Origin: Candidatus Nomurabacteria bacterium
GTDB taxonomy: Bacteria > Patescibacteriota > Minisyncoccia > Phycocordibacterales > UBA9973
Reading direction: 5' to 3'
DNA: 64,000 nt
Assembly: GCA_023267275.1 (NCBI GenBank)
Contig: JAHFNO010000005.1
Coordinates: forward strand, 9,462-73,461
Shown one piece after another: positions 1-64,000 of this stretch. The number at the start of each line of letters is the position of its first letter. Positions within the stretch are counted from its first letter, which is position 1. The notes below the pieces were generated by a model. The model saw only the letters and a list, made by a program, of their open reading frames with translations, did no database searches and had not been told where the DNA came from. A program made the position numbers and the translations under genes.

Positions 1-258
1 TTTACAAACGCAATTGAAAAAATACTTATTGAAAAATTTAAAAATGAAACAATAAAGTATCTCGAGCGTTATCAAGCAAGTACAACTGCTAGTATTATAC
101 AAGAAAAATTAACAAGAATGCTTTCTTTTGGAATAAATGAAACAAATGCTCTACAATCAATTTCCGATCTGAAAGATAAATCTGGTAAATATATTAAAAA
201 TTTTTTAAAGAAAGCGGATTCTATTAAAAATATTGATATAATTAAGCGGGTAGAGTAA
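1..258 (+). CDS. 3' end of a Lys-rich hypothetical protein; gene starts upstream of the window
   Basis: Open frame from nt 1 to TAA at 256-258. Lys/Ile/Glu-rich translation typical of this genome's proteins. No recognisable domain. Confidence 0.4.
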   Translation, partial: FTNAIEKILIEKFKNETIKYLERYQASTTASIIQEKLTRMLSFGINETNALQSISDLKDKSGKYIKNFLKKADSIKNIDIIKRVE

Positions 259-559
259 CGCTGATTTCGTGTGAATGGAACTGACAAGGCTTGCCTACTT
301 TGTGTTCAATTGTTCTTGAGTTATTCTAGTTTAAATACTAGAGTGGTTTTACCTAAGTTTTAAACAGGACAGAATCACAATTTTAGAAATGATTTGTGCT
401 TAAGCGCTTGTAAAAATGGCACAGTATTTAGAATTAAAGTTAGTGAATAAGAATTTAAAGTAATATGCGGGTTCGATTCTTGGAGGGGTGCTCGATTTCG
501 AAAGGCCAAAAACCTTACAAAATATGAGACCTCCGCATCGACCTTGGTTGTGGTCACGA

Positions 560-700
560 ATCACTAAGTCTACTCGGGTTATTACACCCTGTGCGGACAA
601 AGTGTTCGCGACCCCACCTCGCCTGTCGCAGGGCGACATGGCTGTGGTCGGCACAAGTACAAAGAAAGACTGAAGCAGTTCAGTCTTTCTCGTCTTGTGC
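560..700. repeat. Structured element A plus nested hairpin, paralogous to element B at 845-980, next to tRNA-Arg
   Basis: About 75% identity to 845-935 with compensatory stem changes (cgggttattacaccc vs cggctgagtacagcc). Followed by the long nested palindrome ggcacaag...agactgaagcagttcagtct...cttgtgcc. Confidence 0.4.
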
Positions 701-769
701 CCTTGCTAGGAATCGAACCTAGAATAGCGGCTTAGAAGTCCGCAGTTATATCCATTTAACTACAAGGGC
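698..769 (-). tRNA. tRNA-Arg (anticodon TCT)
   Basis: Reverse complement folds as a cloverleaf: acceptor GCCCTTG/CAAGGGC, D-stem GTTA/TAAC, anticodon loop CTTCTAA (identical to E. coli argU), T-arm CTAGG-TTCGATT-CCTAG. CCA not encoded. One A:G mismatch at the base of the anticodon stem. Confidence 0.85.
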
Positions 770-844
770 AAAAAAATAAGGGGAACATGTGTAGCATACA
801 AAAATAGCTGGCGAAACGCCAGCTATTTTTGTATGGGCCACAAG

Positions 845-980
845 TCACTAAGTCTACTCGGCTGAGTACAGCCTGTGTGGACTAAGTGCTCTGCGACCCC
901 ACCTCGTGGTCGCAGAGCGACATCACTACGGTTCACAAAAACGAGGAAAACTGCATAAATGCAGTTTTCCTAAATTCACG
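845..980. repeat. Structured element B plus nested hairpin, paralog of A, next to tRNA-Val
   Basis: Shares cactaagtctactcgg...gcgaccccacctcg...gtcgcag.gcgacat with element A. Followed by cacaaaaacg-ggaaaactgcataaatgcagttttcc-cgtttttgtg; the T-run on the minus strand fits an intrinsic terminator for the minus-strand tRNA-Val. Confidence 0.4.
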
Positions 981-986
981 TTTTTG

Positions 987-1059
987 TGCGCGATGCAGGG
1001 CTCGAACCTGCGACCATCCGTGTGTAAAACGGGCGCTCTACCAACTGAGCTAATCGCGC
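987..1059 (-). tRNA. tRNA-Val (anticodon TAC)
   Basis: Reverse complement GCGCGATTAGCTCAGTTGGTAGAGCGCCCGTTTTACACACGGATGGTCGCAGGTTCGAGCCCTGCATCGCGCA. Acceptor GCGCGAT/ATCGCGC, D-arm GCTC..GAGC, anticodon loop TTTACAC, T-arm GCAGG-TTCGAGC-CCTGC. Confidence 0.85.
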
Positions 1060-1145
1060 GTTCATTATTTATACACTAATAGCCTTGCTATATCAAGTTA
1101 ATATTATACTGGTTAATATACCATATTATATGGTATATTCTACTT

Positions 1146-1817
1146 ATGAATTTGGCTGGAAAAGAAAAAGCAAGAATCTTGCGTAAACAGGGAAAGTCCA
1201 TTAATCAAATTGTCGCCGAGTCAGGGCTTTCAAAAGCAAGTGTAAGTGTTTGGGTTCGTGATATTGTTCTCACAAAATCACAAAAAAATAAAATTACTGA
1301 ACGAGGAAGGAGTATGGAATCCATTGAAAAAAGACGCTTAAGTCGTCTTGCAAACGAATATAAAAAAACTAGATCGGTGATGGATAGTGCGAAGAAAGAC
1401 ATTTCAAGCATTTCATTGCACGAGCTTAAAATTATCGGATCAATGCTGTACCTTGGTGAAGGAGGAAAAACAAGAAAAGGCATGGTTCGTTTGGCAAATA
1501 GCGACCCACTCATTATTCAAATGACAATGCGATTTTTTCGAGAAGTTTGTCTTGTCCCTGAAAATAAATTTTATGGACATATTCATACCTTTGATAATGC
1601 TGATGTTGAAAAAACTGAAAAGTATTGGTCAAAGATAACAAAAATTCCTCGAAAGCAATTTTATAAAACGTATGTAAAGCAAAGTACTGCGAGCTTGCAT
1701 AAGCGTAAAACATTGCCATACGGAACTTGCGAGATAGGTGTTTGTGACACAAAACTTTTCCTTACGATTATGGGCTGGATTGAAAAAATAAAAGAGTTAA
1801 CAACAAATGTTCAATAA
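1146..1817 (+). CDS. HTH DNA-binding protein, possibly homing-endonuclease-like (weak LAGLIDADG-like segment)
   Basis: N-terminal resolvase/Hin-type HTH (GKSINQIVAESGLSKASVSVWVRD). Internal IIGSMLYLGEGGK loosely resembles a LAGLIDADG motif. Lies beside the tRNA cluster; likely -10 tatggtatat upstream. Confidence 0.5.
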   Translation: MNLAGKEKARILRKQGKSINQIVAESGLSKASVSVWVRDIVLTKSQKNKITERGRSMESIEKRRLSRLANEYKKTRSVMDSAKKDISSISLHELKIIGSMLYLGEGGKTRKGMVRLANSDPLIIQMTMRFFREVCLVPENKFYGHIHTFDNADVEKTEKYWSKITKIPRKQFYKTYVKQSTASLHKRKTLPYGTCEIGVCDTKLFLTIMGWIEKIKELTTNVQ

Positions 1818-2082
1818 TGCAAAAGACCGCCAATGGCGGTCTTTTGCATTCATTAACTTTTTGCTTCTTCCTTGCGAGCATTCATTTCTTCATTATATTC
1901 TTCTTCGCTCATACTTGCATATGTGCCATCTGGCATTTTTTGCAATGAACGAGGGTTACCTTTTGCATCAACAAGCTCGTTGCTTCCTCCTTGTGGTGTT
2001 ATCGGGGAACGGTTCGGGTTAGTTTCCATGGTCTATTGACAAATTAGATAATAATTGCTATTATACACGCAAATAGACCTAT

Positions 2083-2583
2083 ATGTCAATAGACGAAAAT
2101 GTTATTGTTTTGCAAGGAGATTTTAACGCTCCTATGGTTAAGTTCTTTAAAGAAGCACTGCGAAGGCAACCCAAAAATGAGAGTATTGTATGCAGAATCG
2201 ATTCTCTTGGTGGTAATGGTCATTCGATGAATTTCATGAGTGGTCACATGGCAGTTATGACAAAATATCATAAAAGCCGTTTTATATCACAAATTGTTGT
2301 AGCCGAATCAGCAGCACTGATTTTTGCAGTCAATATGCATGAACGACATGTTACAAAATCAAGTGTTGGCTCCATACATTTGCCTGTGAGAAACATGAAT
2401 GTGATTGTAGGCGCACACGAGCCTAACCTCGAGATAAAAAACAAAAGTGTGATTGATCATTTTGTATCAAGAACGAAGCTTACCGCGAAGGAAGTAATTT
2501 CCCTTGAGGGAAAGTTTTTGTCTGCTGAAGAAATGCTTTATTATGGAATTGCAACTAAATTAGTTGAAAGTTTCCAAATCTAA
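2083..2583 (+). CDS. ClpP-like (S14 family) serine peptidase homolog, short and divergent
   Basis: IDSLGGN (ClpP INSPGG-like), Ser in VAESAALIF, His in SIHLPV, C-terminal LSAEEMLYYGIATKLVE like the ClpP tail. Only 166 aa. Confidence 0.55.
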   Translation: MSIDENVIVLQGDFNAPMVKFFKEALRRQPKNESIVCRIDSLGGNGHSMNFMSGHMAVMTKYHKSRFISQIVVAESAALIFAVNMHERHVTKSSVGSIHLPVRNMNVIVGAHEPNLEIKNKSVIDHFVSRTKLTAKEVISLEGKFLSAEEMLYYGIATKLVESFQI

Positions 2584-2655
2584 TTAACTCACCGTTTGCG
2601 CTATAAGCGTACGCGGTGTTTATTTTTTTATACACAATACGCTATACTCACCATA

Positions 2656-3495
2656 ATGATTAATATTCCCATTCTCTACGAAGACGACAATTGTCTTTTT
2701 ATAAATAAGCCGGCGGGGCTTTCTGTGCATGCAGATGGAAAGTCGGATCAATATACTCTTGCCGACTGGATTTTGGAAAAATACCCAACGCTTCTTGCGG
2801 TGGGTGAGCCAATTAAAATGCAGGTACGTGGAGAAGAAATCAGTATTCCAAAACCAGGCATTGTGCATCGTCTCGACAAAGATACTTCCGGCGTCATGCT
2901 TCTTGCAAAAACACATGAGGCGTACGAATTTTTTAAAAAACAATTTCAAGCTCACGAGATTGCAAAAATATACCACTGTTTCGTGTATGGATGGATCAAG
3001 GAAGACCAACAAACAATAGATAGTCCAATCGGACGCGATGCGGGAAATATTCGTCGTTGGGTCGTGGGCAATCTCGCGCGCGGAATGATGCGTGATGCAG
3101 TGACGCACATTCAGGTGCTCAAACGGTTTGGCGCTCCGATGCAGGGGAGCAAGCGAGTTGTTGTAGCCGAGGCTCCTATCGGCGGGAGTACTGAAAAAGG
3201 TACATATTCTTTTGTAGAAGCTCGTCCTCGAACTGGTCGTACACACCAGATTCGTGTGCATTTGCGTTCGATAAACCACCCAATCGTAAGTGACTCACTC
3301 TATGCTCAAAAGCGCGAACCAGCCCTCGGATTTACTCGCCAAGCGCTCCATGCGCGAGAGCTTCGCCTCGCATTACCAAACGGCGAAACAAAGACAGTCG
3401 TTGCTCCATACCCTGAAGATTTCAAAAGAGCACTAGAACAAGAGAACATTGGATCACTAGAACATAAAAACAATAAACAAGAAAACAAAGGATAA
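2656..3495 (+). CDS. RluA-family pseudouridine synthase
   Basis: HRLDKDTSGVMLLAKT catalytic motif; family-typical PAGL.VH and ARP.TGRTHQIRVH segments. Internal Met at MINIPILYEDD taken as start; the listed ORF begins at 2596. Confidence 0.85.
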   Translation: MINIPILYEDDNCLFINKPAGLSVHADGKSDQYTLADWILEKYPTLLAVGEPIKMQVRGEEISIPKPGIVHRLDKDTSGVMLLAKTHEAYEFFKKQFQAHEIAKIYHCFVYGWIKEDQQTIDSPIGRDAGNIRRWVVGNLARGMMRDAVTHIQVLKRFGAPMQGSKRVVVAEAPIGGSTEKGTYSFVEARPRTGRTHQIRVHLRSINHPIVSDSLYAQKREPALGFTRQALHARELRLALPNGETKTVVAPYPEDFKRALEQENIGSLEHKNNKQENKG

Positions 3496-3649
3496 AAGCA
3501 TGATCGTATGTCTTTGTTTTTGGACTTATTGTTATGGTGATTTTTGTTCTTGTGTTTTTATGTCTTCTATGGTAATGTACCTCAGTATTTATGGAATTGC
3601 GGATTCGAGCTTTCTATAACCTATAACCTAACCCCTAGAACCTATTTAT

Positions 3650-4057
3650 ATGGCATTAACCCTTACACCAGTAAAAAAAGAAGATCGCGCAGCAATTGAT
3701 TTCGCATCAGGCGATACTGTGCGCGTCTGGGTGAAGATTCCTGAAAAAGGAAAGTTTCGCCTCCAGGCATTTGAAGGTCTCGTTCTCGCTCGCAAACACG
3801 GTGCTGAAATCGGTGCAACATTTACTGTCCGCAAGATTGCCAGTGGTGTGGGAGTAGAACGTATTTTCCCATTGTTTTCACCAATGATTGATTCTATTGA
3901 AGTCATCAAAAAATCAGGAGCACGCCGAAGCAAGCTCTATTACGTTCGCGAAAAAGCAGTTCGTGATATCCGTAAGAAAATGAAAAGTGTTCGCGTGATT
4001 GCAGATGCAACTCCAGACGAAGTAGAAGAAGTCGCAGAAGAAAAAGTAGAAGCATAA
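3650..4057 (+). CDS. rplS: 50S ribosomal protein L19
   Basis: [10 protein letters not shown]...RLQAFEGLV...[27 protein letters not shown]...RRSKLYYVR matches L19 throughout. Confidence 0.9.
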
Positions 4058-4143
4058 TACAAAACAAAATCCCTCGCTCGAGGGATTTTGTTTTGAGAAT
4101 AATTGGTAGACGCTATACCCTAGAGGTATGGTATAATCTACAC

Positions 4144-4818
4144 ATGGGGAAGAGAGGACCAAAGCCAAAACGAATTATAAGCGAGAAATGGAATGCCAAT
4201 TTGGCGTATGCAATTGGTTTAATTGCCACAGATGGTTGCTTGTCAAAGGATAATCTCTTGATTGATTTAACCTCCAAAGATAGAGAGCAGTTATTAAATT
4301 TTTCCCAATGCCTTGGAATAAAATTTACGATAGGCAGTAAGTTGAATGGTCATGGAGGTAAAAATTTAAGAATTCAATTTAAAAACAGAATTTTTTACGA
4401 TTTTCTTTTGTCTATTGGTTTAACTCCAAAAAAATCACTAACTATGGGCAAATTGGCAATACCAAAAAAATACTTTTTTGATTTTTTGAGAGGATGTTTT
4501 GATGGGGATGGTAGTTTCTACTCATATTGGGATCCACGTTGGCGTTCCAGTCACATGTTTTACATAGAGTTTGTCTCTGCGAGTTTAGATCATTTGTTGT
4601 GGCTTCAAGAAGAAATACAAAAAGAAGTTGAAGTTAAGGGGCATATCACTGGGAGAAAAAAGAAAGCATTTTTTCAGTTAAAATACGCAAAGAAAGAAGC
4701 ACTGGCAATTATTAAAAAAATGTACTATAATCGTCGAGTCATTTGCCTTTCTCGAAAGAAGATAAAAATTGAGAAAGCGCTTGTGGTAGAGAAGAAGCAA
4801 CAGAAAAAGTATATATAG
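4144..4818 (+). CDS. LAGLIDADG homing endonuclease, two motifs
   Basis: LAYAIGLIATDGCLS and FLRGCFDGDGSF are canonical LAGLIDADG motifs 1 and 2. A tatggtataat -10 precedes the ATG at 4144. Sits directly upstream of tRNA-Leu. Confidence 0.85.
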   Translation: MGKRGPKPKRIISEKWNANLAYAIGLIATDGCLSKDNLLIDLTSKDREQLLNFSQCLGIKFTIGSKLNGHGGKNLRIQFKNRIFYDFLLSIGLTPKKSLTMGKLAIPKKYFFDFLRGCFDGDGSFYSYWDPRWRSSHMFYIEFVSASLDHLLWLQEEIQKEVEVKGHITGRKKKAFFQLKYAKKEALAIIKKMYYNRRVICLSRKKIKIEKALVVEKKQQKKYI

Positions 4819-4900
4819 GCGCGAGTGGCGTAATTGGTAAACGCGCCATCTTGAGGTGGTGGTGCCGCAAGGCGTGGAGGTTCAAGTCCTCTCTCGCGCA
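4819..4900 (+). tRNA. tRNA-Leu (anticodon GAG), class II with long variable arm
   Basis: GCGCGAG/CTCGCGC acceptor, D-stem GCGT/ACGC, anticodon arm CCATC-TTGAGGT-GGTGG, variable arm TGCCGCAAGGCGT, T-arm GGAGG-TTCAAGT-CCTCT. CCA not encoded. Confidence 0.9.
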
Positions 4901-4912
4901 CAAAAAACAAAT

Positions 4913-4946
4913 GAGGCGAACCCATGTGGTTCGCCGATTTTGTTTT
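4913..4946 (+). terminator. Intrinsic terminator after tRNA-Leu
   Basis: aggcgaacc-catgtgg-ttcgcc followed by gattttgtttt. Confidence 0.6.
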
Positions 4947-5184
4947 GTAGTGAGGGAGAGGGCTTGAAAGTCGCAGGTGCGAAGCCGGTCTGAAAGACCG
5001 TTACCGAGGCGGGGTCGAGAAATTTTGATTGTAATCAAGCAGAATATTCGTGATCAAGTTCTCTCTCACAGACAGAAAAAGACCCTTACATTGTAAAGGT
5101 ATTTTTCTATATAACTTTTAGGTTTGAATCTGTTGTGTTTCTTGCAGACTCATTCTTATGAGTATTTTTGCCTAGACAACAAGA

Positions 5185-6051
5185 TTGTGCATACTGTATA
5201 CTTTTTTCATGAGCCTAGAATGGTCTAAAAGTCCCGCCCGAAATGAGGCCGTTGATATCCAAAAGCAAGCCAAGAAAACCAGAGAAGAAATTTATTACGA
5301 CAATGAGCAAGTCCGGAGCGAATCTTTTATTGAAAATCACGATGATAGTGATAATTTTGAATGGCAGAAGGATGGAGATATCTCAAGGGATCAAACGGAG
5401 CGTTTTGTAACAAATGCTGAAAACATAACAGAAAAATCAATTATTGAAAAAGCCCTCCAAGCCTTGATCAAACAGAAAGAGGAACGTCAACGCATTATAG
5501 AAAAATACCCAGAAGCGTATAAGGAATTTCCTCATTATCATACTATTTCTTCGGAAATCTCAAGATTAAGTAATGCGATTAACGCTTTACAAAGAGAAAG
5601 AAGCGAGGTTACAGCTATCGAGAAAGTGCTTAATGGTAAAGAATCATGGTGGGTTGATGACTCAACAGAAAAATATGTTAAAGAAAAATTTCATGAAAAT
5701 GAGCTTTGGCAAGTCGCATTAAAGAAGGCTCGTAGTAGAGACGAGTGGATCGAGCGTATTTCCTCTGGTCGTATTAGTGGAGTATTTGAGAAAATTCTAA
5801 TGAAGGTCGTAGCAAAACAAATCTTGAAACCAAGATACGATGAGTTAGTTGAAAAAATGGAAGATTACAATGAGAAAATAATTACTTTAGAAGAAGAAAA
5901 GAAAAAATATTTAGTACGAATGAAAGCCCTAGAAGACTTTCTGTATAGTTCGGAATGGGGTGAGTTCTCTAAATTGGAGGATCTTGAGAAAGAAATAAAC
6001 AAGAATATAAGAATTGTTAAAACAATTTCCCAGCGCCATACCTTTAATTAA
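5185..6051 (+). CDS. Hypothetical coiled-coil protein, upstream partner of the PARP-like gene
   Basis: Charged, heptad-rich sequence with no recognisable domain. 23-bp gap to the next gene on the same strand. Start may be the internal Met at MSLEWSK. Confidence 0.55.
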   Translation: MCILYTFFMSLEWSKSPARNEAVDIQKQAKKTREEIYYDNEQVRSESFIENHDDSDNFEWQKDGDISRDQTERFVTNAENITEKSIIEKALQALIKQKEERQRIIEKYPEAYKEFPHYHTISSEISRLSNAINALQRERSEVTAIEKVLNGKESWWVDDSTEKYVKEKFHENELWQVALKKARSRDEWIERISSGRISGVFEKILMKVVAKQILKPRYDELVEKMEDYNEKIITLEEEKKKYLVRMKALEDFLYSSEWGEFSKLEDLEKEINKNIRIVKTISQRHTFN

Positions 6052-6074
6052 TAGATAAGTATTATACTGACTTT

Positions 6075-6665
6075 ATGAGTACTGAGGGATTCCCAACATT
6101 TTCTGCGATGCCATCCTCTTCCGAGGAAGAGTCCAATTTTCTTGAAAAGAATATGGCAAGTTTGCAAAAGATTTTTGATATCAATCCTGAGCTTGCTGAA
6201 ATTGGTTCCTTGGATCAATATGCTGCCTATGTCGAGAAAATTTTTCCGAATAGTTTAGTAAAAAATATTGTTTGGCATGGAAGCAAGAAACATTTCAATG
6301 AATTCAAAAGAAAGATATTTAATTTTTTTGGATTAAAACTAAGTCATGGTTTATATTTTGGTGAAAAATATGAACACTCAGAAGTTTTTGCTGGAGAGAA
6401 AGGGAAACTTTTCCCTGCAAAAATTAGTATCGAAAGACCCAATAAGCCAATTATGAAAGTTACAGGTATACCTTTCAATACAAATAAAGGAAATGGTTAT
6501 ATTGGTAAAGATTTTATTGATCGAAATGTAGGGCTTGTTGATGAATATGTGGTATTTGACCCATATCAAATACATATACTTGGCGATAGTAAAGATGCTA
6601 GGGCCTTTAAAGAGTGGACTCTCGGTAATAAAGAGAAATCGTCCTTATTTGAATCCCCTCAGTGA
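6075..6665 (+). CDS. Minimal PARP-like (H-Y-E class) ADP-ribosyltransferase catalytic domain
   Basis: IVWHGSKKHF (PARP1 LLWHGSR), SHGLYFGE (PARP1 GKGIYFAD), VDEYVVFDPYQI (PARP1 YNEYIVYDIAQV, catalytic Glu). Confidence 0.6.
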   Translation: MSTEGFPTFSAMPSSSEEESNFLEKNMASLQKIFDINPELAEIGSLDQYAAYVEKIFPNSLVKNIVWHGSKKHFNEFKRKIFNFFGLKLSHGLYFGEKYEHSEVFAGEKGKLFPAKISIERPNKPIMKVTGIPFNTNKGNGYIGKDFIDRNVGLVDEYVVFDPYQIHILGDSKDARAFKEWTLGNKEKSSLFESPQ

Positions 6666-6717
6666 TTACTGAAAGATTTTTTTCTCTATTCCCATCCAAA
6701 AATACGCAAGGTATACT

Positions 6718-7158
6718 ATGTGTATGAAAAGAACAATCATAACAATTATTGTGCTCGCGGTTACTGTGTTTGTGATGTATCGTGTTTTTTTAAATACTAA
6801 AAATAATGCAACGCCAATTGCGCCGGTTGTTCCTGTATCGCAAACCGAGCAAGCAACAACAGTTCCCGCACAAACTCCTTCGGTAAAAACAGTACAGATT
6901 GAAATAAAAAATTTTGCATTTGCTCCAAAGTCACAAACTATTCAAGTTGGCACTACGGTAACGTGGGTCAATCGCGATAGCGCTCCGCATACGATCGTGT
7001 CTGACACTGGCAACGTTTTGCATTCACCAATGATTGCAAGCGGGGAAACATTTAGTCATACATTTACCGCTACCGACCTTGCAAGCAGTTCAACCACTCT
7101 CAACTATCACTGCAGTATTCATCCAATGATGAAAGGAACTTTGAATTTGATTCAGTAG
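6718..7158 (+). CDS. Membrane-anchored cupredoxin (plastocyanin/amicyanin-like blue copper protein)
   Basis: N-terminal TM helix; type-1 Cu ligands present: His in SAPHT and C-x2-H-x2-M in [11 protein letters not shown]. Confidence 0.75.
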
Positions 7159-7168
7159 TAATTACACT

Positions 7169-7525
7169 ATGAACGAACTCACTCCAGAAGAAAAGCGAGT
7201 CATTATCGACAAGGGAACAGAAGCTCCGTTTACCGGAGAGTATGTAAACAACAAGGCAACAGGCGTATATGTGTGTCGCCAGTGTGGTGCGCCGTTGTAT
7301 AATTCAAAAGACAAATTTGAATCCAATTGTGGCTGGCCAAGTTTTGATGATGAAATTCCTGGAGCGATTCATAAAAGTCTCGATGCAGATGGTATGCGAA
7401 CAGAAATTACTTGCGCAAAATGCGGAGCACACCTCGGTCATGTATTTGTTGGTGAACATTTTACCGATAAAAATATTCGTCACTGTGTGAATTCTATTTC
7501 AATGCGGTTTGTTCCAGGAAAATAA
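7169..7525 (+). CDS. msrB: Peptide-methionine (R)-S-oxide reductase MsrB
   Basis: [43 protein letters not shown]: full MsrB/SelR signature including the Zn-binding CxxC pairs. Confidence 0.9.
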
Positions 7526-7537
7526 GTATTTTGACAA

Positions 7538-7559
7538 GTATACCCCCGAGGGGGTATAC
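7538..7559. promoter_or_regulatory. CsoR-type operator palindrome overlapping a sigma70-like promoter
   Basis: Perfect palindrome GTATACCCCC-GA-GGGGGTATAC, matching the GC-rich TACCC..GGGTA CsoR operator architecture. Sits between TTGACA (7531-7536) and a TATACT -10, just upstream of csoR. Confidence 0.6.
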
Positions 7560-7567
7560 TTTTTTAT

Positions 7568-7831
7568 ATGCATACCGACAAAACAAAACTCATTCGTCGA
7601 CTCAAGATCATTGAAGGGCAAGTGCGTGGACTCCAAGAGCTCATCGAAAAAGATACCTATTGTATTGATGTTATTACGCAAACCTCGGCAATCAAGCAAG
7701 GACTTTCAAACGTTGAAGATCTATTGCTCGAAGGACACCTTGGACATTGTTTGGTAAATCAAATCAAAAAAGGGCAGACGGAGAAGGCTACAAAAGAAAT
7801 TTTAAAAGTCTATGGTCTAAAAAGGAAGTAG
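7568..7831 (+). CDS. csoR: CsoR/RcnR-family copper-sensing repressor
   Basis: RLKIIEGQVRGLQELIEKDTYCIDVITQ...LLLEGHLGHC carries the conserved Cys/His/Cys metal ligands of CsoR. Upstream of copA. Confidence 0.85.
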   Translation: MHTDKTKLIRRLKIIEGQVRGLQELIEKDTYCIDVITQTSAIKQGLSNVEDLLLEGHLGHCLVNQIKKGQTEKATKEILKVYGLKRK

Positions 7832-7864
7832 AAAGCTCAAAGCCTAAAGCTGAAAGTAAAATTT

Positions 7865-10159
7865 ATGCAAAATACAAATACATTTAAAGTTCGCGGGATG
7901 CATTGTGCCTCATGTGCTGCGACTATTGAAAAAACATTTAAAAAAACTGACGGTGTTTCTTTGGCAGAGGCAAATTATGGCACCGAGTCCGTCAAAGTAG
8001 ATTTTGATGCATCAAAAACTTCTCCCGAAGCACTGTCTCAAAAAATCCAACCATTCGGATATGAGCTCATTATTCCAACCGCAGAAGAAATGCATATGTC
8101 GCAGAGTGAGCACGCGACGCATCTGGGACTCAATCAATCAAAGACAGAAAAATTGCAGGAACTTACCAGTTTGAAAATAAAAGTACTCACCGCTATTCCA
8201 CTCGCGATTGTGAGTCTCGTTTTCATGACTTGGGACATTCTCGCAGGATATGTACTCGTTCCCCAAATGAGTACAATGGTAAAAGAAATTTTTCAAATTC
8301 TTCTTCCGCTTTTTGCTACATACATGCTGTTCTACGTAGGGAAGCCATATCTTCTGGGCTTGTACCGATTTTTCCGCTATGGCAATGCAAACATGGATAC
8401 ACTGGTCGGGCTTGGTACTGGAGTGGCGTTTGTATATAGTCTCGCAACCATTTTCTTTCGCAGTGCGCTCGCTCGATACATAAATGTGGATGCAACATAT
8501 TTTGACATCACGATCATCGTCATTACATTTATTACGCTCGGAAAATATCTTGAGACTCGTTCAAAATTGAAAACTGGCGATGCAATTGAAAAACTCCTCA
8601 ACCTTTCTGCGAAGACAGCACTTGTTGCGCGTGATGGTACAGAAATGGAAATTCCAACGAGTGAGGTTGTGGTCGGCGATGTGCTTGTAGTAAAGCCGTC
8701 GGGAAAAATTCCTGTAGATGGCGTGCTTGTCGACGGTCATTCGTATGTTGATGAATCGATGATTACTGGCGAGCCAATGCCTCGCGAAAAAAATACGGGA
8801 GATTCTGTTGTTGCTGGCACAATAAATACGAGTGGTACATTTACGTTTCGCGCAACAAAAGTTGGGTCCGAAACAATGCTCGCACATATCATCAAGATGG
8901 TGGAAGATGCGCAGGGGAGCCGTGCTCCTATTCAGGCACTTGCCGACAAAATTTCTGCAGTGTTTGTGCCCGTCGTACTTGTGCTCGCGTTCCTTACGCT
9001 TGGATTGTGGATTGCTATTGGCACATCGCATCTTGGTTTTTCAAAAGCACTCGCCGATGGACTCACTTCATTTGTCGGTATTCTCGTGATTGCTTGTCCG
9101 TGTGCACTCGGTCTTGCAACACCGACGGCTATCATCGTTGGCGTCGGCAAAGGTGCAAAGGAGGGTATTCTCATCAAAGATGCGGCAACGCTGGAAAAAT
9201 TGCACACGGTGAATGTGGTTGTCTTGGACAAGACTGGTACGGTGACTCATGGCAAACCAGAACTGAGTACACTCAATAATGTTTCGAGCGAGAGTGATGA
9301 AAGAATTATACAATTGCTTGCCACACTCGAATCTCGATCGGAGCATCCGATTGCACGAGCGATTCTTACGCATGCGAAGGAAAAAAATATTTCGGTTCTC
9401 TCAATGAACAATTTTGATGCATTGAAAGGGAAAGGGGTGGGTGCTGAAATTGATGGTGTGCATTATTTTGCCGGCAGTGCTCGACTCGTCGAAGAATTCA
9501 ATATCAATTTTGATACACACTCGTTTGCCTCTCAATTGAGTGAAGGTAAGACACCGGTATTTCTTACAACAAAATCTGCAGTTCTTGCTGTAGTGTTTGT
9601 CTCTGATGCCATAAAGTCTGGAGTACAAGATGCAGTTACGCAATTACACAAGCTTGGTATTCGCGTCGTAATGCTTACCGGCGACACACAAAAAACTGCC
9701 GAATATATTGCACGCTCTGCCGGAATCGATGAGGTTGTGGCCGAAGTTTTGCCGGAAGACAAACTCGCAACGATTGTTGATTTGCAGAAAAAAGGCAATA
9801 CAGTGGCGATGGTAGGAGATGGCGTCAACGATGCACCGGCGCTCGCGCAAGCTGATGTGGGTATTGCGATGGCGACGGGTACTGATGTTGCTATCGAAAG
9901 TGCCGGCATTACTTTGCTTCACGGAGATATTTCAAAACTCGTAAAAGCTATTCGGCTTTCAAAACTCACGATGCGTGGCATCAAACAAAATTTGTTTTGG
10001 GCGTTTGTATATAATATAGTTGGCATTCCACTCGCAGCCGGATTGTTCTATCCGTTGTTTGGTTGGTTGCTCTCTCCGATATTTGCTGGACTTGCGATGG
10101 GACTCTCTAGTGTTTCCGTTGTCGGGAATTCACTGCGATTAAAAACTAAGAAACTCTAA
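7865..10159 (+). CDS. copA: Copper-translocating P1B-type ATPase
   Basis: N-terminal [36 protein letters not shown], eight predicted TM segments. Confidence 0.95.
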
Positions 10160-10220
10160 GGGAACACTTACGTCGATGTAATTCGACGCAAGGGAACACT
10201 TATGCAAAGCTAAAAATTGT

Positions 10221-10844
10221 ATGGAACAGAAAAAAACACAAAAAACATTTTTACTTGTCGTTGTTTGTATCATCGTCGTAGTACTCGTTGTGTTTCTTGG
10301 AAAAACGAATAGCACACCACAAGCTCCGGTATCAGAAAATACAACACTCGGTATACAGGTGACGGCAGCGCCATGGATTGCGGAAATAGCGCATTTGAAA
10401 GAGCGACTCGCGTCTATTGGATTGCCAGCTCTTCCGGAAGAGGGAACTACGCTCCATATACATCAACATCTCGATATTTTTGTGCACGGAAAACCAGTTG
10501 CCGTATCGCCTGGAATTGGAATCAATGAGCAAGATCGTTTTATTGCACCGATTCATACACACGATGCATCAAATGTTATTCACGTTGAATCACCAACAGT
10601 ACAAGATTTTACTCTCGGACAGTTCTTCGACATTTGGGGTGTGCAATTTACAGCGAATGCGATTGGCGGATATACGAGTGATGCAACAAATACGCTCACT
10701 GTGTTTGTAAATGGAAAAGAATTTGCTGGTGACCCAAGAACACTTATTCTTGCTCCGCACCAAGAAATTGTCGTGACATTTGGAACAAAAGCTGAAATTC
10801 CAAATCCTGTGCCATCGTCGTATACATTTTCAGATGGAGAATAA
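10221..10844 (+). CDS. Membrane-anchored His-rich hypothetical protein within the copper cluster
   Basis: Signal-anchor helix, then HIHQHLDIFVHG...IHTHDASNVIHVESP histidine clusters. No known domain. Confidence 0.5.
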   Translation: MEQKKTQKTFLLVVVCIIVVVLVVFLGKTNSTPQAPVSENTTLGIQVTAAPWIAEIAHLKERLASIGLPALPEEGTTLHIHQHLDIFVHGKPVAVSPGIGINEQDRFIAPIHTHDASNVIHVESPTVQDFTLGQFFDIWGVQFTANAIGGYTSDATNTLTVFVNGKEFAGDPRTLILAPHQEIVVTFGTKAEIPNPVPSSYTFSDGE

Positions 10845-10853
10845 TATATTTAT

Positions 10854-11882
10854 ATGAACACACAAAAAACATATACATTTCATGTGCACGGCATGCATTG
10901 CAACTCATGTGTACTCCTTACGGAGAGTGAACTCGCCGAGCTTCCATACATCACGAGTGCAAAGAGTAGTTTACAGAATCGCACGGTTGTTGTTGAAGGA
11001 GACTTTGGTGAGCAAACTGCCGAAGAAATCGCACAAACACTCACGAATGTATTGCAGCCACACGGATATACACTTTCGATTGAAGCAGAACAAAAAGAAA
11101 AAAATCTTTCTGAATTTATGGTCGCAGTTCCGATCGCGATTGGTTTTGCCGCACTCTTTTTGTTGCTCCAAAAATCAGGTATTGTGCACCTGAGTGGATT
11201 TGGAGAGGTGACGTACGGCACGGCATTTGTCATTGGTATCATCGCTTCGCTTTCTTCGTGTATGGCAGTGGTGGGAGGACTCGTACTTTCAATGTCGGCA
11301 ACATTCGCAAAAGAAAGTAGTACTGCTCGTCCACAGATTCTTTTCCATATTGGACGAATCGTTTCGTTTTTTGTACTTGGTGGAGTCGTTGGTCTTTTGG
11401 GAAAAGCATTTGCACTCTCGGCAACAGTGACATTTATACTTGGGCTCATTGTTGGTTTGGTAATGCTTATTCTCGGAATCAATTTGCTCGATGTTTTTCA
11501 TTGGTCAAAACGTTTGCAACCAGGGATGCCAAAAATTCTTTCCAAGCATGCGTTTAACGTTTCAAAAATAAATGGAGCTGTGACACCACTCCTTGTTGGG
11601 GTCGCCACCTTTTTCCTGCCATGTGGATTTACACAATCGATGCAAATTTACACACTTTCAACGGGAAGTTTTTTGAAAGGAGGACTTACCATGCTTGCAT
11701 TCGCACTAGGTACATTTCCTGTGCTCGCCGCACTTTCATTTGGTTCATCGAATATTGCAAAAAGTGCAAAGTCGGGCATATTTTTTAAATCCGCAGGACT
11801 CGTTGTGATTCTTTTTGCAGTATTTAATATTATCAATGCACTAGCAGTGGCAGGAATTATTCCACCAGTATTTAATTTTTAA
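10854..11882 (+). CDS. HMA-domain fused to a DsbD/CcdA/TauE-like transmembrane domain
   Basis: N-terminal GMHCNSC heavy-metal-associated motif; polytopic membrane domain with paired cysteines (SSCMAV, FLPCGF). Confidence 0.65.
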   Translation: MNTQKTYTFHVHGMHCNSCVLLTESELAELPYITSAKSSLQNRTVVVEGDFGEQTAEEIAQTLTNVLQPHGYTLSIEAEQKEKNLSEFMVAVPIAIGFAALFLLLQKSGIVHLSGFGEVTYGTAFVIGIIASLSSCMAVVGGLVLSMSATFAKESSTARPQILFHIGRIVSFFVLGGVVGLLGKAFALSATVTFILGLIVGLVMLILGINLLDVFHWSKRLQPGMPKILSKHAFNVSKINGAVTPLLVGVATFFLPCGFTQSMQIYTLSTGSFLKGGLTMLAFALGTFPVLAALSFGSSNIAKSAKSGIFFKSAGLVVILFAVFNIINALAVAGIIPPVFNF

Positions 11883-11900
11883 TATACGCTACACAAATGG

Positions 11901-11990
11901 CTCATTTCTTCGTTGCCTCACTCGTTTGTTCCCGCGGAGTAGGATTACTACACCTTAGTCACAAGCCTCATTCGCGCCTCGAACTGCATC
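11901..11990 (+). repeat. Copy 1 of a ~90-nt dispersed intergenic element
   Basis: Core ...ctcgtttgttcccgcggagtaggattactacaccttagtcacaagcctcattcgcgcctcgaactgcat, embedded between the 18-bp inverted repeat atatacgctacacaaatgg / ccatttgtgtagcgtata. Copies also at 34412-34503 (inverted) and 42075-42170. Confidence 0.65.
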
Positions 11991-12016
11991 CATTTGTGTA
12001 GCGTATAATAACTTTT

Positions 12017-12406
12017 ATGAAAAAATCAGTATTCATTATTATTTGTAGTCTCGCCGGGATACTCGTACTGTCACTCTTTTTTGTTTCGCCGAAAAAAGTA
12101 CCGGAGATGAGTGTCGATGGTTCAAATGTGTATATGGAAAATGGCGTTCAGATTGTGGCAATTAAAGCTGGTGGGGGATATTCTCCGCAAGTGAGTGTGG
12201 CGAAGGCAGGTATTCCGACAAAAATCCGGTTTGCCACGAGTGGTTCATTTGATTGTTCTTCGTCGGTTCGGATTCCAAGTCTTCATATCTCTCAAATTCT
12301 TCCTCAAAAAGGGAAAGCTGATATCGATATTGGTACACCAAGTGCCGGACCACTCCAGGGAATGTGTGGAATGGGAATGTATCCGTTTAGTGTCACGTTT
12401 CAGTAA
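12017..12406 (+). CDS. Secreted Cys/Met-rich protein, possible copper-binding
   Basis: Signal peptide; C-terminal GMCGMGMY and FDCSSS. Next to the copper genes. No confident domain assignment. Confidence 0.4.
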   Translation: MKKSVFIIICSLAGILVLSLFFVSPKKVPEMSVDGSNVYMENGVQIVAIKAGGGYSPQVSVAKAGIPTKIRFATSGSFDCSSSVRIPSLHISQILPQKGKADIDIGTPSAGPLQGMCGMGMYPFSVTFQ

Positions 12407-12414
12407 CGGCTGGT

Positions 12415-12771
12415 TTGCAGTATACTATTCAAATGCAAAAATTACAGAACAAGCGATGTATTCCGTGTGAGCAAAAGAAGGGGACAGCGCCTCTTTCAAA
12501 AGAAGCTATCGATCAGTTATTTGTTGAGCTTACCGGATGGGAAATCGCAAAGAATTACAAATCAATCGTGAAAGATTTGGTTTTTACAAATTTTGATAAG
12601 GCGATGGATTTTGTAAATGTAGTTGCCGACCTCGCCGAATTTGAAGGACACCACCCCGATATTGATATTCGTTACAATAAAGTAAAGCTTGTACTCTCGA
12701 CACATTCCATAGGTGGTCTTTCAGAAAATGATTTTATTCTTGCAGCAAAAATCGACCGAATTTTTTTGTAA
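12415..12771 (+). CDS. Pterin-4a-carbinolamine dehydratase (PCD/DCoH)
   Basis: LTGWEI...FTNFDKAMDFVNVVADLAEFEGHHPDIDIRYNKVKLVLSTHSIGGLSENDFILAAKID matches the PCD family, including the HHPD motif. Confidence 0.8.
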   Translation: MQYTIQMQKLQNKRCIPCEQKKGTAPLSKEAIDQLFVELTGWEIAKNYKSIVKDLVFTNFDKAMDFVNVVADLAEFEGHHPDIDIRYNKVKLVLSTHSIGGLSENDFILAAKIDRIFL

Positions 12772-12782
12772 AAAATTCGGTC

Positions 12783-12807
12783 GATCCCAAACTTGATTTG
12801 GGATCCA
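12783..12807. repeat. REP-like hairpin, member of the GGATC..GATCC family
   Basis: ggatcccaaa-cttga-tttgggatcc after the PCD stop. Related to the hairpins at 25.8, 45.5, 47.4, 54.5 and 61.3 kb. Confidence 0.5.
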
Positions 12808-12833
12808 GGTTAATAATAATTGAATTATAATTT

Positions 12834-13280
12834 ATGAACTCATTTCTTCTTCATATTTTTATCGCGTGTATTGGTGTGGTTGGTTTTTCGATTGCCACAT
12901 ATATATCCCTCTGTAAAAAGAAAAAAAAGCCGCTCGTGTGTCCACTCCGTACCAGTTGCAATTTTGTGACCACGAGTGACTATTCAAAATTTCTCGGTAT
13001 TCATGTTGAGTATCTCGGTATGGCGTATTACGCATTTGTCACTCTACTCCATTTACTTCTCGCATTCTCACCATACTACGTGAGTGATATGGTCTTTTGG
13101 TTTGGATTGCTTGTCTCAATCGGAGCCTTTCTTTTTTCAGTGTATCTCACAAGTGTGCAGGCGTTTGTCCTCAAACAATGGTGTACCTGGTGTATTTTTT
13201 CAGCAACCCTGTGTGTGATTATCGTCCTTGCCACATATTATTCTTGGGTGACTATTGTTCCACTACCGCTTACTTTATAA
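12834..13280 (+). CDS. VKOR-family thiol oxidoreductase
   Basis: Four or five TM helices with CTWC (CxxC) and a loop Cys pair (CPLRTSC). Size and topology fit the VKOR family. Confidence 0.7.
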   Translation: MNSFLLHIFIACIGVVGFSIATYISLCKKKKKPLVCPLRTSCNFVTTSDYSKFLGIHVEYLGMAYYAFVTLLHLLLAFSPYYVSDMVFWFGLLVSIGAFLFSVYLTSVQAFVLKQWCTWCIFSATLCVIIVLATYYSWVTIVPLPLTL

Positions 13281-13431
13281 GAGAAAAATTCGCTTTTTCA
13301 GCGTTTTTTTGATATAACATATGGGCTTTCTTGTCCACACAGGAAGCAAGGGTATTGGTGTCTAGATGATTTCTGAATTAATCATAAACCATCTTGTTTA
13401 CATAGGTCTTTTTCTTTGATAAAATTGAAGC

Positions 13432-13926
13432 ATGCCAATAGTTGCATGCAAAATTTGTTCAAAAGAATTTTATGCAAAACCATTCTTTTTACGGAATGGG
13501 CATGCAAAGTATTGCTCTGATAAATGTATGCGTCTTGCAAGCAGGACTGGCAAAGTTGTAAATTGTCATGCCTGTCAAAAAGAAGTATATAAAACGAAGA
13601 AGGCATTGCGTATTTCAAAAAGCAAGACATATTTTTGTACAAAGTCTTGCCAAACAAAATGGCGCAATTCAGTTTTTGTTGGTTCGAAGCATGCAAATTG
13701 GAAAGATGGAAGTGCGTCGTATCGAAGTGTAATGCTAAAAAATAAAATCCCTCAAGTCTGTCGTTTATGCATGACTGCGGATTTACGAGTATTGGCAGTA
13801 CATCATATTGATCGAAATAGAAAAAACAGCTCGTTGTCAAACTTGGCTTGGCTGTGCCACAATTGTCATTTCTTGTTACATCATTACAAAGATGTAGAAA
13901 AGAAATTTATGGAGGCATTAGTGTAG
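13432..13926 (+). CDS. HNH homing endonuclease with N-terminal zinc-finger repeats
   Basis: Multiple CxxC pairs; HHIDRNRKNSSLSNLAWLCHNCH is an H-N-H motif. Confidence 0.8.
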   Translation: MPIVACKICSKEFYAKPFFLRNGHAKYCSDKCMRLASRTGKVVNCHACQKEVYKTKKALRISKSKTYFCTKSCQTKWRNSVFVGSKHANWKDGSASYRSVMLKNKIPQVCRLCMTADLRVLAVHHIDRNRKNSSLSNLAWLCHNCHFLLHHYKDVEKKFMEALV

Positions 13927-14014
13927 GAGTAACACAACAGTTTGTGGAACTGTTATCGTGGGTGCAAAGCCCACATGCCTCCCCAAAAGTATAAATATAT
14001 ACATAATTAATTAT

Positions 14015-14425
14015 ATGAAAATCTTATTTGTTTGCCGTGGAAATGTTGGAAGGAGTCAGATGGCCGAAGCACTCTTTAAGAAATACATTAAAGGTGATTA
14101 TTCAATTTCATCTGCGGGAACAAAGTTAAGTGGGGAAGAATGCCCTCTTGTTGATTTACCTTTAGCTGAGAATGTGATTGATGTCATCAAAGAAGAAGGT
14201 ATTGATGTCTCTCAAAATTATAGAAATCAACTGACGGAAGAAATATTCAACAAGGCGGACAAGGTAGTTCTTGTTGTGGATGATGCTGACCCATTACCTG
14301 ATTATGTAATTGGAAGGGATAAAGTCATTCGTTGGTCTGTTCCAGACCCAAAAGGGACTACTCTTGAAAGACATCGCGAGATTTTGAATCAAATCAAAAA
14401 ATTGATATTATTTACCACTTTCTAA
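14015..14425 (+). CDS. Low-molecular-weight protein-tyrosine phosphatase / ArsC-type arsenate reductase family
   Basis: ILFVCRGNVGRSQMAEAL is the CX5R P-loop of the LMW-PTP/ArsC family. Start taken at MKILFVC. Confidence 0.8.
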   Translation: MKILFVCRGNVGRSQMAEALFKKYIKGDYSISSAGTKLSGEECPLVDLPLAENVIDVIKEEGIDVSQNYRNQLTEEIFNKADKVVLVVDDADPLPDYVIGRDKVIRWSVPDPKGTTLERHREILNQIKKLILFTTF

Positions 14426-14458
14426 TATTAATGCAAGAATTCTGATATATTTCTTAGT

Positions 14459-14758
14459 ATGGAATCATCAAAAATAGAATCATACGTTGCGTTTCCTATC
14501 CAAGAAACGGCCAAGGCGCTTGCTGCTCAGGTCGGTTTGGAAAGCGCTCCAAATCTTAAATCCGTTATTGAGGAAATCAGTGATGCGTTTGCTGTAGCAA
14601 TTGCGACAACAGACAAGCAAAAAATACAAGTATCTTTACGGATACTGAAAATGCACGAAGATTATCTCGGAGAAAAATATCGCGATACGCCCGATGATGT
14701 GCGTTATATCAAAACCGTCAATAAGGCAATTGAGTATCTCGAATCACAGATCCAATAG
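14459..14758 (+). CDS. Hypothetical protein
   Basis: 99-aa ORF with coding-like composition and no recognisable domain. Confidence 0.45.
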   Translation: MESSKIESYVAFPIQETAKALAAQVGLESAPNLKSVIEEISDAFAVAIATTDKQKIQVSLRILKMHEDYLGEKYRDTPDDVRYIKTVNKAIEYLESQIQ

Positions 14759-14812
14759 TATTTTATATACGTGGGTGTATAATTGATTCATTACAAATTA
14801 AATCTCCCTTTT

Positions 14813-17398
14813 ATGAATCAAATGAAAAAAGTGTTTTGCTTGCTCGGAGTCGTTCTTTCACTTTTTATTATCGTCGCAATTCCAAACAGAGCTTCGGCTG
14901 CGACGTGGACAGCGAATACCACATTCGGTACTCATTTTTGGTCTCTTGGCGGAATTACTGCATCTGCCGATGGAATGAAGCTGGCTCTTATCGATAAGGC
15001 TGGTACACATACAAACGGTTATATTTATACATCTACCGACGGGGGAATAACATGGACACTGCGTACCTCCGCAGGTTTTCATTCTTGGGAATCCATTGCC
15101 ATGTCTGCTGATGGAATGAAAATTATTGCTGCCGATCTTGGTGGATATCTTTATACATCAACTGATAGTGGGGCAACTTGGATAGCACGCACTACACCTG
15201 GAATGCATAATTGGACGGCGGTTGCGTCATCCGCCGATGGAATGAAACTTGTTGCGGGTGTTTCAGGAGGCATGAGTTATCCAACTGAATCTAATGCCAT
15301 ATACACATCAACTGACGGCGGGGCAACCTGGGTTTTACGAATCACTTCAACGACAGCTCCAAGCAATTATCACTGGAGATCGATTGCGTCTTCTGCTGAC
15401 GGAGTAAAACTGATAGCTGCAGTGCAGGATGGTGGGTATTTGTATACATCAACTGACAGCGGTGCAACATGGACAGCGCGTACATCTGCGGGGATAGATA
15501 ATTGGATAACAGTATCTTCTTCTGCCAATGGAACCAGACTTATTGCAGGATCTGACGAGAATGGTACGAATCGTTTACTTACATCAGCTGACGGTGGAGT
15601 AACATGGACACCTCATGCTTCAGTTACTTCTCATGCGGTTACAGCCTCATCCGCCGATGGAATGAAGCTTTTCTCTGCCGGGAGTGCTTATCTTGCTCAA
15701 AATATTTTTACATCAGTAGACGGTGGTTCTACTTGGACCGCTGAAACAGCCGGAGGCAGTCGTAACTGGTGGGGTCTTGCAATATCAAGCGATGCAACAA
15801 GAATTGTTGGAACTGATATTGGTGGGTACTTATATACTGGAGTGACGACAGTAGCAACTTTAGTACCCGTTGTTGCTACAATCTCGGTATCAGATATTAA
15901 CGCAACCAGCGCGGTATTTCATGGAAATATTGTCTCAACAGGATCATCGACAGCATTTACAGTTACGGATATTGGATTCGATTTTGTAAATGAAATAACA
16001 AATGTCACTCAAAATATTGGTGCAGGCAGTCCCTCAGGTCCATTTCCGGTAGGTTCTTATTCTTTCATGGCAAACCCAATTAGTTGTGGTACCCCGTATC
16101 ATTTTCGTGCAACTGCTACAAATTCTATCGGTACTGGATATGGTTCATACATTAGCTTTACCACACTGCCATGTCCTACAGGTACGATCGTTCCTCCTAC
16201 AGTTACCACGGTTTCCGCAACTGCAGTAACCGCAAATAGTGTAATGCTCAACGGTTTAATCACTTCGCTCGGAGGAACAGCTACATCAGCAACAGTTTCA
16301 AGTGTCGGATTTGATTATGGATTCGGTGGTCTTGTTGGAACTCATTCCGTTACGACAGGATCGTTTGGACTCGGTGCATTTAGTACGTCCATTACTGGAC
16401 TTGGTTGTGGTGTTCCATACACTTTCCATGCAAATGCAACAAATTCTGCCGGCACCGGACAAGGCGTAGATATGACATTCACGACGTTGCCATGTCCTCC
16501 GACTACTTATGGTTCAACAATAGTTGTTACGGTTACAGCTGATCCTCAAACCACACGTGCAACACTTACTGGTAATCTGATTCGAATTCCAGGACCAAAT
16601 AGTTCAACGGTTGTTGGATTTGTATACGGACCAACCTTGGCATATGGAAACATTGTAGCCGCTGGTCCTGCAACAAAAACAACAGGAGTGTATACAAAAT
16701 ATATTATTGGTCTTATACCCAATACGCTCTATCACTACAAAGCATATGCTTCGAACTCATATGGAACAGTCTATGGTGAAGACATGACATTTACTACGAC
16801 TGATGGCCTGGCACCACTTGCGACTGCATCATACGGACAAACAAATTCTGCAGTAACCGCAGTGCAGATGATACTCATTGCAAAAGGATATTTAAGAACA
16901 ACTGCGACTGGATATTTCGGCGGAGCAACAATGAGCGCAATCAAAGCTTTTCAAAAGGCGAATGGTCTTGCGACTACGGGAGGTCTTGGAAAATTGACAC
17001 TCGCACTACTCACTGACATTCGTGATCGAGAGGGTATTGCCACGACGGCCCCAGCTTCTGCAAGTGTTGTTACACCAGCATCATCAAGTCTTGCGCGAGT
17101 TCCAGCAACTGTTTCTACGATAAGTTCTGGTTTGATAACAAAAACAGGAGCAACACTCAATGGTCACCTCGATACGCTTGGTAGCGCGTCAACTGCAACT
17201 GTTGGATTCAGTTATGGAAACACGACTGCATATGGCACAAACACAACTCTTGTTTCTGAAATGACGAGTCCTGCTGGATTCTCATCCCATGTAAATCTTT
17301 CCTGTGGTACGAGTTATCATTTCCGTTCATTTGCACAAACTACCGCTAGTACCGTATATGGATCTGATATGATATTTACCACTCCTTTGTGTAATTAA
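14813..17398 (+). CDS. Secreted BNR-repeat surface protein with Ig/fibronectin-like repeats and a peptidoglycan-binding domain
   Basis: Signal peptide; about nine Y.STDGG.TWT BNR (Asp-box) repeats. Repeated FTTLPCP modules. PG_binding_1-like QMILIAKGYL...YFGGATMSAIKAFQKANGL. Confidence 0.7.
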   Translation: MNQMKKVFCLLGVVLSLFIIVAIPNRASAATWTANTTFGTHFWSLGGITASADGMKLALIDKAGTHTNGYIYTSTDGGITWTLRTSAGFHSWESIAMSADGMKIIAADLGGYLYTSTDSGATWIARTTPGMHNWTAVASSADGMKLVAGVSGGMSYPTESNAIYTSTDGGATWVLRITSTTAPSNYHWRSIASSADGVKLIAAVQDGGYLYTSTDSGATWTARTSAGIDNWITVSSSANGTRLIAGSDENGTNRLLTSADGGVTWTPHASVTSHAVTASSADGMKLFSAGSAYLAQNIFTSVDGGSTWTAETAGGSRNWWGLAISSDATRIVGTDIGGYLYTGVTTVATLVPVVATISVSDINATSAVFHGNIVSTGSSTAFTVTDIGFDFVNEITNVTQNIGAGSPSGPFPVGSYSFMANPISCGTPYHFRATATNSIGTGYGSYISFTTLPCPTGTIVPPTVTTVSATAVTANSVMLNGLITSLGGTATSATVSSVGFDYGFGGLVGTHSVTTGSFGLGAFSTSITGLGCGVPYTFHANATNSAGTGQGVDMTFTTLPCPPTTYGSTIVVTVTADPQTTRATLTGNLIRIPGPNSSTVVGFVYGPTLAYGNIVAAGPATKTTGVYTKYIIGLIPNTLYHYKAYASNSYGTVYGEDMTFTTTDGLAPLATASYGQTNSAVTAVQMILIAKGYLRTTATGYFGGATMSAIKAFQKANGLATTGGLGKLTLALLTDIRDREGIATTAPASASVVTPASSSLARVPATVSTISSGLITKTGATLNGHLDTLGSASTATVGFSYGNTTAYGTNTTLVSEMTSPAGFSSHVNLSCGTSYHFRSFAQTTASTVYGSDMIFTTPLCN

Positions 17399-17413
17399 AT
17401 TACATAATTAGTT

Positions 17414-17929
17414 ATGGTAAATAAAAATAAATCTACCGGTTTTACACTTATTGAACTGCTCGTGGTAATTGCCATTATTGGTATTCTTGCTGTGATTGTG
17501 CTTGCGTCACTTGGAGTTGCGCGTACACGATCTGTTGATGCGAAAATTAAAAGCCAGCTTTCGAGCATGCGTTCAGAGGCACAGTTGTACAACGGAGTAG
17601 GGAATGCAGTGATTCTTTCAGATGGAGCACCGTGTCCAATTCCTGGAGGAGGCTTTGATGCTACGGGAACAATTTTTGACACCGCAAACAACGGTATTGG
17701 AAAATTGTATCCGTTACAAAATGAAACAACACCTGATACGCAATGTGTTGCCACCGCAGGCACACCTGCCTCATCTCAATCAAAATGGGCAGTGGCATGG
17801 CCACTCTCTAATGGTTGGTTTTGTGTAGACAGTGCAAACATCGCACGAAATACGAACACCTCTGGCAATGTGTATGATGGAGCGACGACGGGATTATCTC
17901 CTGCAATCACTACCGATCAGTGCAATTAA
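17414..17929 (+). CDS. Type IV pilin / pseudopilin
   Basis: Prepilin leader and methylation motif KSTGFTLIELLVVIAIIGILA. Confidence 0.85.
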   Translation: MVNKNKSTGFTLIELLVVIAIIGILAVIVLASLGVARTRSVDAKIKSQLSSMRSEAQLYNGVGNAVILSDGAPCPIPGGGFDATGTIFDTANNGIGKLYPLQNETTPDTQCVATAGTPASSQSKWAVAWPLSNGWFCVDSANIARNTNTSGNVYDGATTGLSPAITTDQCN

Positions 17930-17972
17930 ATGTAATTTACGTATTTGATGGAGGGTGGTATAATCCTGGCAT

Positions 17973-18623
17973 ATGGTATTTAATCCTGAAGATCATAATG
18001 AAGAAAAGGAATTTCTCGGTAAAAATAAAAAATCGATGAAATTTGTGCGCGGTGAAAATGCAGTAGATACAAGGCTTGAGCAGGCAATTGATACTGATAC
18101 ATTGCATGAGTTTATTTCTCCAGAAAATGGTGGCGCACAGTTTGAAGAAGGCAAGCAGACTAAGGATGATTACGAGGCAAAAAAGAAACAGTTTGAGGAG
18201 CGAGAGGTCTTGGTAAAAAGGGAAATCGAAAAACAGTATGCGAAGTATTTCCATGAAAACGATGAAAAAGAAAAACCTGAGGCGGTCGCTGAAGAAGATA
18301 CAAATGAGACTACACTCCCCGGACGTGAATCGATAGCCTCTCGGTATAGAGGAGTGAGTCGGAATAAAGTTCTTTTTAGAACAAGAGAAAGACATTCTCG
18401 ACCCAATGGTACAAAAAGTAATAATAACGGTAAAGATAATTTTAAAACTCTACCTGCTTCATTGAAGATAAAATCTTGGAAGGATAAAATTAGAAACTTT
18501 TTTCATTTTCAAGGTCCACATACAGATATAGATCCTTGGGAGGTACACGAAGACCAGTTAGAGGAGCAAGACAAACAAAGAGAAAAAAATATTGAAACAC
18601 TTATGAAAGGTTTCAAAGAATAA
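17973..18623 (+). CDS. Hypothetical acidic/charged protein
   Basis: 216-aa Lys/Glu-rich ORF followed by the terminator aataatccc-aacctc-gggattatttttttt at 18636-18665. Confidence 0.5.
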   Translation: MVFNPEDHNEEKEFLGKNKKSMKFVRGENAVDTRLEQAIDTDTLHEFISPENGGAQFEEGKQTKDDYEAKKKQFEEREVLVKREIEKQYAKYFHENDEKEKPEAVAEEDTNETTLPGRESIASRYRGVSRNKVLFRTRERHSRPNGTKSNNNGKDNFKTLPASLKIKSWKDKIRNFFHFQGPHTDIDPWEVHEDQLEEQDKQREKNIETLMKGFKE

Positions 18624-19110
18624 TAGTGCTAAAAAATAATCCCAACCTCGGGATTATTTTTTTTGTCATATATAAAAATATTTTTTAAATTTCGTTCTCC
18701 ATTTTTCCGCTTCTTTTTTTGAACGCATAAGCGTAATTTTTGTTGGGTCATTTCAGTATTTAGAATCGATTGTCGCAATCAAACACTCGTATGACACAGA
18801 TGCTAGTTTTAAAGAAGCGATTCGCTCTACAACACGAAATGTTTTGCTTCATGCTGGCAAGACAGAAATTACTGATGAATTGATTGATTACGGTGTGCTT
18901 TTTCTCTTACAAGAGCTTGCCTTTATTGCATATGCACCGAGTATTCTCAAAAAAGAAAAAATAGCATACGTATATCATCAAACAATGGATGTACTCAAAA
19001 AAACGCTGAGCGGTATGTATTCATTTCTAGCCAATCCTAATGTCGGATTTGTTACTGTGCAGTAAAAAATTAAAAACTCCCTCATGTGAGGGAGTTTTAT
19101 AATATAAGTA

Positions 19111-19683
19111 CTATCTCTTTCTTCGCATCAATATCACTGCAACCAAGATTACGTTGAGTACAGTGAGGGTGATGGGGAAGAGCCAGGTTTCGAGCGTATA
19201 GGATTCGAGTGCGAAGAATGCGATGAAAAATTTTAGTCCGTTTAATGCGAACGTGACCACGGTTTCTTGTTTTGGATGGAGGTACGCGTTGTGAAGGGTT
19301 GGAATAAATCCGATCGCGTATGTTGTACAGGTCAGCACGATTGCGAGGATTGGATTGTCGGTGCGAAGCCACAGGAAGAGCGTGATGAACGCGCCGGCGA
19401 GTGGAAGCCAGTCATACAGTGTGAAGTGTTCGTCGCATTTGAAAAATGAAACGAGTGCAATCGTAAAACACATGACTGCAGTAAAACCGGTAATCCAAAC
19501 TCCTGATCCACCATGCGCACCACTTTGCACGGAAAATGCGATTGCTGAAAGTACACCCCAGATAAACCAAGAAATTGTTCGAGGAATTGTTCCTCGTTTG
19601 AATATGTTGAAGAAATAATCAGAATAACTGATTACTGCAATACCTATCGGTATGATTCCAAGAATTTCTTTGTACTCGTGCAT
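19111..19683 (-). CDS. Polytopic membrane protein, hypothetical
   Basis: Five or six hydrophobic helices. Bidirectional terminator aaactccctcacatgagggagttt at 19066-19095. Confidence 0.6.
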   Translation of the reverse strand: MHEYKEILGIIPIGIAVISYSDYFFNIFKRGTIPRTISWFIWGVLSAIAFSVQSGAHGGSGVWITGFTAVMCFTIALVSFFKCDEHFTLYDWLPLAGAFITLFLWLRTDNPILAIVLTCTTYAIGFIPTLHNAYLHPKQETVVTFALNGLKFFIAFFALESYTLETWLFPITLTVLNVILVAVILMRRKR

Positions 19684-19814
19684 CCCGTTAGAGATAGGAA
19701 ATTAAAAAATTTCCGTCATGGATTAAACTGATAATTGTATTTTTTATAGATATTTTTACCGTAAAAATTATTCCAGATAGAAACAGGACCGTCTCTAACG
19801 GGATGTATGAGTGA

Positions 19815-20378
19815 CTACGCAACAATATCTTTTCTACCAAATAATTTTCCCCCATGCCATGGAGTGCCGAGGGCGGGAAGTACGAAGAAATCAAATCCAA
19901 CATAGCCCGCAATTTTCCAGGCGAGGATAATTCCAATGCTGAGGGTAAAGAGAATCGGATTTACACTGACAGTGCCCGCAAGAAGGTAGTTGAGATTCAT
20001 AAAGAGTCCAAAGAATGCGGCGATACCAGTGAGAAGTCCAATGATGAGGGCTACACCGACGAGCAATTCACCCCATGCAACGAGATGTGACCAAAAAGCT
20101 GCGTGAGGAAGTACGACGTTTTGTAAAAAAGCTCCATACCAACCAGAAACATCTGGGTGTGCACCATTTATTTTTTGTAATGCACCTTGTACGAAGCCTG
20201 AAACTGCGGGGCCAGCGTTTGGACCAACCCAAACAGGGTTGTGAATCTTCTCCCAACCTGCCATAAGCCATTCGTATCCGACATACACGCGTACAATGAG
20301 CCAGAACCACGCCATTTTTGTATTAGAGAATAAAAATTTTGATACAGGAGACTCTTCGATGATGATATTTTTTGACAT
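19815..20378 (-). CDS. DoxX-family membrane protein
   Basis: RVYVGYEWLMAGWEK and overall DoxX topology. Confidence 0.75.
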   Translation of the reverse strand: MSKNIIIEESPVSKFLFSNTKMAWFWLIVRVYVGYEWLMAGWEKIHNPVWVGPNAGPAVSGFVQGALQKINGAHPDVSGWYGAFLQNVVLPHAAFWSHLVAWGELLVGVALIIGLLTGIAAFFGLFMNLNYLLAGTVSVNPILFTLSIGIILAWKIAGYVGFDFFVLPALGTPWHGGKLFGRKDIVA

Positions 20379-20779
20379 AGAGATAATAAATTAAGAATTA
20401 GGAATTTTTACACAAAACACCCGAATGATGAACCATATTTATTAAAAATAATTACATTTTGACCTTTACAAAAAAATATATTACCAGTGGAATGCTTCGT
20501 ATGAGTATTGCAGTGTAATGCTCTAAAATTACTCAACGAAAAACAAGAGAAAAAATGAGTTATCCACTATTGCTGGTGGTTCGACGGGGGATGTATACTG
20601 TGCAAACAGTTTGAGATTTGTTCATCGATTGGAAGTATACACCCGTGCCGTTTTTTGTGCCAGATTTCTTTCTTGTTTGCGTGAGAAGTTCATTTTCGCT
20701 TATTTGTATAATCACCAATAAGCGTTTTTATCGCCCGTATCCCTATCGAATTCTATTATTAGGTCAGCTGTATAATTGT

Positions 20780-21316
20780 ATGAGAAAAAAGAATTGGTTT
20801 GCATATACCCTTGGGCTTGCACTGTGCTTTTTTGTTCGTCTGATTCCGTTCCGTGCCCCCAATGTAGAACCAATTCTCGCCGCACAAATGCCATTTTCTC
20901 GCGTCTACGGCGCATTCTCTGGCTTTCTCTTCGGTTTTGCGAGTATCGTCTTGTTTGATTTTGTCACACAGCGCGTAGGAATCTGGACACTCATTACAGC
21001 ATTTACATACGGATTTTTGGGTCTTGGTGCAAATCTCTATTTTAAAAACAAAGAAAACAGTGCTCGCTCATACGTCACCTTCGCTATCTTCGCCACACTT
21101 TTCTATGACGCAATTACCGGACTCACTGTGGGACCACTCTTTTTTCATGAATCATTCATGATTGCGCTTGTCGGACAGATACCATTTACTGCACTCCATC
21201 TTTTAGGAAATATTTCCTTCGCATACTTTATTAGTCCGAGTTTGTATCGAGTGCTCACCAGTGAAAGAGAAACAACACGTGCAATTATTAGTAACCCTCT
21301 TATCAAACTTTCATAA
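20780..21316 (+). CDS. Small six-TM membrane protein, possibly an ECF S-component / BtuM-like vitamin transporter
   Basis: About 178 aa with six predicted helices and S-component-like size. Located 6 bp upstream of AdoCbl-dependent nrdJ. Function assigned from context only. Confidence 0.45.
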   Translation: MRKKNWFAYTLGLALCFFVRLIPFRAPNVEPILAAQMPFSRVYGAFSGFLFGFASIVLFDFVTQRVGIWTLITAFTYGFLGLGANLYFKNKENSARSYVTFAIFATLFYDAITGLTVGPLFFHESFMIALVGQIPFTALHLLGNISFAYFISPSLYRVLTSERETTRAIISNPLIKLS

Positions 21317-21321
21317 TATTT

Positions 21322-23649
21322 ATGGCAAAGAAAACAATCAAAAAAGCAAAAGCTTCGGTCGCAAAGAAAAGTGCAAAAGCAGTAAAAGCTTCTAAGGATG
21401 CAAAGATTACTTTGATTCAGAAGCGTGATGGAAACGTAGTTCCATTTTCTATTGAACGAATCGAGCGTGCCGTATTGAAAGCGTTTGGTGCCACAAACGA
21501 AGGAGGGGAGAAGGAAGCAAAAAGTGTTGCTGATAAAGTGGTGCATATCCTTGCGCATCACAAAGAAGAAGCAGGCAAAGGATATGTTCCACACGTTGAA
21601 CGTGTACAAGACTTTGTTGAACAGGCATTGATCGCTCTTTCATTTCCTGTTACTGCCAAGGCATACATTCTCTACCGTGAAGAACGCGCTCAGAAACGAA
21701 AGGCAGGCGTGTTTGTACCTGAAAAAGTAAAGGAGCTCGTAGCACAAAGTAAAAAATATTTCCGCAATCCTTTGGCCGAGCTCGTGTACTATCGTTCGTA
21801 TTCCAATTGGATGAGCGAGGAAGGCCGCCGCGAAACTTGGATTGAAACAGTCGACCGCTACATTTCATTTATGAAAGAAAATCTCGGTTCAAAACTTTCA
21901 AATGCCGAATATGCAGAAGTACGTGAAGCCATCCTCAATCATGAAGCACTTCCATCAATGCGTCTTTTGCAGTTTTCCGGAAAAGCAGCGCATCGTACAA
22001 ATGTGTGTGCATACAACTGTTCATTTATTGCTCCGCAATCATTCCAGGATTTTGCTGAAATTATGTACATCTCCATGTGTGGAACTGGTGTGGGTTGGTC
22101 TGTAGAAAGTCGCAATATTCAAGCGCTTCCTCAGGTACAAATGCAAACAGGCAAAAAACTCCCAACGCATATCGTGGTGGATAGTAAGGAAGGTTGGGCA
22201 GATGCATTCTCTCTTGGAATGAAAACATGGTACGAAGGAAACAATATTGATTTCAATTTCTCGTTGCTTCGTCCAGCCGGTGCTCGTTTGAAAACAATGG
22301 GAGGAAAGAGTTCTGGTCCTGCACCACTTCAAGCACTCCTCGAGTTTACTCGTGAACGTATTCTTCGTCGACAAGGACGTCACCTTACAAACCTCGATGC
22401 GCATGACATCATCTGTAAAATCGGAGACTGTGTTGTGGCTGGAGGAGTTCGTCGTAGCGCGATGATTTCACTTTCTGATCTTGATGATGAAGCAATTCGT
22501 GATTCAAAGAAAGGACAATTTTATCTCAACGAAGGTCAGCGTTCTCTCGCAAACAATTCTGCTGTGTATGAAGCAAAGCCAAGCACGGAAGAATTTTTGG
22601 ATGAATGGGTTTCTCTCGTGAAGTCCGGTTCCGGTGAGCGTGGAATCTTCAATCGTGGCGGTCTTGCAAAGACATTGCCAAAGCGCCGCCTCGATCAATT
22701 CAAAGGTGGTATCTATCCAGCATGGGGAACAAATCCATGTGGAGAAATTATTTTGCAGTCAAAACAATTTTGTAATCTTTCCGAAGTAGTGGCTCGCGCA
22801 GAAGACACAGAAGAGACACTCATGAAGAAGATTCGCATCGCAACAATTCTTGGAACATATCAATCTACACTTACATTCTTCCCATATCTTTCAAAAGAAT
22901 GGAAAAAGAATTGTGACAAGGAGCGATTGCTCGGAGTTTCGATCACTGGTCAGTGGGATAGTAGTACGGCGCGAAAGGCTGATGTTCTTGTTCGACTCAA
23001 GAATGAGGCGATTAAGGTCAACAAAAAGTACGCAGAAAAATTTGGTATCACACAATCTACCTGTATTACTTGTGTGAAGCCTTCAGGAACTGCATCACAG
23101 ACCGTGGATTGTTCAAGTGGAATGCACCCTCGTCATGCTCCATACTATATCCGTCGTATTCGTATTTCTGCGACAGACGCACTCTTCAAAATGCTTCGCG
23201 ACCAAGGTGTGCCGTATTATCCAGAAGTTGGACAGACAATGGAAAATGCATCAACCTTTGTTCTTGAATTTCCCGTAAAAGCTCCAGATGGTGCTATCTG
23301 TAAAGATGACGTCGATGCTATCACTCAACTCGAACACTGGAAGGTAGTAAAAGAAAATTATACTGAACACAATCCTTCTGTAACCGTTTCTGTAGGAGAA
23401 GATGAGTGGATCAAGGTGGGCAACTGGGTATATGAAAACTGGGACATCGTTGGTGGACTTTCATTCTTGCCTCGCAGTAATCACGTGTATCGACTCGCTC
23501 CATATGAAGCCATTACAAAAGAAAAATACGAAGAACTTTTGAAACAAGTAAGTCACATCGATTTCTCAAAGATTGTCACGTACGAGAAAGATGATGAGAC
23601 TGAAATTAAGAAGGAACTTGCTTGTGTTGCTGGTGTGTGTGAAGTGTAA
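21322..23649 (+). CDS. nrdJ: Class II (adenosylcobalamin-dependent) ribonucleotide reductase with N-terminal ATP-cone
   Basis: ATP-cone ITLIQKRDGNVVPFSIERIERAV; WGTNPCGEIILQS active-site motif; overall class II RNR architecture. Confidence 0.9.
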   Translation: MAKKTIKKAKASVAKKSAKAVKASKDAKITLIQKRDGNVVPFSIERIERAVLKAFGATNEGGEKEAKSVADKVVHILAHHKEEAGKGYVPHVERVQDFVEQALIALSFPVTAKAYILYREERAQKRKAGVFVPEKVKELVAQSKKYFRNPLAELVYYRSYSNWMSEEGRRETWIETVDRYISFMKENLGSKLSNAEYAEVREAILNHEALPSMRLLQFSGKAAHRTNVCAYNCSFIAPQSFQDFAEIMYISMCGTGVGWSVESRNIQALPQVQMQTGKKLPTHIVVDSKEGWADAFSLGMKTWYEGNNIDFNFSLLRPAGARLKTMGGKSSGPAPLQALLEFTRERILRRQGRHLTNLDAHDIICKIGDCVVAGGVRRSAMISLSDLDDEAIRDSKKGQFYLNEGQRSLANNSAVYEAKPSTEEFLDEWVSLVKSGSGERGIFNRGGLAKTLPKRRLDQFKGGIYPAWGTNPCGEIILQSKQFCNLSEVVARAEDTEETLMKKIRIATILGTYQSTLTFFPYLSKEWKKNCDKERLLGVSITGQWDSSTARKADVLVRLKNEAIKVNKKYAEKFGITQSTCITCVKPSGTASQTVDCSSGMHPRHAPYYIRRIRISATDALFKMLRDQGVPYYPEVGQTMENASTFVLEFPVKAPDGAICKDDVDAITQLEHWKVVKENYTEHNPSVTVSVGEDEWIKVGNWVYENWDIVGGLSFLPRSNHVYRLAPYEAITKEKYEELLKQVSHIDFSKIVTYEKDDETEIKKELACVAGVCEV

Positions 23650-23800
23650 AAAAGTTGAAAGTTTATAAAGTTCATAAAGTTGAAAGTCATACAAATGGAG
23701 ACACTCAAAGTTTGCATTCTTCTCCCTCTTTACCAAGGGGGAGATTAAGAGGGGGTGCATTTTCTTTATACTTTCAACTTTATACTTTATACTTATTCAT

Positions 23801-24358
23801 ATGCTCTACACTCGAAAAGGCGATAGTGGTACTACAAAAACATTTGGTTGCGATCAACGAGTTTCAAAAAGCTCGGCTATTGCTGAGGCACTCGGCTCGC
23901 TCGATGAAATCAATTCATTCCTTGGACTTTTGAAACTCAAAGCTGGCAGTGCTGTGTGGTCATTGCCAAACCAAGAACTTGCTGTGGCGGAAACTGTCAA
24001 TCGTATTCAACAAGATTTGTTTATCGTGCAGGCCGAACTCGCCGGTGCAGAAAAAACGATTGCTGAAGACAAGGTTAAATGGCTTGAATCCATTATTGAT
24101 GGAATAGAAAAGACACTGCCTCCTATCACCACATTCTTCGTCTCTGGTGGTACAGAACTCGCCGCACTTTCCGATGTTTGTCGCACAATTGTACGCCGTG
24201 CAGAACGCCGTGTGGTGGCCGTACAAGAGGAGGGAACTCGACCAGTGGGTGAATTTACTCGCGCCTACCTCAATCGTCTCTCAAGTGTATTTTACGCCTT
24301 TGCCCGCGAGGCAAATCATGTGACAGGTATAGTCGAAGAATCACCAAAGTATCAATAA
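23801..24358 (+). CDS. PduO-type ATP:cob(I)alamin adenosyltransferase
   Basis: MLYTRKGDSGTT...SAIAEALGSLDEINSFLG matches the PduO/MMAB N-terminal signature MKIYTRTGDKGETSL...EAYGTVDELNS. Confidence 0.85.
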   Translation: MLYTRKGDSGTTKTFGCDQRVSKSSAIAEALGSLDEINSFLGLLKLKAGSAVWSLPNQELAVAETVNRIQQDLFIVQAELAGAEKTIAEDKVKWLESIIDGIEKTLPPITTFFVSGGTELAALSDVCRTIVRRAERRVVAVQEEGTRPVGEFTRAYLNRLSSVFYAFAREANHVTGIVEESPKYQ

Positions 24359-24367
24359 AATTTTTAG

Positions 24368-25003
24368 GTGATGAAAAAAATCTATTTTGTCCGACATGGT
24401 GAGAGTGAGGGAAATGCAGGTCTTATACAACAAGACCGCTCTTCTCCGTTGACTAAAAAAGGCAAGGAGCAAGTTACTTCAGTTGCTCAACGTTTTATAA
24501 AACTTCCAATAGAAATCGTTTTAAGTAGTTCAATGATTCGAGCAAAAGAAACGGCAGAAATTATTTCCGGCACAACAAATGTGTCAATTGAATTCTCTGA
24601 TTTGTTTGCGGAACGTAGAAAGCCATCAATTATGTATGGAAAACGTAAAGACAATCCAGCTTCAGTAGAAGCATACAAAGATGTTGTTATAAATTTTCAT
24701 CTACCCGGATTTCGTCATTCTGATGAAGAAAATTTTGATGATTTAAAAAAACGTGCCCTTAGTGCACTAGCGTATTTATCAAATCGACCTGAAGAACACA
24801 TCGTTGTTGTTACACACGCTTATTTTTTGCGTATACTCATTGCCTGTGTTTTGTTTGGAGATACCCTGACTGGAGAAGAGTGTTCTCGATGTACTCAAAT
24901 TTTTTATGCTGAAAATACAGGGGTTACTATTATTAGTTATGATGCAGAAAAAGAGAATCCTTGGCGAATTTGGGTTTGGAACGACCATGCGCACCTAGAT
25001 TAA
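24368..25003 (+). CDS. Histidine phosphatase (PGAM) family protein; alpha-ribazole phosphatase (CobC)-like role plausible from context
   Basis: YFVRHGESEGN (RHG motif), SSSMIRAKETAEII, VVVTHAYFL. Confidence 0.75.
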   Translation: MMKKIYFVRHGESEGNAGLIQQDRSSPLTKKGKEQVTSVAQRFIKLPIEIVLSSSMIRAKETAEIISGTTNVSIEFSDLFAERRKPSIMYGKRKDNPASVEAYKDVVINFHLPGFRHSDEENFDDLKKRALSALAYLSNRPEEHIVVVTHAYFLRILIACVLFGDTLTGEECSRCTQIFYAENTGVTIISYDAEKENPWRIWVWNDHAHLD

Positions 25004-25064
25004 TGAGTTTTTTATCCCCACTTGCATGATTTTAAGAGAGGTGTACACTGCGAGAGTAGTTAAT

Positions 25065-25240
25065 AAAAAAATAGTTTGTGATTGGGGAAGTGAGGTTTGA
25101 ATCCTCCACAGTGCCGCTACGGTGATACCAAGACTCTCTTGGGAAGTCCGAATGCCAATCATAAATAGTGTGTCCCGAGCAGGAAATGTAGCGCGTGTTA
25201 AGCGCTCGTCTCTACAAAGTCCCTCGGAAGGGATTTTTTT
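25065..25240 (+). ncRNA. Cobalamin riboswitch with intrinsic-terminator expression platform
   Basis: tGGGGAAGTGAGGTTTGAATCCTCC...ACGGTGATAC...GGGAAGTCCGAATGCCAATC parallels the T. tengcongensis AdoCbl aptamer (GUGGGAAAGUGACGUGAAAUUCGUCC...ACGGUUAUACUCCGAAUGCCACC). Ends in the tccct-cgga-aggga hairpin plus T7 at 25220-25240, ~80 bp upstream of the DUF4430 gene. Confidence 0.75.
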
Positions 25241-25263
25241 GTTGTACAAATCTCGGTTTCTCC

Positions 25264-25305
25264 AATATCCGTTTTCACAAGTGGCCACTTGTGAAAACGG
25301 ATATT
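25264..25305. promoter_or_regulatory. Perfect 42-bp palindrome between riboswitch terminator and DUF4430 start
   Basis: aatatccgttttcacaagtgg/ccacttgtgaaaacggatatt with 21-bp arms and no mismatch. Contains TCACA-N10-TGTGA. No flanking T-run, so not a classic terminator. Confidence 0.4.
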
Positions 25306-25321
25306 AGAAAGAAGAAAAAAT

Positions 25322-25837
25322 ATGCATAAAAAATACACAATTTTCTCAGTTATTATTTTTGTTGCGATTCTCGCAGGCTTTTTTGCTATGACAAAAAAGC
25401 CTGCGCAAACACCAGCAGTTACTCCATCTACTCCTCCTGTATCTGTTGTACAAAATATCGGAGCGACAAAAAAAGAAACTCCCGCAACGCCTCCTTCAAC
25501 ACAAATCACAGAGAAAGATTCTGTTGCGAAGCCAACTCTTTCAGTAAGTCCTGACACCACTACAATCAAGCTTATTGTTGGAGACGCAACAACATCTCTT
25601 TCGGCTCCAACAAACAGCTCTTTGTATCAGATGCTCAAGATTGCTCAAATGCAAGGACAAATTACATTTTCTGGAAAACAATATTCAGGACTTGGATTTT
25701 TTGTGACTGCAATCGGTGGTTTGCAAAGCGGGGGAGGAAAGAATTTGTTGTATTACATTAATGGCAAAGAGGCGTCGGTCGGCGTGTCTACCTATATTCC
25801 GCAAAACGGCGACGTTGTGGAGTGGAAATTAGAATAA
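25322..25837 (+). CDS. DUF4430 (transcobalamin-like beta-domain) lipoprotein/surface protein, putative cobalamin binder
   Basis: Signal-anchor then YQMLKIAQ...GLGFFVTAIGGL...LLYYINGKEASVGVSTYIPQNGDVVEWKL matches the DUF4430 pattern. Directly downstream of the cobalamin riboswitch. Confidence 0.6.
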   Translation: MHKKYTIFSVIIFVAILAGFFAMTKKPAQTPAVTPSTPPVSVVQNIGATKKETPATPPSTQITEKDSVAKPTLSVSPDTTTIKLIVGDATTSLSAPTNSSLYQMLKIAQMQGQITFSGKQYSGLGFFVTAIGGLQSGGGKNLLYYINGKEASVGVSTYIPQNGDVVEWKLE

Positions 25838-25840
25838 AAA

Positions 25841-25921
25841 TTTGGTCATTCCCGGCCTGACCGGGAATCCAGGCTAAATGAATTCAACCCTGGATCCTGA
25901 AACAAGTTCAGGATGACCCTA
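25841..25921. repeat. Composite REP-like hairpin pair
   Basis: gtcattcccggcctgaccgggaatccaggc then ggatcctgaaacaagttcaggatgaccc. The same composite recurs at 54453-54535 (gtcattcccggctagaccgggaatccaggc ... ggatcctgaatcaagttcaggatgaccc). Confidence 0.65.
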
Positions 25922-25929
25922 AAAATTTT

Positions 25930-28149
25930 ATGAAAAATAAATATACAAAATTTGGAGTTGGTTTTTTGATTGCAATTGTTTTGTTTGGCGGTGCGATTGT
26001 TCGTGCAGATGATGTGACTCCACCAGCCGATACAACGCCTCCGGTCATAACACTTTTAGGTGATGCATCTGTGACACTTACTGTCGGTGGAACATTTACC
26101 GATGCCGGAGCAACAGCCACAGATGATGTTGATGGAGATATAACTTCACACATTGTTGAGACCGGAACAGTCGATGTAAACACACTAGCCACATATACGC
26201 TTACTTACAATGTGAGTGATACAGCGGGAAATCCTGCGACTCCAGTCACTCGCACTGTTGTGGTCAATCCGCTCCCAGCTCCAACTGAGACAGTCATTGT
26301 TCGCAATGGCGCAACTCTGATTTGGCAGGGAACTGTTCCGCTTGAAACTGCTGGAACAGAATCGATCAATGACAGCACTGGTACAGCTCACACCATAAAC
26401 ACTCGCAGTGTTCTTGCTGTGTTGCACGATGCTGAAACAACGAGCACTGCATTTTCTCTTTCCAATCTTACGTACTACGATTCATTCGGTGCATTTTATC
26501 TGAAATGTGTCACCCCAACAGGGGGAAGTGAGTTGTGTGACAATTGGCAATATGCTGTCGGAACATCTACTCCATGGACGAGTATCGACGCCACAGTTCT
26601 TTCTGGTGGAGAAACTATTGGTATTTATTTTGGCAGTCAGCATCAGGTAGAATTTGATGCAACAACGATTACTGCTGGAAATATATTGACTGCAACAGCT
26701 GAGTCGTACAATTATGCCGACAATACATGGAGTCCGCTTACTGGAGTATCAATCGGCATTACTACACCAAATCCGAGCGATTCTTGGAGTCCAATTGTTG
26801 TCTCAACAAATCCTGTTGGTACAGATGGAAAAGCAACAATCACGATTGCTGATGCTGGCACATACAACGCAGGAATTGCTGAGGATTATTATTTTCCTTC
26901 CTATACGATCACGGTAAATCCTGTCGTGACGAGTGGCGGAGGAAGCGGAGGTACACTTCCGCCGCCAACATTCAGTGTTGCGAATGCGATTGCGTATTTG
27001 CAAAGTATGCAAGCAAGCAACGGCTCTTTCGGTGGTTCAGATTTGTATACTGATTGGGCAGGAATTGCATATAGCGCGGGCGGTGTTGCCGGAAGCGCAC
27101 GCGATTCACTCATTGCATATCTCTCAACACACAATACGACAAGCTCGTTGCTCACCGACAATGAACGCCGATCGATGACACTCCTTGCTCTTGGACAAAA
27201 TCCATACGCATTTCATGGAACAAATTATATCGCTCCAATCGTTGCATCGTTTGATGGAACACAATTCGGCGATGCGTCATTGGTAAATGATGATATCTTT
27301 GCACTTATTCCACTTGCAAAAGCTGGATATTCTGCGAGTGATGAAATGATTACAAAGGATATTGCATTTATTATTTCAAAACAAAATGTAGATGGTTCGT
27401 GGGAAGGAAGTGCAGATCTCACTGCGGCTTCTGTGCAAGCACTTCAGCAATTTAGTGGAGTGACCGGAGTTGCGACGGCACTTACAAAGGAAAGTACGTA
27501 TTTACAAGACTCACAAAATGCAACGGGTGGATGGAATAATGTTTCCACTTCGAGTTGGGTAGGGCAGGCAATGAGTGCACTCGGTGCATCGTGGACAAAT
27601 AGCGGAAAGAGCATCAATGATTATTTTGCCGCACAACAAGTCTCAGATGGTGCCGTGCTTCCCGCAACTGAGACTGCACAAAATCGCATTTGGGCAACGA
27701 GTTATGCGATTCCGGCAGTGCTCGGTAAGCCATGGAGTGCAATCCTTTCATCAGTATCTCGCCCAGATACGGGAGGTTCGAGCGGAACGGGTGGAGGAGG
27801 AAAATCTACTTCTGATACATCAACACAAAATACACAGAAAAAACAAACAACTGAAACAACAGAACATACCGATTTGCAAAAAGATGTCGTTGTTGGACTA
27901 CCTCAAGAAAATGAGCGAAATCAAAATATTCAAAAAAATAATCTCTTAAAAAAGAACGTAAAAACACTCGACACTCACTCAGTAAAAACAGAGCAAACTG
28001 CAACTCAGTTTCAAACAACAAATACACTAGGCGCGAGTGCGATTGGTAGTGGAGTCCATTTTTCTCTTGGCGGATCATTCAAAAAAGTGGCAACCGTTTT
28101 GGGTTCAGGTATTAAAAATGCATTCAAATTCATGTTTGGTATACTGTAA
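25930..28149 (+). CDS. Large secreted surface protein with DUF5011/Ig-like domain and a terpenoid-cyclase/prenyltransferase-like alpha/alpha-toroid repeat region
   Basis: Signal peptide; VITLLGDASVTLTVGGTFTDAGATATDDVDGDIT (DUF5011-like). Later YLQSMQASNGSFGG...WAGIAYSAGG...LIAYL repeats resemble an alpha6/alpha6 toroid. Immediately downstream of DUF4430 in the riboswitch-controlled unit. Confidence 0.6.
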   Translation: MKNKYTKFGVGFLIAIVLFGGAIVRADDVTPPADTTPPVITLLGDASVTLTVGGTFTDAGATATDDVDGDITSHIVETGTVDVNTLATYTLTYNVSDTAGNPATPVTRTVVVNPLPAPTETVIVRNGATLIWQGTVPLETAGTESINDSTGTAHTINTRSVLAVLHDAETTSTAFSLSNLTYYDSFGAFYLKCVTPTGGSELCDNWQYAVGTSTPWTSIDATVLSGGETIGIYFGSQHQVEFDATTITAGNILTATAESYNYADNTWSPLTGVSIGITTPNPSDSWSPIVVSTNPVGTDGKATITIADAGTYNAGIAEDYYFPSYTITVNPVVTSGGGSGGTLPPPTFSVANAIAYLQSMQASNGSFGGSDLYTDWAGIAYSAGGVAGSARDSLIAYLSTHNTTSSLLTDNERRSMTLLALGQNPYAFHGTNYIAPIVASFDGTQFGDASLVNDDIFALIPLAKAGYSASDEMITKDIAFIISKQNVDGSWEGSADLTAASVQALQQFSGVTGVATALTKESTYLQDSQNATGGWNNVSTSSWVGQAMSALGASWTNSGKSINDYFAAQQVSDGAVLPATETAQNRIWATSYAIPAVLGKPWSAILSSVSRPDTGGSSGTGGGGKSTSDTSTQNTQKKQTTETTEHTDLQKDVVVGLPQENERNQNIQKNNLLKKNVKTLDTHSVKTEQTATQFQTTNTLGASAIGSGVHFSLGGSFKKVATVLGSGIKNAFKFMFGIL

Positions 28150-28151
28150 GC

Positions 28152-28610
28152 ATGGAACAAAAACACAACCCTACACCTCTTGCTGAACTCAAAAAAATAC
28201 AGCGAGCAAGAAATGCCAATGTTCTCCACAAAGAACGCTTGAGCAAACTCGACCGTTTAGCTGTTTGGATCACCGACCATATCGGCACGATGGGCTTTTT
28301 TCTGACTATTTTTACCTGGACAGTGCTTTGGCTTGGTTGGAATATTTTTGCACCGAAGCCAATGCAATTTGATCCATTTCCTGCATTTGTACTCTGGCTC
28401 TTTATCTCAAATATGATTCAGATATTTTTGATGCCACTTCTTATGATTGGTCAGAATATTCAAGGACGTCATAGCGAGGCACGAGCTGATGCCGATTTTG
28501 AAACAGATAAAAAAGCGGAAATTGAAATCGAAACAATCTTGGCTCATTTGGAAAATCAAAACGAAGTCATGATGCAGATTCTTAAGCGATTGGATGAGAA
28601 AGGAAAGTGA
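28152..28610 (+). CDS. DUF1003-family membrane protein
   Basis: Two TM helices flanked by KLDRLAVWITDHIGT and a charged C-terminus, typical of DUF1003. Confidence 0.55.
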   Translation: MEQKHNPTPLAELKKIQRARNANVLHKERLSKLDRLAVWITDHIGTMGFFLTIFTWTVLWLGWNIFAPKPMQFDPFPAFVLWLFISNMIQIFLMPLLMIGQNIQGRHSEARADADFETDKKAEIEIETILAHLENQNEVMMQILKRLDEKGK

Positions 28611-28733
28611 ATGACTAATGACTAATGACTAAAAATTAACCCCTTTTTCTCTTGAGATTATTGATTTCATGAATTAATTAGACATTAGATATTAAGATTT
28701 AGAAATTGAATTCATAGTGCTATAATTAGCACT

Positions 28734-29720
28734 ATGAATTATGATCATCCACTCTCTTGGGCAGCGCTCGTACGCATTGTTATCGTAGGTATTATTGTCA
28801 TACTCGGCTGGAAGGCGCTTCCCGCGCTTCCTATTTTACTTGTCGCATTTGTTCTTGCGGCTTCATTCTATCCAATCGTAAAAAAGGTTGAAAAGAAGAC
28901 ACACATGCCGTTTATGTTGTGTATTTTTTTGATTCTTGTAATTCCACTCGTGCTCATACTCTTTTTTGGTTTTAGTTTTTTACCACAGCTCCTTTCTCAA
29001 TTGCCTGATTTGTTTGCAAATCTGCACGTAACACTTAGTCATCTTTCTTTTGGCCCGCAATCATTACGCAATTTTGATGTGATTGCATATTTGCAGTCAC
29101 ATTTTGACTATTCAACCACCACCATCAACATTGCCGTTTCCATTTTTTCAGTAGTAACAACAATCGTTCTTACTTTTTATGTTCTGTATGATTTTGAACG
29201 TTTGCTCGATCTCTTTTTACGAATCATTCCTTCAGGCGAGAAACAAAATGTAAAAGAATTGTTGCAGGAAATTTCAGTAGTTATCGGAAAATATATTCGT
29301 GGTAACGTACTTATTTCAATTATTTGCGCAGTCATTATCTTTTTAGGTCTAACGATTCTCCACGTTCCATTTGCATTACCACTTGCTATCTTTACCGGAA
29401 TTTTTGATTTGCTTCCACTTGTTGGTGCGACACTCGGAGCTATTCCAGCGCTTATTGTGGCACTTGGTATCTCGCCCATTACATTTGTATTCGTACTTAT
29501 TCTCTATGTTGCATATCAAGAAGTAGAAAAATCTATTATTTCTCCGCTTATCTACGATAAGGCGCTCAACTTGTTTCCTTCAATCAGTTTTATTGCCGTG
29601 CTCCTCGGAGGAAGCTTGTTCGGAATTCTTGGAGCTTTCCTTGCCTTGCCAATCGCAGCGAGTCTCCCAGCAGTAATGAATTATCGTCGAAAATACAAAG
29701 AACACACAGTGAACGCGTAA
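28734..29720 (+). CDS. AI-2E family (UPF0118/PerM-like) transporter
   Basis: Eight TM helices with family-typical distribution; LPLVGATLGAIPALIVALG and LALPIAA near the C-terminus. Confidence 0.75.
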   Translation: MNYDHPLSWAALVRIVIVGIIVILGWKALPALPILLVAFVLAASFYPIVKKVEKKTHMPFMLCIFLILVIPLVLILFFGFSFLPQLLSQLPDLFANLHVTLSHLSFGPQSLRNFDVIAYLQSHFDYSTTTINIAVSIFSVVTTIVLTFYVLYDFERLLDLFLRIIPSGEKQNVKELLQEISVVIGKYIRGNVLISIICAVIIFLGLTILHVPFALPLAIFTGIFDLLPLVGATLGAIPALIVALGISPITFVFVLILYVAYQEVEKSIISPLIYDKALNLFPSISFIAVLLGGSLFGILGAFLALPIAASLPAVMNYRRKYKEHTVNA

Positions 29721-29724
29721 GTAT

Positions 29725-30171
29725 ATGAGCTATGATTTTTTAGAAACCGCAGACGATGATGCAATGCAACAAGCCAAAAGAGATTTTGGAGATTTTGTTG
29801 TGGGGATAGAAAATCGCTTGGATCAAGCCGAAACATACGGCAAGGCAGGGGATATACGAATGCTCACTGTCTTGCTCGAGCTTCAGGATGTGCAAAGCGA
29901 CTTGGAAACACTTGCCAAAAATGCACACGAAGAAATGCCGTCAAAAAATTACCATATGGAGGTAACAAAAATAATTCGAACATACATTGCAGGTATTATT
30001 GAAAAAGAATATGAATCTCTACAAAAAAGTATTTCTGAAAAAAGTGAATCTCCACAAAATATCACGAGTCGAATAAATCAGCTACTCCATATCACTTCGT
30101 TTTATCAGGAGCTGTATCCCGAGCTCGAACTTGCACACTGGGGAGAAAAAGTACGGTCGTTGGTACAATAA
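29725..30171 (+). CDS. Hypothetical protein
   Basis: 148-aa acidic helical ORF, translationally coupled to the upstream gene. No domain recognised. Confidence 0.45.
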   Translation: MSYDFLETADDDAMQQAKRDFGDFVVGIENRLDQAETYGKAGDIRMLTVLLELQDVQSDLETLAKNAHEEMPSKNYHMEVTKIIRTYIAGIIEKEYESLQKSISEKSESPQNITSRINQLLHITSFYQELYPELELAHWGEKVRSLVQ

Positions 30172-30204
30172 AAATCATATTTATTAGTTATTAAAAATAA
30201 ATCT

Positions 30205-30960
30205 ATGGAAGAAATTATCGTAGTTACAGAAAAAGAATCACAGCCAGAGGTAAAAAAACAAACAAATATTACACTCGTTCAAGCAGTTCTCTTAAACGCG
30301 GTTATTATTGCTATCGCGATTATTGTTGGAGCATGCATTGTGCACGGTTCGTTTGATTCTTGGGGAAGTGGTTCGAAGACAAACACAGAACAAAAGGTAT
30401 TAGCTCCCGATATTACAAAAATAAATATGGCGGGTGCACCATTTATCGGCAATCCGAATGCAAAGGTGGCAATCGCATACTGGTCTGATTTTCAGTGTCC
30501 ATACTGCAAAAAATTTGAGACTATAGTATTTCCAACTATTTTGAAAAATTATGTGGCGACTGGAAAAGTTGCCGTAGTGTTCAAAGATTATTCTTTCCTC
30601 GGACCAGATTCAGAAACGGCAGCAGTATATGCTCGTGCAGTTTGGAATGTATATCCACAACAATATTTTGCATGGAGGACGGCAATGTTTGATGCACAAG
30701 ACAAAGAAAATGCCGATTTTGGCGACGAGACAAGTATCGTCAAACTCACTGAAACAATTTCCGGAATTGATACCGCAAAGGTGCAAGCCGACGTTGCTAA
30801 AAATAAAAATGCGTATATACAGTCAATTGATGCAGATAAGGCTGAGGCAGAAAAATTTGGTATTCAAGGCACTCCGTCATTTATCACTGGGACACAGCTT
30901 ATTCCTGGGTACAGTGAATTTGCTACATTTGCAAAAGCACTTGATGCACAATTGAAATAA
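30205..30960 (+). CDS. DsbA-family thiol:disulfide oxidoreductase, membrane-anchored
   Basis: TM anchor then AIAYWSDFQCPYCKKFE (CPYC thioredoxin-fold active site) and GTPSFI. Confidence 0.8.
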   Translation: MEEIIVVTEKESQPEVKKQTNITLVQAVLLNAVIIAIAIIVGACIVHGSFDSWGSGSKTNTEQKVLAPDITKINMAGAPFIGNPNAKVAIAYWSDFQCPYCKKFETIVFPTILKNYVATGKVAVVFKDYSFLGPDSETAAVYARAVWNVYPQQYFAWRTAMFDAQDKENADFGDETSIVKLTETISGIDTAKVQADVAKNKNAYIQSIDADKAEAEKFGIQGTPSFITGTQLIPGYSEFATFAKALDAQLK

Positions 30961-31038
30961 TACGTTGCAAAATAAGGATACTACACCCGGCGCACCTTCG
31001 GTGCGCCGGGTGTAGTTGTATTTTTTAGGAGTGATATA

Positions 31039-31284
31039 ATGATAAGTATGGAAAATATGGCACAAGAGCTTCCATTTGAGGAAGCGGCATTACAAAAAGA
31101 AATTCAAGCTATTCGTAAGGAAAATAAAATTCCAGATACGATAAAAGTTGAGAAAAAGGGAAATGTTTTTTATCTCACTTCATCACATGGAGAAGAAACA
31201 CTCGAGGAATGGATTGAAAGAATGAGTGTGTATGAAGACTCAGATGAAAACAAGAACGAAAAATATATGAAGGGGCAATATTAA
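31039..31284 (+). CDS. Hypothetical small acidic protein
   Basis: 81-aa ORF with no recognised domain. Confidence 0.4.
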   Translation: MISMENMAQELPFEEAALQKEIQAIRKENKIPDTIKVEKKGNVFYLTSSHGEETLEEWIERMSVYEDSDENKNEKYMKGQY

Positions 31285-31319
31285 TTGTGTGATTTATTAG
31301 CAGACGGTATACTAATTCT

Positions 31320-31493
31320 ATGAATACACTCAATCATACATATGCAACTGTGCTCGGAGCAATTAATACAATCGGTTATATTCCGTTTGCAGTAATGGTT
31401 ATTGTAAACATTGTATTGTATCGTTTGCATCCAGTACTTGGATTTCTTGGAACGTTGTTTTTGTTTGCTCTACTCACAGGACTTATTCACTAA
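31320..31493 (+). CDS. Possible 57-aa two-helix membrane peptide; below the ORF-track size cutoff
   Basis: ATG at 31320 gives MNTLNHTYATVLGAINTIGYIPFAVMVIVNIVLYRLHPVLGFLGTLFLFALLTGLIH, stop TAA at 31491-31493. Followed by the long hairpin terminator gaaacgccccgatttt...aaaatcggggcgtttc. Confidence 0.3.
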   Translation: MNTLNHTYATVLGAINTIGYIPFAVMVIVNIVLYRLHPVLGFLGTLFLFALLTGLIH

Positions 31494-31499
31494 TTTTTT

Positions 31500-31572
31500 T
31501 GAAACGCCCCGATTTTACTTGAACCCAGTAGGTGATTCTACTGAATCAAAATCGGGGCGTTTCTTTTTCTGT
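31500..31572 (+). terminator. Long-stem intrinsic terminator
   Basis: gaaacgccccgattttacttgaacccagtaggtgattctactgaatcaaaatcggggcgtttc followed by tttttc. Confidence 0.6.
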
Positions 31573-31595
31573 GTGAATACGGTAGGCTATAGCAT

Positions 31596-32462
31596 ATGAT
31601 TTCAATTTTGGAAAAAGAAACTGAATACGAACTTCTAGATTCCGGAGAGGGAATGAAGCTCGAACGATTTGGCGACTATGTTCTTGCACGTCCCGACCCA
31701 GAAGCATTATGGCCGAAAAAAATCACGGAAGAGGTGTGGGTAAAAGCTGATGCCACCTATACACGTCACGGTGCAAACGGCTCTTGGAAAACAACAAAAG
31801 AATTTCCAAAAAATTGGAATATTAATTTTGGAGGTTTGGTATTTGAATTGCGCCCCACATCATTTAAACATGTGGGAATTTTTCCTGAGCAGAAAATTCA
31901 CTGGAATTGGCTGAGTGAAAAGCTAACACCTAACACCAAACACCAAAAACCACGCATTTTGAATTTGTTTGCCTACACTGGTGGAGCAACTCTCTCTGCG
32001 GCAAAAACTGGAGCGGAAGTAACACACGTGGATTCTTCAAAAGTAGCTATTGAATGGGCGCGCAAAAATGCCGAACTTTCTGGTCTTGCCGATGCTCCGA
32101 TTCGCTGGATTGAAGATGATGTATTGAAATTTTTGCGACGCGAGGTAAAACGCGGCAATCGATATGAAGTGGTGATCATGGATCCTCCGGCATTCGGCCA
32201 TGGATCGGGGAGTGAACTTTGGAAAATCGAGAGAGATTTTTACGAATTATTTTCGTTGGTTCAACAAGTGCTTTCCGAAAATCCAATTGCAGTAATTGTA
32301 AATGGATATACTGCCGGTTATTCTCCTATCACGTTGCAGAATAATGTAAAAAAACTTACTGAAACATTTGGTGGCGAAACAGATTTGGGAGAGCTTGCAA
32401 TACCTGAGGAGGGAGGTGATCGACTGCTTCCTGCCGGTGTATTTGCTCGCTGGTGGAAATAG
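31596..32462 (+). CDS. Class I SAM-dependent methyltransferase, RlmI/RlmK-like rRNA methyltransferase
   Basis: FAYTGGATLSAA (SAM motif I), VIMDPPAFG (motif IV D/N-PP-F/Y). Confidence 0.7.
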   Translation: MISILEKETEYELLDSGEGMKLERFGDYVLARPDPEALWPKKITEEVWVKADATYTRHGANGSWKTTKEFPKNWNINFGGLVFELRPTSFKHVGIFPEQKIHWNWLSEKLTPNTKHQKPRILNLFAYTGGATLSAAKTGAEVTHVDSSKVAIEWARKNAELSGLADAPIRWIEDDVLKFLRREVKRGNRYEVVIMDPPAFGHGSGSELWKIERDFYELFSLVQQVLSENPIAVIVNGYTAGYSPITLQNNVKKLTETFGGETDLGELAIPEEGGDRLLPAGVFARWWK

Positions 32463-32612
32463 GAACTTCCCCTTCCTTTACCAAGGAATGCCCGTGGTGA
32501 TTGTGTTCAATCAGGAATGAGGGGTGGTGTATTTTTCTATCATACTTCTATTTCAATATGGTATTATTGAGAGGCAGAAGTCGTAATTTGTTAATTAATT
32601 AAAAATTTTCCT

Positions 32613-33116
32613 ATGAAAAAACATGAAATACTAATCAGTGTGATTGTTATTATTCTTTTTATTGCACTTGTCGTATATCTACAGCGTTCGCATCGTGCCA
32701 TTCCTCCCACATCTGAAACAGCATCAATTACCAATCAACAAACAAACGGAACTATGGCATCTGAAACAACAACAGCAAGCGGTCTCAAAATTACAGTACT
32801 CAAAGAAGGAAGTGGAGTGGCATCGGTGAACGGAGATACAGCTTACTTAAATTACACGGGTACTTTTACTGATGGTAAGGCATTTGATTCAAATGTTGAT
32901 CCAAAATTTGGACACACACAGCCACTTCCAGTAACCCTTGGTGCTCATTCGGTCATTCCTGGATGGGAAGAAGGGGTTCTTGGAATGAAGGTGGGAGAAA
33001 AGCGTCATCTCGTTATTCCCGCAAATCTTGCGTATGGAGCAAATGGATATGGTCCAATCCCGGGTGGAGCTACAATTGAGTTTGACGTCGAACTTGTTTC
33101 TATTAGTCACAAATAA
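32613..33116 (+). CDS. FKBP-type peptidyl-prolyl cis-trans isomerase
   Basis: YTGTFTDGKAFDSN...VIPGWEEGVLGMKVGEKRHLVIPANLAYG...ATIEFDVELV matches FKBP throughout. Confidence 0.85.
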   Translation: MKKHEILISVIVIILFIALVVYLQRSHRAIPPTSETASITNQQTNGTMASETTTASGLKITVLKEGSGVASVNGDTAYLNYTGTFTDGKAFDSNVDPKFGHTQPLPVTLGAHSVIPGWEEGVLGMKVGEKRHLVIPANLAYGANGYGPIPGGATIEFDVELVSISHK

Positions 33117-33437
33117 TCTCGTATACAAACAGATCGTTTATGACCAAAAAAATCGTTACAATTCTCGTTCTTTGTGTTGTTCTTGTTTGTATTGGCTTGG
33201 TGATTCACTCAATGCTAGTACCTTCATCAGAGCATGATAGTTCAAGAAATATCGGTGCAATTATCAATAATAAATAGGACTCACGTAAACAGCGCATTTC
33301 TGAATCAGTAGATTCACTCTTGGAGCTTGTTGAAAACCTCTTTTTGTACTCACCGTACTTCTAGTACGTTTCCGAGCAAAATAAGGTTTTCGCCTCGAAC
33401 TGCATCTGTTTACAAGAGTCCTACCAAATATTTACAT

Positions 33438-34235
33438 ATGAATACATTTTTTGATCAAAAAAACGCCACACGCATGGGCAAGGTTTTATTGTTTATTGGA
33501 ATTTTTGTCGCATTGTTTGCGATGATGAAAGTTCTCAATGAGATGAAGCAGTTTGATGGTGCTTCTATCGACCCGGCAAAAGTAAGTACGATTGATGTTA
33601 CAGGTACGGGAGAAGCATTCGCTATCCCAAATATTGCTACAGAAAGTTTTACCGTTGAGAAAAAAGCAGCGACAATAAAAGATGCACAAGGTGTAGTCAC
33701 TACAAAAATTGCTGACATTCTTTCATTCTTGAAATCTTCTGGTGTTGCTGAAAAAGATATTCAAACTACAAACTATAGTGCAAATCCAGAATATAGTTAC
33801 CCAACTCCATGTTATGGACAAGTATGTCCTGCAAATTCCAGTGCACCAAAATTGCTTGGATATACAGTGTCTGAAACAATCACGGTAAAAATTCGCAACG
33901 CAGATACTGTCGGTACTATCATTGATGGACTTGGATCTCGCGGAGTAACAAATCTCTCTGGTCCAACATTTACTGTCGACGATGTGAGTGCTGTAAATGC
34001 ACAAGCTCGCGCAAAGGCGATTGCAGATGCAAAAGTAAAGGCTACAGTACTTGCACATGATCTTGGTATTGAACTTGGACGAATTGTTCGCTTCTCAGAA
34101 AATACCGGCGGATCATATCCTATGATGTACACTGCAAAAGACATGGCAGTTGGCGCATCAGCACCAACAGCACAATTGCCAGCAGGGGAGAATAAGTACA
34201 CATCAAACGTTACAATTACGTTTGAGATACAATAG
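33438..34235 (+). CDS. SIMPL-domain (DUF541) secreted protein
   Basis: TM anchor then V.G.GEA.A.P..A...F.VE...AT...A...........I...L...GV....IQT..YS..P.Y... pattern characteristic of SIMPL/26-kDa periplasmic proteins. Confidence 0.7.
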   Translation: MNTFFDQKNATRMGKVLLFIGIFVALFAMMKVLNEMKQFDGASIDPAKVSTIDVTGTGEAFAIPNIATESFTVEKKAATIKDAQGVVTTKIADILSFLKSSGVAEKDIQTTNYSANPEYSYPTPCYGQVCPANSSAPKLLGYTVSETITVKIRNADTVGTIIDGLGSRGVTNLSGPTFTVDDVSAVNAQARAKAIADAKVKATVLAHDLGIELGRIVRFSENTGGSYPMMYTAKDMAVGASAPTAQLPAGENKYTSNVTITFEIQ

Positions 34236-34281
34236 ATAAACATACTAATATTCGAATGATACAAATCTACGAATAGCTACG

Positions 34282-34325
34282 AATAAGAGCGGCGAGGGTA
34301 ACCCCTCGCCGCTCTTTACTTTTGC
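34282..34325 (+). terminator. Intrinsic terminator
   Basis: agagcggcgagggg-taa-cccctcgccgctct followed by ttacttttg. Confidence 0.6.
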
Positions 34326-34411
34326 ACCCATCTGCGGTATTATCTACGTATCAGAAAGGCCCCCGCGGGCTTTTTAATTTAGCCATTTAATGAAGTAGAA
34401 TTTATATAAAT

Positions 34412-34503
34412 GAATGCAGTTCGAGGCGCGAGCGAGGCTTGTGACTAAGGTGTAGTAATCCTACTCCGCGGGAGCAAACGAGCGATGCAACAAAGAAATG
34501 CGT
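34412..34503 (-). repeat. Copy 2 of the ~90-nt dispersed element (inverted orientation)
   Basis: gaatgcagttcgaggcgcgagcgaggcttgtgactaaggtgtagtaatcctactccgcgggagcaaacgagcgatgcaacaaagaaatgcgtc is the reverse complement of copies 1 and 3. Flanked by ataaatga / tcatttat. Confidence 0.65.
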
Positions 34504-34527
34504 CATTTATGGAAATTATAAAATTAT

Positions 34528-34710
34528 ATGAGTATTACATCATACGTTAAAGAGACACGCGAAGAATTCAAGCATGTAAACTGGCCAAATCGTAAACAGG
34601 CCATTGTGTATACTATTTCCGTTATCGTTATATCTGTCGCCGTAGCATATCTCCTTGGAGCATTTGATAGTCTTTTCCAGTTTGGACTCGGTAAACTTTT
34701 GGGCTTTTAA
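34528..34710 (+). CDS. secE: Preprotein translocase subunit SecE
   Basis: 60 aa: ...VKETREEFKHVNWPNRKQAIVYTISVIVISVAVAYLLGAFDSLF, the SecE pattern, directly upstream of nusG (conserved secE-nusG synteny). Confidence 0.8.
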   Translation: MSITSYVKETREEFKHVNWPNRKQAIVYTISVIVISVAVAYLLGAFDSLFQFGLGKLLGF

Positions 34711-34913
34711 GAGAAATTAATGAACGAAGTGAGTATAATTTCCTTACCCTGTTAAATCTTTTGTTTACAAAAGAAAATTCACAGGACTGATTATTGGGTA
34801 ATGGAGTACATTCTGAAATTAGTAAATAGTATAGAAATATTTTTATTATCAAGTGAATTTTATTTAACAGGGTGGCGATTTTCAAAGTCGCTTCACTCCT
34901 AAGAAAATCAGCC

Positions 34914-35462
34914 ATGTCAAAACAAGAAATCACACCAGAACGCAGTTGGTACGCGATTCACACATATGCAGGATATGAGAACGCAGTGTTGCGAAATCTC
35001 AAACAGCGTATTGAGTCTCTTGGTATGCAAGACAAAATCTTCAATGTTGTTGTTCCTATGGAAAAGAAGATCAAGATCAAAGCAGGGAAGCGTGTTGAAT
35101 CTGAGGAACGAGTATATCCAGGATATGTTCTTGTTGATATGATCGTGACTGATGACTCTTGGTATGTTGTGCGCAACACTCCACGCGTAACTGGTTTCGT
35201 TGGTGCTGGTGTAAACCCAGTTCCACTCAACAAAGATGAAGTAGCTGCACTCTTTAAGACGATGGACAACACCGAAAGTGCAAAGCATACTATCGATCTT
35301 TCTGTGGGCGATCTTGTCACTATCGCCGATGGACCATTCAAGGAACTCGAAGGTAAGGTGAACGAAGTTGATCATGATCGAGGCAAAGTTCGCGTTCTCG
35401 TAGCAATGTTCGGCCGCGAAACTCCAGTGGAACTCGATTTCCTTCAAGTGAAGAAGATGTAA
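34914..35462 (+). CDS. nusG: Transcription termination/antitermination factor NusG
   Basis: WYAIHTYAGYENAV (NGN domain), PGYVLVDM, KOW motif VGDLVTIADGPFKELEGKV. Start taken at MSKQEIT. Confidence 0.9.
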   Translation: MSKQEITPERSWYAIHTYAGYENAVLRNLKQRIESLGMQDKIFNVVVPMEKKIKIKAGKRVESEERVYPGYVLVDMIVTDDSWYVVRNTPRVTGFVGAGVNPVPLNKDEVAALFKTMDNTESAKHTIDLSVGDLVTIADGPFKELEGKVNEVDHDRGKVRVLVAMFGRETPVELDFLQVKKM

Positions 35463-35503
35463 TTAGATAAGAAAAAAGGCTTCTCATTAGAGAAGCCTTT
35501 TTG

Positions 35504-35845
35504 TTACGATGCCAAATAAATCATACATATTGCAAATAGAATAAAAAAACTTCCTAATGCAATAATCAAACTACCCCCCAAAACGTTGGATTTGAATTTT
35601 TCTGCTGTTTTTTTTACGTAACCCCCTAAAACAAAGAAAAAAATGGCTCCGATAAGGATTATTCCCAACATCCAATGCCTCATGGACAAAACCTCTTCAG
35701 GCGTTGCTGTGAAAGGGATACCGCTTTTGGGTAATCTGCTATAGACCATACCTATCGGCAGAGGCATTGTCAGATACCCGTATATGTATACAACAAGTGA
35801 TATAACAAAACCTATCAATGTGTACTTGTTAAGTAGCTTTTTCAT
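35504..35845 (-). CDS. Small membrane protein, hypothetical
   Basis: 113 aa with three or four TM helices, on the strand opposite to nusG and rplK. Confidence 0.45.
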   Translation of the reverse strand: MKKLLNKYTLIGFVISLVVYIYGYLTMPLPIGMVYSRLPKSGIPFTATPEEVLSMRHWMLGIILIGAIFFFVLGGYVKKTAEKFKSNVLGGSLIIALGSFFILFAICMIYLAS

Positions 35846-36005
35846 AATCTAGTTATTTTATTTATATTATACACCTTTTATATTTATTTGTCAATATACA
35901 ACAAAAGCCTTGATTTAAAGACACATATCTGGTACAGTATTAAAACTGTTTTGGTTTTAGGCTTCTACTTAAACCTTACAGCTTACACCTTAAACCTTTA
36001 AAAAA

Positions 36006-36431
36006 ATGGCAAAGAAAATAACCAAAAAAGTAAAGGTGCAAATTCCCGCAGGGAAGGCGACACCAGCTCCACCACTTGGACCCGCACTCGGTCAGGCTGG
36101 AGTAAACATCGGAGATTTCGTAACAAAATTCAACGCAGCAACTTCTAAGATGATGGGTGACACCGTTGGTGTTATCATCACTGTCTACGAAGATCGCAGT
36201 TATGATTTTGTTATCAAAACTCCTCCAGTAGCCGGACTTCTCTTTAAAGCTGCAGGTATTTCGAAAGGATCAGGGAAGCCAAACACTTCAAAAGCTGGTT
36301 CAATCACAAAAGCTCAGCTCAAAGAAATTGCAGAAAAGAAACTCCCAGATCTCAATGCGAAAGACATTGAAGGTGCGATGAAAATCGTTGCCGGAAGTGC
36401 TCGACAAGCAGGAATTGAAATCAAAGGCTAG
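36006..36431 (+). CDS. rplK: 50S ribosomal protein L11
   Basis: [46 protein letters not shown]...[11 protein letters not shown] is unmistakable L11. Followed by the terminator aaaagccacc-atta-ggtggctttt. Confidence 0.95.
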
Positions 36432-36526
36432 GGTCTCAAAACGCAAATCTTGTATCTCGAATCTCAAACACAAAAGCCACCTAATGGTGGCTTTTGTGTT
36501 GGTAATAAAAAAGGACAACCAATCGG

Positions 36527-36850
36527 TCATCCTGGAAAAATGATGTGCACTGAGTTGTAAAAAGGATTTGGGCAAAGCTGTATAGTTGTTGAAGAAACAA
36601 ATTGATTTCTGACATCGAAGACTGGTATCTGAATAAAAAAATCATGCAGATATTCATTGAATTCAGTCTTAGAATTTAAGCTTCCAGTTTCTGTCCAATT
36701 TTCAGCAAAAAGCGATTCCGGTATACATGAAAGATTGCATTTGTGTTCGCTGTCATATCTTTCCGCAACAAGATTTCCTGCTTTTAATTCATCTATATCA
36801 TGCCACTCCAAAAGTAATTTTAGTACTTTGTTATCAGATGCTATTTTCAT
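36527..36850 (-). CDS. Hypothetical protein
   Basis: 107-aa ORF with an ATG start and no recognised domain. Confidence 0.35.
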   Translation of the reverse strand: MKIASDNKVLKLLLEWHDIDELKAGNLVAERYDSEHKCNLSCIPESLFAENWTETGSLNSKTEFNEYLHDFFIQIPVFDVRNQFVSSTTIQLCPNPFYNSVHIIFPG

Positions 36851-37213
36851 AAGAGGTATTTTTGCTTATTATGCGTTTTAACGAACAAAAGTCAATAAAT
36901 CTCTCGAAAGAGTGGTTTTTTGTTTGTTTCGGTGTAGTATGGAAATGAATATCTGGGTTACGCCATATCCTTGGTTCTCACAAGGGGAGTTAATTCTTGG
37001 GGATGCTGAAAGTTCCTTTTTTGTATCGGTTAAAACTCAAAAAGGTTTTTGTCTAAGGAGCCCGTTAGACGATTTTGTAAAAAAGACGCTTTTTAACTGT
37101 TCGCTTTTTTATTTAGGGTACTGAACTCTATTTCTTTTTAGCGTCACCGTGCTAAATTACAAAAGAAAAATGAGTGAAGCAGATATTTAACAGTCACAAT
37201 TTGTGACTGTTTT

Positions 37214-37750
37214 TTAAAATGAATTCTTCCACATCATTGATTCTTTTGGAAGCGCTTCTTGCTGGCTGTATTTTGCGTTTACTTTTTTGCTGTATACACG
37301 TTCCACTTCACCTTCTACTTTGTAGTAGATGAGTTGTCCTACTGGCATGCCGGCATAAATGCGAACGGGGATAGTGCATGAGAGTTCGAGTGTCCAGAAT
37401 CCGCAGAATCCAACGTCACCTTTTCCAGCAGTGGCATGAATATCGATACCAAGACGTCCGGTAGAAGATTTTCCTTCAAGAAAGGGAACATGCTTGTGTG
37501 TTTCTGTGTATTCGAGTGTTGAACCGAGGTAGAGCTGTCCTGGCTGAAGTACGTAGCCTTCTTCAGGGATTTCGAAGTGACGGATTTGGTTGTGCTTCTT
37601 TGCATCAATCATTCCATCGGTATATTGAGCGAGGTGTTTTGAGATATGCACGTCGTACGAATTGCCGCCCATATTTTTAGGGTCAAAAGGAGTAATAACG
37701 ATTTCGCTCTTTTCGATGCATTCGAGAATTTTTGTGTCAGATAAAATCAT
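37214..37750 (-). CDS. dcd: dCTP deaminase
   Basis: MILSD.KI...I....I.I.PFD......G.SYDV.I...F; SSTGRLGI, ATAGKGDVGFCGFWTLE; overall Dcd/dUTPase fold signature. Confidence 0.9.
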   Translation of the reverse strand: MILSDTKILECIEKSEIVITPFDPKNMGGNSYDVHISKHLAQYTDGMIDAKKHNQIRHFEIPEEGYVLQPGQLYLGSTLEYTETHKHVPFLEGKSSTGRLGIDIHATAGKGDVGFCGFWTLELSCTIPVRIYAGMPVGQLIYYKVEGEVERVYSKKVNAKYSQQEALPKESMMWKNSF

Positions 37751-37832
37751 ATAATTTGGTTGTGCTGAAAGTTTCGCATATTCAATGCGTTTGTCAATTT
37801 TTTTGATGGTGAAAAAGTAATTATATATTTTC

Positions 37833-37866
37833 CAAGCATTCTTGTCCGTACGGACAAGAATGCTTG
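37833..37866. repeat. 34-bp perfect palindrome, copy 1, flanking the wHTH/Cas2-like gene
   Basis: caagcattcttgtccg-tac-ggacaagaatgcttg. A near-identical copy at 38386-38419. Confidence 0.65.
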
Positions 37867-37885
37867 ATGAAATGTGTATTTCAAG

Positions 37886-38410
37886 CTAAACAGAAGTAAA
37901 AAATTTTACAGAATCCTTTATTCCAAGCTTTTGAATGCGACTGAGGCATTCTTTTGGGAGTGGTCCGGGTCCTTTCCAGAGACTTCGCTGGAGCATTGTA
38001 TAGCCAAAGATTTTTAATTGATTCCGTAACCATCTGCGTGCATGTCGTTTTGTTTCTGGAATATCAAATGAGACAATTATATTTTTTGGACTTTCTTTTG
38101 TAAAAGGTGAAGAAATATATTCAAGAGGTGAGTATGGTTTTTTGTAGATTTTTCCTTTTTCTGTCAGAAACCACCCTTTGTTATTTTGGTTAATTAATTG
38201 TTTCTTTTTTAATCTGCTTAATTCTGCATATACACTTCCAGTTTTATATCTTTTAATTCTTTTTTCTCGAAGTATTCTATGAAAAACTCGAGTACTTCGA
38301 GCGCTACTAAGAAATGCAATTATATAATCACCGAGAGTGTTTCCGTCTTCCATGTATATAGTATATATCTGTACATTCCTATTCTCAAGCAATTTTGTCC
38401 ATACGGACAA
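37886..38410 (-). CDS. wHTH plus Cas2-like (ferredoxin-fold) domain protein; PaaX-like regulator architecture
   Basis: N-terminal winged helix (RVFHRILREKRIKRYKTGSVYAELSRLKKKQLI...NKGWFLTEKGK). C-terminal IIVSFDIPETKRHARRWLRNQLKIFGYTMLQRSLWKGP parallels Cas2 (VSYDV..RRLRKV.K..GQRVQNSVFEC). Confidence 0.5.
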   Translation of the reverse strand: MSVWTKLLENRNVQIYTIYMEDGNTLGDYIIAFLSSARSTRVFHRILREKRIKRYKTGSVYAELSRLKKKQLINQNNKGWFLTEKGKIYKKPYSPLEYISSPFTKESPKNIIVSFDIPETKRHARRWLRNQLKIFGYTMLQRSLWKGPGPLPKECLSRIQKLGIKDSVKFFTSV

Positions 38411-38419
38411 GATTGCTTG
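38386..38419. repeat. 34-bp near-perfect palindrome, copy 2, overlapping the start codon of the wHTH/Cas2-like gene
   Basis: caagcaattttgtcc-atac-ggacaagattgcttg, one arm mismatch. Confidence 0.65.
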
Positions 38420-38445
38420 AAAGGTATTAATACAAGATATCTATA

Positions 38446-38862
38446 TTATCCACGAAAATGGTTAATCGCTTGTTGTGACATTTTGGCGATGGGCGAGGGG
38501 AGGTTTGCAAAAGTAAACCAACCAATCTCTGCGCATTTTTCCGGTTCTTGAATTGTTGGTGTGCCAGAAATTATTTTTAAATAAAAAATATTGGTCAGCC
38601 AGTGCTGTTTTTCTTGCGGAACAATATAATCGTATGAAGGAAGTTGTTTTACAATACTCGTTTCAATTCTGAGCTCTTCATGGATTTCTCGCACCACAGT
38701 AGTTTCAAGTGTCTCGCCAAAATCAACCTTGCCTCCGGGAAGAGCCCAAGCACCAGGCTCAGTGGAAACATGTGCTCCGCGCTTCATCATCAAAAATTCA
38801 TTCTTCTCGTTGAAGATGAATGCACCAACACCTACACCAATATAATCTATGCCTGGTTTCAT
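38446..38862 (-). CDS. NUDIX hydrolase (MutT-like)
   Basis: Nudix box GGKVDFGETLETTVVREIHEELRI. Confidence 0.8.
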   Translation of the reverse strand: MKPGIDYIGVGVGAFIFNEKNEFLMMKRGAHVSTEPGAWALPGGKVDFGETLETTVVREIHEELRIETSIVKQLPSYDYIVPQEKQHWLTNIFYLKIISGTPTIQEPEKCAEIGWFTFANLPSPIAKMSQQAINHFRG

Positions 38863-39371
38863 TTTGTATATGTAATAAACGAATACGCGTACTGATTTTT
38901 TTCATCAGCTACATGGTTTTCTTTTGATTTCTCTTTCCAGCTCGATTCTATTTCCGGGAAAAAAGTATCAGCGGGAAGTGTTGCGTGTACTTGAGTGATA
39001 TAGAGTTTGCTTGCTCGGGAAATACTTTCTTTGTAAAGTTCGCCACCACCAATAATAAAGACCTCTGTTTCTTCTTGTTTTTCTTCAAAATGTTTTCCCT
39101 GCTCAAGTGCGGCAAGACGAAGTGCTTCATCAAGTGAATGTACAATAGCAACGCCAGGAGTGAAGTAATTTTTGTCGCGCGTTATCACAATATTTTCTCG
39201 GTCGGGGAGTGGTTTGCCGATAGATTCAAATGTTTTACGCCCCATGATAACAGTGTGTCCGCGAGTGATATCACGAAAATGCTTCATGTCGGCTGGAAGT
39301 TGCCAAAGAAGTTGATTGTCTTTGCCGAGTTCATTTTTTTCACCAATAGCTGCGATGAGCGAGATAATCAT
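38859..39371 (-). CDS. folA: Dihydrofolate reductase
   Basis: MIISLIAAIGEKNELGKDNQLLWQLPADMKHFRDITRGHTVIMGRKTFESIG and GGGELY; adjacent to thyA. Confidence 0.85.
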   Translation of the reverse strand: MIISLIAAIGEKNELGKDNQLLWQLPADMKHFRDITRGHTVIMGRKTFESIGKPLPDRENIVITRDKNYFTPGVAIVHSLDEALRLAALEQGKHFEEKQEETEVFIIGGGELYKESISRASKLYITQVHATLPADTFFPEIESSWKEKSKENHVADEKNQYAYSFITYTK

Positions 39372-39440
39372 AGGTGTACTATAGCAAAATTGGTTAAATA
39401 AAAAATACTGCGACAACACAGAGTGTTGTCGCTTCGCTGT

Positions 39441-40406
39441 TTATACTGCGATAGGTGCCTTGATTGCAGGATGTGGATCATAGCCAATCAATTCAAAATC
39501 TTCAATAGTGAAATCCTCCACATTTTTCTTTTCCGGATTCATTTTGAGTGTTGGAAGTGGGCGAATTTCATTGCGTCGCGCGAGCTGTGTTTTTGCTTGC
39601 TCAAGATGATTGAGATATAAATGCACATCACCTCCGGTCCACACAAATTCTCCAACGGCGAGTCCACAAACTTGCGCGATGATGTGTACGAGGAGGGCAT
39701 ATGAGGCAATGTTGAATGGCACACCAAGAAATGTGTCGCAACTGCGCTGATACAACTGGCAGGAAAGTTTTCCATCGGCGACATAGAATTGGAAGAGACA
39801 GTGACATGGAGGAAGCCCTGCCTTTGCCATTTCTGCAATATCGCCCACGTTCCAAGCAGAGACAATCATTCGACGTGAGTCTGGCGTCTTTTTAATTTGC
39901 TCAATAACTTCGGCAAGTTGATCAATATGTCGTCCGCCTTCAGCTGGCCATGAACGCCATTGATATCCATAGATGGGTCCAAGGTTTCCATACTCTTTTG
40001 CAAACGCTTCATCTGTTTTTATTTTTTCAATAAATTCTGCGAGACCTTTTGACCATTCCTCGCTGTCACTTTTTGGTACAGGAATGTTGTTTCGTGTTAA
40101 ATATGCTTTGTATGGCCATTCATCCCAAATGTGTACGTTGTTGTCGGCAAGATATTTTAGATTTGTATCGCCACGAAGAAACCAAAGCAATTCATGGACG
40201 ATCGCTTTGAAGGGAACTTTCTTTGTAGTGAGAAGAGGAAAGCCGTCTTGTAAATTGAAACGCATTTGATAGCCCAGAACACTTTTTGTGCCGGTACCAG
40301 TACGATCGGTTTTTACATTTCCATTTTGTAATAAGTGCTCGAGCAGGTCGAGGTATGATTCGTCAACATGTTTTCCTAACATGTTATCAGTATACTCGTT
40401 TTGCAT
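39441..40406 (-). CDS. thyA: Thymidylate synthase ThyA
   Basis: [42 protein letters not shown]: the full ThyA signature including the active-site Cys. Confidence 0.95.
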
Positions 40407-40640
40407 AATTTTTAATATTAAATTGGTTAAGAATGATATTTCTGTTACAGATTACCTTTTAACAGAGCGTTTGCAAAGTAAAATGGGGATTTGACATATC
40501 ATTATAAAAGTGCTATTCTTATGGCATCATTCTCACTAAGGACTAAACGAAGTTCTATTTTAATTTTAAGGGAGTGACGATTGTGGAATTCGCCTAGACT
40601 ACTTTGTCGTTGGTTGATCCATGACACACAAGTAATCTAT

Positions 40641-42059
40641 ATGCACACAGGTCATTCTGCGCGTCCCCAGGGCGCGAAACCTGCCCGTACGGGTGGGCGC
40701 TCATTCGGTTCATCACCAGTATCACGTTCTGGCTCAGGCTTTCGTTATACCGGTCCATCACATTCTGCTCCTCGTCCTGCGAGTAGTGGTTCTTCTGCAA
40801 AGCCAGCATTTAAATCTGGTGGTTTTCGTGGACCCGCTCCAGTAGGAGGCTCACGTTTCGGTGGAGCAAAAAAGGGTAGTGGTTTCGGAGGAGGTCGTCG
40901 TAGTACAAGCTTTGCTCGCAATCGCTCTGGTGGTGGCGGTGGAGGCAATCGCTTCGCGCAACGCATCGACTTTGCCAAGTTTGTAAAAAAAGCAGAGAAA
41001 GTCGAAGAAAAGAAATATATTCCAAAGCATGCATTTGCTGATTTTCCATTTGGCGAACAGCTTCAAAAAAATATTGCAAAGAAAGGATTTATATATCCAA
41101 CACCAATTCAAGATCAATCAATCATGACTGTGCTCGAAGGTCGTGACTTCTTCGGACTTGCAAACACTGGTACTGGAAAAACAGGCGCCTTTATTCTTCC
41201 GCTCATCGATCGTGTGAGTCGTGATAAAACACAAAAGGTTCTTATCCTTGCTCCTACACGCGAACTCGCTCAGCAAATTCAAGAAGAGTTCCGTACACTC
41301 TCTGGTTGGTTGCAGATTTTCTCCGCATCAGTTGTGGGAGGAATGCCAGTACATCGCCAGATTTCTGAAATCAAACGCGGAGTACATTTTGTTATCGGAA
41401 CTCCAGGACGTGTTACAGATCTTATTAAACAGAAAGTACTTGATCTCTCAACATACAGCACTGTTGTACTCGATGAGGCAGACCGAATGCTTGATATGGG
41501 ATTCCGTGATGATATGACATTTATCTTGGGTAAATGTTCAGCCAAGCGCCAAACACTTTTCTTCTCCGCAACGCTTTCACCTGAAATCAAAAAGATGACA
41601 GAAATGTATTTGAAGAATCCACTCTTTGTTTCTGTGGTAACAGGAAACACATCAAAGAATGTTGACCAGGATGTTATTCGTGCAAACAAAGATGACAAAC
41701 TCGACAAGCTTCATGATGTGCTTATCAAGGAAGGTTCAAACAAAGTGCTCATCTTCCGCGAAACAAAGCGCAGTGTGGACCAGCTCGAAACTGAACTCAA
41801 AACTCGTGGATTTAAAGTAGGTGCGATTCATGGAGACAAGCGTAACCGTGAACGCATGCGCACACTTGATGCATTTAAAATGAATCAAATCAGTATTCTT
41901 ATTGCGACCGACGTAGCTGCTCGTGGACTCGACATTCCAAATGTTACTCACGTAATCAACTACGATATTCCAAATGATTACGATACATATGTGCACCGCA
42001 TCGGCCGAACAGGAAGAGCAGATAAGAAAGGTATAGCTTTGACATTCATTCCTGCGTAA
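40641..42059 (+). CDS. DEAD-box ATP-dependent RNA helicase with N-terminal Gly/Arg/Ser-rich low-complexity extension
   Basis: Q-motif PTPIQ, GTGKTGAF (motif I), DEAD, SAT, HRIGRTGR. About 130-aa RGG-like N-terminal region. Confidence 0.9.
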   Translation: MHTGHSARPQGAKPARTGGRSFGSSPVSRSGSGFRYTGPSHSAPRPASSGSSAKPAFKSGGFRGPAPVGGSRFGGAKKGSGFGGGRRSTSFARNRSGGGGGGNRFAQRIDFAKFVKKAEKVEEKKYIPKHAFADFPFGEQLQKNIAKKGFIYPTPIQDQSIMTVLEGRDFFGLANTGTGKTGAFILPLIDRVSRDKTQKVLILAPTRELAQQIQEEFRTLSGWLQIFSASVVGGMPVHRQISEIKRGVHFVIGTPGRVTDLIKQKVLDLSTYSTVVLDEADRMLDMGFRDDMTFILGKCSAKRQTLFFSATLSPEIKKMTEMYLKNPLFVSVVTGNTSKNVDQDVIRANKDDKLDKLHDVLIKEGSNKVLIFRETKRSVDQLETELKTRGFKVGAIHGDKRNRERMRTLDAFKMNQISILIATDVAARGLDIPNVTHVINYDIPNDYDTYVHRIGRTGRADKKGIALTFIPA

Positions 42060-42074
42060 TAAATCTTACATACG

Positions 42075-42170
42075 ACGCATTTCTTTGTTGTTTCGCTCGT
42101 TTGCTCCCGCGGAGTAGGATTACTACACCTTGGTCGCAAGCCTCGCTCGCGCCTCGAACTGCATTCGTCT
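42075..42170 (+). repeat. Copy 3 of the ~90-nt dispersed element
   Basis: gcatttctttgttgtttcgctcgtttgctcccgcggagtaggattactacaccttggtcgcaagcctcgctcgcgcctcgaactgcat. Flanked by the 15-bp direct repeat taataaatcttacat on both sides. Followed by the terminator caccccggcgccc-tttaca-gggcgccggggtg. Confidence 0.65.
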
Positions 42171-42315
42171 GTAAAATTTATTAATAAATCTTACATTTTG
42201 CAAAACACCCCGGCGCCCTTTACAGGGCGCCGGGGTGTTGCATTATATATCTTTCGGGTGTAATATCTAAACAAATTTTTTTCACAACATATATTCACTT
42301 CAAAAGCTTTGATTT

Positions 42316-42843
42316 ATGCAAAGAGTATTTCTTGTACTTACAGGTACATCAGTAAGAAGGATTGCAGCATTACTGAATCCAAAATTGAATGGGATAAAAT
42401 CCATCTTTTCTTCAGACGAAGACATTGCCAGGGAAGGCATAACCGCTAGTGCGACAGCGGATGGCATAATTGATTTTATGCATATAAAACCGTCAGAGTA
42501 TTTAACGACTGCTGATCTTTGTTCTGTCGAAAGCGCAGGAACACTTATTTTAACTTCAGCAACCCCAGAAAACTTTGTAGAAAACCTCATTATTGTTGTT
42601 AATGAAGATTGTCATAAGGCTTTACCTGGGTATCTTCAGGGAATAACAGGTTTTAAAAATCTAAGTGAAGAAAAATGTTTGAGTAATCATCCTGACCACA
42701 TCGTAATAATTGATTTTCACAAGAAAACGATCGACTACCTTGGCGCCGGGAAAAAAGTTGCAGAAAAAAATCCGACAGCCACAATCAACGGCGAAGTCAC
42801 AGCAAACGATATTGTGACAGAGCCGGTGCCGGCAACGTGTTAA
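42316..42843 (+). CDS. Hypothetical protein
   Basis: 175-aa ORF ending before the terminator aaagccgttcc-tatt-ggaacggctttttttatt at 42866-42896. Confidence 0.5.
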   Translation: MQRVFLVLTGTSVRRIAALLNPKLNGIKSIFSSDEDIAREGITASATADGIIDFMHIKPSEYLTTADLCSVESAGTLILTSATPENFVENLIIVVNEDCHKALPGYLQGITGFKNLSEEKCLSNHPDHIVIIDFHKKTIDYLGAGKKVAEKNPTATINGEVTANDIVTEPVPATC

Positions 42844-42923
42844 AAAGAGTGTGTTTTTATATATAAAAGCCGTTCCAATAGGAACGGCTTTTTTTATTAC
42901 CCGCTCGGTGCTAGAATCACGCT

Positions 42924-44225
42924 ATGAATACACATCTCGATAATAAAGTGTTTGATGCGATTGCCGGAGAGGCCAAGCGACAAGCGGAGGGTCTCGAGCT
43001 CATTCCTTCTGAAAATTATGTTTCAAAAAATGTGCTTCTTGCCAATGGTTCTATTCTCACCAATAAATATTCCGAAGGGTATCCAGGTCGTCGTTATTAC
43101 GGCGGGCAAGAATTTACTGACAAAATAGAAACACTCGCCATCGAACGCGTCTGCCAGCTTTTCAATTGTAAATTTGCCAATGTGCAACCACATTCAGGTG
43201 CGCCAGCAAACCTCGCGGTCTACTCAGCACTGCTTGAACCAGGCGATACTATTCTTGGAATGGATCTTTCTCACGGCGGACATCTTACGCACGGTCATCC
43301 AATGACACTCCCAGCAAAGATATACAAATTTGTTACCTACAAAATGAAAGATCCTGAAACAGGGGAGATCGATTATGACAATCTTCGCGCGATGGCACTC
43401 GAACACAAACCGAAAATAATTCTTGCGGGATTTTCTGCATACTCACGATCACTCGATTACAAAAAATTTGTAGAGATTGCAAAGGAAGTGGGTGCAATCA
43501 CTGTCGCCGATATGGCGCACATTGCTGGACTCATTGCGGGCAAAGCATTGCGCAATCCATTCGACGATGGTTTCGATGTGATTACGAGTACTACACACAA
43601 AACACTCCGTGGTCCGCGTGGAGGAATTATTCTTACACGCGAGAGTGAAGAGATTGCAAAGAAAATAGACAAGGCAATTTTCCCAGGAATTCAAGGTGGT
43701 CCACACATGCATACTATCGCAGCAAAAGCTGTGGCATTCGGTGAAGCCATGACACCTGCATATCAAGAATACTGTCAGCAAGTTTTGAAAAATGCGAAAG
43801 CAATGGAAGCAGTTTTTCATCGTGAAAAAATTCGCATGATTGGTGGCGGTACTGACAATCATCTTATTCTCGCCGATGTGTTTGGCTCACTTGGCGTGAC
43901 AGGCAAAGAAGCACAGACCGTGCTTGATGAAGTGGGAATTACACTCAACATGAATTCGATTGCAGGGGACACTCGTAAACCGCTTGATCCGTCAGGAATT
44001 CGTTTTGGCACACCAGCAATCACGACGCGTGGATTTAAGGAGGCAGATTGTGCTCGCGTTGCCGAATTGCTCATTGAAACTTTGCGCAATAAAGCTAATT
44101 CGCTGAAAGCGAACGCTCGACCCGACGAGGACGGGTTTAGAGATGACGAAGCAAAGAAAAAAATAATCAAAGCAGAAATTCAAGCACTCGCAGAACAATT
44201 TCCAATACCAGAGAGTTTTGTATAA
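42924..44225 (+). CDS. glyA: Serine hydroxymethyltransferase
   Basis: LIPSENY, GYPGRRYYGG, PLP-lysine motif TTHKTLRGPRGG. Confidence 0.95.
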   Translation: MNTHLDNKVFDAIAGEAKRQAEGLELIPSENYVSKNVLLANGSILTNKYSEGYPGRRYYGGQEFTDKIETLAIERVCQLFNCKFANVQPHSGAPANLAVYSALLEPGDTILGMDLSHGGHLTHGHPMTLPAKIYKFVTYKMKDPETGEIDYDNLRAMALEHKPKIILAGFSAYSRSLDYKKFVEIAKEVGAITVADMAHIAGLIAGKALRNPFDDGFDVITSTTHKTLRGPRGGIILTRESEEIAKKIDKAIFPGIQGGPHMHTIAAKAVAFGEAMTPAYQEYCQQVLKNAKAMEAVFHREKIRMIGGGTDNHLILADVFGSLGVTGKEAQTVLDEVGITLNMNSIAGDTRKPLDPSGIRFGTPAITTRGFKEADCARVAELLIETLRNKANSLKANARPDEDGFRDDEAKKKIIKAEIQALAEQFPIPESFV

Positions 44226-44240
44226 TTAATTTATAAAAAT

Positions 44241-44525
44241 ATGGAAAACCAAGAAAAAACATATCAGTCAAACCTAAAAGAAAAATATGCTTCGAAATTG
44301 GACTCAAATTCGTTTATTAGGGTAGGAGATTTTGCGAATCAGGAATTGGGGAGACAGGCAAAAAATATCGCGAGTTTGCTTGATGGAGAAGAAGGAATGT
44401 CTCCGGATTATAATTTTGGCGAAGGTTTGAGATATACGGGTAAGTCCGGCAACTATACTGATATGAAAATCCATATTGATGATCTTCCAGAATTTATTGC
44501 TCGGGTAAAAAAGCATTATTATTGA
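44241..44525 (+). CDS. Hypothetical protein
   Basis: 94-aa ORF translationally coupled to glyA. No domain recognised. Confidence 0.45.
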   Translation: MENQEKTYQSNLKEKYASKLDSNSFIRVGDFANQELGRQAKNIASLLDGEEGMSPDYNFGEGLRYTGKSGNYTDMKIHIDDLPEFIARVKKHYY

Positions 44526-44572
44526 GAATAAACTCTTGACATAGGTGATACACTTTTGATACACTCAAATAT

Positions 44573-44794
44573 ATGGCTACAATAAAAAAACGTATCAATA
44601 TAACACTTTCAGCAGATATGGAAACGGCTATTACCCAGATAGCCAAACGTGATCGAGTACCTGAGGCGACCAAAGCCGCTGAACTTATTGAAAAGGCACT
44701 GATGATTGAGGAAGATGTAATTTGGGATCGTCTCGCCGAAGCTCGGCTTAAAAATACAAAGAAATGGCTTACCCATAAGCAAGTATGGGGATAA
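44573..44794 (+). CDS. Type II antitoxin, ribbon-helix-helix (RelB/ParD-like)
   Basis: RINITLSADMETAITQIAKRD RHH N-terminus. 3-bp gap to the downstream RelE/ParE toxin. Confidence 0.6.
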   Translation: MATIKKRINITLSADMETAITQIAKRDRVPEATKAAELIEKALMIEEDVIWDRLAEARLKNTKKWLTHKQVWG

Positions 44795-44797
44795 TAT

Positions 44798-45067
44798 ATG
44801 TTTCGGATACAATATCATGACAAAATTCCGAATGATGTATCTCGACTCAGGACTATCGAGCGTAAAAGAGCGCAACGAGCTATTGAAGAAAAACTCATGA
44901 TTGATCCGGTTATGTTTAGTAAGCCTCTTTCGAGTTCACTTCGAGGTTTTCGAAGTCATAGGATTGGAGATCATAGAATTGTATTTTTGATACGAAAAAA
45001 AGAAATTTTTATCGTAATAATTGCACACCACTCTATTGTGTATTCGCTTGCTGAAAAAAGAATATAA
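44798..45067 (+). CDS. RelE/ParE-family type II toxin
   Basis: IGDHRIVFLIRKKEIFIVIIAHHSIVY matches the RelE/ParE C-terminal core (IGDYRIIY..D...V.I..IGHRK.IY). Confidence 0.7.
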   Translation: MFRIQYHDKIPNDVSRLRTIERKRAQRAIEEKLMIDPVMFSKPLSSSLRGFRSHRIGDHRIVFLIRKKEIFIVIIAHHSIVYSLAEKRI

Positions 45068-45070
45068 ACC

Positions 45071-45451
45071 ATGAAAATATTTTTCTCACACAGAATGTTA
45101 CGGAACGAACAATCTACTCACCTATATGAGGAGATTGTTTCGCTGCTTGCTGAATATGGCGAAGTGTTGACTGAAACAACGAATGAAGGAATTGAACTAG
45201 GATACATATATGAACGCGATACCGACTGGGTGCGTGAGGCAGATGTTGTGGTTGCTGAAGTAACTACTCCAAGCCTTGGGGTAGGGTACGAGATTGGGCT
45301 TGCCGAATCACTCGAAAAGCGCATTCTCTGCATTTATCGAGAACAGGAAGACCGACAGCTTTCGGCAATGATTGCAGGCAATCGACATCTTTCTATTGCT
45401 GAATACGAATCGGTGGACGATATCGAGGCAATATTCAAGGATTTCTTTTAA
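45071..45451 (+). CDS. Nucleoside 2-deoxyribosyltransferase-like (PF05014-like) protein
   Basis: ADVVVAEVTTPSLGVGYEIGLAESLEKRIL resembles the d.GTafEiGyA.a.gKPv core of the family. Confidence 0.5.
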   Translation: MKIFFSHRMLRNEQSTHLYEEIVSLLAEYGEVLTETTNEGIELGYIYERDTDWVREADVVVAEVTTPSLGVGYEIGLAESLEKRILCIYREQEDRQLSAMIAGNRHLSIAEYESVDDIEAIFKDFF

Positions 45452-45464
45452 TCCTTTTTCTTTT

Positions 45465-45580
45465 TTGGGTCATCCTGAATTTATTTCAGGATCTACTTTT
45501 TTGTATTAGTTTTTCGTGGATTCCGGATCATGCTCCAAGAGTCATTCTGCTGAATGAAGTTCGGAATGACAATACGGGGA
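45465..45580. repeat. REP-like hairpin cluster
   Basis: gggtcatcctgaa-tttat-ttcaggatc, then ggattccggatc and gtcattctgctgaatgaagttcggaatgac. Confidence 0.55.
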
Positions 45581-45601
45581 ATAACATGCTAAAGTGACAG
45601 A

Positions 45602-46297
45602 ATGAAATCAAAAGGAAAACTCATCGTTGTCGATGGTACCGACGGCTCAGGAAAGGCGACGCAGGTAGCTCTACTTGCAAGTCGCTTGAAAAAAGAAGGA
45701 CACACGGTAAAGACCGTGGATTTTCCTGAATACGAACGCAATTTTTTCGGCAAATTTATTGGCGAGTGTCTTACCGACGAGAAATATAATTTTAAAGATA
45801 CCCATCCAAAAATTATTTCCGCACTCTATGCCGCTGATCGATGGGAATCAAAACAAGAAATAAGTGATTGGCTTGAAAAAGGATATATCGTCATTGCCAA
45901 TCGATATGTTTCCGCAAATCAGATTCACCAAGGCGGAAAAGTTCATTCGGAAAAAGAACGAAAAGATTTTCTTTCTTGGCTCGACACAATGGAATATTCC
46001 GTATTCAAGATTCCTCGACCGAGTGTGGTGATATATCTCAGTCTTCCAATCTCAATTGTGAACAAACTCATCGCCGTACGCGATAGTAAACAAGACCGTG
46101 CATACAAAGGAAAGAAGAAAGATGTGCACGAGAGCGATCCGAAGCATCTCGAAGATGCACGCAAGAGTGCGCTCAAACTTGTGAAAGAATTGAACAACTT
46201 TGTACAGATAGATTGTGCTCCAAAGAAAGAAATGCTTTCGCGTGAAGAAATTCACGAACACGTTTATTCTGCAGTTAAGAAAATTGTAAAAAAATGA
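45602..46297 (+). CDS. tmk: Thymidylate kinase
   Basis: KLIVVDGTDGSGKATQ P-loop, DRY-like ANRYVSANQIHQ. Confidence 0.85.
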   Translation: MKSKGKLIVVDGTDGSGKATQVALLASRLKKEGHTVKTVDFPEYERNFFGKFIGECLTDEKYNFKDTHPKIISALYAADRWESKQEISDWLEKGYIVIANRYVSANQIHQGGKVHSEKERKDFLSWLDTMEYSVFKIPRPSVVIYLSLPISIVNKLIAVRDSKQDRAYKGKKKDVHESDPKHLEDARKSALKLVKELNNFVQIDCAPKKEMLSREEIHEHVYSAVKKIVKK

Positions 46298-46875
46298 TTG
46301 ATGTTGAAATCAAAGGTCCCGTTGCAAAAAAAGAATATGAAAAATTAAAAAAGACTCTCGAGACGGCGGGAGAGAATATTTTTATCGAGGAGCAAGTAAT
46401 TGTTTCGTACACTGACCGCGGATTCAACAATCGCGCTGTTCGTCTTGAACACAAGAATGACAAAGTAGTGCTATTTGTTGAGACAGGGAAGATTGGCGAG
46501 CGTAAAGAAATTGTTGTTCCACTCGCGCGAGAATCTTTTTCTGCCGGTATTGCCATGCTCGCCGAGCTTGGGTATAAGAAGGCGACGGTTTCAAACCAGG
46601 AAGTTTTTTCTGCTGAATACGGCGGAGCACTTTTTTCACTCTTCGATCCAGATGAAGAAACATTTTATTACGAAGCATCAATTTCTGCAGGAAGCCCCGA
46701 TCAGGTAAAAGAGGCAAAGAAAAAATTGGAAAAGCTCGCACGCAATTTTAAACTTCCTATGTGGAGCCCGCTCGACATGCTCGAATTCAATCGAAAATTA
46801 AGCGAAAAAATGAATTTCAAGTATGATTATGATGTGGATGGTGCAGAGTATTTTAGGAACAGATTTATGATATAA
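46294..46875 (+). CDS. CYTH-domain protein (CyaB/thiamine-triphosphatase-like), tentative
   Basis: MIDVEIKGPV start resembles the CYTH EIERKF N-terminus; alternating charged beta-strand pattern. Overlaps tmk stop by 4 nt. Confidence 0.45.
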   Translation: MIDVEIKGPVAKKEYEKLKKTLETAGENIFIEEQVIVSYTDRGFNNRAVRLEHKNDKVVLFVETGKIGERKEIVVPLARESFSAGIAMLAELGYKKATVSNQEVFSAEYGGALFSLFDPDEETFYYEASISAGSPDQVKEAKKKLEKLARNFKLPMWSPLDMLEFNRKLSEKMNFKYDYDVDGAEYFRNRFMI

Positions 46876-46946
46876 GATTTAAGAATCAAGAAAATATGTG
46901 TATAGCACTTTACGACAGCTGTCGTAAAGTGCTATACGAAAAATGC

Positions 46947-47369
46947 ATGAAAATCAAAGTTAAAAAATTGAAAGATGGTGCAAAATTGCCCAAGTATCAC
47001 ATGCCAGGGGATGTGGGTATGGATATGTATGCAATGGAGACCGTGACTATTCCACCGATGGGACACGTACGTTTGTGGCATGGCTTCGCACTTGAATTCG
47101 ATGCTGGTTTTGCGGCTATTGTGAAAGACAAATCAAGTATCTCGAAGGCAGGATTGCATACAATGGGAGGAGTTTTTGATGCCGGGTATCGAGGTGAATA
47201 CAATACACATCTCGTAAATCTGGGAAGCGAGCCATATACCGTAGAAGCTGGAGATAAGGTGGCTCAGCTTATTATCTACCCAGTCGTCATTGCAGATCTT
47301 GAAGAAACTGATACATTGAGTGAGTCGGAGCGAGGAGACAAAGGCTTCGGCTCGACAGGAAAGAAATAA
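46947..47369 (+). CDS. dut: dUTP diphosphatase
   Basis: GDVGMDMYA, GFALEF, GGVFDAGYRGE, ERGDKGFGSTG: the five dUTPase motifs. Confidence 0.9.
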   Translation: MKIKVKKLKDGAKLPKYHMPGDVGMDMYAMETVTIPPMGHVRLWHGFALEFDAGFAAIVKDKSSISKAGLHTMGGVFDAGYRGEYNTHLVNLGSEPYTVEAGDKVAQLIIYPVVIADLEETDTLSESERGDKGFGSTGKK

Positions 47370-47372
47370 CAT

Positions 47373-47445
47373 TTTGTGTCATCCTGAACTTGTTTCAGGA
47401 TCTAGTATCAAACTCGTGGATGCTGAAATAAATTCAGCATGACAC
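47373..47445. repeat. REP-like hairpin pair
   Basis: gtgtcatcctgaa-cttgt-ttcaggatc and gatgctgaa-ataaa-ttcagcatgacacaatac. Confidence 0.55.
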
Positions 47446-47467
47446 AATACGTAATACAAAAATATAA

Positions 47468-49183
47468 ATGAAATCGAAACTCGAAAAAATAATTAAAGAA
47501 TCACTCAAAAATCTTGGCATCGAAGCTGAGACTATTGTGCTTGAACATCCAGCTGAAATCGCCAATGGTGATTATTCTACGAGTGCTGCTTTGTCGCATG
47601 CGAAAGTGATGCAATCAAATCCTCGCGCGCTCGCAGAAAAGATTGTTGCTGAAATTGAAAAAAATAAGCCGGCCGAAATTGAAAAGATTGAAATCGCCGG
47701 ACCCGGATTTATCAACTTCTATCTTTCAAAAGATTTTTTTGCGTCACAAATACAAGCAATCGACTCAAACAACAATTGGGGAAGCAATGCATTATCTGCC
47801 GGCAAAAAAGTGATGGTGGAATACACCGACCCAAATCCATTCAAGCCATTTCATATTGGTCATTTGATGACAAATGCAATCGGCGAATCCGTTGCGCGTA
47901 TTTTTGAATACTCAGGCGCAGAAGTTGTTCGTGCAAACTATCAAGGTGATGTGGGTTTGCATGTGGCAAAGGCTATCTGGGCAATGCTCAAAAATGGAAA
48001 AGGGGATACAACTCTTTCTGTAGAGACACAGGCTGAATATATTGGAAAGTGTTATACCGAAGCATCGGAAGCATACGAAAATGACGAAAATGCAAAAGCA
48101 GAAATCGATGCAATCAATAAAAAAGTATATGAACGCAGTGATAGAGATATAAATGTCATCTATGATTGGGGTAGAGCAGTCACACTCGAAGCCTTTGAAA
48201 CTATTTATAAAACACTCGGTACTAAATTCAATCCAAACTGCTATTTCTTTGAGAGTGTCATGGCGCCAATTGGCAAAAAGATTGTTGAAGAAAATATTGG
48301 CAAAGTATTTACTGAATCCGACGGAGCGATTGTGTTTAAAGCTGAAGAGCTTGATCCGAAATTGCACACTCGCGTATTTATTACCAAGCAAGGATTGCCA
48401 ACATATGAGACTAAAGAGATTGGTCTTACGGTAACAAAGTTTACTCAGGAAAATCCTGATACTTCTATTGTGGTGACAGCTATTGAACAGGGTCCATACA
48501 TGGAAGTAGTACAAAAAGCACTTTCACTTATTCATCCCGAATACGAATCTCGAATGAAGCATGTCACCCACGGCATGATGCGTTTTGCTTCTGGAAAAAT
48601 GAGTTCACGAAAAGGTAATGTCATTACTGGTGAATCGCTTCTCTCTGATGCGTATGCTTTGGTATACGAAAGACTTGCCGAACGCGAACTCAACGACGAA
48701 CAAAAGAAAGTTATCGCACGAGAAATCGGCGTGGCTTCTATCAAGTATGCCATTTTGAAACAAGCACTCGGCGGAAATATTATTTACGATCAAGAAAAAT
48801 CAGTTTCGTTTGAAGGTGATTCCGGTCCATACTTGCAGTACACGGCAGTGCGAGCGCAGTCAGTACTTGAAAAAGCAAAAGCATTTGGACTTTCAACTTT
48901 CAACTTTACACTTTCGACTTCTTTCGAGACTACAGGTCTCGAAAGGTATTTGTACCGATTCCCAGAGGTTGTTGAACATGCACATGAAAAATTGGAACCA
49001 CATCATATTGCGCAATATCTTTTGGAACTTGCCTCGGCATTTAATTCTTTTTACACAATGGGAAAAATTGTTGATGGAAGCGACACAACTTCACCATACA
49101 AACTCGCCCTCACTGAAGCATTTGTAAAAACAATGAAAAATGGTTTGTATTTGCTTGGTATTGAAGTGCCAAACAAGATGTAA
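47468..49183 (+). CDS. argS: Arginine--tRNA ligase
   Basis: N-terminal add-1 domain, PFHIGHLMTNAIG (HIGH), GKMSSRKG (KMSKS-like), C-terminal DALR anticodon-binding region. Confidence 0.95.
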   Translation: MKSKLEKIIKESLKNLGIEAETIVLEHPAEIANGDYSTSAALSHAKVMQSNPRALAEKIVAEIEKNKPAEIEKIEIAGPGFINFYLSKDFFASQIQAIDSNNNWGSNALSAGKKVMVEYTDPNPFKPFHIGHLMTNAIGESVARIFEYSGAEVVRANYQGDVGLHVAKAIWAMLKNGKGDTTLSVETQAEYIGKCYTEASEAYENDENAKAEIDAINKKVYERSDRDINVIYDWGRAVTLEAFETIYKTLGTKFNPNCYFFESVMAPIGKKIVEENIGKVFTESDGAIVFKAEELDPKLHTRVFITKQGLPTYETKEIGLTVTKFTQENPDTSIVVTAIEQGPYMEVVQKALSLIHPEYESRMKHVTHGMMRFASGKMSSRKGNVITGESLLSDAYALVYERLAERELNDEQKKVIAREIGVASIKYAILKQALGGNIIYDQEKSVSFEGDSGPYLQYTAVRAQSVLEKAKAFGLSTFNFTLSTSFETTGLERYLYRFPEVVEHAHEKLEPHHIAQYLLELASAFNSFYTMGKIVDGSDTTSPYKLALTEAFVKTMKNGLYLLGIEVPNKM

Positions 49184-49679
49184 CCTAGCAAGGTTACTCT
49201 TGGAGTATAAATTTAGCAAAATCACCTACTGGGTAGCCATCTTGTAGGTTTTTGCTGTTTGGTTTTAGGTTTTAGGAAATACAAAAAACCGGCCTCCATG
49301 GAAGACCGGTTAATAAAATGAAAGGCAAATCACGCACAATGCCGCGGCGCTAATGTGCGATTGGTGATTTACACTTCCGCGCGTACGATACGATGTTTTT
49401 TGCGATAAAAGCAGCCGTTCGCTCCGCCTTTAAGGAATTAAAGCATCTTGCTTAACATATTAATCACTCTCGTTTGAAAGTCAATCCTTGATAAATAAAA
49501 AATGGGTAAATAAAAAACCGGCTCTTTTGGAACCGGTAAGATGCATAAGGTGGGAATAAAAAAGAAGAATTATGGAAACTTAAAAAATGGTTGCTGAGAG
49601 CATCTTTGGTACAAGGATATTCCTTAATTATTCATCCGTCAAACGCTTTACATAAAATGATAATTTAGTATTATAAACG

Positions 49680-50065
49680 CAGAAGCGATGAAGGGGCCCC
49701 GTCCGAGTAATCTGGGCAGGCATCACCCCTTCGCCCGCCTCACTTTGTGAGTCAGGCAAGCTTTGGGAAGAAATGTTTGACGATAACCTTAAACTTATCA
49801 GTCGGGCACGTAGAGCCCTGTAAATAAGGTGATTTGTATTTTTGAATTTTCTTCCCCTCCTTGACGAGGAGGGGATAAAGGGGAGGTGATTTGAATTCAT
49901 AGTCACCCCTCCTCAATCCTCCCCTCAATAAGGGGAGGAAGAATACAAATACAAACACGAAACAAGGTGGTACCACGATTTCTTGTATAAAAAAGAAACC
50001 CGTCCTTGCAACTATGACTTAACTTGTCGTAGTGCGAGGACGGGATTTTTAATTATTTCACTGGA
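49680..50065 (+). ncRNA. T-box riboswitch leader of ileS, apparent Ile (AUC) specifier
   Basis: AAACAAGGTGGTACCACG matches the T-box consensus AANNNGGGTGGNACCGCG. Followed by the terminator aaacccgtccttgc...gcgaggacggg + ttttt directly upstream of ileS. Candidate specifier ggcAUCAcc in a 5' stem; TTTACA-N17-TATTAT promoter near 49637. Confidence 0.6.
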
Positions 50066-50261
50066 GAATTTTTGATAATTATTTTATAAAACAAAATAAA
50101 TATCGGAGTTGTTAATACGCAAGCAAGCAAAAATTTATTGTTACCACTTATGTTGAGTGTGTTAACAAAAGGTGCAAGCCATTTAATTTCAATAAATACA
50201 AGTAATAATAAACTGAGTCGCATAAAAATAAGTTTTCTTCACATTATCATAAATAAAGTAT

Positions 50262-53200
50262 TTGTCAAATATGGAAAACACAGAACAAAAAAAATCAGCA
50301 TCGGCAGAACGTGAAGAAAAAGTTCTTTCTTTTTGGAAGGAGAACAATGTTTTCGAGGAATCGCTCAAGAAAGAATCACCGAAAGGCGAGTTCGTGTTTT
50401 TTGAAGGTCCGCCAACAGCAAACGGAAAACCCGGCATTCACCATCTTGAAGCGCGCGCATTCAAGGATGCAATTCCTCGTTACAAAACCATGCAGGGATT
50501 TCATGTTCGCCGAAAAGGGGGGTGGGATACACACGGACTTCCTGTGGAGCTTCAAGTAGAAAAAGCACTCGGACTCAATTCGAAAAAGGCGATTGAGGAA
50601 TATGGTATTGAAAAATTCAACGAACAGTGTAAAGAATCTGTCTGGCAATATCTTTCCGTTTGGGAAAAATTCACCGACCGTATCGGATATTGGGTGGATC
50701 AAAAAAATCCGTACGTAACCTATCACAACGATTATATTGAATCTGTTTGGAACGTACTCAAAAAAGTAAATGATCAAGGTCTTGTATACAAAGACTATCG
50801 CATTGTGCCGTGGTGCCCGCGTTGTGGAACTGCGCTTTCTTCACACGAGCTTGCTCAGGGATATCAGGACGACCGTGACTTGTCGGTCACGGCCAAGTTT
50901 AAAGTCATAAAGTCGAAAGTCGAAAGTCCGGAAAATACATACATTCTCGCTTGGACTACTACGCCGTGGACACTGCCGGGGAATGTCGCGCTTGCAGTGA
51001 ATAGCAGTATACAGTATGCGGTATACAGTATTCAGTATGAAAATGGAAACAAAGAAAATCTTATTCTTGCAAAAGATCTTGCTGAAAAAGTTCTTGTCGG
51101 ACAAAAATATGAAGTTGTAAAAGAAATATCGGGCGAAGAATTGGTTGGTATTGAATACGAGCCTTTGTATCCATTTCTTTCTAAACTCCTAGAGCCTAAT
51201 AAACTAGCGCCTGCATTTAAGGTATATGCTGCAGATTTTGTAACCACGACAGATGGAACCGGAGTAGTGCACACCGCTGTCATGTATGGAGCTGACGACT
51301 TCGAACTTGGTACAAAGCTCGGTCTTCCAAAAGTTCATACGGTCAATCCGGACGGAACATTCATGTCGAATATGGATTTTTTGTCGAACCGATTTGTAAA
51401 AGACGAAGATGTAGCTGTCGATATCATTAAAGACCTCGCGCATCGCGGACTTTTGTTTAAGAAAGAAAAATACGAACACTCATATCCTCATTGTTGGCGT
51501 TGTAAAACTCCGCTCATTTATTACGCGCGAGATTCTTGGTATATCCGCATGAGTGATGGAAAAATAAAGGAGCAACTCATCGAAGAAAACAAAAAAATAA
51601 ACTGGGAGCCAAATTATATTCGTGACGGTCGCTTTGGTGAATGGCTCAAAGACATCAAAGATTGGGCGATTTCCCGTGAGCGTTATTGGGGAACACCGCT
51701 ACCTATCTGGATGACGGAATCTGGGAAAATCGAAGTACTCGGTTCTCTCGCAGAAATTCGCGCAAAGACAAAAAAGTCTGGCAACACGTATTATGTTGTT
51801 CGACACGGACAAGCCGACCACAACCTCACCGGCATGGCGAGCTCAAGTCCCGATGAACCAGTACATCTCACTGAGCTCGGTAAACAACAAGTTGCAGCTC
51901 AAATTCCAAAGCTCAAAGAGTCTGGTGTTGATTTGATTATTTCTTCACCGTTTATTCGTACGCGCGAAACCGCAGAAATTCTTCGTGATGGAATCGACGG
52001 CGGTATTGAACTCATGTTTGATGAGCGTCTTCGTGAAATGGATATTGGTGTATACAACAAGGGAACATGGCAAAAATATCACGATGATTTTCCAAAGACC
52101 GTAGAAAATTTTGATAAAGCTCCAGAGGGTGGGGAATCGTATCAGACAGTCAAAAACTGGATGATGGATTTTATGCACGATGTGGAAATAAAATATCAAA
52201 ACAAAAAAATTCTTATTGTGACGCACGGTGGCCCCGCATGGCTTTTGATGGCTGGAATACAAGGACTTGATGCCGAACAATCGCTTGAAATGATTCGCGA
52301 TAAAAAAGATTTTCATTATTTCCAGAATGCCGAAGTGCGTGAAGTACCCTATGTTCCATTTCCTCACAACGAACGTTGGGAGCTCGATGTGCATCGTCCA
52401 TATATCGACCAGATACAGCTTGTATCAGAAACTGGCGAACCAATGACACGTGTGAAAGAAGTGATGGATGTCTGGTTTGATTCAGGTGCGATGCCGTTTG
52501 CACAAGATTATTATCCGTTTGAAAACAAGGCACTTGTTGATGGTGCTGGATATCCTGCCGACTTTATTTGTGAAGCTATCGACCAGACTCGAGGATGGTT
52601 TTATACACTGCACGCAGTGGGAGTGTTGATGGGGCGCGGCCTCGCATACAAAAATGTTATTTGTCTTGGACATATTCTCGACAAGGAAGGAAAGAAGATG
52701 AGTAAGTCACTCGGCAACATTGTCGATCCATGGGAGATGATTGAAAAATATGGTGTAGATACACTTCGTCTTTGGATGTATTCGGTCAATCAGCCAGGTG
52801 AATCAAAAAACTTTGACGAAAAAACAGTCGCTGAATTGCACAACAAAGTATTCAATCTTTTGTATAACGTTTTAGCTTTTTATGAATTGTATCGTGACAC
52901 AAATCTCGAATCTCAAATCTTGAATCACGAATCAAGTGGTACAGGATACAAGATACAAGATTCAAGCAACGTTCTCGATCAATGGATTGTTGCGCGACTC
53001 GGACAACTCACTGCAACAATGACGGAAAATCTTGATGCATATAAATTGCTTGAGCCAGTACGTGCACTTCGAGAATTCATCGACGACCTTTCGACATGGT
53101 ATGTACGCCGCAGTCGCGATCGAATGAAGGCTAATCCGCGAAACGCGGACGCCCGATCTAGCGAAGCTGGATTTAGGGATGGTGATGTTGAAGCAAAGCA

Positions 53201-53804
53201 GACACTGTATTTTGTATTGAAAACAATCGCAAAATTGATGGCACCATTTGCACCATTTGCTGCGGAAGATATCTGGCAGAAATTGAAGAGAGAGGGAGAT
53301 GAGGCAAGTGTGCATTATACAAAGTGGCCGCAGGAACAGGTTCTAGGTTCTAGTGGTAAGGTTCTAGAAGAAATGGAAGTGGTCAGAAAAATCGTTACTC
53401 TTGGTATGGAAGCGCGACAGAAAGCTAAAATCCCAGTACGACAACCACTCAACGAGTTGAAAGTTGAAAGTGGAAAGTTGAAAGAAGAATACATTCAAAT
53501 CTTGAAAGATGAATTGAATGTAAAGAGTATTTCCCAAACACCAAACACCAACCAGCAAGAAGCTAGTGTTGTACTCAACACTGAAATTACTCCCGAGCTT
53601 AAGCGCGAAGGAGAATACCGCGAGCTTGTTCGTGCTATTCAAGATATGCGCAAGAAACAAGGACTTACTCCAAGTGATGTAATCAGCCTTACTCTTCCAG
53701 AAAATACAAAGGAAACGATTGTTGGTTTTGAAGACGAATTGAAAAAAACAGTTCTTGCACAAACGATTGCTTTCAGTGGTGAAGAGATACTTGTACAGAA
53801 ATAA
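50262..53804 (+). CDS. ileS: Isoleucine--tRNA ligase carrying an internal histidine-phosphatase (PGAM-like) domain insertion
   Basis: HIGH-type PTANGKPGIHH, editing domain TTPWTLPGN, KMSKS; about 1180 aa. A ~200-aa insertion with YVVRHGQADHN...SSPFIRTRETAEIL...ILIVTHGG sits between WGTPLPIW and DVWFDSGAMP at ~51780-52330. Confidence 0.9.
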   Translation: MSNMENTEQKKSASAEREEKVLSFWKENNVFEESLKKESPKGEFVFFEGPPTANGKPGIHHLEARAFKDAIPRYKTMQGFHVRRKGGWDTHGLPVELQVEKALGLNSKKAIEEYGIEKFNEQCKESVWQYLSVWEKFTDRIGYWVDQKNPYVTYHNDYIESVWNVLKKVNDQGLVYKDYRIVPWCPRCGTALSSHELAQGYQDDRDLSVTAKFKVIKSKVESPENTYILAWTTTPWTLPGNVALAVNSSIQYAVYSIQYENGNKENLILAKDLAEKVLVGQKYEVVKEISGEELVGIEYEPLYPFLSKLLEPNKLAPAFKVYAADFVTTTDGTGVVHTAVMYGADDFELGTKLGLPKVHTVNPDGTFMSNMDFLSNRFVKDEDVAVDIIKDLAHRGLLFKKEKYEHSYPHCWRCKTPLIYYARDSWYIRMSDGKIKEQLIEENKKINWEPNYIRDGRFGEWLKDIKDWAISRERYWGTPLPIWMTESGKIEVLGSLAEIRAKTKKSGNTYYVVRHGQADHNLTGMASSSPDEPVHLTELGKQQVAAQIPKLKESGVDLIISSPFIRTRETAEILRDGIDGGIELMFDERLREMDIGVYNKGTWQKYHDDFPKTVENFDKAPEGGESYQTVKNWMMDFMHDVEIKYQNKKILIVTHGGPAWLLMAGIQGLDAEQSLEMIRDKKDFHYFQNAEVREVPYVPFPHNERWELDVHRPYIDQIQLVSETGEPMTRVKEVMDVWFDSGAMPFAQDYYPFENKALVDGAGYPADFICEAIDQTRGWFYTLHAVGVLMGRGLAYKNVICLGHILDKEGKKMSKSLGNIVDPWEMIEKYGVDTLRLWMYSVNQPGESKNFDEKTVAELHNKVFNLLYNVLAFYELYRDTNLESQILNHESSGTGYKIQDSSNVLDQWIVARLGQLTATMTENLDAYKLLEPVRALREFIDDLSTWYVRRSRDRMKANPRNADARSSEAGFRDGDVEAKQTLYFVLKTIAKLMAPFAPFAAEDIWQKLKREGDEASVHYTKWPQEQVLGSSGKVLEEMEVVRKIVTLGMEARQKAKIPVRQPLNELKVESGKLKEEYIQILKDELNVKSISQTPNTNQQEASVVLNTEITPELKREGEYRELVRAIQDMRKKQGLTPSDVISLTLPENTKETIVGFEDELKKTVLAQTIAFSGEEILVQK

Positions 53805-53806
53805 CT

Positions 53807-54430
53807 ATGGAAAAGAAAAAATTGGTTATCTTTGATTTTGATGGAGTACTCGTAAATACGACCGATCTCACTTTTGCTCTTCATAAAAAAGCCAATCCCG
53901 GTTTTACAAAAGAAATTTTTCAGTCATTTGAGGAAGGTAATTTTCATGAAAATTACTGGAAGGCAGTAGAGGAAGGAAGACATGTTCATCCAGAAAGATT
54001 TTTTGAAGATTATGGTGATGGAATCATTCATCTTTCAACACACGATGTAATCAATCATCTCATTACCGATCTTTTCCAAAAATATGAATTGATAGTATGT
54101 TCTTCAATGGAAAGCAGATATATCGACAAGAAGCTTACTAGTGAAAATATTCGAAATAATTTTTCTGAAATTCTCGGGATGGATGTACACCGTAGTAAAG
54201 TTGTAAAAATAAACAAAGCATTACATGAACGCGGTATTTTGCCTACCGATGCTATTTTTATTACTGATACCATTGGTGATATTCGTGAAGGGAGAGAATG
54301 CGGAGTATCGTCAATCGGAGTCACTTGGGGAATGCAAAACAGGACAAAGCTCGAAAGCGAGAATCCATTTGCTGTAGTAGACACCGTACAGGATTTAGAG
54401 CAGGCAATAGAACGATTCTTCCTACATTAA
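53807..54430 (+). CDS. HAD-superfamily hydrolase
   Basis: LVIFDFDGVLVNT (motif I DxDG), ITDTIGDIREGRECG (motif IV). Confidence 0.8.
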   Translation: MEKKKLVIFDFDGVLVNTTDLTFALHKKANPGFTKEIFQSFEEGNFHENYWKAVEEGRHVHPERFFEDYGDGIIHLSTHDVINHLITDLFQKYELIVCSSMESRYIDKKLTSENIRNNFSEILGMDVHRSKVVKINKALHERGILPTDAIFITDTIGDIREGRECGVSSIGVTWGMQNRTKLESENPFAVVDTVQDLEQAIERFFLH

Positions 54431-54452
54431 TTTCTCTCCCTCTTTTTTGTGT

Positions 54453-54535
54453 CATTCCCGGCTAGACCGGGAATCCAGGCTAATAAATATAATGAGAACA
54501 TGGATCCTGAATCAAGTTCAGGATGACCCAATACA
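54453..54535. repeat. Composite REP-like hairpin pair, second copy of the 25.85-kb composite
   Basis: gtcattcccggctagaccgggaatccaggc ... ggatcctgaatcaagttcaggatgacccaatac. Confidence 0.65.
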
Positions 54536-54611
54536 GAGTTACTTAAGGGGTGGTGCATTTCCTAGAACCTAGAAACTAGAACCTTTCCCTCACTTCCTTT
54601 ATAATGGATAT

Positions 54612-55193
54612 ATGTTTGATAAACATCAACGTATTCGTATAGGGCAGGAGATTATGCGTGACCATTTTGTGCAGATTGGTGACACCACCGAGATTTTTCT
54701 CGGTGCACTAAAAGGCTTTCGACGCGACCTCGCTCTTTCTTCAAAGGCAACATTCGGAAATATTCGCGGAGAATTTATTGAAACCGCCACGATTATTGCT
54801 GTGCCTCCGCTCTCCGACGGAATGAGTCTTTCCAACTTGAGTGCAATGCTCACACTCTGCACGCAGGCTTTTTTTGGGACAATCGCCATCGATATTCCGG
54901 AGACAATGACAGAAGAGGAAAAGAACTATTTTTTGGAAGAGCTTGATGTCACACATACAAATCTTATGGCTGTATCTGAAACTGCAACACAGTTGTATCA
55001 ATCTATAAAAGAAACTGGTTTTGATTTTGATGTATTCAACACTGAAAATATTGAAAACGAACACACGGAATGCAATATTTTGTTCAATCGTGACGCCCTC
55101 AATCTCGCAATGGAAACCGCGCGAGCGCTTGCCGAACGTGCGGTACGACTCGATATTGATTTAATGGAAAGCCGTGAATCACTAGAACAATAG
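54612..55193 (+). CDS. Hypothetical protein; stop codon lies inside the 8-bp tandem array
   Basis: 193-aa ORF with no recognised domain. Ends ...SLEQ with its TAG at 55191-55193 inside the repeat. Confidence 0.5.
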   Translation: MFDKHQRIRIGQEIMRDHFVQIGDTTEIFLGALKGFRRDLALSSKATFGNIRGEFIETATIIAVPPLSDGMSLSNLSAMLTLCTQAFFGTIAIDIPETMTEEEKNYFLEELDVTHTNLMAVSETATQLYQSIKETGFDFDVFNTENIENEHTECNILFNRDALNLAMETARALAERAVRLDIDLMESRESLEQ

Positions 55194-55322
55194 AACACTA
55201 GAACAATAGAACAATAGAACAATAGAACAATAGAACAATAGAACAATAGAACAATAGAACACTAGAACAATAGAACAATAGAACACTAGAACACTAGAAC
55301 AATAGAACACTAGAACAATAAA
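55181..55322. repeat. Tandem array of about 17 copies of the 8-bp unit (A/C)(A/C)TAGAAC
   Basis: actagaac aatagaac actagaac aatagaac x7 ... read directly from 55181 to ~55322. Lies between the hypothetical gene and the YdeN-like gene. Confidence 0.9.
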
Positions 55323-55334
55323 ACAAAAAAACAT

Positions 55335-55925
55335 ATGAATGACAAAAAAGTATTTATGGTGCACGGATTTCGAGGAGAGCCCAATGGAGGATGGCGTCCT
55401 TGGCTTATGGGTCAGCTCGCAAAAGCGGATGTGTATGCGTGTGCTCTTCCAATGCCAACACCAAGCGATCCAATCAAAGAAGAATGGATTAAAGAAATAC
55501 AGCACGCCATTCCAAACCCCAATGAAGATATTTTTCTCGTTGGACACAGTCTTGGAGTGCCTGCAATTTTAAACTATCTTGAGTCTTTACCAGAAGGGGC
55601 TAAGATTGGCGGAGCAGTGCTTGTTTCTGGACCAATCGAAAAAATTGATACTGAAAATCCTGATTCAAAATTGAGAAAAATCGATCATTTTTTTCACGAT
55701 TTCGATTTTAATAAAATTAAAAATTCTTGTTTACAATTTTCTGTTATTCACGGAGATAATGACCCGAAAGTTGTTTTTGAAAACCACGCGATACCTCTTT
55801 CAGAAAAACTTTCTTGTGAGCTGATTTCTATTCCGAACGGAGGTCATTTAAATGGTAATTCGGGATGGTACGAACTTCCTGAAGCATTTACTGCATTGAT
55901 GCATTTCCTAACACCTAACACCTAA
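55335..55925 (+). CDS. RBBP9/YdeN-family alpha/beta serine hydrolase
   Basis: VFMVHGFRGEP...WRPWL...LVGHSLG (nucleophile elbow), C-terminal His region. Confidence 0.7.
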   Translation: MNDKKVFMVHGFRGEPNGGWRPWLMGQLAKADVYACALPMPTPSDPIKEEWIKEIQHAIPNPNEDIFLVGHSLGVPAILNYLESLPEGAKIGGAVLVSGPIEKIDTENPDSKLRKIDHFFHDFDFNKIKNSCLQFSVIHGDNDPKVVFENHAIPLSEKLSCELISIPNGGHLNGNSGWYELPEAFTALMHFLTPNT

Positions 55926-55944
55926 AACCTAGCACCTGTATTCT

Positions 55945-56523
55945 ATGCATCACATTCATCACAGCGAAGCTTTTGTGCTTGGTTCTCGACCGAAAGGGGA
56001 GGATTCAAAAATACTTATTCTCTATACTCGTGAACTCGGGCTCATTTATGCGCATGCGCAAGGTATCCGAAAAATTTCTTCGAAGCTCCGTTTTGTATTG
56101 CAAGATTTTGCTCGCGTGCAAGTAGATCTGGTTCGCGGAAAAGAAATTTGGCGTCTCACGACGGCGTCGCCGATTGCCTCACACAAAGAAATTTCTCGTT
56201 CACCCAAAGCTGAGCGCATCGTTGCACATATCGCTTCGCTTCTTATTCGACTAGTCACAGGGGAGGAAGCCAACGAAGAAGTTTTTCGCGCAATCACTCG
56301 TGCGTATGATTTACTTGCCTCGTCAAATGACACGACAGATTATCGTGTCATCGAATTGCTTTCCGTAGCACGCATTCTTGTGGCGCTCGGCTATATTTCC
56401 CGTGATGTGCTTGGTGTTGAAGAGGAAGGTACTCACGAGGCACCAAAAGCATTTGCAGATATTGCGTACCAACATCGCCTTATTCGTGATATCAATCAGG
56501 CACTCTCGGCGAGTCAATTGTAG
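55945..56523 (+). CDS. recO: DNA repair protein RecO
   Basis: EAFVLGSRPKGEDSKILILYTRELGLIYAHAQGIRK.SSKLR matches the RecO N-terminal OB-fold signature. Confidence 0.7.
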   Translation: MHHIHHSEAFVLGSRPKGEDSKILILYTRELGLIYAHAQGIRKISSKLRFVLQDFARVQVDLVRGKEIWRLTTASPIASHKEISRSPKAERIVAHIASLLIRLVTGEEANEEVFRAITRAYDLLASSNDTTDYRVIELLSVARILVALGYISRDVLGVEEEGTHEAPKAFADIAYQHRLIRDINQALSASQL

Positions 56524-56605
56524 TTGAAGGTTTATAAAGTCCATAAAGTTTGTAAAGTGAACTCAAATCCAAATAAAGCCTTAACTTGTAAGGGTTTATT
56601 GAGCT

Positions 56606-56640
56606 ATTGACAAAATAGGCATATTGGTGATATAATATAA
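56606..56640 (+). promoter_or_regulatory. Strong sigma70-like promoter upstream of the DGR target gene
   Basis: TTGACA-N18-TATAAT (ttgacaaaataggcatattggtgatataat). Followed by nested inverted repeats gttagaaaaatca...tgatttttctaac. Confidence 0.5.
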
Positions 56641-56778
56641 AAAAAGTAAAAGACTTTGAAAAAAGTTAGAAAAATCAAAGGATTTGATTTTAAAAATTGA
56701 ATTTTTTGATTTTTCTAACCAATAAAACAAGTCCCCGTAAAATAGCTTAAATCATAGCGACGATAGCGAGGCAAAAAC

Positions 56779-57450
56779 ATGAAGCCAACAACACTAGGCC
56801 AAATCGGACAGTTGCTTATGATGATAAGCAACCTATTTGTAACAATGCTTACCGAAAAGAGCAAGAAAATTTCGGAAATTGATGGTGATAAAATTCAGTC
56901 TGCCATTGATATTTCTGATAAAGAAAATTTTCTTTCTGAGTTTATCAAATGGATCAATAATGAATGCAAACTAACCTATCAACTGGTCAACGGCTTCGTG
57001 TTTGGAAATGTATTCAAACATCGCGCTGAAACAGGCGACAAAAGGTTGTACTTCGGTGACAATTACAGAGACTGGTGCGTGATACCAAATCTGAAAAAAT
57101 TTATTTCTATCCGTGAACTTGGTAAACCGAACGAATACAGGTTGCCAAAGAACATGAAGGATAGCGAAATTCAAACAGTCACTGGTAATCCGGGCAATAT
57201 GGATTTTGAAGCATATTCTATTTTGAAATACATACTTATCTTTCAGCCTGAACTCGCCGAGCAATTCTTGGGCGGATATAAGTTGAGCAAAAAAGAATGG
57301 TATGTCATGCACGTAGAACTTCCGGATGGCCGTTTGGTCTCCGTGGACCTGGGCTGGGTTGGCGACGCGTGGGGCTTCGATGCGTTCTCGCTTGGCGGCC
57401 ACACGTGGTTTGAGGGCTACTTGTTCCTCTCTTTCGCTACTAGAAAGTAG
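56779..57450 (+). CDS. DGR target (variable) protein; VR encodes its C-terminal ~32 residues
   Basis: C-terminal DNA 57345-57441 is the adenine-mismatch partner of the TR at 57744-57850. Protein otherwise hypothetical. Confidence 0.7.
   Translation: MKPTTLGQIGQLLMMISNLFVTMLTEKSKKISEIDGDKIQSAIDISDKENFLSEFIKWINNECKLTYQLVNGFVFGNVFKHRAETGDKRLYFGDNYRDWCVIPNLKKFISIRELGKPNEYRLPKNMKDSEIQTVTGNPGNMDFEAYSILKYILIFQPELAEQFLGGYKLSKKEWYVMHVELPDGRLVSVDLGWVGDAWGFDAFSLGGHTWFEGYLFLSFATRK
57345..57441 (+). repeat. DGR variable region (VR)
   Basis: About 105-nt alignment to the TR with 19 mismatches, every one at a TR adenine (AAC->GGC, AAT->GTT/TTT, GAG->GCG, TAC->TTC, GAA->GCT and others). Identical 3' block ttgttcctctctttcg. 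Followed by the hairpin gctact-agaa-agtagc overlapping the stop codon. Confidence 0.85.
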
Positions 57451-57743
57451 CTTTGTTACTGTGTTAAATTATAGAACCTTTGATTCTTTGAATCTTAGGT
57501 TCTTTTTATATATACTCAAGCACGATACTACAAGATTTCTCGGAATCAAATCTTAGAAACGAGTATCAAGGATTTGTATAGTTTAGAATTGTGCTGGAAT
57601 ATTCTTGCATAAGTGCAACATGCAAATTCTCATACATATATTATTCATTAGGTGCGATACTCTCGCGTATTTTATATACGGTATACATATACAGGAATGA
57701 TGTAGTTCATCATCTGGTGGTACAGATGGGGTATCGCACAAGA

Positions 57744-57850
57744 GTGGTCTCCGTGAACCTGAACTGGAATGACGACGAGTGGAACTTCAATGCGTACTCG
57801 CTTGACGACAACACGTGGAATGAGGGCAACTTGTTCCTCTCTTTCGAAAC
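57744..57850 (+). repeat. DGR template repeat (TR)
   Basis: A-rich and AAC-codon-rich cognate of the VR. The ORF-track entry 57591-57872 merely spans it. Immediately followed by a strong hairpin terminator. Confidence 0.85.
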
Positions 57851-57867
57851 TGGAGATATTTTCAAAG

Positions 57868-57905
57868 CATGACCCGCGTTAGCGGGTCATGCTTTGTTTT
57901 TGCCT
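57868..57905. terminator. Bidirectional hairpin terminator after the TR
   Basis: gcatgacccgc-gtta-gcgggtcatgc followed by tttgttttt. Confidence 0.6.
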
Positions 57906-58280
57906 GTCAATTTTTTCATTCGTCTTATTTTTCCAACCACCAAGAATTCTACCCACTTCTTGAATTTTTTCGGATAGTTCGGCGTATGGTTTATCTTTGA
58001 TAAGCTTGTTTTCCCATGCGATTTGGAGAAAGTATTTCAGTAAATCATTTTTGTTTATTGCAGTCACAATGAGAGGACTTTTGTTTTCGAGAGTGGCATA
58101 ATATGCTTGATAGATGACTTCAAGCAAATCTAAAAAATGCGTTTCAATTCTCGCTCCGGTTGTGTATCGGGAAGTCCTTGGCATATGAGGAACGACAGTA
58201 TTCGTCCACAATGCGAATGCTTCCTTGGCTCTCATGACTACACTTGCATTATCGAGAGAGAGAGAGTAAGGTTGCATCAT
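57879..58280 (-). CDS. avd: Avd-like four-helix-bundle protein (23S rRNA IVS-protein family), DGR accessory variability determinant
   Basis: ARIETHFLDLLEVIYQAYYA...LLKYFLQIAWENKLI...YAELSEKIQEVGRILGGW matches the four-helix-bundle IVS/Avd family. Divergent from and abutting the RT gene. Confidence 0.65.
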   Translation of the reverse strand: MMQPYSLSLDNASVVMRAKEAFALWTNTVVPHMPRTSRYTTGARIETHFLDLLEVIYQAYYATLENKSPLIVTAINKNDLLKYFLQIAWENKLIKDKPYAELSEKIQEVGRILGGWKNKTNEKIDRQKQSMTR

Positions 58281-59309
58281 AATTTTGCCAGTATAACATC
58301 TCTTGAAAATATTTTGATTTCATGGAGAGAGTTTTTGTGTGGAAAAAAGAAACGTAAAGATGTGGGTATATTTGCGATGCGACTATCTGATAATCTTATA
58401 TCACTTTCGTTTGAGTTAAAAAATAAAACATATGTTCATCAAGGATATGTCGCATTTAGGATTAATGATCCCAAACCACGGGACATTCATAAGGCGAGTG
58501 TGCGTGATAGGCTTGTACACCATGCGATACATAGAATTTCATACCCATATTTTGACCAGAAATTCGATTTCAATTCTTTTTCTTGCAGAAAATGTAAGGG
58601 TACACACAAAGCACTGTATCGTTTTGAAAAATTCAGTAATATCGTCTCAAAAAACGACACTCGCACCTGTTGGGTATTGAAATGCGACATCAGAAAATTC
58701 TTTGCGAATATCGATCACACAATTTTGAAAGAAATTCTGGCAAAGCATATAGAAGACGTAGACATTCTTTGGTTGTTCGGAGTAGTGATTGATAGCTTCA
58801 ATACAAAATGCACCACCCCACCACTCCTCATTCAGCAGAATGACCCTGGGGGTAAAGTACAGGAGGGGAAAACACAAAGAAAAAAAGGATTGCCACTCGG
58901 CAATCTCACTTCGCAACTTCTTGTGAATATCTATATGAACGAATTTGACCAGTATATGAAGCGAGAATTGAAAGTGAAACATTACATCCGCTATGCTGAT
59001 GATTTTGTAATATTAAGTGAGGATAAAACATATTTAGAAAATTTACTACCACAAATTGCAGAATTTTTGGGAACAAAACTTAAACTCTCACTTCATCCTG
59101 ACAAAGTGTTTATCAAAACACTCGCATCCGGTGTAGATTTTCTCGGTTGGGTACATTTTCCGAATCATCGAGTTCTCCGTACTGCGACCAAACGGAGAAT
59201 GGTGAAGAATATACGGAAAAATACAAAACCAGAAACGCTTGCTTCATACAAGGGAATGCTGAGTCATGGGAATGGGTATAAACTCACGCAACAGATTGAA
59301 AGAATTTAA
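58137..59309 (+). CDS. DGR reverse transcriptase; 5' boundary uncertain
   Basis: RT motifs: LPLGNLTSQLLVNIY ([ILV]GxxxSQ, a DGR-RT signature), YADDFVIL (YxDD); N-terminal ITSLENILISWREFLCGKKKRKDV resembles the bRT N-terminus. The listed ORF start overlaps avd. True start probably an alternative TTG near 58272 or ATG at 58185. Confidence 0.85.
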   Translation: MRFNSRSGCVSGSPWHMRNDSIRPQCECFLGSHDYTCIIERERVRLHHNFASITSLENILISWREFLCGKKKRKDVGIFAMRLSDNLISLSFELKNKTYVHQGYVAFRINDPKPRDIHKASVRDRLVHHAIHRISYPYFDQKFDFNSFSCRKCKGTHKALYRFEKFSNIVSKNDTRTCWVLKCDIRKFFANIDHTILKEILAKHIEDVDILWLFGVVIDSFNTKCTTPPLLIQQNDPGGKVQEGKTQRKKGLPLGNLTSQLLVNIYMNEFDQYMKRELKVKHYIRYADDFVILSEDKTYLENLLPQIAEFLGTKLKLSLHPDKVFIKTLASGVDFLGWVHFPNHRVLRTATKRRMVKNIRKNTKPETLASYKGMLSHGNGYKLTQQIERI

Positions 59310-59350
59310 TTTTGTTCATTGATTTTATGTTCTCGTGATATTATGACTAT

Positions 59351-61279
59351 ATGGGAGATGAGCAAAACGAATGGAATGCCGTGCATAATTTAGATGAAGT
59401 AAACGACCGATTGTATCGGCGTGATTTGGCTGGGCGAGTGGTACCACGAGCCGATGTGTTACATCAAAAACCAGAGCCTACGCCACGTGATTGGAACGAA
59501 GATACTATGAAAAAAAGTAAATTAGGAAATATAAAAATACACCACTCATTCTTCCGCAAATTCTTTTTTGTTTCGCTCGGATTTGCCGGAGTTGCGATTT
59601 TGTTTGCTGTCATCATGTTTTTTACCGGAGGCAATACTGTTTCGAATGCAAACATTGATATCAATGTTTTGGGTAATTCATTTACCGCTGGGGGAGAGGA
59701 ACTTCCACTGCAGGTAGAAGTAGTAAACAAAAATGCGAGCGCGCTCGAACTCTCAGATCTTTTTGTGGAATACGACAAGGGTGGCGATGCAACAAGTGGA
59801 GCAAGTCATGTGCGTGATTTGAATTCACTGGGTACTATCGATGCGGGAAAAACCGCAACCAAAAGTTTTTTTGTGACACTCTATGGTGAACAAGGAAGTA
59901 CAAAAAATGTTGATTTCACTTTGCAATATCGTTTGCATGGATCAAATGCAATTTTCGTAAAGAAGACGAGCTTTGTGGTGACGATAAATTCTGCACCTGT
60001 ATCACTTTCAGTAGATGGCCCAAAAACAATCACACCAAATCAAATGCTCACTTTTACAGTGAAGACGGTTTCAAATAGTAAGAATACACTTTCTGGAATG
60101 TTGCTTCATGTCGACTATCCAACTGGATTCAATTTTCAAAAAGCAGTGCCTGACGCAAACGCATTCAACAATGTGTGGAATCTCGGCGACCTTGCTCCTG
60201 GTGCTGAACGCGATATTGTTATTACTGGTACGGTATACGGACAAGATGGGGAAGATCGTGCATTTCATGTTTACACTGGCGCAGTAAGTGCTGACGATGC
60301 GACAAAGATTGGCGTTACATACAATTCATTGTTGCAAACCGTTTCTCTCGTGAAGCCATTTCTTGCTACACATTTGTCGATCAATGGATCAACAATCGAC
60401 CCAACTCCTGTGGGAAGTGGTAGTAACATAACTGTGGCTGTGACATATGCAAACAATTTGCCGACTCGTGTGACCGATGCATCTATCACTGTGCAGCTTT
60501 CTGGAAATGCATTGAATGCAGATAGTATTACGGTGCCAAAAGGATTTTATGATTCTGCAAAAAATACTATAACGTGGAATAAAACAACCGATGCTGATTT
60601 GGCCTCGATTGAACCTTCGGATCAAGGTGTGCTCAATTTTACATTAAGGACATTGCCACTCTGGTCTGCAGGATCAACACTTTCAAAACCAACAATAAAA
60701 CTCTCAGCAAGTATTACTGGTAAACAACCAGATCAAGGAGGCACAACAAATACCGTGACTGATTTTGAGGAAAAGACAGCGATTGTCGATTCTGATCTTG
60801 GATTTACTGGCGGTGCTTCATATGCGGCTGGACCATTTTCAAACACTGGACCGATTCCTCCAAAAGCAAACCAACCAACAACATACACAATCACCTGGAC
60901 GGTAACCAATTCTGCAAATGCGCTTGCCGACGGTCTTGCAACGGCAACATTGCCTACATATGTGGATTGGGTAGGAACAATCAGCCCAGCAAGCGAATCA
61001 CTTCAATATGATGCAACGACGAGCACGATTCGCTGGAATTTTGGACAGGTTCCAGCAGGAGCGGGAATTTCTGGTGCTTCACGAAGTGTTTCTTTCCAGG
61101 TACGTCTCAATCCATCTACATCTCAAGCGGGAAGTGTTCCAAAACTTGTGCTTGATACGACGGTTTCTGCTCGTGATACCTTTACTGGCACAATATTGAA
61201 TCTCACACGTGGGGCAATCTCAACTCAGTTGCAGAATGATCCTGGTTTTCCAGCCAATGGACAGACTGTGACTAAGTGA
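59351..61279 (+). CDS. Large membrane-anchored beta-rich surface protein, hypothetical
   Basis: Single N-proximal TM helix, then ~560 aa of Thr/Ser/Asn/Gly-rich beta-repeat-like sequence. No VR-like match to the TR. Confidence 0.55.
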   Translation: MGDEQNEWNAVHNLDEVNDRLYRRDLAGRVVPRADVLHQKPEPTPRDWNEDTMKKSKLGNIKIHHSFFRKFFFVSLGFAGVAILFAVIMFFTGGNTVSNANIDINVLGNSFTAGGEELPLQVEVVNKNASALELSDLFVEYDKGGDATSGASHVRDLNSLGTIDAGKTATKSFFVTLYGEQGSTKNVDFTLQYRLHGSNAIFVKKTSFVVTINSAPVSLSVDGPKTITPNQMLTFTVKTVSNSKNTLSGMLLHVDYPTGFNFQKAVPDANAFNNVWNLGDLAPGAERDIVITGTVYGQDGEDRAFHVYTGAVSADDATKIGVTYNSLLQTVSLVKPFLATHLSINGSTIDPTPVGSGSNITVAVTYANNLPTRVTDASITVQLSGNALNADSITVPKGFYDSAKNTITWNKTTDADLASIEPSDQGVLNFTLRTLPLWSAGSTLSKPTIKLSASITGKQPDQGGTTNTVTDFEEKTAIVDSDLGFTGGASYAAGPFSNTGPIPPKANQPTTYTITWTVTNSANALADGLATATLPTYVDWVGTISPASESLQYDATTSTIRWNFGQVPAGAGISGASRSVSFQVRLNPSTSQAGSVPKLVLDTTVSARDTFTGTILNLTRGAISTQLQNDPGFPANGQTVTK

Positions 61280-61282
61280 CAT

Positions 61283-61315
61283 GTACTCATGTCATCCTGA
61301 ATTTATTTCAGGATC
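61283..61315. repeat. REP-like hairpin
   Basis: catgtcatcctgaa-tttat-ttcaggatccatg. Confidence 0.55.
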
Positions 61316-61359
61316 CATGATTTTGGTATAAATTCAAAAAATGGTAGGGTAATAGCAGT

Positions 61360-62757
61360 ATGGAAAATCAATCAGAAAATCTAACAGAAAAAGTGGTTAA
61401 TCTCGCAAAGCGACGAGGCTTTGTTTTTGCTGGCTCTGAAATATATGGTGGGTTTGCCGGCACGTACGATTGGGGTCCACTTGGAGTGGCATTGAAAAAT
61501 AATGTAATCAAAGCCTGGACAGATGCTATGCAGGATCATACGAATATTGTATTCCTTGATTCAAGTATTTTTACTTCTGGAAAAGTATGGGAAGCCTCTG
61601 GTCATGTTTCGGGATTTTCAGATCCGCTCGTTATTTGTAATTCCTGCCACGAAAAAGTCCGCGCAGATCATTTGCTTGAAGGTATCGGGGTTACCGCAGA
61701 TGAAAAATTGAGTGAAGAAGCTATCAATGCATTATTTGATGAAAATCGTTCCAAGCTGAAATGTCCTAAGTGCGGAGCAAATGATTTCGGTCAAGTGCGC
61801 GCAAAAAATCTTCTTGCTACTTCAAATCTCGGTATGTTTGAATCCGACGATGCACAGGTGTATCTTCGTGGAGAAACAGCCCAGGGAATATTCATTAATT
61901 ACAAAAATGTTCTTGATAGTGGTTTTAACAGTATTCCATTCGGTATAGCACAGATCGGAAAAGCTTTTCGCAATGAAATTAGTCCACGACAGTTTCTTTT
62001 TCGAAAGCGCGAATTTGAACAGATGGAAATGCAGTATTTTCTCAAGGAATCCGAAGCTATGGAAGCTTATGAGTCTTGGAAAAATGAGCGTCTGAATTAT
62101 TATTACAAACTCGGAATCAAAAAAGACAAATTGCGATTGAAACCGCATGAAAATCTTGTTTTTTATGCAAAGGCTGCATGCGACATTGAATACGAATATC
62201 CGTTTGGATGGGGCGAGCTTGAAGGCATTCATTATCGTGGCAATTACGATCTCTCACAGCATCAGAAATTTTCTGGCGTCGACATGTCATATTATGACGA
62301 GGAGACAAAAGAGCGATATATTCCGCATGTTATAGAAACGTCAGTTGGTGTTGATCGTACTGTTTTTATGGCACTTTGCGATGCATATACAGAAGACACT
62401 CTCGGGGAAAGTACTCGCATTGTTTTAAAATTGCCACCAAAACTTGCTCCAGTGATATGCGCAGTCTCGCCACTTTTAAAGAATAAGCCCGATCTTGTTG
62501 TAAAAGCGCAAGAAGTATTCCGAGTTCTCAAAAAAGAATTCGGTCGCGTAATGTGGGACGACAACGGCAACATTGGTAAGCGCTATCGCAGACAAGATGA
62601 GATTGGTACGCCATGGTGTATCGTAATCGACTTCGACACACTTGGTGAAGAACATCCTGAACTTAAAGATACAGTTACTGTTCGTAATCGCGATACGGGA
62701 AATCAAGAACGAGTAGCAATCACAGATTTGATTTCAAAAATCAAAGAAAATCTGTAA
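61360..62757 (+). CDS. glyQS: Glycine--tRNA ligase (alpha2 dimeric, archaeal/eukaryal-like type)
   Basis: RRGFVFAGSEIYGGFAGTYDWGPLG, class II motifs, C-terminal anticodon-binding domain. Confidence 0.95.
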   Translation: MENQSENLTEKVVNLAKRRGFVFAGSEIYGGFAGTYDWGPLGVALKNNVIKAWTDAMQDHTNIVFLDSSIFTSGKVWEASGHVSGFSDPLVICNSCHEKVRADHLLEGIGVTADEKLSEEAINALFDENRSKLKCPKCGANDFGQVRAKNLLATSNLGMFESDDAQVYLRGETAQGIFINYKNVLDSGFNSIPFGIAQIGKAFRNEISPRQFLFRKREFEQMEMQYFLKESEAMEAYESWKNERLNYYYKLGIKKDKLRLKPHENLVFYAKAACDIEYEYPFGWGELEGIHYRGNYDLSQHQKFSGVDMSYYDEETKERYIPHVIETSVGVDRTVFMALCDAYTEDTLGESTRIVLKLPPKLAPVICAVSPLLKNKPDLVVKAQEVFRVLKKEFGRVMWDDNGNIGKRYRRQDEIGTPWCIVIDFDTLGEEHPELKDTVTVRNRDTGNQERVAITDLISKIKENL

Positions 62758-62762
62758 ATTCT

Positions 62763-63008
62763 ATGAAAAATATCTTGATTGTTTTTCTAATATTACTTTC
62801 AGTTACACTTGGTTTTTTTACCTATAAATATAATCGGGAAGCGAGAAAATATTCTGTTTCAGAAAATAATTTTTTTAATCAAAGTTTGAAAAACGAAGAT
62901 AATAAAATTTGGCTTAGTTCTTGCTTAAACAAGCTTGATTCCGAAATTATTGCGTTTAATAATCACTCTTTGTCGCAACTTCAAACTAGTTTTGATTTGT
63001 GCAATTAA
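62763..63008 (+). CDS. Small membrane-anchored hypothetical protein
   Basis: 81 aa with an N-terminal TM helix. Confidence 0.4.
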   Translation: MKNILIVFLILLSVTLGFFTYKYNREARKYSVSENNFFNQSLKNEDNKIWLSSCLNKLDSEIIAFNNHSLSQLQTSFDLCN

Positions 63009-63023
63009 TCAACCTTAATTAGT

Positions 63024-64000
63024 ATGCAATACACAAAAACGAAACTTAAAAATGGACTTCGTGTGATTACCGTTCCGATGAAGGACAATCCAACGGTGAC
63101 CGTGCTGGTACTCGTGGAAACTGGTTCAAAATACGAAACAAAGGCCAAAAATGGTATATCTCACTTTCTTGAGCATATGTGCTTTAAAGGTACAGAAATG
63201 CGCCCTTCAGCCCATGCTATCTCTGCCGAGCTCGATGGCTTAGGCAGTCAGTCCAATGCGTTTACCGGACAGGAATATACTGGCTATTATGCGAAAAGTG
63301 ACGCGAAGCATTTCAAACAAATCTTTGATGTTGTTTCCGATATTTATCTCAACTCCACATTTCCAGAAGGAGAAATCGAAAAAGAAAAAGGCGTGATTGT
63401 AGAGGAAATCAATATGTATGAAGATATGCCACAACGCCACGTGCAGGATGTGTTTATGGAATTGCTCTACGGCAATCAACCTGCAGGATGGAATATTGCT
63501 GGTACACGAGAAAATGTTCGTGCGATGACTCGCAAAGATTTTGTCGAATACAAAAAGGCACACTACGTTCCAAAAGCTACAACAGTGATTGTTTCTGGAA
63601 AAGTAAAAGAGGCAGATGTGCAAAAAGAAATTGCACGTGTGTTCGGTGGACTGAAATCTGCAGCAAAATCTTCAAAAGTAATTACAAAAGATATTCAGAA
63701 AAAACCCGCAGTGCTTGTGTCTCACAAAAAATCTGATCAAACACACCTTGTGCTTGGTGTGCGCAGTTTCAATACACATGACAAACGAAATGCCGCGCTC
63801 ACAGTCCTAAGTACTGTTCTCGGTGGGGGAATGAGTTCACGACTTTTCATAAAGCTACGCGAAGAACTCGGTGTAGCATATTATGTTCGAGCAATGAATG
63901 ACACATATTCCGATCATGGAGTATTTCAAATTTCTGCAGGTGTCTCAAACGATCGTGTAAAAGAAGTTGTTCGCGAAATTCTTGCCGAATGTGCTCGATT
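63024..64000 (+). CDS. M16-family zinc peptidase (insulinase/pitrilysin-like), 5' portion; continues past window end
   Basis: ATG at 63024: MQYTKTKLKNGLRVITVPM...GISHFLEHMCFKGT contains the inverted zinc motif HxxEH. Open to nt 64000. Not in the ORF track because no stop lies in the window. Confidence 0.8.
   Translation, partial: MQYTKTKLKNGLRVITVPMKDNPTVTVLVLVETGSKYETKAKNGISHFLEHMCFKGTEMRPSAHAISAELDGLGSQSNAFTGQEYTGYYAKSDAKHFKQIFDVVSDIYLNSTFPEGEIEKEKGVIVEEINMYEDMPQRHVQDVFMELLYGNQPAGWNIAGTRENVRAMTRKDFVEYKKAHYVPKATTVIVSGKVKEADVQKEIARVFGGLKSAAKSSKVITKDIQKKPAVLVSHKKSDQTHLVLGVRSFNTHDKRNAALTVLSTVLGGGMSSRLFIKLREELGVAYYVRAMNDTYSDHGVFQISAGVSNDRVKEVVREILAECAR

Follow-up and report, generated by a model that had tools for sequence, protein, structure and literature searches.

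A structured, ORF-less element following tRNA genes of Patescibacteria: a candidate insertion cassette aimed at tRNA 3′ ends

Three of the four tRNA genes in the 64,000-nucleotide stretch of Candidatus Nomurabacteria DNA analyzed here (the window) carry a structured cassette, and the three copies (A, B, and C) are members of a widespread and, it seems, as yet undescribed family of Patescibacteria cassettes, designated T1. A search for further tRNA-linked copies in related genomes, as proposed in an earlier interpretation made from the letters of the window alone (the sequence-only reading), turned up, by means of a covariance model, over 100 copies across the genomes and metagenomes of Patescibacteria, besides copy C in the window itself, which had been overlooked. 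On the tRNA-sense strand, the T1 unit is composed of the tRNA 3′ end (T), a hairpin (x), the antisense of T (T′), a core, and a second copy of T (DR2), in this order, and T pairs with T′ to form a long hairpin (H). The core is ~80–140 nt in length and, together with the hairpin, amounts to 150–250 nt without an open reading frame (ORF). We tentatively favor the interpretation that T1 represents a novel type of insertion cassette, devoid of ORFs and directed at the 3′ ends of tRNAs.

On the minus strand of the window, tRNA-Val(tac) (986–1059; Rfam tRNA model, 68.6 bits (~69)) and tRNA-Arg(tct) (697–769; Rfam, 63 bits), both also called by ARAGORN, are each followed by a long palindrome and an element of ~100 nt, just as the sequence-only reading had described. 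The terminal CAC of tRNA-Val (988–986) forms the base of hairpin H_B (934–988, minus strand; −26.6 kcal/mol and z-score of −7.3, calculated over 934–990), in which CACAAAAACG from the tRNA end and trailer pairs with T′_B, CGTTTTTGTG (943–934); an inner hairpin of 12 bp, which on the minus strand resembles a terminator, lies between them. T1 copy B (822–947, with the core proper at ~836–932; minus strand; covariance model R1, 82.2 bits, E = 8.5e-24) is a three-way junction of P1, P2–P3, and P4 with the end GTGGC at 841–837, and is accompanied by a short direct repeat, CATACAAAAAT (835–825), copying the tRNA-end/trailer sequence ACAAAAA. The terminator-like hairpin located 3′ of copy B (CATACAAAAATAGCTGGCG/CGCCAGCTATTTTTGTATG; 795–835, minus strand) is probably the original terminator of tRNA-Val, displaced by the cassette. 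Similarly, the terminal GGCAC of tRNA-Arg (701–697) is the base of hairpin H_A (650–701, minus strand; −30.9 kcal/mol and z-score of −7.0, calculated over 650–703), in which GGCACAAG from the tRNA end and trailer pairs with T′_A, CTTGTGCC (657–650), with a CUGC tetraloop at the tip. T1 copy A (538–663, minus strand; R1, 98.5 bits, E = 5e-29) has the end GTGAC at 557–553, followed by the short direct repeat CACAAC (552–547). Both palindromes are strong, and each takes in the 5–6 final nucleotides of its own tRNA; the palindrome and the element, formerly treated as separate features, constitute one unit in which the hairpin pairs the tRNA 3′ end with T′. The tie between the elements and the tRNA 3′-end sequence had also escaped the sequence-only reading.

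When folded as the minus strand, element A (552–650) and element B (836–934) show z-scores of −6.2 and −3.4, respectively. They share 82–83% identity, rather than the ~75% estimated before, and the motifs common to both are far above chance within the window (0.05–0.10 expected). As to the paired changes by which the two elements had been said to preserve their stems, cgggttattacaccc versus cggctgagtacagcc holds up as a compensatory stem change, located in the distal hairpin of P4, and the difference between gtcgc-aggg-cgac and gtcgc-aga-gcgac is confined to the loop of the P3 hairpin, GTCGC-NNN-GCGAC. Copy C follows tRNA-Leu(gag) (4819–4901, plus strand; ARAGORN and Rfam) and a nested, terminator-like palindrome (4902–4948, plus strand), which is homologous to the hairpin located 3′ of tRNA-Leu in the relative L061. 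The copy (4950–5069, plus strand; R1, 36.5 bits, E = 4e-9; fold z-score, −4.4) is diverged, and starts with a T′, GTGAGGGAGAGGGCTTGAA (4950–4968), antisense to the T loop, T stem, and acceptor of tRNA-Leu; it continues with the core sequence CGAGGCGGGGTCG at 5005–5017 and the end GTGAT at 5050–5054, and is closed by a direct repeat, CAAGTTCTCTCTCAC (5055–5069), copying the 3′ end of the tRNA, which stays intact. The copies in the window have a LAGLIDADG-like gene and the genes for pseudouridine synthase and L19 as neighbors.

Directly 3′ of copy A, we found a second conserved element of ~80 nt, the hairpin element E5 (470–546, minus strand; fold z-score, −2.2), the 3′ strand of which, AAGAATCGAACC, is antisense to a T arm. 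A T-loop-like fragment at 461–500, which the sequence-only reading had taken for a possible relic of an integration site, does exist but is this 3′ strand and not a free relic; the idea of an integration site nevertheless points in the right direction, given that the units are bordered by direct repeats of the 3′ end of the tRNA. E5 shows an 88% match to the sequence directly 3′ of tRNA-Arg(tct) in L219; there, E5 directly follows the tRNA, whereas cassette A intervenes in the window. In L126, E5 has been duplicated along with A. The sister cassette types T2, T3, and E5 have a layout like that of T1.

The inability of the sequence-only reading to name an RNA class for these elements is borne out by the searches. 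Rfam 15 at gathering thresholds detected only tRNAs and nothing over the elements, and at E ≤ 10 over positions 1–1400 only the two tRNAs, with no match over the elements to any family, among them tRNA, tmRNA, hammerhead, twister, pistol, hatchet, HDV-like, HEARO/omega RNA, and T-box; weak sub-threshold Rfam matches fall on the terminator hairpin 772–892, not on the element fold. ARAGORN called no tmRNA in the window, and no described counterpart of the elements was found in the literature. Kink-turn, hammerhead, and HDV-like topologies were rejected by our own reasoning on the misfit of helix order and conserved bases.

A genome scan revealed the motif in many Patescibacteria lineages. With R1, 58 copies are detected in the window and 36 genome loci taken together, and ~50 further copies in metagenome loci, which were fetched through an unrelated tRNA probe and, while aligned to R1, were absent from its building. 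The core sequence is kept across distant Patescibacteria classes, and is ordered as P2 (GCC/GGC), a bulge, P3 (GUCGC-NNN-GCGAC), CGA, GG, and P4 (GGUCG.../...GUGAC); in a circular reading of the unit, one closed three-way junction would arise from H, P2–P3, and P4. In the 58-copy genome set, 91.6% of the cells at paired positions are paired, as compared with 25–41% when the partners are slid, and both sides change in 22 of 25 pairs; the metagenome set gave 92.3% versus 26–42% in the slid controls. Two copies are insufficient to prove structural selection, but the covariation of ~100 homologues does prove it, so that the selection on a base-paired fold proposed in the sequence-only reading, as opposed to a decaying duplicate, is upheld. 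Because G·U pairs exceed A·C pairs (110 versus 23, a 4–5:1 excess), the folding strand is the tRNA-sense strand; one G·U in P4 is conserved in 56 of the 58 copies. The earlier wording, selection on RNA structure, holds for the folding of the tRNA-sense single strand, with the data applying to RNA and to single-stranded DNA alike. The P2 register of CCG/CGG was dropped for GCC/GGC, since column 17 (A) was seen by eye to covary with column 51 (U), as confirmed by both copy sets. CUGC is the commonest tetraloop (51 of 106 upstream hairpins, versus 11 for the next), and C-G-closed triloops, often GAA, were judged by eye to be common at hairpin tips. A kissing contact between the CUGC loop and a GSAG bulge was also considered but found no support, on account of the central mismatch in the majority CUGC/GGAG combination.

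A same-strand tRNA or tmRNA is located within 250 nt upstream of 49 of the 58 copies, and most of the remaining nine either border the limit of the retrieved sequence or follow a tRNA-Asp uncalled by ARAGORN. The orientation of T1 matches that of the tRNA at each linked copy, and at least 15 tRNA types are matched, with tmRNA as an additional target (L094). T′ varies with the T-loop, T-stem, and acceptor sequence of each individual tRNA. Two classes are distinguished by the length of the repeats: 13–56 nt in class 1, to which copy C belongs, and 5–8 nt at the tRNA end in class 2, including copies A and B. Of 46 copies, 19 have, immediately following GUGAC, a repeat of the tRNA 3′ end that starts at C56 and is 13 nt or longer, and perfect repeats of 45–56 nt, including trailer and terminator, are present in L092, L094, and L118, indicating recent events. 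The left boundary of class 2 units falls precisely after ...CAC, and ...GAC-CAC is also the end of the element. In class 1 copies, no terminator is found between the tRNA and the cassette, which is therefore probably co-transcribed with the tRNA. The pairing of T′ with the tRNA end is longer than that with DR2 in 38 cases, equal in 16, and shorter in 7, and DR2 is often decayed or interrupted where T′ still matches the tRNA. Fold-back (self-primed) synthesis was rejected as the origin of DR2, because the 45-nt repeat of L092 is direct, not inverted, and an insertion of the core into the T loop was likewise rejected: what forms the 5′ strand is T-loop antisense sequence and not the 5′ strand of the T stem.

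The occupancy and order of the cassettes differ among relatives. T1 is present at 25 of 109 tRNA-Arg(tct) loci (23%), and identical tRNA-Lys genes carry T1-T3-T1b, T3-T1, or T2-T1-T3. The relative L061 lacks copy C; a "precise insertion" of C by comparison with L061 was excluded from the evidence, for it rests on a 9-nt match only. A fourth copy in the same genome, A′, is a 94%-identical paralogue with the arrangement GGGCAC-x-T′-T1-E5 at a site without a tRNA; the flank of this site terminates in GGGCAC, with which T′ pairs. The copy was revealed by a search for strain variants with the L19 protein, which recovered the same strain alone. It adjoins a truncated serine-recombinase remnant, which may be a coincidence. 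As for protein partners, clustering of the ORFs around the 36 loci gave no recurrent neighbor family, only tRNA-specific synteny. A LAGLIDADG partner was considered and rejected. In L045 and L095, a related LAGLIDADG ORF is located just upstream of the cassette. ARAGORN made no tRNA call at these two loci, yet the 3′ end of tRNA-Asp is visible there, so that the LAGLIDADG ORF probably lies in a group I intron of tRNA-Asp, like those reported in PMC13011429.

As an insertion cassette, the T1 unit would be mobile and non-autonomous, and would join the chromosome via recombination or strand transfer within T. Class 1 copies would use the T loop for this step, and class 2 copies, A and B among them, the terminal CAC. 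Insertion would rebuild the tRNA 3′ end from the copy carried by the cassette, and the displaced original would become DR2; the preference of T′ for the tRNA end would follow if the copy now on the tRNA side had come with the cassette. A trans-acting enzyme would recognize the single-strand fold in which T′ is paired to the target copy, and this fold would resemble integron attC or phage CTX attP. The scheme presumes a circular or excised intermediate and an active molecule that may be either single-stranded DNA or RNA. Mobility is suggested by the comparisons between genomes, and the "empty" sites could also have arisen through the loss of palindromic DNA by replication slippage. It counts against the cassette interpretation that one mechanism must cover both the 5–8-nt repeats of class 2 and the 13–56-nt repeats of class 1; moreover, the use of at least 15 tRNA types means that T and T′ both need retargeting, for which we do not offer a templating mechanism.

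Among known systems, integron cassettes and their attC sites share with T1 small units arrayed at a fixed entry site, an order differing among relatives, a boundary sequence repeated at each junction, and the existence of gene-less members. In integron attC and in CTX attP, as in T1, one strand folds, an internal segment pairs with the crossover or target copy, and the folded single strand imitates a double-stranded target; in T1, a strand-specific fold, a T′ paired with T or DR2, and arrays of variable order were all found. Unlike integrons, T1 enters at the 3′ end of a tRNA or tmRNA gene instead of attI, carries no cargo gene, has a paired target copy that is specific to the tRNA and not a fixed protein-recognized box, and possesses a three-way-junction core. 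The attC core boxes GTTRRRY/RYYYAAC are not found at T1 ends, the boundaries being ...GUGAC|C(GAUU... or AC...), and neither an integron integrase nor attI adjoins T1 at the 36 loci or among the window neighbors.

An alternative that we regard as a real possibility, if a somewhat unlikely one, is that T1 is a host-function RNA derived from the tRNA 3′ external spacer, co-transcribed and processed into a stable protein-binding or regulatory RNA. H, with its 20–25 bp, would then be a processing stem, the class 1 T′/DR2 helix would mimic the acceptor/T-arm minihelix as an RNase P/Z-type signal, and the tRNA-end repeats would exist because pairing with tRNA-derived sequence is functional. A precedent is 3′ETS-leuZ of E. 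coli, a small RNA derived from the 3′ external transcribed spacer of a tRNA operon. Like such RNAs, T1 is located directly 3′ of the tRNA on the same strand and is probably co-transcribed and released by processing; its position and strand are compatible with a 3′ETS-type small RNA. It differs from them in having a covarying fold after many tRNAs throughout the phylum, both antisense and sense copies of the tRNA end, and insertion-like polymorphism. The strong covariation, the conserved G·U, the 4–5:1 predominance of G·U relative to A·C in the transcribed strand, the shared orientation with the tRNA, the absence of an intervening terminator in class 1, the terminator-like hairpins after B and C, and a core kept across distant classes all agree with a host RNA; the conserved G·U, U·U mismatches, and phylum-wide conservation are typical of functional RNAs and count against the cassette, and the high occupancy of window tRNAs (three of four) could equally fit a host function. 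On the other hand, selection for pairing cannot explain the perfect 45–56-nt repeats with trailer and terminator in L092, L094, and L118; only 23% of the tRNA-Arg(tct) loci are occupied, the order is shuffled at identical tRNA-Lys genes, and a recent copy occupies a non-tRNA site. In class 2 (A and B), the hairpin before the core looks terminator-like and P1 has only 5–8 bp, hence no minihelix, and DR2 is often decayed while T′ still matches the tRNA. The class 1 T′/DR2 helix also recalls tRNA-like structures and tmRNA in reproducing the acceptor/T-stem stack of the neighboring tRNA, with extra structure replacing the T loop; T1, however, has no cloverleaf, T loop, CCA, reading frame, or model match, and the mimic is wholly absent from class 2. 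A known RNA in disguise (permuted tmRNA pieces or tRNA-like pseudogenes) or a neutral segmental duplication has next to no probability. The 5′ region of T1 bears a superficial likeness to that of tmRNA (GGAUUCGA...GGAGCAUG...); this reading is already contradicted, as ARAGORN and Rfam call neither tmRNA nor tRNA over the elements, the GGAAUCGAA stretch is the antisense of the neighboring tRNA's T loop and varies with the tRNA, and covariation in ~100 copies rules out neutral decay. We also consider it highly improbable that T1 is a catalytic or viroid-like RNA, namely a self-cleaving or self-ligating three-way junction, possibly circular, with DNA copies fixed at tRNA genes. Under circular permutation, the unit would form a compact, branched molecule of 150–250 nt with all of its length paired, and the choice of T′ between the tRNA end and DR2 as its partner has a strand-exchange topology; this must be set against the lack of a ribozyme match even at E ≤ 10, short and partly variable junction strands, no reverse transcriptase seen near the copies, and the reported absence of group II introns from the Patescibacteria phylum (PMC13011429).

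The remaining alternatives concern DNA. T1 could descend from a single-stranded-DNA transposon, as non-autonomous relatives of IS200/IS605 whose H is recognized by a HUH transposase encoded elsewhere, with T′ at the hairpin foot acting as a guide that pairs with the site of cleavage and targeting, namely the CAC of the tRNA end with the adjacent bases; we judge this very unlikely. IS200/IS605 elements have subterminal hairpins at both ends and guides of 4–5 nt, and cause no target duplication. Like them and their miniature derivatives, T1 is strand-specific, has a hairpin near its end with a short guide-like segment at the foot, and, in class 2, lies immediately 3′ of a short target; in IS200/IS605, non-autonomous copies likewise outnumber autonomous ones. 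The strand-specific fold, the CUGC-looped hairpin beside a guide-like segment complementary to the left flank and to the right end of the element, the class 2 insertion exactly 3′ of ...CAC by an element ending in ...GAC-CAC, and the paralogue at another GGGCAC site fit this origin, as do the C-G-closed triloops, often GAA, seen by eye at hairpin tips, since such triloops are favorable in DNA. The guide of T1, however, would be 8–24 nt long, and its conserved three-way-junction core has no counterpart in IS200/IS605; class 1 has long, true duplications of 13–56 nt, which peel-and-paste transposition does not produce. No HUH transposase (TnpA, with or without TnpB) is present among the recurrent neighbors (8-kb slices and one 64-kb window), and phage and plasmid collections gave no T1 match; seven matches in viral contigs were all chance matches in high-GC coding DNA. 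Scars of integrase-bearing islands or prophages at the tRNA T loop, in which T1 would be attachment-site-proximal DNA left after deletion of the interior, appear equally far-fetched as the viroid-like RNA. Williams is reported to have distinguished in 2002 several site classes of tRNA/tmRNA-targeting elements, including a T-loop class, which matches the T1 repeats. In such islands, as in T1, the repeat begins inside the T loop and covers the remainder of the gene, in some cases also sequence past it, the tRNA remains intact, and the tmRNA gene is also used (L094 in T1); the serine-recombinase remnant beside A′ points the same way. In contrast to islands, the whole T1 unit is 150–250 nt without an integrase or any other gene, it includes the antisense target copy T′ and a strand-specific structured core, and in class 2 it shares only the terminal CAC plus a few bases (repeats of 5–8 nt). 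No integrase was found inside the repeats in more than 100 independent copies; strand-specific compensatory changes are not expected of double-stranded protein-binding DNA, and the arrays are in shuffled order. Returning to the insertion cassette, we regard as unlikely, though less so than these origins, an extended form in which T1, with T2, T3, and E5, would be a protein-less mobile nucleic acid, a small single-stranded circle whose T′ guide picks the tRNA site and whose three-way junction is catalytic or enzyme-recruiting.

Patescibacteria have genomes that are among the smallest and least understood of bacteria, and a large share of their tRNA genes carry this covarying element, which is undescribed in databases. 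If T1 is a mobile cassette, it would be the smallest known tRNA-targeting element, with the target choice apparently residing in a base-pairing segment and not in a protein, which would matter both for the basic biology of mobile DNA and, in practice, for programmable insertion. If the self-guided mobile nucleic acid were real, it would represent a retargetable nucleic-acid-guided integration specific to the tiny genomes of Patescibacteria. If T1 is instead a host RNA, it would point to an unknown step in the handling of tRNA transcripts in Patescibacteria. On either reading, T1 is a concrete, testable object: its fold and junctions are defined, and over 100 copies have been aligned.

On the minus strand of the window, the tRNA-Arg(tct) gene (697–769) and the tRNA-Val(tac) gene (986–1059), both called by ARAGORN and Rfam, are each followed by a long nested palindrome and an element of ~100 nt, A (552–650) and B (836–934), respectively, in the order that the sequence-only reading had described for both. 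A and B share 82–83% identity, and fold on this strand with z-scores of −6.2 and −3.4 relative to shuffled sequence. They were rightly placed outside the known RNA classes, Rfam 15 giving no match even at E ≤ 10, and a known RNA in disguise is a less likely reading of them. A search with the A/B motif revealed a third, diverged copy (C) just 3′ of tRNA-Leu(gag) on the plus strand, in the same layout. The covariance model of this family (T1) finds exactly three matches in the window, A (98.5 bits), B (82.2 bits), and C (36.5 bits); the fourth tRNA, tRNA-His, has no T1 copy. In the tRNA-sense strand, a unit consists of the tRNA 3′ end (T), a hairpin (x), a segment antisense to T (T′), the core, and a second T (DR2). 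The palindrome of the earlier reading is present and is identified here as a hairpin (H), in which the tRNA end pairs with T′ and encloses an inner hairpin. In A, GGCACAAG pairs with CTTGTGCC and the direct repeat is CACAAC; in B, CACAAAAACG pairs with CGTTTTTGTG and the repeat is CATACAAAAAT. In C, T′ (GTGAGGGAGAGGGCTTGAA, 4950–4968) and the repeat (CAAGTTCTCTCTCAC, 5055–5069) both match the tRNA-Leu end, TTCAAGTCCTCTCTCGCGCAC. Among the ORFs of at least 110 aa in the window, 53/61 are on the plus strand, and the minus-strand tRNA-Val/tRNA-Arg genes with B and A oppose this prevailing direction.

A pattern made to cover A, B, and C was scanned against one genome per species, and matched many Patescibacteria (CPR), including Saccharibacteria, Paceibacteria, Parcubacteria, and Kaiser-, Adler-, Yonath-, and Nomurabacteria, together with readily distinguished chance matches in high-GC coding DNA. 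The covariance model, trained on 32 copies, detected 58 T1 copies (E < 1e-4) in 36 pattern-matched loci and the window, and ~50 further copies constitute a second set from metagenome contigs retrieved solely with a tRNA-Arg(tct) probe. T1 is conserved across the phylum Patescibacteria. All pattern matches in viral contigs were due to chance, phage and plasmid collections gave no T1 match, and text and sequence-string searches of the literature returned no description of the family.

The T1 core folds into a three-way junction. Following the tRNA-sense strand from 5′ to 3′, P1 (T′ paired with the sequence 3′ of the core) is joined by 2–3 nt to P2 (GCC:GGC), which is followed by a 3-nt bulge (GGA, GCA, or ACA), a G–C pair with a freely covarying two-pair extension, AU, and P3 (GUCGC-NNN-GCGAC, for which some copies have other long hairpins); A, CGA, and GG then lead to P4 (GGUCG.../...(Y)GUGAC(C)), the distal part of which varies in length. 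Standard pairs occupy 91.6% of cells in the first set, as against 25–41% when the 3′ partners are slid by 1–3 columns, and both sides have changed in 22/25 pairs, the observed values being reached by 0/500 shuffles. The metagenome set, comprising copies outside the model building, gave 92.3% against 26–42%, also with both-side changes in 22/25 pairs. Both alignments were fitted to the model, which biases the absolute percentages towards it; despite this, the fold is decisively supported by the slid controls and by how many pairs changed on both sides. A single P4 pair remains G·U in 56/58 copies, and G·U exceeds A·C by 110 to 23 over all pairs; a known ambiguity of register in the P3 extension probably accounts for roughly half of the A·C cases. 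The folding strand is therefore the tRNA-sense strand, evidence that is compatible with RNA and single-stranded DNA alike. In many copies the distal P4 hairpin contains a 9-bp helix (CACUUAGUC/GACUUAGUG; in the window, 561–606 and 845–890 on the minus strand) with a conserved central U·U mismatch, recurring in distant lineages and behind different tRNAs. Very often these hairpins are tipped by a triloop, GAA or another, closed by C–G; such tips are unusual in RNA and favourable in DNA hairpins. The inner hairpin of H is usually tipped by a CUGC tetraloop, found in 51/106 upstream windows (next commonest tetraloop, 11).

The link of T1 to tRNA genes is written in its sequence as well as in its position. 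A same-strand tRNA (tmRNA in the L094 locus) lies within 250 nt upstream of 49/58 copies, and most of the remaining nine are found where the retrieved sequence begins or ends, or behind a tRNA-Asp gene uncalled by ARAGORN. The tRNA-Asp gene in such cases is probably interrupted by a group I intron of the kind reported in this phylum (PMC13011429). When each unit was laid out from the tRNA 3′ end onwards, T′, immediately 5′ of the core, proved antisense to the 3′ part of the upstream tRNA. In class 1 units it extends over the T loop and the 3′ strand of the T stem, in many cases taking in the acceptor strand as well, and follows tRNA-specific variants (TTCGAAT, TTCGAGT, TTCAAGT, and the unusual TGCGATT of one tRNA-Cys); in class 2 units, including A and B, it spans the last 5–6 nt of the tRNA and the first trailer bases. 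DR2 immediately follows the core GUGAC and repeats the tRNA 3′ end in direct orientation. In class 1 it begins at T-loop C56, reaching at least 13 nt in 19/46 copies and being perfect over 45–56 nt, trailer and terminator included, in three loci (L092, L094, and L118); in class 2 it comprises 5–8 nt (CAC plus A-rich bases). The longest duplex that T′ can form favours the true tRNA end over DR2 in 38 cases and DR2 in 7, with 16 ties; DR2 is decayed or interrupted in some copies (among them L048, L079, L039, and window A and B).

Presence and order of the units differ among loci. At 109 usable tRNA-Arg(tct) loci of diverse Patescibacteria, T1 occurs within 300 nt downstream in 25, mostly 32–39 nt from the tRNA end, and is absent in 84, some of which pass straight into the next gene or tRNA. 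In the metagenome locus L219, a conserved hairpin element of ~80 nt (E5) directly abuts tRNA-Arg(tct), GCAC being followed by ATTCAAGGTCGA...; in the window, cassette A (...GUGAC CAC AAC CAAGGTCGA...) stands between the tRNA and an E5 of 88% identity (470–546, minus strand). Identical tRNA-Lys(ttt) genes of three genomes are followed by T1-T3-T1b, T3-T1, and T2-T1-T3, in which T3 is a diverged T1, and T2 has a different core in the common hairpin/T′/repeat layout. In L061, a syntenic Saccharibacteria genome and the closest relative available, A has an orthologue (85% identity) and tRNA-Leu is not followed by C. A fourth copy (A′; 92 bits) lies at a non-tRNA site 2 kb left of the window start, at 224–349 on the minus strand of L126, a stretch of the same genome (window position 1 is L126 position 2352). 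Here a 236-nt unit, GGGCAC-x-T′-T1-CAC-E5, is repeated with ~94% identity at a tRNA-free site, the flank of which ends in GGGCAC, the sequence paired by T′. A′ abuts a 314-aa ORF with the Recombinase and zinc-ribbon domains of large serine recombinases and without the catalytic domain; a connection of this remnant with T1 is a lead only.

Several neighbouring features were also recorded. A plus-strand 223-aa ORF (1146–1817), divergent from tRNA-Val, has a weak resolvase-type helix-turn-helix at its N terminus, and just upstream of its start (1101–1143) are a perfect 12-bp palindrome (AATATACCATAT/ATATGGTATATT) and a 21-nt direct repeat. A LAGLIDADG-type ORF (4093–4818, plus strand; LAGLIDADG_3, E = 8e-8) ends one base before the tRNA-Leu start and is missing from L061; in L045 and L095, ORFs related to it closely precede a tRNA-Asp 3′ end uncalled by ARAGORN and are probably inside a group I intron. 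The plus-strand block 3′ of tRNA-Leu and C (about 5185–12400) carries an unknown ORF, an ART-PolyVal-like protein, cupredoxins, MsrB, a copper P-type ATPase, and a DsbD-like protein; its first ~2.5 kb (to about 7540) is missing in L061, which suggests an island at tRNA-Leu. An AdoCbl-II (cobalamin) riboswitch aptamer (25075–25165, plus strand; 37.0 bits against the Rfam gathering threshold of 36.5) precedes an ORF starting at 25322.

Beyond the observed fold, strand, tRNA linkage, T′/repeat relations, and polymorphisms, we infer a cassette cycle with its circle, enzyme, and chemistry. A small circle (x–T′–core–T) would recombine with the chromosome inside T to give the locus T–x–T′–core–T, in which the tRNA-side T would be the cassette's own copy and the downstream T the displaced original. 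This proposal would account for the best match of T′ to the tRNA-side copy and for the decay of DR2. In the circular reading, H, P2–P3, and P4 would close into one three-way junction, with the break point where the 3′ end of P4 meets the 5′ strand of H. In its single-strand fold, which pairs an internal segment with a target copy, T1 resembles folded integron attC sites and CTX phage attP; in its hairpin-plus-guide arrangement, IS200/IS605 elements; and in repeats that start in the T loop and extend to the 3′ end, classical tRNA-targeting islands. T1 lacks at least one defining feature of each, and is therefore called a new kind of cassette, ORF-less and targeted to tRNA ends, a reading that we hold tentatively, at slightly under even chances. 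A single-stranded-DNA transposon derivative and island scars are less likely. The weakest point of the mobile reading is the templating of both T and T′ on a shift to a new tRNA type.

The structural facts are equally those expected of a functional host RNA, transcribed with the tRNA and excised from its 3′ spacer; in class 1 no terminator precedes the core, and the phylum-wide conservation also speaks for such an RNA. A purely host RNA, the main rival, is somewhat less probable than the cassette; by itself it leaves unexplained the long perfect repeats, the shuffled arrays, the T1 copy at a non-tRNA site, and an occupancy of 23% at one tRNA. Among the less likely explanations is also a catalytic or viroid-like RNA. 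The cassette and host-RNA readings can coexist, as a mobile element whose transcript is the active form.

E5, also present in L126 (about 100–235, minus strand), has a 5′ strand resembling the sense 3′ part of a tRNA and a 3′ strand (AAGAATCGAACC) antisense to a T arm, and looks like a further cassette type with a T1-like design principle. Directly 3′ of tRNA-Arg(tct) in L236, where there is no cassette, a 13-nt unit (GAACTAATCGGTG) is repeated in five tandem copies. Other small cores were seen in L101 (about 1750–1940), on the minus strand of L104 behind tRNA-Lys, and in L133, L152, L189, L190, and L237; these cores, among them type 2 (...GAAACCUGUAC-hairpin-GUAAGRAAAG, then AUUCC), combine a CUGC hairpin, T′, and a repeat of the tRNA end as in T1. 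T1 may therefore belong to a superfamily of tRNA-end cassettes that have this layout in common.

Follow-up and report, generated by a model that had tools for sequence, protein, structure and literature searches.

The ART-PolyVal domain (PF18760) is an H-Y-[D/E] ADP-ribosyltransferase (ART) of the polyvalent proteins of phages and conjugative elements, and belongs to the Tox-ART-HYD2 clade (PMC5512222). This clade is related to PARPs and diphtheria toxin, and the ART-PolyVal triad was given as H-Y-D (Iyer et al. 2017, PMC5512222). T4 Alt, ModA and ModB were taken as the functional model for the polyvalent-protein ARTs (Iyer et al. 2017, PMC5512222); an ART of this phage type acts on host RNA polymerase, among other proteins, at an early stage of infection (PMC5512222). 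Our search of the accessible literature yielded no biochemical work on an ART-PolyVal protein, and nothing relevant on ARTs in Patescibacteria. AcrF11 is a small ART encoded by phages and mobile genetic elements that mono-ADP-ribosylates Cas8f, blocking type I-F CRISPR.

Here we analyzed a stretch of 64,000 nucleotides from a Candidatus Nomurabacteria contig (hereafter, the window), which holds a gene for a 196-aa protein and, directly upstream, a gene for a coiled-coil protein. An earlier note, made from the sequence alone, had described the two as a minimal bacterial PARP-like ART with a paired protein, potentially a toxin/immunity or defence module or an uncharacterised ADP-ribosylation system. 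Our preferred explanation, which we hold with a probability of about 65%, is that 6075-6665 is a solo ART-PolyVal catalytic gene with an unrelated accessory neighbour, not part of a two-gene system.

The gene pair and its chromosomal setting

The main features of the locus are as follows.

4819-4901, + strand: tRNA-Leu(GAG), bounding on the upstream side the variable segment with both genes (ARAGORN and Rfam)
4915-4935, + strand: terminator-like hairpin 3' of tRNA-Leu (hairpin scan)
5173-5202, + strand: tentative promoter-like site TAGACA-18-TATACT, its end 7 nt 5' of the ATG at 5209 (consensus scan only)
5209-6051, + strand: charged ORFan of 280 aa, predicted all-helical, the neighbour of the ART gene (P0004; public gene calls; 288 aa from the TTG at 5185)
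6075-6665, + strand: stand-alone ADP-ribosyltransferase of the ART-PolyVal family, 196 aa, ATG start (P0001; ORF translation)

The 196-aa ORF was present exactly where it had been claimed, on the + strand and with an ATG start, and the proposed spacing of 23 bp on the same strand holds from the coiled-coil gene to the ART gene. The upstream ORF was also present on the + strand at 5185-6051 (288 aa) if its TTG start is accepted, but gene callers use the ATG at 5209, giving 280 aa. An identical pair was found in three assemblies (the NCBI 86.7-kb contig, ENA ERZ27279942, and Logan SRR14366796), and is therefore not an assembly artefact. No terminator-like hairpin was detected on the + strand in the gap between the two genes, and they may be co-transcribed. 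Promoter-like sites in the region were no commoner than in shuffled sequence in the consensus scan.

The window is ordinary chromosome, most likely of a CPR (Patescibacteria) bacterium as judged by gene content and by which genomes are syntenic with it. Its annotated parts (Pfam; approximately 1-38,000 and 47,300-59,200) are filled with housekeeping genes, and no macro, PARG or ARH gene was detected among the Pfam-annotated genes of these parts, in agreement with the report that none is adjacent to the pair. Both genes are located in a variable, low-GC stretch within a conserved block (tRNA-Val, clpP-like, rluD, rplS, tRNA-Leu ... tRNA-His). The GC content is 33.8% for the ART gene and 35.6% for the coiled-coil gene, and approximately 40-45% for most of the other genes checked. 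The block, including the same tRNAs, is common to two CPR genomes (L046 and L050), tRNA-Leu(GAG) being part of the shared block in both. The 3' end of tRNA-Leu was searched for a directly repeated copy in 4700-16000, as an integrated element would leave, and no convincing att-like candidate was found. The same contig carries a serine recombinase gene beyond the window, approximately 7 kb upstream of the ART gene. A prophage context was considered and rejected, given that the Pfam-annotated parts of the window contain no phage structural genes.

Family assignment of the 196-aa protein

The sole Pfam match of the 196-aa protein was ART-PolyVal (PF18760; E = 9e-6), covering residues 65-125 only (profile positions 8-66 of 140), and its own score of 26.9 bits falls short of the curated cut-off of 31.2 bits. 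Close relatives (P0007, P0009, P0010, P0011, P0003, and the L040, L042 and L046 proteins) scored 36.6-46.6 bits on PF18760, above the cut-off. We used the protein and its two nearest relatives for a profile search, which matched relatives passing PF18760 over the whole domain, with E-values of 1e-26 to 1e-61. A total of 2364 cluster representatives were recovered at E ≤ 1e-3 (1261 at E ≤ 1e-10), and PF18760 was carried by nearly all of the best 120 of 485 homologs (E ≤ 1e-10). By sequence profiles, the protein is thus placed firmly in ART-PolyVal via intermediate sequences, that is, in an ART family as had been proposed and not in a non-ART one.

The designation as PARP-like is appropriate for the fold and the clade, but not for the family. 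We rejected PARP-family membership, as neither Pfam (PF00644, no match even at E ≤ 1) nor a PDB sequence search with the single sequence and the family profile (E ≤ 10) returned a PARP match. Likewise, a helical regulatory subdomain, WGR, zinc fingers, BRCT and macro domains were all absent from the 196-aa protein. The system is also not uncharacterised in the sense of the earlier note, since the family was already described in 2017 (Iyer et al. 2017, PMC5512222), and the 196-aa gene adds one predicted member to it and changes little.

Family domains were also found within giant proteins of 1000-5800 aa, and the profile search itself recovered domains in proteins of 2000-5800 aa. The polyvalent multidomain context is absent here, where a 196-aa single-domain protein is encoded among chromosomal housekeeping genes. 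Large proteins are the typical setting of ART-PolyVal, but membership in the domain family does not depend on it.

Active-site residues and predicted fold

All three quoted motifs were found in the translation of the 196-aa protein, i.e., IVWHGS (H68), GLYF (Y94), and VDEYVVFDPYQI (E157). They correspond to the following features.

6267-6284, + strand: IVWHGS, predicted strand 66-70 with NAD-binding H68 (codon 6276-6278) and G69 (family alignment, hhalign, AlphaFold model)
6348-6389, + strand: GLYFGEKYEHSEVF, strand and helix with Y94 (6354-6356), S102 and F105, opposite PARP1 Y896, S904 and Y907 (hhalign)
6537-6584, + strand: VDEYVVFDPYQIHILG, predicted strand 153-160 with E157 (6543-6545) at the catalytic position, then QIHILG (alignment, model)

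When the family profile was aligned to the PARP1 ART domain using hhalign (P = 0.0019), H68, Y94, F105 and E157 were matched to H862, Y896, Y907 and E988, respectively. PARP1 LLWHGS was opposite IVWHGS, and PARP1 YNEYIVYDIAQV was opposite VDEYVVFDPYQIHILG, reproducing exactly the register that had been proposed for an H-Y-E triad in a PARP-like context. The match of H, Y and E to PARP is one of profile alignment and secondary structure, not of coordinates; in the AlphaFold model, the three residues are held by predicted strands 66-70, 93-96 and 153-160, respectively, accompanied by a helix (99-106) and a further strand (166-168). The arrangement is that of the ART-PolyVal triad (H on strand 1, Y on strand 2, an acidic residue on strand 5), with E instead of D as the acidic residue. 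These comparisons show that the NAD-site residues H68-G69-S70, Y94-F95, S102, F105 and E157 are retained.

Conservation across the family differs by position. H68 was conserved in 172/184 aligned domains of the family and in 36/38 genomic small copies, and F95 in 165 aligned domains. At position 94, 105 aligned domains have Y and 47 have F (together 152/184), while the family consensus at position 105 is Y and the 196-aa protein has F105. QIHILG is the most conserved motif of the family, and its Q165 is shared by 171/178 aligned domains and all 39 genomic copies (39/39). Position 157 was E in 80/178 (~45%) and Q in 24/178 (~13%) of the aligned domains, with other residues in the rest, and approximately 30% of the genomic small copies had a residue that is neither acidic nor an amide at this third catalytic position. 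Part of the family may thus lack activity or function in another way.

The AlphaFold2 model of the 196-aa protein was confident and compact (pLDDT 88.8, pTM 0.81) and, as a prediction, shows an ART fold. It agrees with the description of a bare catalytic module, with a single ART domain, no regulatory domains, and a core preceded by nothing more than a short helical stretch at the N-terminus (residues 22-54). The PARP catalytic fold that the earlier note expected from Foldseek was recovered: the nearest solved structures are PARP catalytic domains, with the top four PDB matches all PARPs (TM-scores of 0.3-0.37). The best structural matches include the H-Y-E enzymes AcrF11 and diphtheria toxin besides the PARPs, and the structure comparison recovers the ART core fold of the H-Y-[EDQ] division for the 196-aa protein. 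In BFVD, the top matches of the model were phage ART-PolyVal proteins (E-values of 1e-5 to 1e-3).

Distribution and genomic context of ART-PolyVal relatives

We retrieved 48 genome loci of the ART subfamily from GTDB species representatives. In these loci, the ART gene of a CPR or DPANN genome is usually short and stands alone, with housekeeping genes around it. Across the recovered loci, viral copies and those of other bacteria are mostly within giant proteins; IMG/VR contained 231 ART relatives, and 70 of the 80 that were fetched lie in ORFs of >1000 aa or in ORFs running off the locus. A tblastn search against 50,697 GenBank phage records gave no ART match at E ≤ 1e-3. The relatives occur in metagenomic viral contigs instead of GenBank phage records. 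The nearest solo relatives of the 196-aa protein (45-47% identity) are on phage-like contigs, and short solo ART-PolyVal versions exist in phages too (BFVD), thus solo status alone is not new.

Solo ART genes recur next to rpoC, rluD-rplS, RNase H, and an aminoacyl-tRNA synthetase. They keep their chromosomal position within a lineage and diverge faster than their neighbours, as syntenic solo ARTs share 27-39% identity, compared with 60% for rpoC, 47-50% for the aminoacyl-tRNA synthetase, and 41-55% for rluD. A kept position together with fast divergence would be the pattern of a conflict-type effector, potentially acting against a phage, a host cell or a competitor. The neighbours of solo homologs vary between lineages, and their clustering revealed lineage-local synteny with housekeeping genes. 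For the solo ARTs of CPR genomes, the same neighbour family recurred only where the genomes were closely related.

The coiled-coil protein is restricted to one genome

The coiled-coil protein is 38% charged and predicted to be all-helical, and no match better than E = 0.03 was obtained from Pfam, NCBIfam, PADLOC or PHROG, so its description as a coiled-coil protein with no recognisable domain stands. Its AlphaFold2 single-sequence model is helical and of low confidence (pLDDT 62.9). A search of the 280-aa sequence against 5.8 billion proteins returned the self-match only. Inspection of the six-frame ORFs of all fetched loci revealed no relative beside any ART homolog at 146 other loci, and only self-matches were obtained when the full sequences of 226 ART-family proteins were searched for a fused coiled-coil match. 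Conservation of the pair, for which the earlier note had suggested a co-occurrence check, was thus not observed: the protein is found in one genome only. As judged from these searches, the coiled-coil gene is a genome-specific ORFan and not a conserved component.

Membership in a known defence system was also considered and rejected, as PADLOC (E ≤ 1), NCBIfam and PHROGs gave no family for either protein.

Predicted function and alternative explanations

The 196-aa ART is predicted to bind NAD+ and to transfer a single ADP-ribose to a macromolecular target; nothing suggests polymer synthesis. No signal peptide or membrane segment is visible by eye in its sequence, and it therefore probably acts in the cytoplasm. 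That the domain is instead a NAD+ glycohydrolase, consuming NAD+ as, e.g., an effector of abortive infection, seems quite unlikely given that its best structural matches (PARPs, AcrF11, and diphtheria toxin) are protein-modifying H-Y-E enzymes and that protein modification was predicted for the ART-PolyVal family (Iyer et al. 2017, PMC5512222). The ART sequence does not discriminate between glycohydrolase and transferase chemistry. There is very little chance that the gene encodes a true minimal bacterial PARP, i.e., a family member making poly(ADP-ribose). The H-Y-E triad has a PARP-like sequence context and the top solved structures are PARPs, but Pfam PARP is not matched at E ≤ 1, no PDB sequence match is gained even with the family profile, and the TM-scores to PARPs are only 0.3-0.37. 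Moreover, viral ART-PolyVal models match better (E of 1e-5 versus 0.025), and the helical regulatory subdomain is absent.

The arrangement of the two genes could indicate a toxin/immunity or toxin-antitoxin module, in which the coiled-coil protein neutralises a toxic ART until a trigger such as phage infection. Consistent with this, the genes share a strand, are separated by 23 bp that contain no terminator-like hairpin, and are both low in GC within a variable segment adjoining a tRNA. No ADP-ribose-removing enzyme is encoded nearby, and since no neutraliser of the putatively cytoplasmic ART is apparent, the coiled-coil protein might serve as an antidote private to this genome. We nevertheless consider such a module unlikely, since the coiled-coil protein has no homolog anywhere among the 5.8 billion proteins or at the 146 other ART loci, solo relatives are flanked by unrelated housekeeping genes and have no small neighbour in common, and neither protein has a PADLOC match. 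Besides, 280 aa is large for a typical antitoxin. For a toxin/immunity relation specific to this genome, nothing beyond adjacency and shared strand argues. Somewhat less probable still is that the ART gene is a decaying or inert remnant, a single domain surviving from the polyvalent protein of a phage or conjugative element, now without a function in the cell. The residence of the family mainly in giant phage and mobile-element proteins, the phage-like contigs of the nearest solo relatives (45-47% identity), the low GC of the gene, and the serine recombinase gene approximately 7 kb upstream on the same contig would all fit such an origin. On the other hand, the reading frame is uninterrupted and every NAD-site residue is kept, the model of the protein is confident and compact, and no phage structural genes are nearby. 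Similar solo genes also hold their position across genomes whose rpoC or aminoacyl-tRNA synthetase is only 47-60% identical, and this persistence across diverged genomes argues for retention by selection.

A further and rather doubtful proposal is that solo ART-PolyVal proteins are domesticated, vertically kept and fast-evolving effectors of ultra-small episymbionts (CPR bacteria and DPANN archaea), with the ORFan, in the genome studied here, as a private regulator or antidote. Cells whose own lifestyle is one of attachment to a host would have turned a host-modifier domain injected by phages to a new use. The targets may be components of the host cell or of phages, or possibly the symbiont's own transcription and translation machinery, an idea raised by the genes, from rpoC to the aminoacyl-tRNA synthetase, beside which solo ARTs recur.

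The solo copies, held among housekeeping genes yet fast-diverging, hint at a recruited function in CPR/DPANN organisms. The compact, presumably soluble 196-aa version with its intact H-Y-E site is a convenient construct for finding what the very abundant phage ART-PolyVal domains modify. We advise against retaining the ART/coiled-coil "system" unless experiments come to support it.

Comparison with known systems

In DarT-DarG, ParT-ParS, RES-Xre and MbcT-MbcA, the toxin is accompanied by a conserved cognate antitoxin gene, whereas none was found at this locus and the 196-aa ART has no PADLOC match. T4 Alt, ModA and ModB belong to the R-S-E clade and have no sequence-level homology to the 196-aa ART; they are virion-packaged or phage-expressed, while the gene studied here is chromosomal. 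No detectable sequence-family membership connects it to PARP1, PARP2, PARP4, PARP15 or tankyrase. Eukaryotic PARPs have a helical regulatory subdomain, WGR and zinc fingers, all of which the 196-aa ART lacks; their TM-scores to it are low (0.3-0.37), and nothing indicates chain elongation.

ART-PolyVal, in contrast, is homologous to the 196-aa ART in both sequence and structure, and the conserved core is the same. The differences are that the third residue is D in the family description and E here, with a Pfam score just under the cut-off, and that ART-PolyVal is a module of a giant protein packaged in virions or delivered by conjugation, whereas here the domain constitutes the whole 196-aa protein, encoded on a cellular chromosome. 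The two share a core with H on the first strand, Y on the second, an acidic residue on the last catalytic strand, and a C-terminal motif of the QIHILG type.

Family membership of the ART

The two ORFs in question, an ADP-ribosyltransferase (ART) gene and the gene upstream of it, were both found where an earlier note had placed them, with public gene calls starting the upstream one later:

5185-6051, + strand, coiled-coil ORF, TTG start, 288 aa (public gene calls: ATG 5209, 280 aa)
6075-6665, + strand, ART ORF, ATG start, 196 aa

The sole Pfam match of the 196-aa protein was ART-PolyVal (PF18760; E = 9e-6), which at 26.9 bits is below the 31.2-bit cut-off and spans the N-terminal half of the domain only. 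NCBIfam, PADLOC, and PHROGs gave no match, and neither the single protein nor the family profile matched any PDB sequence. A word-indexed homolog search returned only two non-self relatives. A profile built from the protein and these two relatives, run in an exhaustive HMMER scan, matched 2364 cluster representatives at E ≤ 1e-3 (1261 at E ≤ 1e-10) over the whole domain, many of them domains within 2000-5800-aa proteins, some with several copies. In a second search from a 37-sequence alignment, 485 proteins reached E ≤ 1e-10. PF18760 is present in nearly all of the 120 best listed, and several close relatives exceed the Pfam cut-off (36.6-46.6 bits). Although its own score is marginal, the window ART is thus securely assigned to ART-PolyVal by transitive homology, since its relatives and the profile searches link it to the family.

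Fold and active site

The ART was modelled with AlphaFold2 from 68 aligned sequences, at high confidence (pLDDT 88.8, pTM 0.81). As the earlier note had expected of a fold search, the best four Foldseek matches in the PDB were the catalytic domains of PARP4 and PARP2 (probability 0.92-0.99, E about 0.03, TM 0.3-0.37). Among the BFVD viral models, the best matches were phage ART-PolyVal-like or PolyVal ADP-ribosyltransferase proteins (E 1e-5 to 1e-3), mostly of 900-1500 aa and some of 167-225 aa.

The translation contains the H, Y, and E motifs that had been quoted, IVWHGS (H68), GLYF (Y94), and VDEYVVFDPYQI (E157), and the model places these residues in predicted strands 66-70, 93-96, and 153-160. 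Alignment of the family profile by hhalign to the PARP1 ART domain (P = 0.0019) reproduced exactly the register proposed earlier, i.e., H68=H862, Y94=Y896, S102=S904, F105=Y907, and E157=E988; position 105 is Y in the family consensus. The description of the protein as PARP-like held for the fold and the H-Y-E register but not for the family, which is ART-PolyVal, and a true PARP is very improbable.

Conservation was counted over 211 aligned domains. H68 is kept in 172/184 and Y94 in 105, with F in its place in another 47. At the third catalytic position 80 domains have E and 24 have Q, the others being variable; the motif (V)F(E)P(E)QIHILG that follows it shows the strongest conservation. Among the genomic small copies, 38 in number, there are 36 with H, 37 with Y or F, and E (n = 18), Q (n = 9), or another residue (n = 11) at the third position, with Q165 invariant. 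The window ART retains the full canonical set of NAD-site residues, and on that account we lean towards its being active; that it is an inert remnant seems quite unlikely.

The upstream gene is not a conserved partner

The earlier note had proposed that the ART and the coiled-coil protein form a two-gene system. The genes are separated by 23 bp without a terminator-like hairpin on the + strand, and the pair is identical in three independent assemblies. A promoter-like site upstream of the coiled-coil gene stops 7 nt short of ATG 5209, and is weak evidence because such sites are no commoner in the region than in shuffled sequence. With 280-288 aa in DNA of 36% GC, the coiled-coil ORF almost certainly represents a genuine gene. 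Its product is 38% charged, and its single-sequence model is all-helical at low confidence (pLDDT 62.9). It was rightly described as having no recognisable domain, given that no profile match in Pfam, NCBIfam, PADLOC, or PHROGs was better than E = 0.03.

Compared with 5.8 billion proteins, the coiled-coil protein matched only itself. Homologs of the pair were also sought together across genomes, and no counterpart of the coiled-coil protein was detected at E < 0.05 among every ORF of 146 other loci carrying ART relatives, nor in the full sequences of 226 ART-family proteins. By these comparisons its association with the ART is not conserved, and the proposed two-gene system is not supported. 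A toxin/immunity pair private to this genome would still suit the close spacing of the genes, and we consider it unlikely.

Chromosomal setting of the pair

The window is ordinary chromosome of an apparent CPR bacterium, with SecE-NusG-L11, ArgRS, IleRS, RecO, ribonucleotide reductase, a type IV pilin-like gene, and LAGLIDADG ORFs; the genomes nearest to it in synteny are MAGs of Nomurabacteria and Saccharibacteria. Macro, PARG, ARH, and phage structural genes were absent from its annotated parts, in agreement with the earlier remark that no macro, PARG, or ARH gene is adjacent. Upstream of the pair the order is tRNA-Arg, tRNA-Val, HTH/LAGLIDADG-like ORF, clpP-like, rluD, rplS, LAGLIDADG ORF, and tRNA-Leu(GAG); then come the coiled-coil gene, the ART gene, a copper-resistance cluster and, farther on, tRNA-His(GTG). 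Other features are:

1146-1817, HTH + LAGLIDADG-like ORF, beside tRNA-Val
4093-4818, LAGLIDADG ORF, last base directly abutting the tRNA-Leu start at 4819
6718-13280, copper/redox cluster directly downstream of the ART gene: cupredoxin, MsrB, CsoR-type repressor, Cu-type P1B ATPase, HMA-DsbD-like membrane protein, second cupredoxin, pterin-4a-carbinolamine dehydratase-like gene, VKOR
25075-25165, AdoCbl-II (cobalamin) riboswitch, barely above the Rfam gathering score (37.0 vs 36.5 bits), followed downstream by a DUF4430 gene and one for a surface Ig-like protein of 739 aa
~57767-59309, bAvd (accessory variability determinant, - strand) adjoining an RVT_1 reverse transcriptase (+ strand), probably a diversity-generating retroelement

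The ORFs at 4093-4818 and 1146-1817 have the appearance of free-standing homing-endonuclease-like genes, each next to a tRNA gene. GC content is 33.8% in the ART gene, 35.6% in the coiled-coil gene, similarly low (34-35%) in the LAGLIDADG ORFs, and about 40-45% in most other genes checked; the low values of the ART and coiled-coil genes fit accessory or acquired DNA.

The block of tRNA-Val, clpP-like, rluD, rplS, and tRNA-Leu(GAG) through to tRNA-His(GTG) is common to the window (697-13985) and two other loci, L046 from a Nomurabacteria MAG (2726-8007) and L050, labelled Saccharibacteria (68-5501). Each block holds one ART-PolyVal gene, and no two have it at the same point: the 196-aa ART of the window follows tRNA-Leu, the 463-aa ART of L046 lies between rplS and tRNA-Leu, and the 370-aa ART of L050 precedes rluD. 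Between tRNA-Leu and tRNA-His there are about 9 kb in the window, versus roughly 0.8-2.8 kb in the other two. Large serine-recombinase-like genes lie within 1-3 kb of the ART in three CPR loci (L029 0-1079, L042 1-1588, L046 7954-9645), and some 7 kb upstream of the ART of the window, outside the window on the same contig, there is a gene with a Recombinase domain (L001 2035-2979); such genes could indicate a mobile ART-bearing segment.

Solo copies in CPR and DPANN genomes

A subfamily pattern search of GTDB species representatives gave 48 loci, about 25 labelled CPR, 5 DPANN archaea, 6 bins, and 12 other bacteria or archaea, counts that are not a census and whose CPR enrichment is partly built in because the pattern rests on an alignment centred on a CPR protein. 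The CPR and DPANN loci mostly have stand-alone (solo) ORFs of 170-270 aa, and 10 of the 12 others (Chitinophagaceae, Polynucleobacter, Rickettsiales, Fusobacteriaceae, etc.) have the domain within 2000-4000-aa proteins. The solo-copy pattern, which was not found in the searchable literature, is circumstantial and mildly interesting.

Several solo genes occupy housekeeping positions:

L017 3280-3825, L025 2976-3503, L028 5956-6588 (three CPR genomes), directly after rpoC
L020 (5977-6699), L033, L037, L041, L047 (DPANN MAGs), after RNase HI, in 4/5 with a class II aminoacyl-tRNA synthetase as the next gene
L015, L052, close to the genes for methionine aminopeptidase and alanine racemase
L063, among PPIase, GTPase, ABC-F, and MscL genes

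Within syntenic groups the ARTs share 32-39% identity, versus 60% for rpoC, 47-50% for the synthetase, and 53% for alanine racemase. Given these kept positions and the faster divergence than their neighbors, the solo ART genes are long-term, quickly evolving chromosomal residents, a pattern typical of conflict-related genes that proves no particular role. A doubtful, if conceivable, extension is that episymbiotic CPR and DPANN cells have domesticated them as an effector.

Many CPR solo or oligo-domain ARTs share a short N-terminal motif, M-E-x-F-P-K-P or M-N-F-D-x-P-P (further examples at L046 5578-, L040 502-, L044 392-, L039 1538-, and L029 3100-); the window ART begins MSTEGFPTF (6075-6120), a neighboring non-ART ORF (L029 1545-2105) begins similarly, and DPANN copies lack the motif. 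It is possibly a targeting or processing signal, or merely shared ancestry. In longer CPR ARTs (334-680 aa), an inserted domain separates the NPEL lead from the ART core (L050 68-1180, aa ~50-185; L049, L040, L042, L058; the homolog P0003, aa ~45-170), resembling '...ISLYRIENKNI...' or '...ITLYRAEG...GTWFSPD...'. Pfam gave no match to this insert, the ART profile matches part of it weakly, and it may represent a second, degenerate ART-like domain.

Proposed activity and comparison with phage ARTs

In the proposed mechanism, H68/G69 would hold the nicotinamide of bound NAD+, with Y94 and F105 stacking on either side of it, and E157 would assist transfer of one ADP-ribose onto a macromolecular acceptor. 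We favor this transfer over a role as an NADase, which seems to us about as improbable as the inert remnant. The window ART probably acts in the cytoplasm, because no signal peptide or membrane segment was seen by eye. In the phage paradigm, host RNA polymerase or translation factors are modified (Iyer et al. 2017, PMC5512222); the ART positions by rpoC and rluD-rplS are suggestive of such targets and could be coincidence.

The nearest solo relatives, P0015 (47% identity) and P0199 (45%), are on phage-like contigs with many small ORFs, GIY-YIG + NUMOD homing endonucleases, RNA ligase, and GH108 lysozyme; P0011 (43%) has a cellular setting, next to cation ATPases and Fur. A GNAT acetyltransferase adjoins the ART on most of these phage-like contigs, an association previously noted for polyvalent proteins (Iyer et al. 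2017, PMC5512222). On the phage-like contigs L009 (7469-8955) and, equivalently, L010-L014, which carry these closest solo relatives (45-47% identity), the ART is preceded by a 173-aa MmcB-like protein (faint Pfam match); small unannotated ORFs replace GNAT after the ART in L011-L013, and L009-L014 also have aminoacyl-tRNA-synthetase-like genes. IMG/VR contains 231 ART relatives. Of the 80 fetched, 70 are in ORFs that exceed 1000 aa or extend past the end of the locus, and 7 others are no longer than 300 aa.

ART-PolyVal is the commonest protein-modifying domain of the 'polyvalent proteins' of phages and conjugative elements, belongs to the Tox-ART-HYD2 clade, is kin to PARPs, Gig2, and diphtheria/cholix toxins, and has as its active-site residues H in strand 1, Y in strand 2, and D in strand 5 (Iyer et al. 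2017, PMC5512222). The window ART adds to this known, computationally described family, of which short solo proteins are found in phages too (167-225 aa, viral models).

Follow-up and report, generated by a model that had tools for sequence, protein, structure and literature searches.

The window, meaning the whole 64-kb stretch of DNA that was analysed, is a bacterial segment of 40% GC whose genes are ordinary and which also contains tRNAs and a cobalamin riboswitch. A covariance model derived from 110 copies of a hairpin-forming intergenic repeat, three of them from this window, finds exactly four element sites in it, the sole extra match being a bare GC-rich hairpin. Copy 1 (11882-12008; better-folding strand minus; 106.7 bits under the covariance model) starts directly 3' of the TAA stop codon (11880-11882) of an HMA/DsbD_2 gene and ends 9 nt upstream of the ATG (12017) of a cupredoxin gene. 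The arms of its basal stem, P1, form an 18-bp inverted repeat at 11883-11900 and 11990-12007, and its junction modules lie at 11975-11989 (AUGCAGUUCGAGGCG on the minus strand) and 11901-11915. Copy 2 (34395-34521; better-folding strand plus; 105.3 bits) has two terminator hairpins belonging to the upstream gene on one side and the start of secE (ATG at 34528) on the other, with P1 arms at 34395-34413 and 34503-34521 that include the inverted repeat ataaatga/tcatttat. Copy 3 (42057-42183; better-folding strand minus; 108.5 bits) has P1 arms at 42057-42075 and 42165-42183, and the first three bases of this stem are the TAA stop codon of a DEAD-box helicase gene.

The ~90-nt cores of these three copies agree in coordinates and sequence with the original prediction, showing identities of 93.1% (copies 1 and 2), 89.7% (copies 1 and 3) and 95.7% (copies 2 and 3), and a 15-mer common to the copies, CGCCTCGAACTGCAT, occurs four times in the window against 0.08 expected. 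The flanking repeats described earlier, namely the inverted repeats of copies 1 and 2 and a 15-nt direct repeat at copy 3, were all recovered. Copy 3 also possesses an inverted-repeat stem, taataaatcttacatacga / tcgtctgtaaaatttatta, and the second unit of its direct repeat, TAATAAATCTTACAT (42182-42196, plus strand), duplicates the 5' arm (42057-42071) 125 nt from the first. The stems of copies 1-3 have only ~58% of positions in common (counted by eye) yet are still paired, whereas the cores are near-identical. The earlier count of three full copies plus one fragment stands for the full copies; the supposed fragment at 33387-33413 is instead the end of a complete, divergent copy 4 (33274-33424; better-folding strand minus; 55.1 bits), situated 14 nt upstream of a SIMPL/DUF541 gene. 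Copy 4 retains both conserved termini, CGCATTTCT ... TCGCCTCGAACTGCAT, and its flanking stem gtaaacag/ctgtttac extends to TAGGACTC.../...GAGTCCTA, placing its P1 near the family consensus. Its interior is divergent, AT-rich and longer than in copies 1-3, and its junction module carries an extra hairpin of 25 nt, inserted in the RAA loop on the 3' side.

The copies are non-coding, as had been proposed, their sole reading frame being a short, unconserved ORF. The folded strand starts AUG CAG UUC GAG GCG (MQFEA...), but a small protein was rejected, as this frame varies in length and closes within 13-14 codons in the copies of the window, indels in the loops do not come in threes, and several copies lack the start codon.

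Every true copy is bounded by an inverted repeat of ~19 bp, P1, with the consensus TAGGACTTACGCAGTTGG / CCAACTGCGTAAGTCCTA, to which many genomes stay close; its 19 bp are 83-91% paired. Many copies end in TAGG...CCTA. Of 110 copies, 57 have TA at the 5' terminus, 62 have it at the 3' terminus and 51 at both; the base preceding TAGG is variable. P1 acts as the terminal inverted repeats of the element, and the whole imperfect palindrome of ~125 nt is the unit. Inside P1 lies an asymmetric, conserved junction module, which on the better-folding strand reads AUGCAGUUCGAGGC at the 5' side and CAACRAAGAAAUGCG at the 3' side, combining the helices UGCA/UGCG and UUC/GAA with the purine-rich internal loops GA/RAA and GC/AA. 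The most conserved part of the element is subterminal rather than terminal, P1 being free in sequence with its pairing kept.

The complete rod structure was derived from RNAalifold together with a voted structure. From the base it comprises P1 (~19 bp), a bulged A, UGCA/UGCG, a G/A mismatch, UUC/GAA, a loop of 5'-GA and 3'-RAA, a single G-C pair, a loop of 5'-GC and 3'-AA (GA/GA in some copies) and the stem P2, beyond which a tandem GA/GA loop leads to the apical stem P3, in which GUA...UAC is conserved and the loop measures 3-9 nt. P2 exists in two classes: in 44 of 110 copies, window copies 1-3 among them, it is GC-rich and conserved in sequence, and in the other class, to which copy 4 belongs, it is AT-rich and variable. 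A conserved 7x7 purine-rich loop (GAGCGAG / GAGCGAA) was observed in the GC-rich class.

Covariation across the 110 aligned sequences supports this fold. Paired cells amount to 81%, compared with 66% in shuffles, and both partners have changed in 43 of 52 pairs; at 0.442, the covariation score exceeds the shuffled value of 0.177 (0 of 500 shuffles reach 0.442) and the 0.07-0.11 obtained with slid partners. The search pattern had forced invariant termini, and the model was then used for copies outside that pattern. Sixteen such copies carry compensatory changes in the seemingly conserved helices (UGGA/UCCG, UACA/UGUG, UGC/GCA and GAC/GUC), which settles the helix register, and their loops vary little.

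Three known RNA motifs were considered and rejected. A Kt-7 kink-turn consists of a C-stem, a 3-nt bulge and tandem sheared G.A/A.G pairs opening the NC stem. The arrangement C-GAA-GA-A / C-GA-G resembles it, but the covariation (UGC/GCA, GAC/GUC) pairs the second GAA with UUC, leaving a 2x3 GA/RAA loop. Resemblances to a tRNA T-loop (GUUCGAGGC) and to group II domain 5 (GAGCCGUA...UACGGU) both fail, on the absence of the required pairing by the flanking bases, on the variability of P3 and on the lack of any Rfam match.

Searching for further copies and empty sites, as the original prediction had suggested, revealed more than 120 additional copies in Patescibacteria genomes, mostly of Parcubacteria type, as well as empty sites in relatives and in the window itself. 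An exact-pattern scan, sampling one genome per species, located more than 114 loci in genome contigs, nearly all from Patescibacteria. Among the matches listed, the labels include Nomura-, Taylor-, Kaiser-, Zambryskii-, Morani-, Lloyd- and Vogelbacteria, Paceibacterota and 'Saccharibacteria' MAGs, several copies occur per genome, and several contigs often derive from one genome; five listed loci in other phyla are chance occurrences that the covariance model does not match, and the same applies to three pattern matches in viral contigs. The covariance model gives 129 matches within the pattern-scan loci, 16 of them from the first model search and outside the search pattern. A complete Patescibacteria genome, OY970378.1, has at least one copy. 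Length including the stem is tightly held at 124-130 nt in 109 of 111 copies. In certain lineages there is about one copy in every 16 kb. Conversely, 80 related metagenome loci (826 kb; NusG 74-85% identical to that of the window) yielded only two weak matches, indicating that the element is abundant in some lineages and missing from near relatives.

No BLAST match to the element was found in plasmids and phages. The Rfam scan proposed earlier matched no family: nothing in Rfam 15 rose above chance on any copy at the gathering score, copy 1 gave only a chance match to the MIR6140 hairpin (E 2.5) at E<=10, and no family was found at E<=0.1 on eight loci with copies. A full-text literature search found no description of this element. 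The family is previously undescribed, whereas its kind, small mobile intergenic repeats like ERIC or Correia, is already known.

The two strands of the element differ in their folding. In 109 of 111 copies the better-folding strand is the reverse complement of the orientation in which the cores were originally described, with a mean folding energy of -53.6 kcal/mol compared with -43.1 kcal/mol for the other strand. Wobble pairs follow the same direction, with 357 G.U on the better-folding strand against 135 A.C (G.U on the other strand), or 137:37 when only well-aligned helices are counted; pair 60-82, for instance, is GC in 45 copies, GU in 44 and AU in 19. The sign of this asymmetry is constant whether a copy faces with or against its neighbours, so it belongs to the element itself, and strand-specific mutation bias was rejected as its cause.

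Copies sit in short intergenic gaps, often touching a stop codon. Where the neighbouring genes are co-directional, the better-folding strand is antisense to them in 39 cases against 11 (38:13 in a second count), and convergent (15) and divergent (14) gaps are used equally. With the C-rich strand taken as the lagging-strand sequence, the better-folding strand lies on it in 81 of 120 copies (p = 1.6e-4), or 62:24 at strongly skewed loci; in the window, GC skew on the plus strand is positive throughout. This orientation bias could reflect selection against the strong-folding strand in mRNA, or insertion or retention coupled to replication. The surroundings are otherwise unremarkable, with no conserved sequence outside the element, promoter-like and terminator-like sites around the copies at chance level, and no protein family enriched among the neighbours. 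Translation GTPases and ATP synthase genes are the most frequent neighbours, several genomes having copies directly 3' of EF-G/EF-Tu-like genes and of atpE.

Comparison with relatives provides filled and empty versions of individual sites. A Nomurabacteria MAG (L021) is syntenic with the window between 33.8 and 43.4 kb at ~80% identity, and it is without copies 2 and 3, having plain sequence there with no matching palindrome. This MAG carries a copy of its own (5366-5489, within the filled site 5362-5489; TAGGATTC...GAATCCTA) in the 5' leader of the DEAD-box helicase gene, a site that is empty and free of any palindrome in the window (40584-40600, plus strand; GAATTCGCC|TAGACTAC) and is empty as well in a third relative (L127). 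Since the filled site in the MAG stands against a non-palindromic empty site, the whole hairpin including its stem is the inserted unit, and the target is not a hairpin. The leader copy of this MAG resembles window copy 4, which occupies another locus.

Details of the junction come from the sole clean filled/empty pair, GCC|TAGAC versus GCC-CAAT-[TAGG..CCTA]-TAGAC, in which an extra CAAT and a second TA are present; judged from these sequences, the pair would fit a TA duplication only if the site before insertion differed. A longer target duplication is not general among 111 copies. Direct repeats flanking the element score only at copy 3 and at an AT-rich, low-complexity copy (L031; n=111), and the 15-nt repeat of copy 3 was accordingly rejected as a general target duplication, being a one-off. 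The X-core-X'-X arrangement of copy 3 raised the further idea that the stem is copied from the target by fold-back synthesis. This was rejected as not general, occurring only in copy 3 and L031 of 111 copies, and it is also contradicted by stems homologous to the family consensus and by an L021 stem unrelated to its flanks.

Copies also persist in place under structural constraint. Five orthologous pairs, recognised by shared flanks, have flanks 74-93% identical and elements 69-98% identical; their unpaired conserved positions differ at 0-4 sites per pair, and their stems display nine double compensatory changes together with 12 single ones after which the bases still pair.

The termini TAGGACTTACGC...GCGTAAGTCCTA recur on further hairpin elements, 90-140 nt long, whose interiors are unrelated or only distantly related (L179:10541-10668, L174:2404-2520, L010:6910-7048 and L105:2460-2552). 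The shared termini define a superfamily of small hairpin elements. Shared ends across families are characteristic of MITEs that a single transposase type mobilises. The ~0.9 Mb around the copies, 1011 ORFs surrounding them and a Pfam batch yielded neither a transposase nor an autonomous parent with matching ends; a parent sought through split halves or terminal-repeat pairs 0.5-4 kb apart was rejected, with only chance pairs around housekeeping ORFs. Genes for Y1/HUH enzymes, integrases or RAYTs were not seen near the copies.

Taken together, the copies probably constitute a new family of small non-autonomous mobile intergenic repeats in Patescibacteria, of the bacterial MITE or intergenic repeat unit kind. 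The dispersed, intergenic and MITE-like character proposed in the original prediction is borne out by presence/absence differences among relatives, a very patchy distribution and variable, ordinary contexts. A transposase encoded elsewhere would move the element in trans by recognising the shared termini and the subterminal module. Packed tightly between genes, the element would be co-transcribed with them and may then act as an orientation-dependent RNA hairpin affecting processing or stability; such an effect would account for the strong-folding strand being mostly kept out of mRNA.

The properties of bacterial MITEs, including ERIC (127 bp, with an orientation-dependent effect on mRNA), have been described previously (PMC2229807). 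By that account, the present element resembles MITEs in being shorter than 200 bp, non-coding and multi-copy with filled and empty sites, and in having terminal inverted repeats and terminal TA, and it differs in that no cognate transposase or IS with matching ends occurs among the ORFs around the copies (PMC2229807). ERIC is likewise an imperfect palindrome of near-equal length, intergenic and tight between genes, with TA termini, copy number varying among genomes, occasional internal insertions and an ORF through some copies; it is co-transcribed with its neighbours, as the present element would be (PMC2229807). The orientation-dependent effect on mRNA is established for ERIC, and a transposase is known for neither (PMC2229807). 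The differences are that the two share no sequence similarity and have hosts in different phyla, and that the element here has a variable 19-bp terminal stem, a conserved subterminal asymmetric module, a wobble asymmetry and an antisense bias. Allowing up to three mismatches, the ERIC2 primer sequence does not occur in the window. By eye, the junction module and termini are also unlike the ERIC core. Correia/NEMIS of Neisseria and RUP of Streptococcus pneumoniae are comparable in being non-coding, 100-160 bp long and bounded by terminal inverted repeats with TA at the ends, in occurring at sites known both filled and empty, in forming long-hairpin transcripts and in having several subfamilies that share ends (PMC2229807). 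Those families have well-conserved terminal inverted repeats and duplicate the TA, and RUP has a candidate transposase, of IS630, whose ends match (PMC2229807); none of the three is demonstrated for the element here. ERIC is the nearest analogue, followed by Correia and RUP.

The subterminal conservation, the free but paired stem, the fixed length, the strand-specific wobbles and the biased orientation suggest that selection acts on the element as a folded single strand, either RNA or ssDNA, which exceeds the needs of a plain DDE-type MITE. A structured small-RNA gene family, or a set of cis-acting RNA modules, transcribed from the better-folding strand and bound by protein at the purine-rich loops, with mobility secondary, would account for the strong covariation, the G.U excess on one strand whatever the genomic orientation, the better folding of that strand in nearly every copy, the tight length, the nearly invariant loops and the compensatory changes at orthologous loci. 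We nevertheless regard this as unlikely, since the better-folding strand is mostly the antisense one where both neighbours run the same way, stop and start codons lie so close to the element that a promoter has no room, and promoter and terminator signals are absent; moreover, the element is nearly absent from the 80 related loci, close relatives differ by insertion, and the same termini occur on unrelated interiors.

A different and similarly unlikely possibility is that the element, beyond being a decaying MITE, is a Patescibacteria-specific, protein-bound structured module, acting as RNA or ssDNA, in which the constant 125-nt rod and its invariant purine loops are read by a dedicated factor. 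In one form it would be a new, structure-dependent mobilisation mechanism that leaves the basal stem free to change. In another, it would be a domesticated 'punctuation' hairpin setting processing or stability boundaries in the polycistronic mRNAs of such minimal genomes.

Doubtful to a greater degree is an ssDNA hairpin substrate for an HUH enzyme (IS200/IS605 or RAYT-like) or a tyrosine recombinase, as in REPINs, PATEs and attC sites, with the orientation bias arising from replication. The strand-specific folding asymmetry, the conserved bulges and mismatches, the placement of the better-folding strand on the C-rich strand, the uniform GC skew of the window and the clean insertion without evident target duplication are all compatible with such a substrate, but no Y1/HUH or integrase gene was seen near the copies, and the element forms one long hairpin in place of a pair of REP hairpins or of distinct hairpins at the left and right ends. 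It is also without a constant GTAG/CGTC tag, R''/R' boxes or a cassette array, and its folded strand lies on the leading-strand template, opposite to the bias known for IS200/IS605, which Ton-Hoang et al. reportedly described in 2010.

The individual systems behind this proposal were compared separately. REPINs of the REP-RAYT system are, like the present element, hairpin-forming intergenic repeats of ~100 nt that live as within-genome populations under hairpin selection and are mobilised in trans, but they consist of two inverted REP palindromes (20-40 bp) with a GTAG/CGTC tag and a linked RAYT gene; membership was rejected because the element is a single long hairpin with arms that are not self-palindromic, no tag and no RAYT seen. 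Integron attC sites show a similar conservation of structure above sequence, strand-specific folding, conserved extrahelical bases and a folded strand that is antisense to neighbours and lies on the leading-strand template. They were rejected because R''/R' boxes (RYYYAAC/GTTRRRY) show up in the consensus stem but not generally, the inner ends of P1 varying and fitting them in some copies no more than by chance, and neither an array nor an integrase accompanies the copies, which have housekeeping neighbours.

The remaining explanation, the original prediction that a ~90-nt core enters the loops of pre-existing terminator-like palindromes, is very improbable and its claim that hairpin loops are targeted is refuted, for although each core in the window does lie between the arms of a different inverted repeat, those repeats are the element's own ~19-bp stem, homologous to the family consensus and constant in length, this stem is inserted together with the core in L021, the empty sites have no palindrome, and taking the core out of copy 1 would leave a perfect palindrome lacking both a loop and a T-run.

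The genomes of Patescibacteria are tiny and gene-dense, and the group is considered poor in mobile elements. A patchy hairpin repeat among them is helpful for tracking genome dynamics and horizontal exchange, and the covariance model (R1) is usable for annotating the family. The ORF running through many copies leads gene calling into error. Its covariation, fixed length and strand-specific wobbles make it a good system for understanding what keeps repeats structured, ERIC-type elements included, and the element itself is a candidate regulator of operon mRNA fate.

The element insertion in L021, a Nomurabacteria MAG locus syntenic with the window, sits within the conserved leader of the DEAD-box helicase gene. 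This upstream leader exhibits 70-82% conservation among three genomes (catcattctcactaagg...gagtgacgattgtggaattcgcc...), covering window 40505-40640 (+), L021:5290-5361 and 5490-5545, and L127:6931-7069 in the third relative, and represents a candidate 5'-UTR element. Translation of the helicase probably begins at the ATG near 40641 rather than the TTG at 40581.

On the better-folding strand, an ORF beginning MQFEA... can span the entire element and enter the next gene (L006:445-571, L088:2392-3309, and other loci). Because this frame reads through the element, 24 of 115 copies appeared 'inside an ORF', and simple ORF callers therefore lengthen or invent genes.

Copies can be clustered, with one genome (L005) carrying three inside 2 kb (3994-4119, 5553-5684, and 5773-5898), two of them separated by just 88 nt; the copy at 3994-4119 presents the conserved helix in a compensatory UGGA/UCCG form. 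Additional small hairpins of 15-35 nt sit in internal loops of some copies, including copy 4 (extra hairpin at window 33323-33347), L047:687-833, L067:6169-6310, and L111:949-1106, and these copies resemble the enlarged variants of ERIC. The termini TAGGACTTACGC...GCGTAAGTCCTA are common to further small hairpin elements whose interiors differ from that of the ~125-nt element, located at L179:10541-10668, L174:2404-2520, L010:6910-7048, and L105:2460-2552, the first of which keeps the general layout but contains another junction module (AUGAGAGGCG...).

Within the window, a GC-rich hairpin with a perfect 16-bp stem (CTACACCCGGCGCACC...GGTGCGCCGGGTGTAG) at 30981-31015 (+), shortly 3' of an ORF ending at 30960, is matched by the element's covariance model as a bare stem only (16.4 bits) and is probably a terminator. 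Two terminator-like hairpins lie in tandem at 34285-34316 and 34357-34377 (+), with the SIMPL gene on one side and copy 2 and secE on the other, and both positions are also kept in L021. Separately, Rfam identifies an AdoCbl-II (cobalamin) riboswitch aptamer at 25075-25165 (+), scoring 37.0 bits, just above the gathering score of 36.5, with ORFs of 171 aa and 739 aa downstream.

Seven loci (L009:4903-5463, L037:6914-7459, and five others) have, in the neighbourhood of the element, a gene whose product resembles, by a motif, the predicted nuclease YraN/UPF0102; in two of them the gene directly adjoins the element. This closeness probably reflects ordinary synteny; it bears mention since a structure-specific nuclease could act on hairpins.
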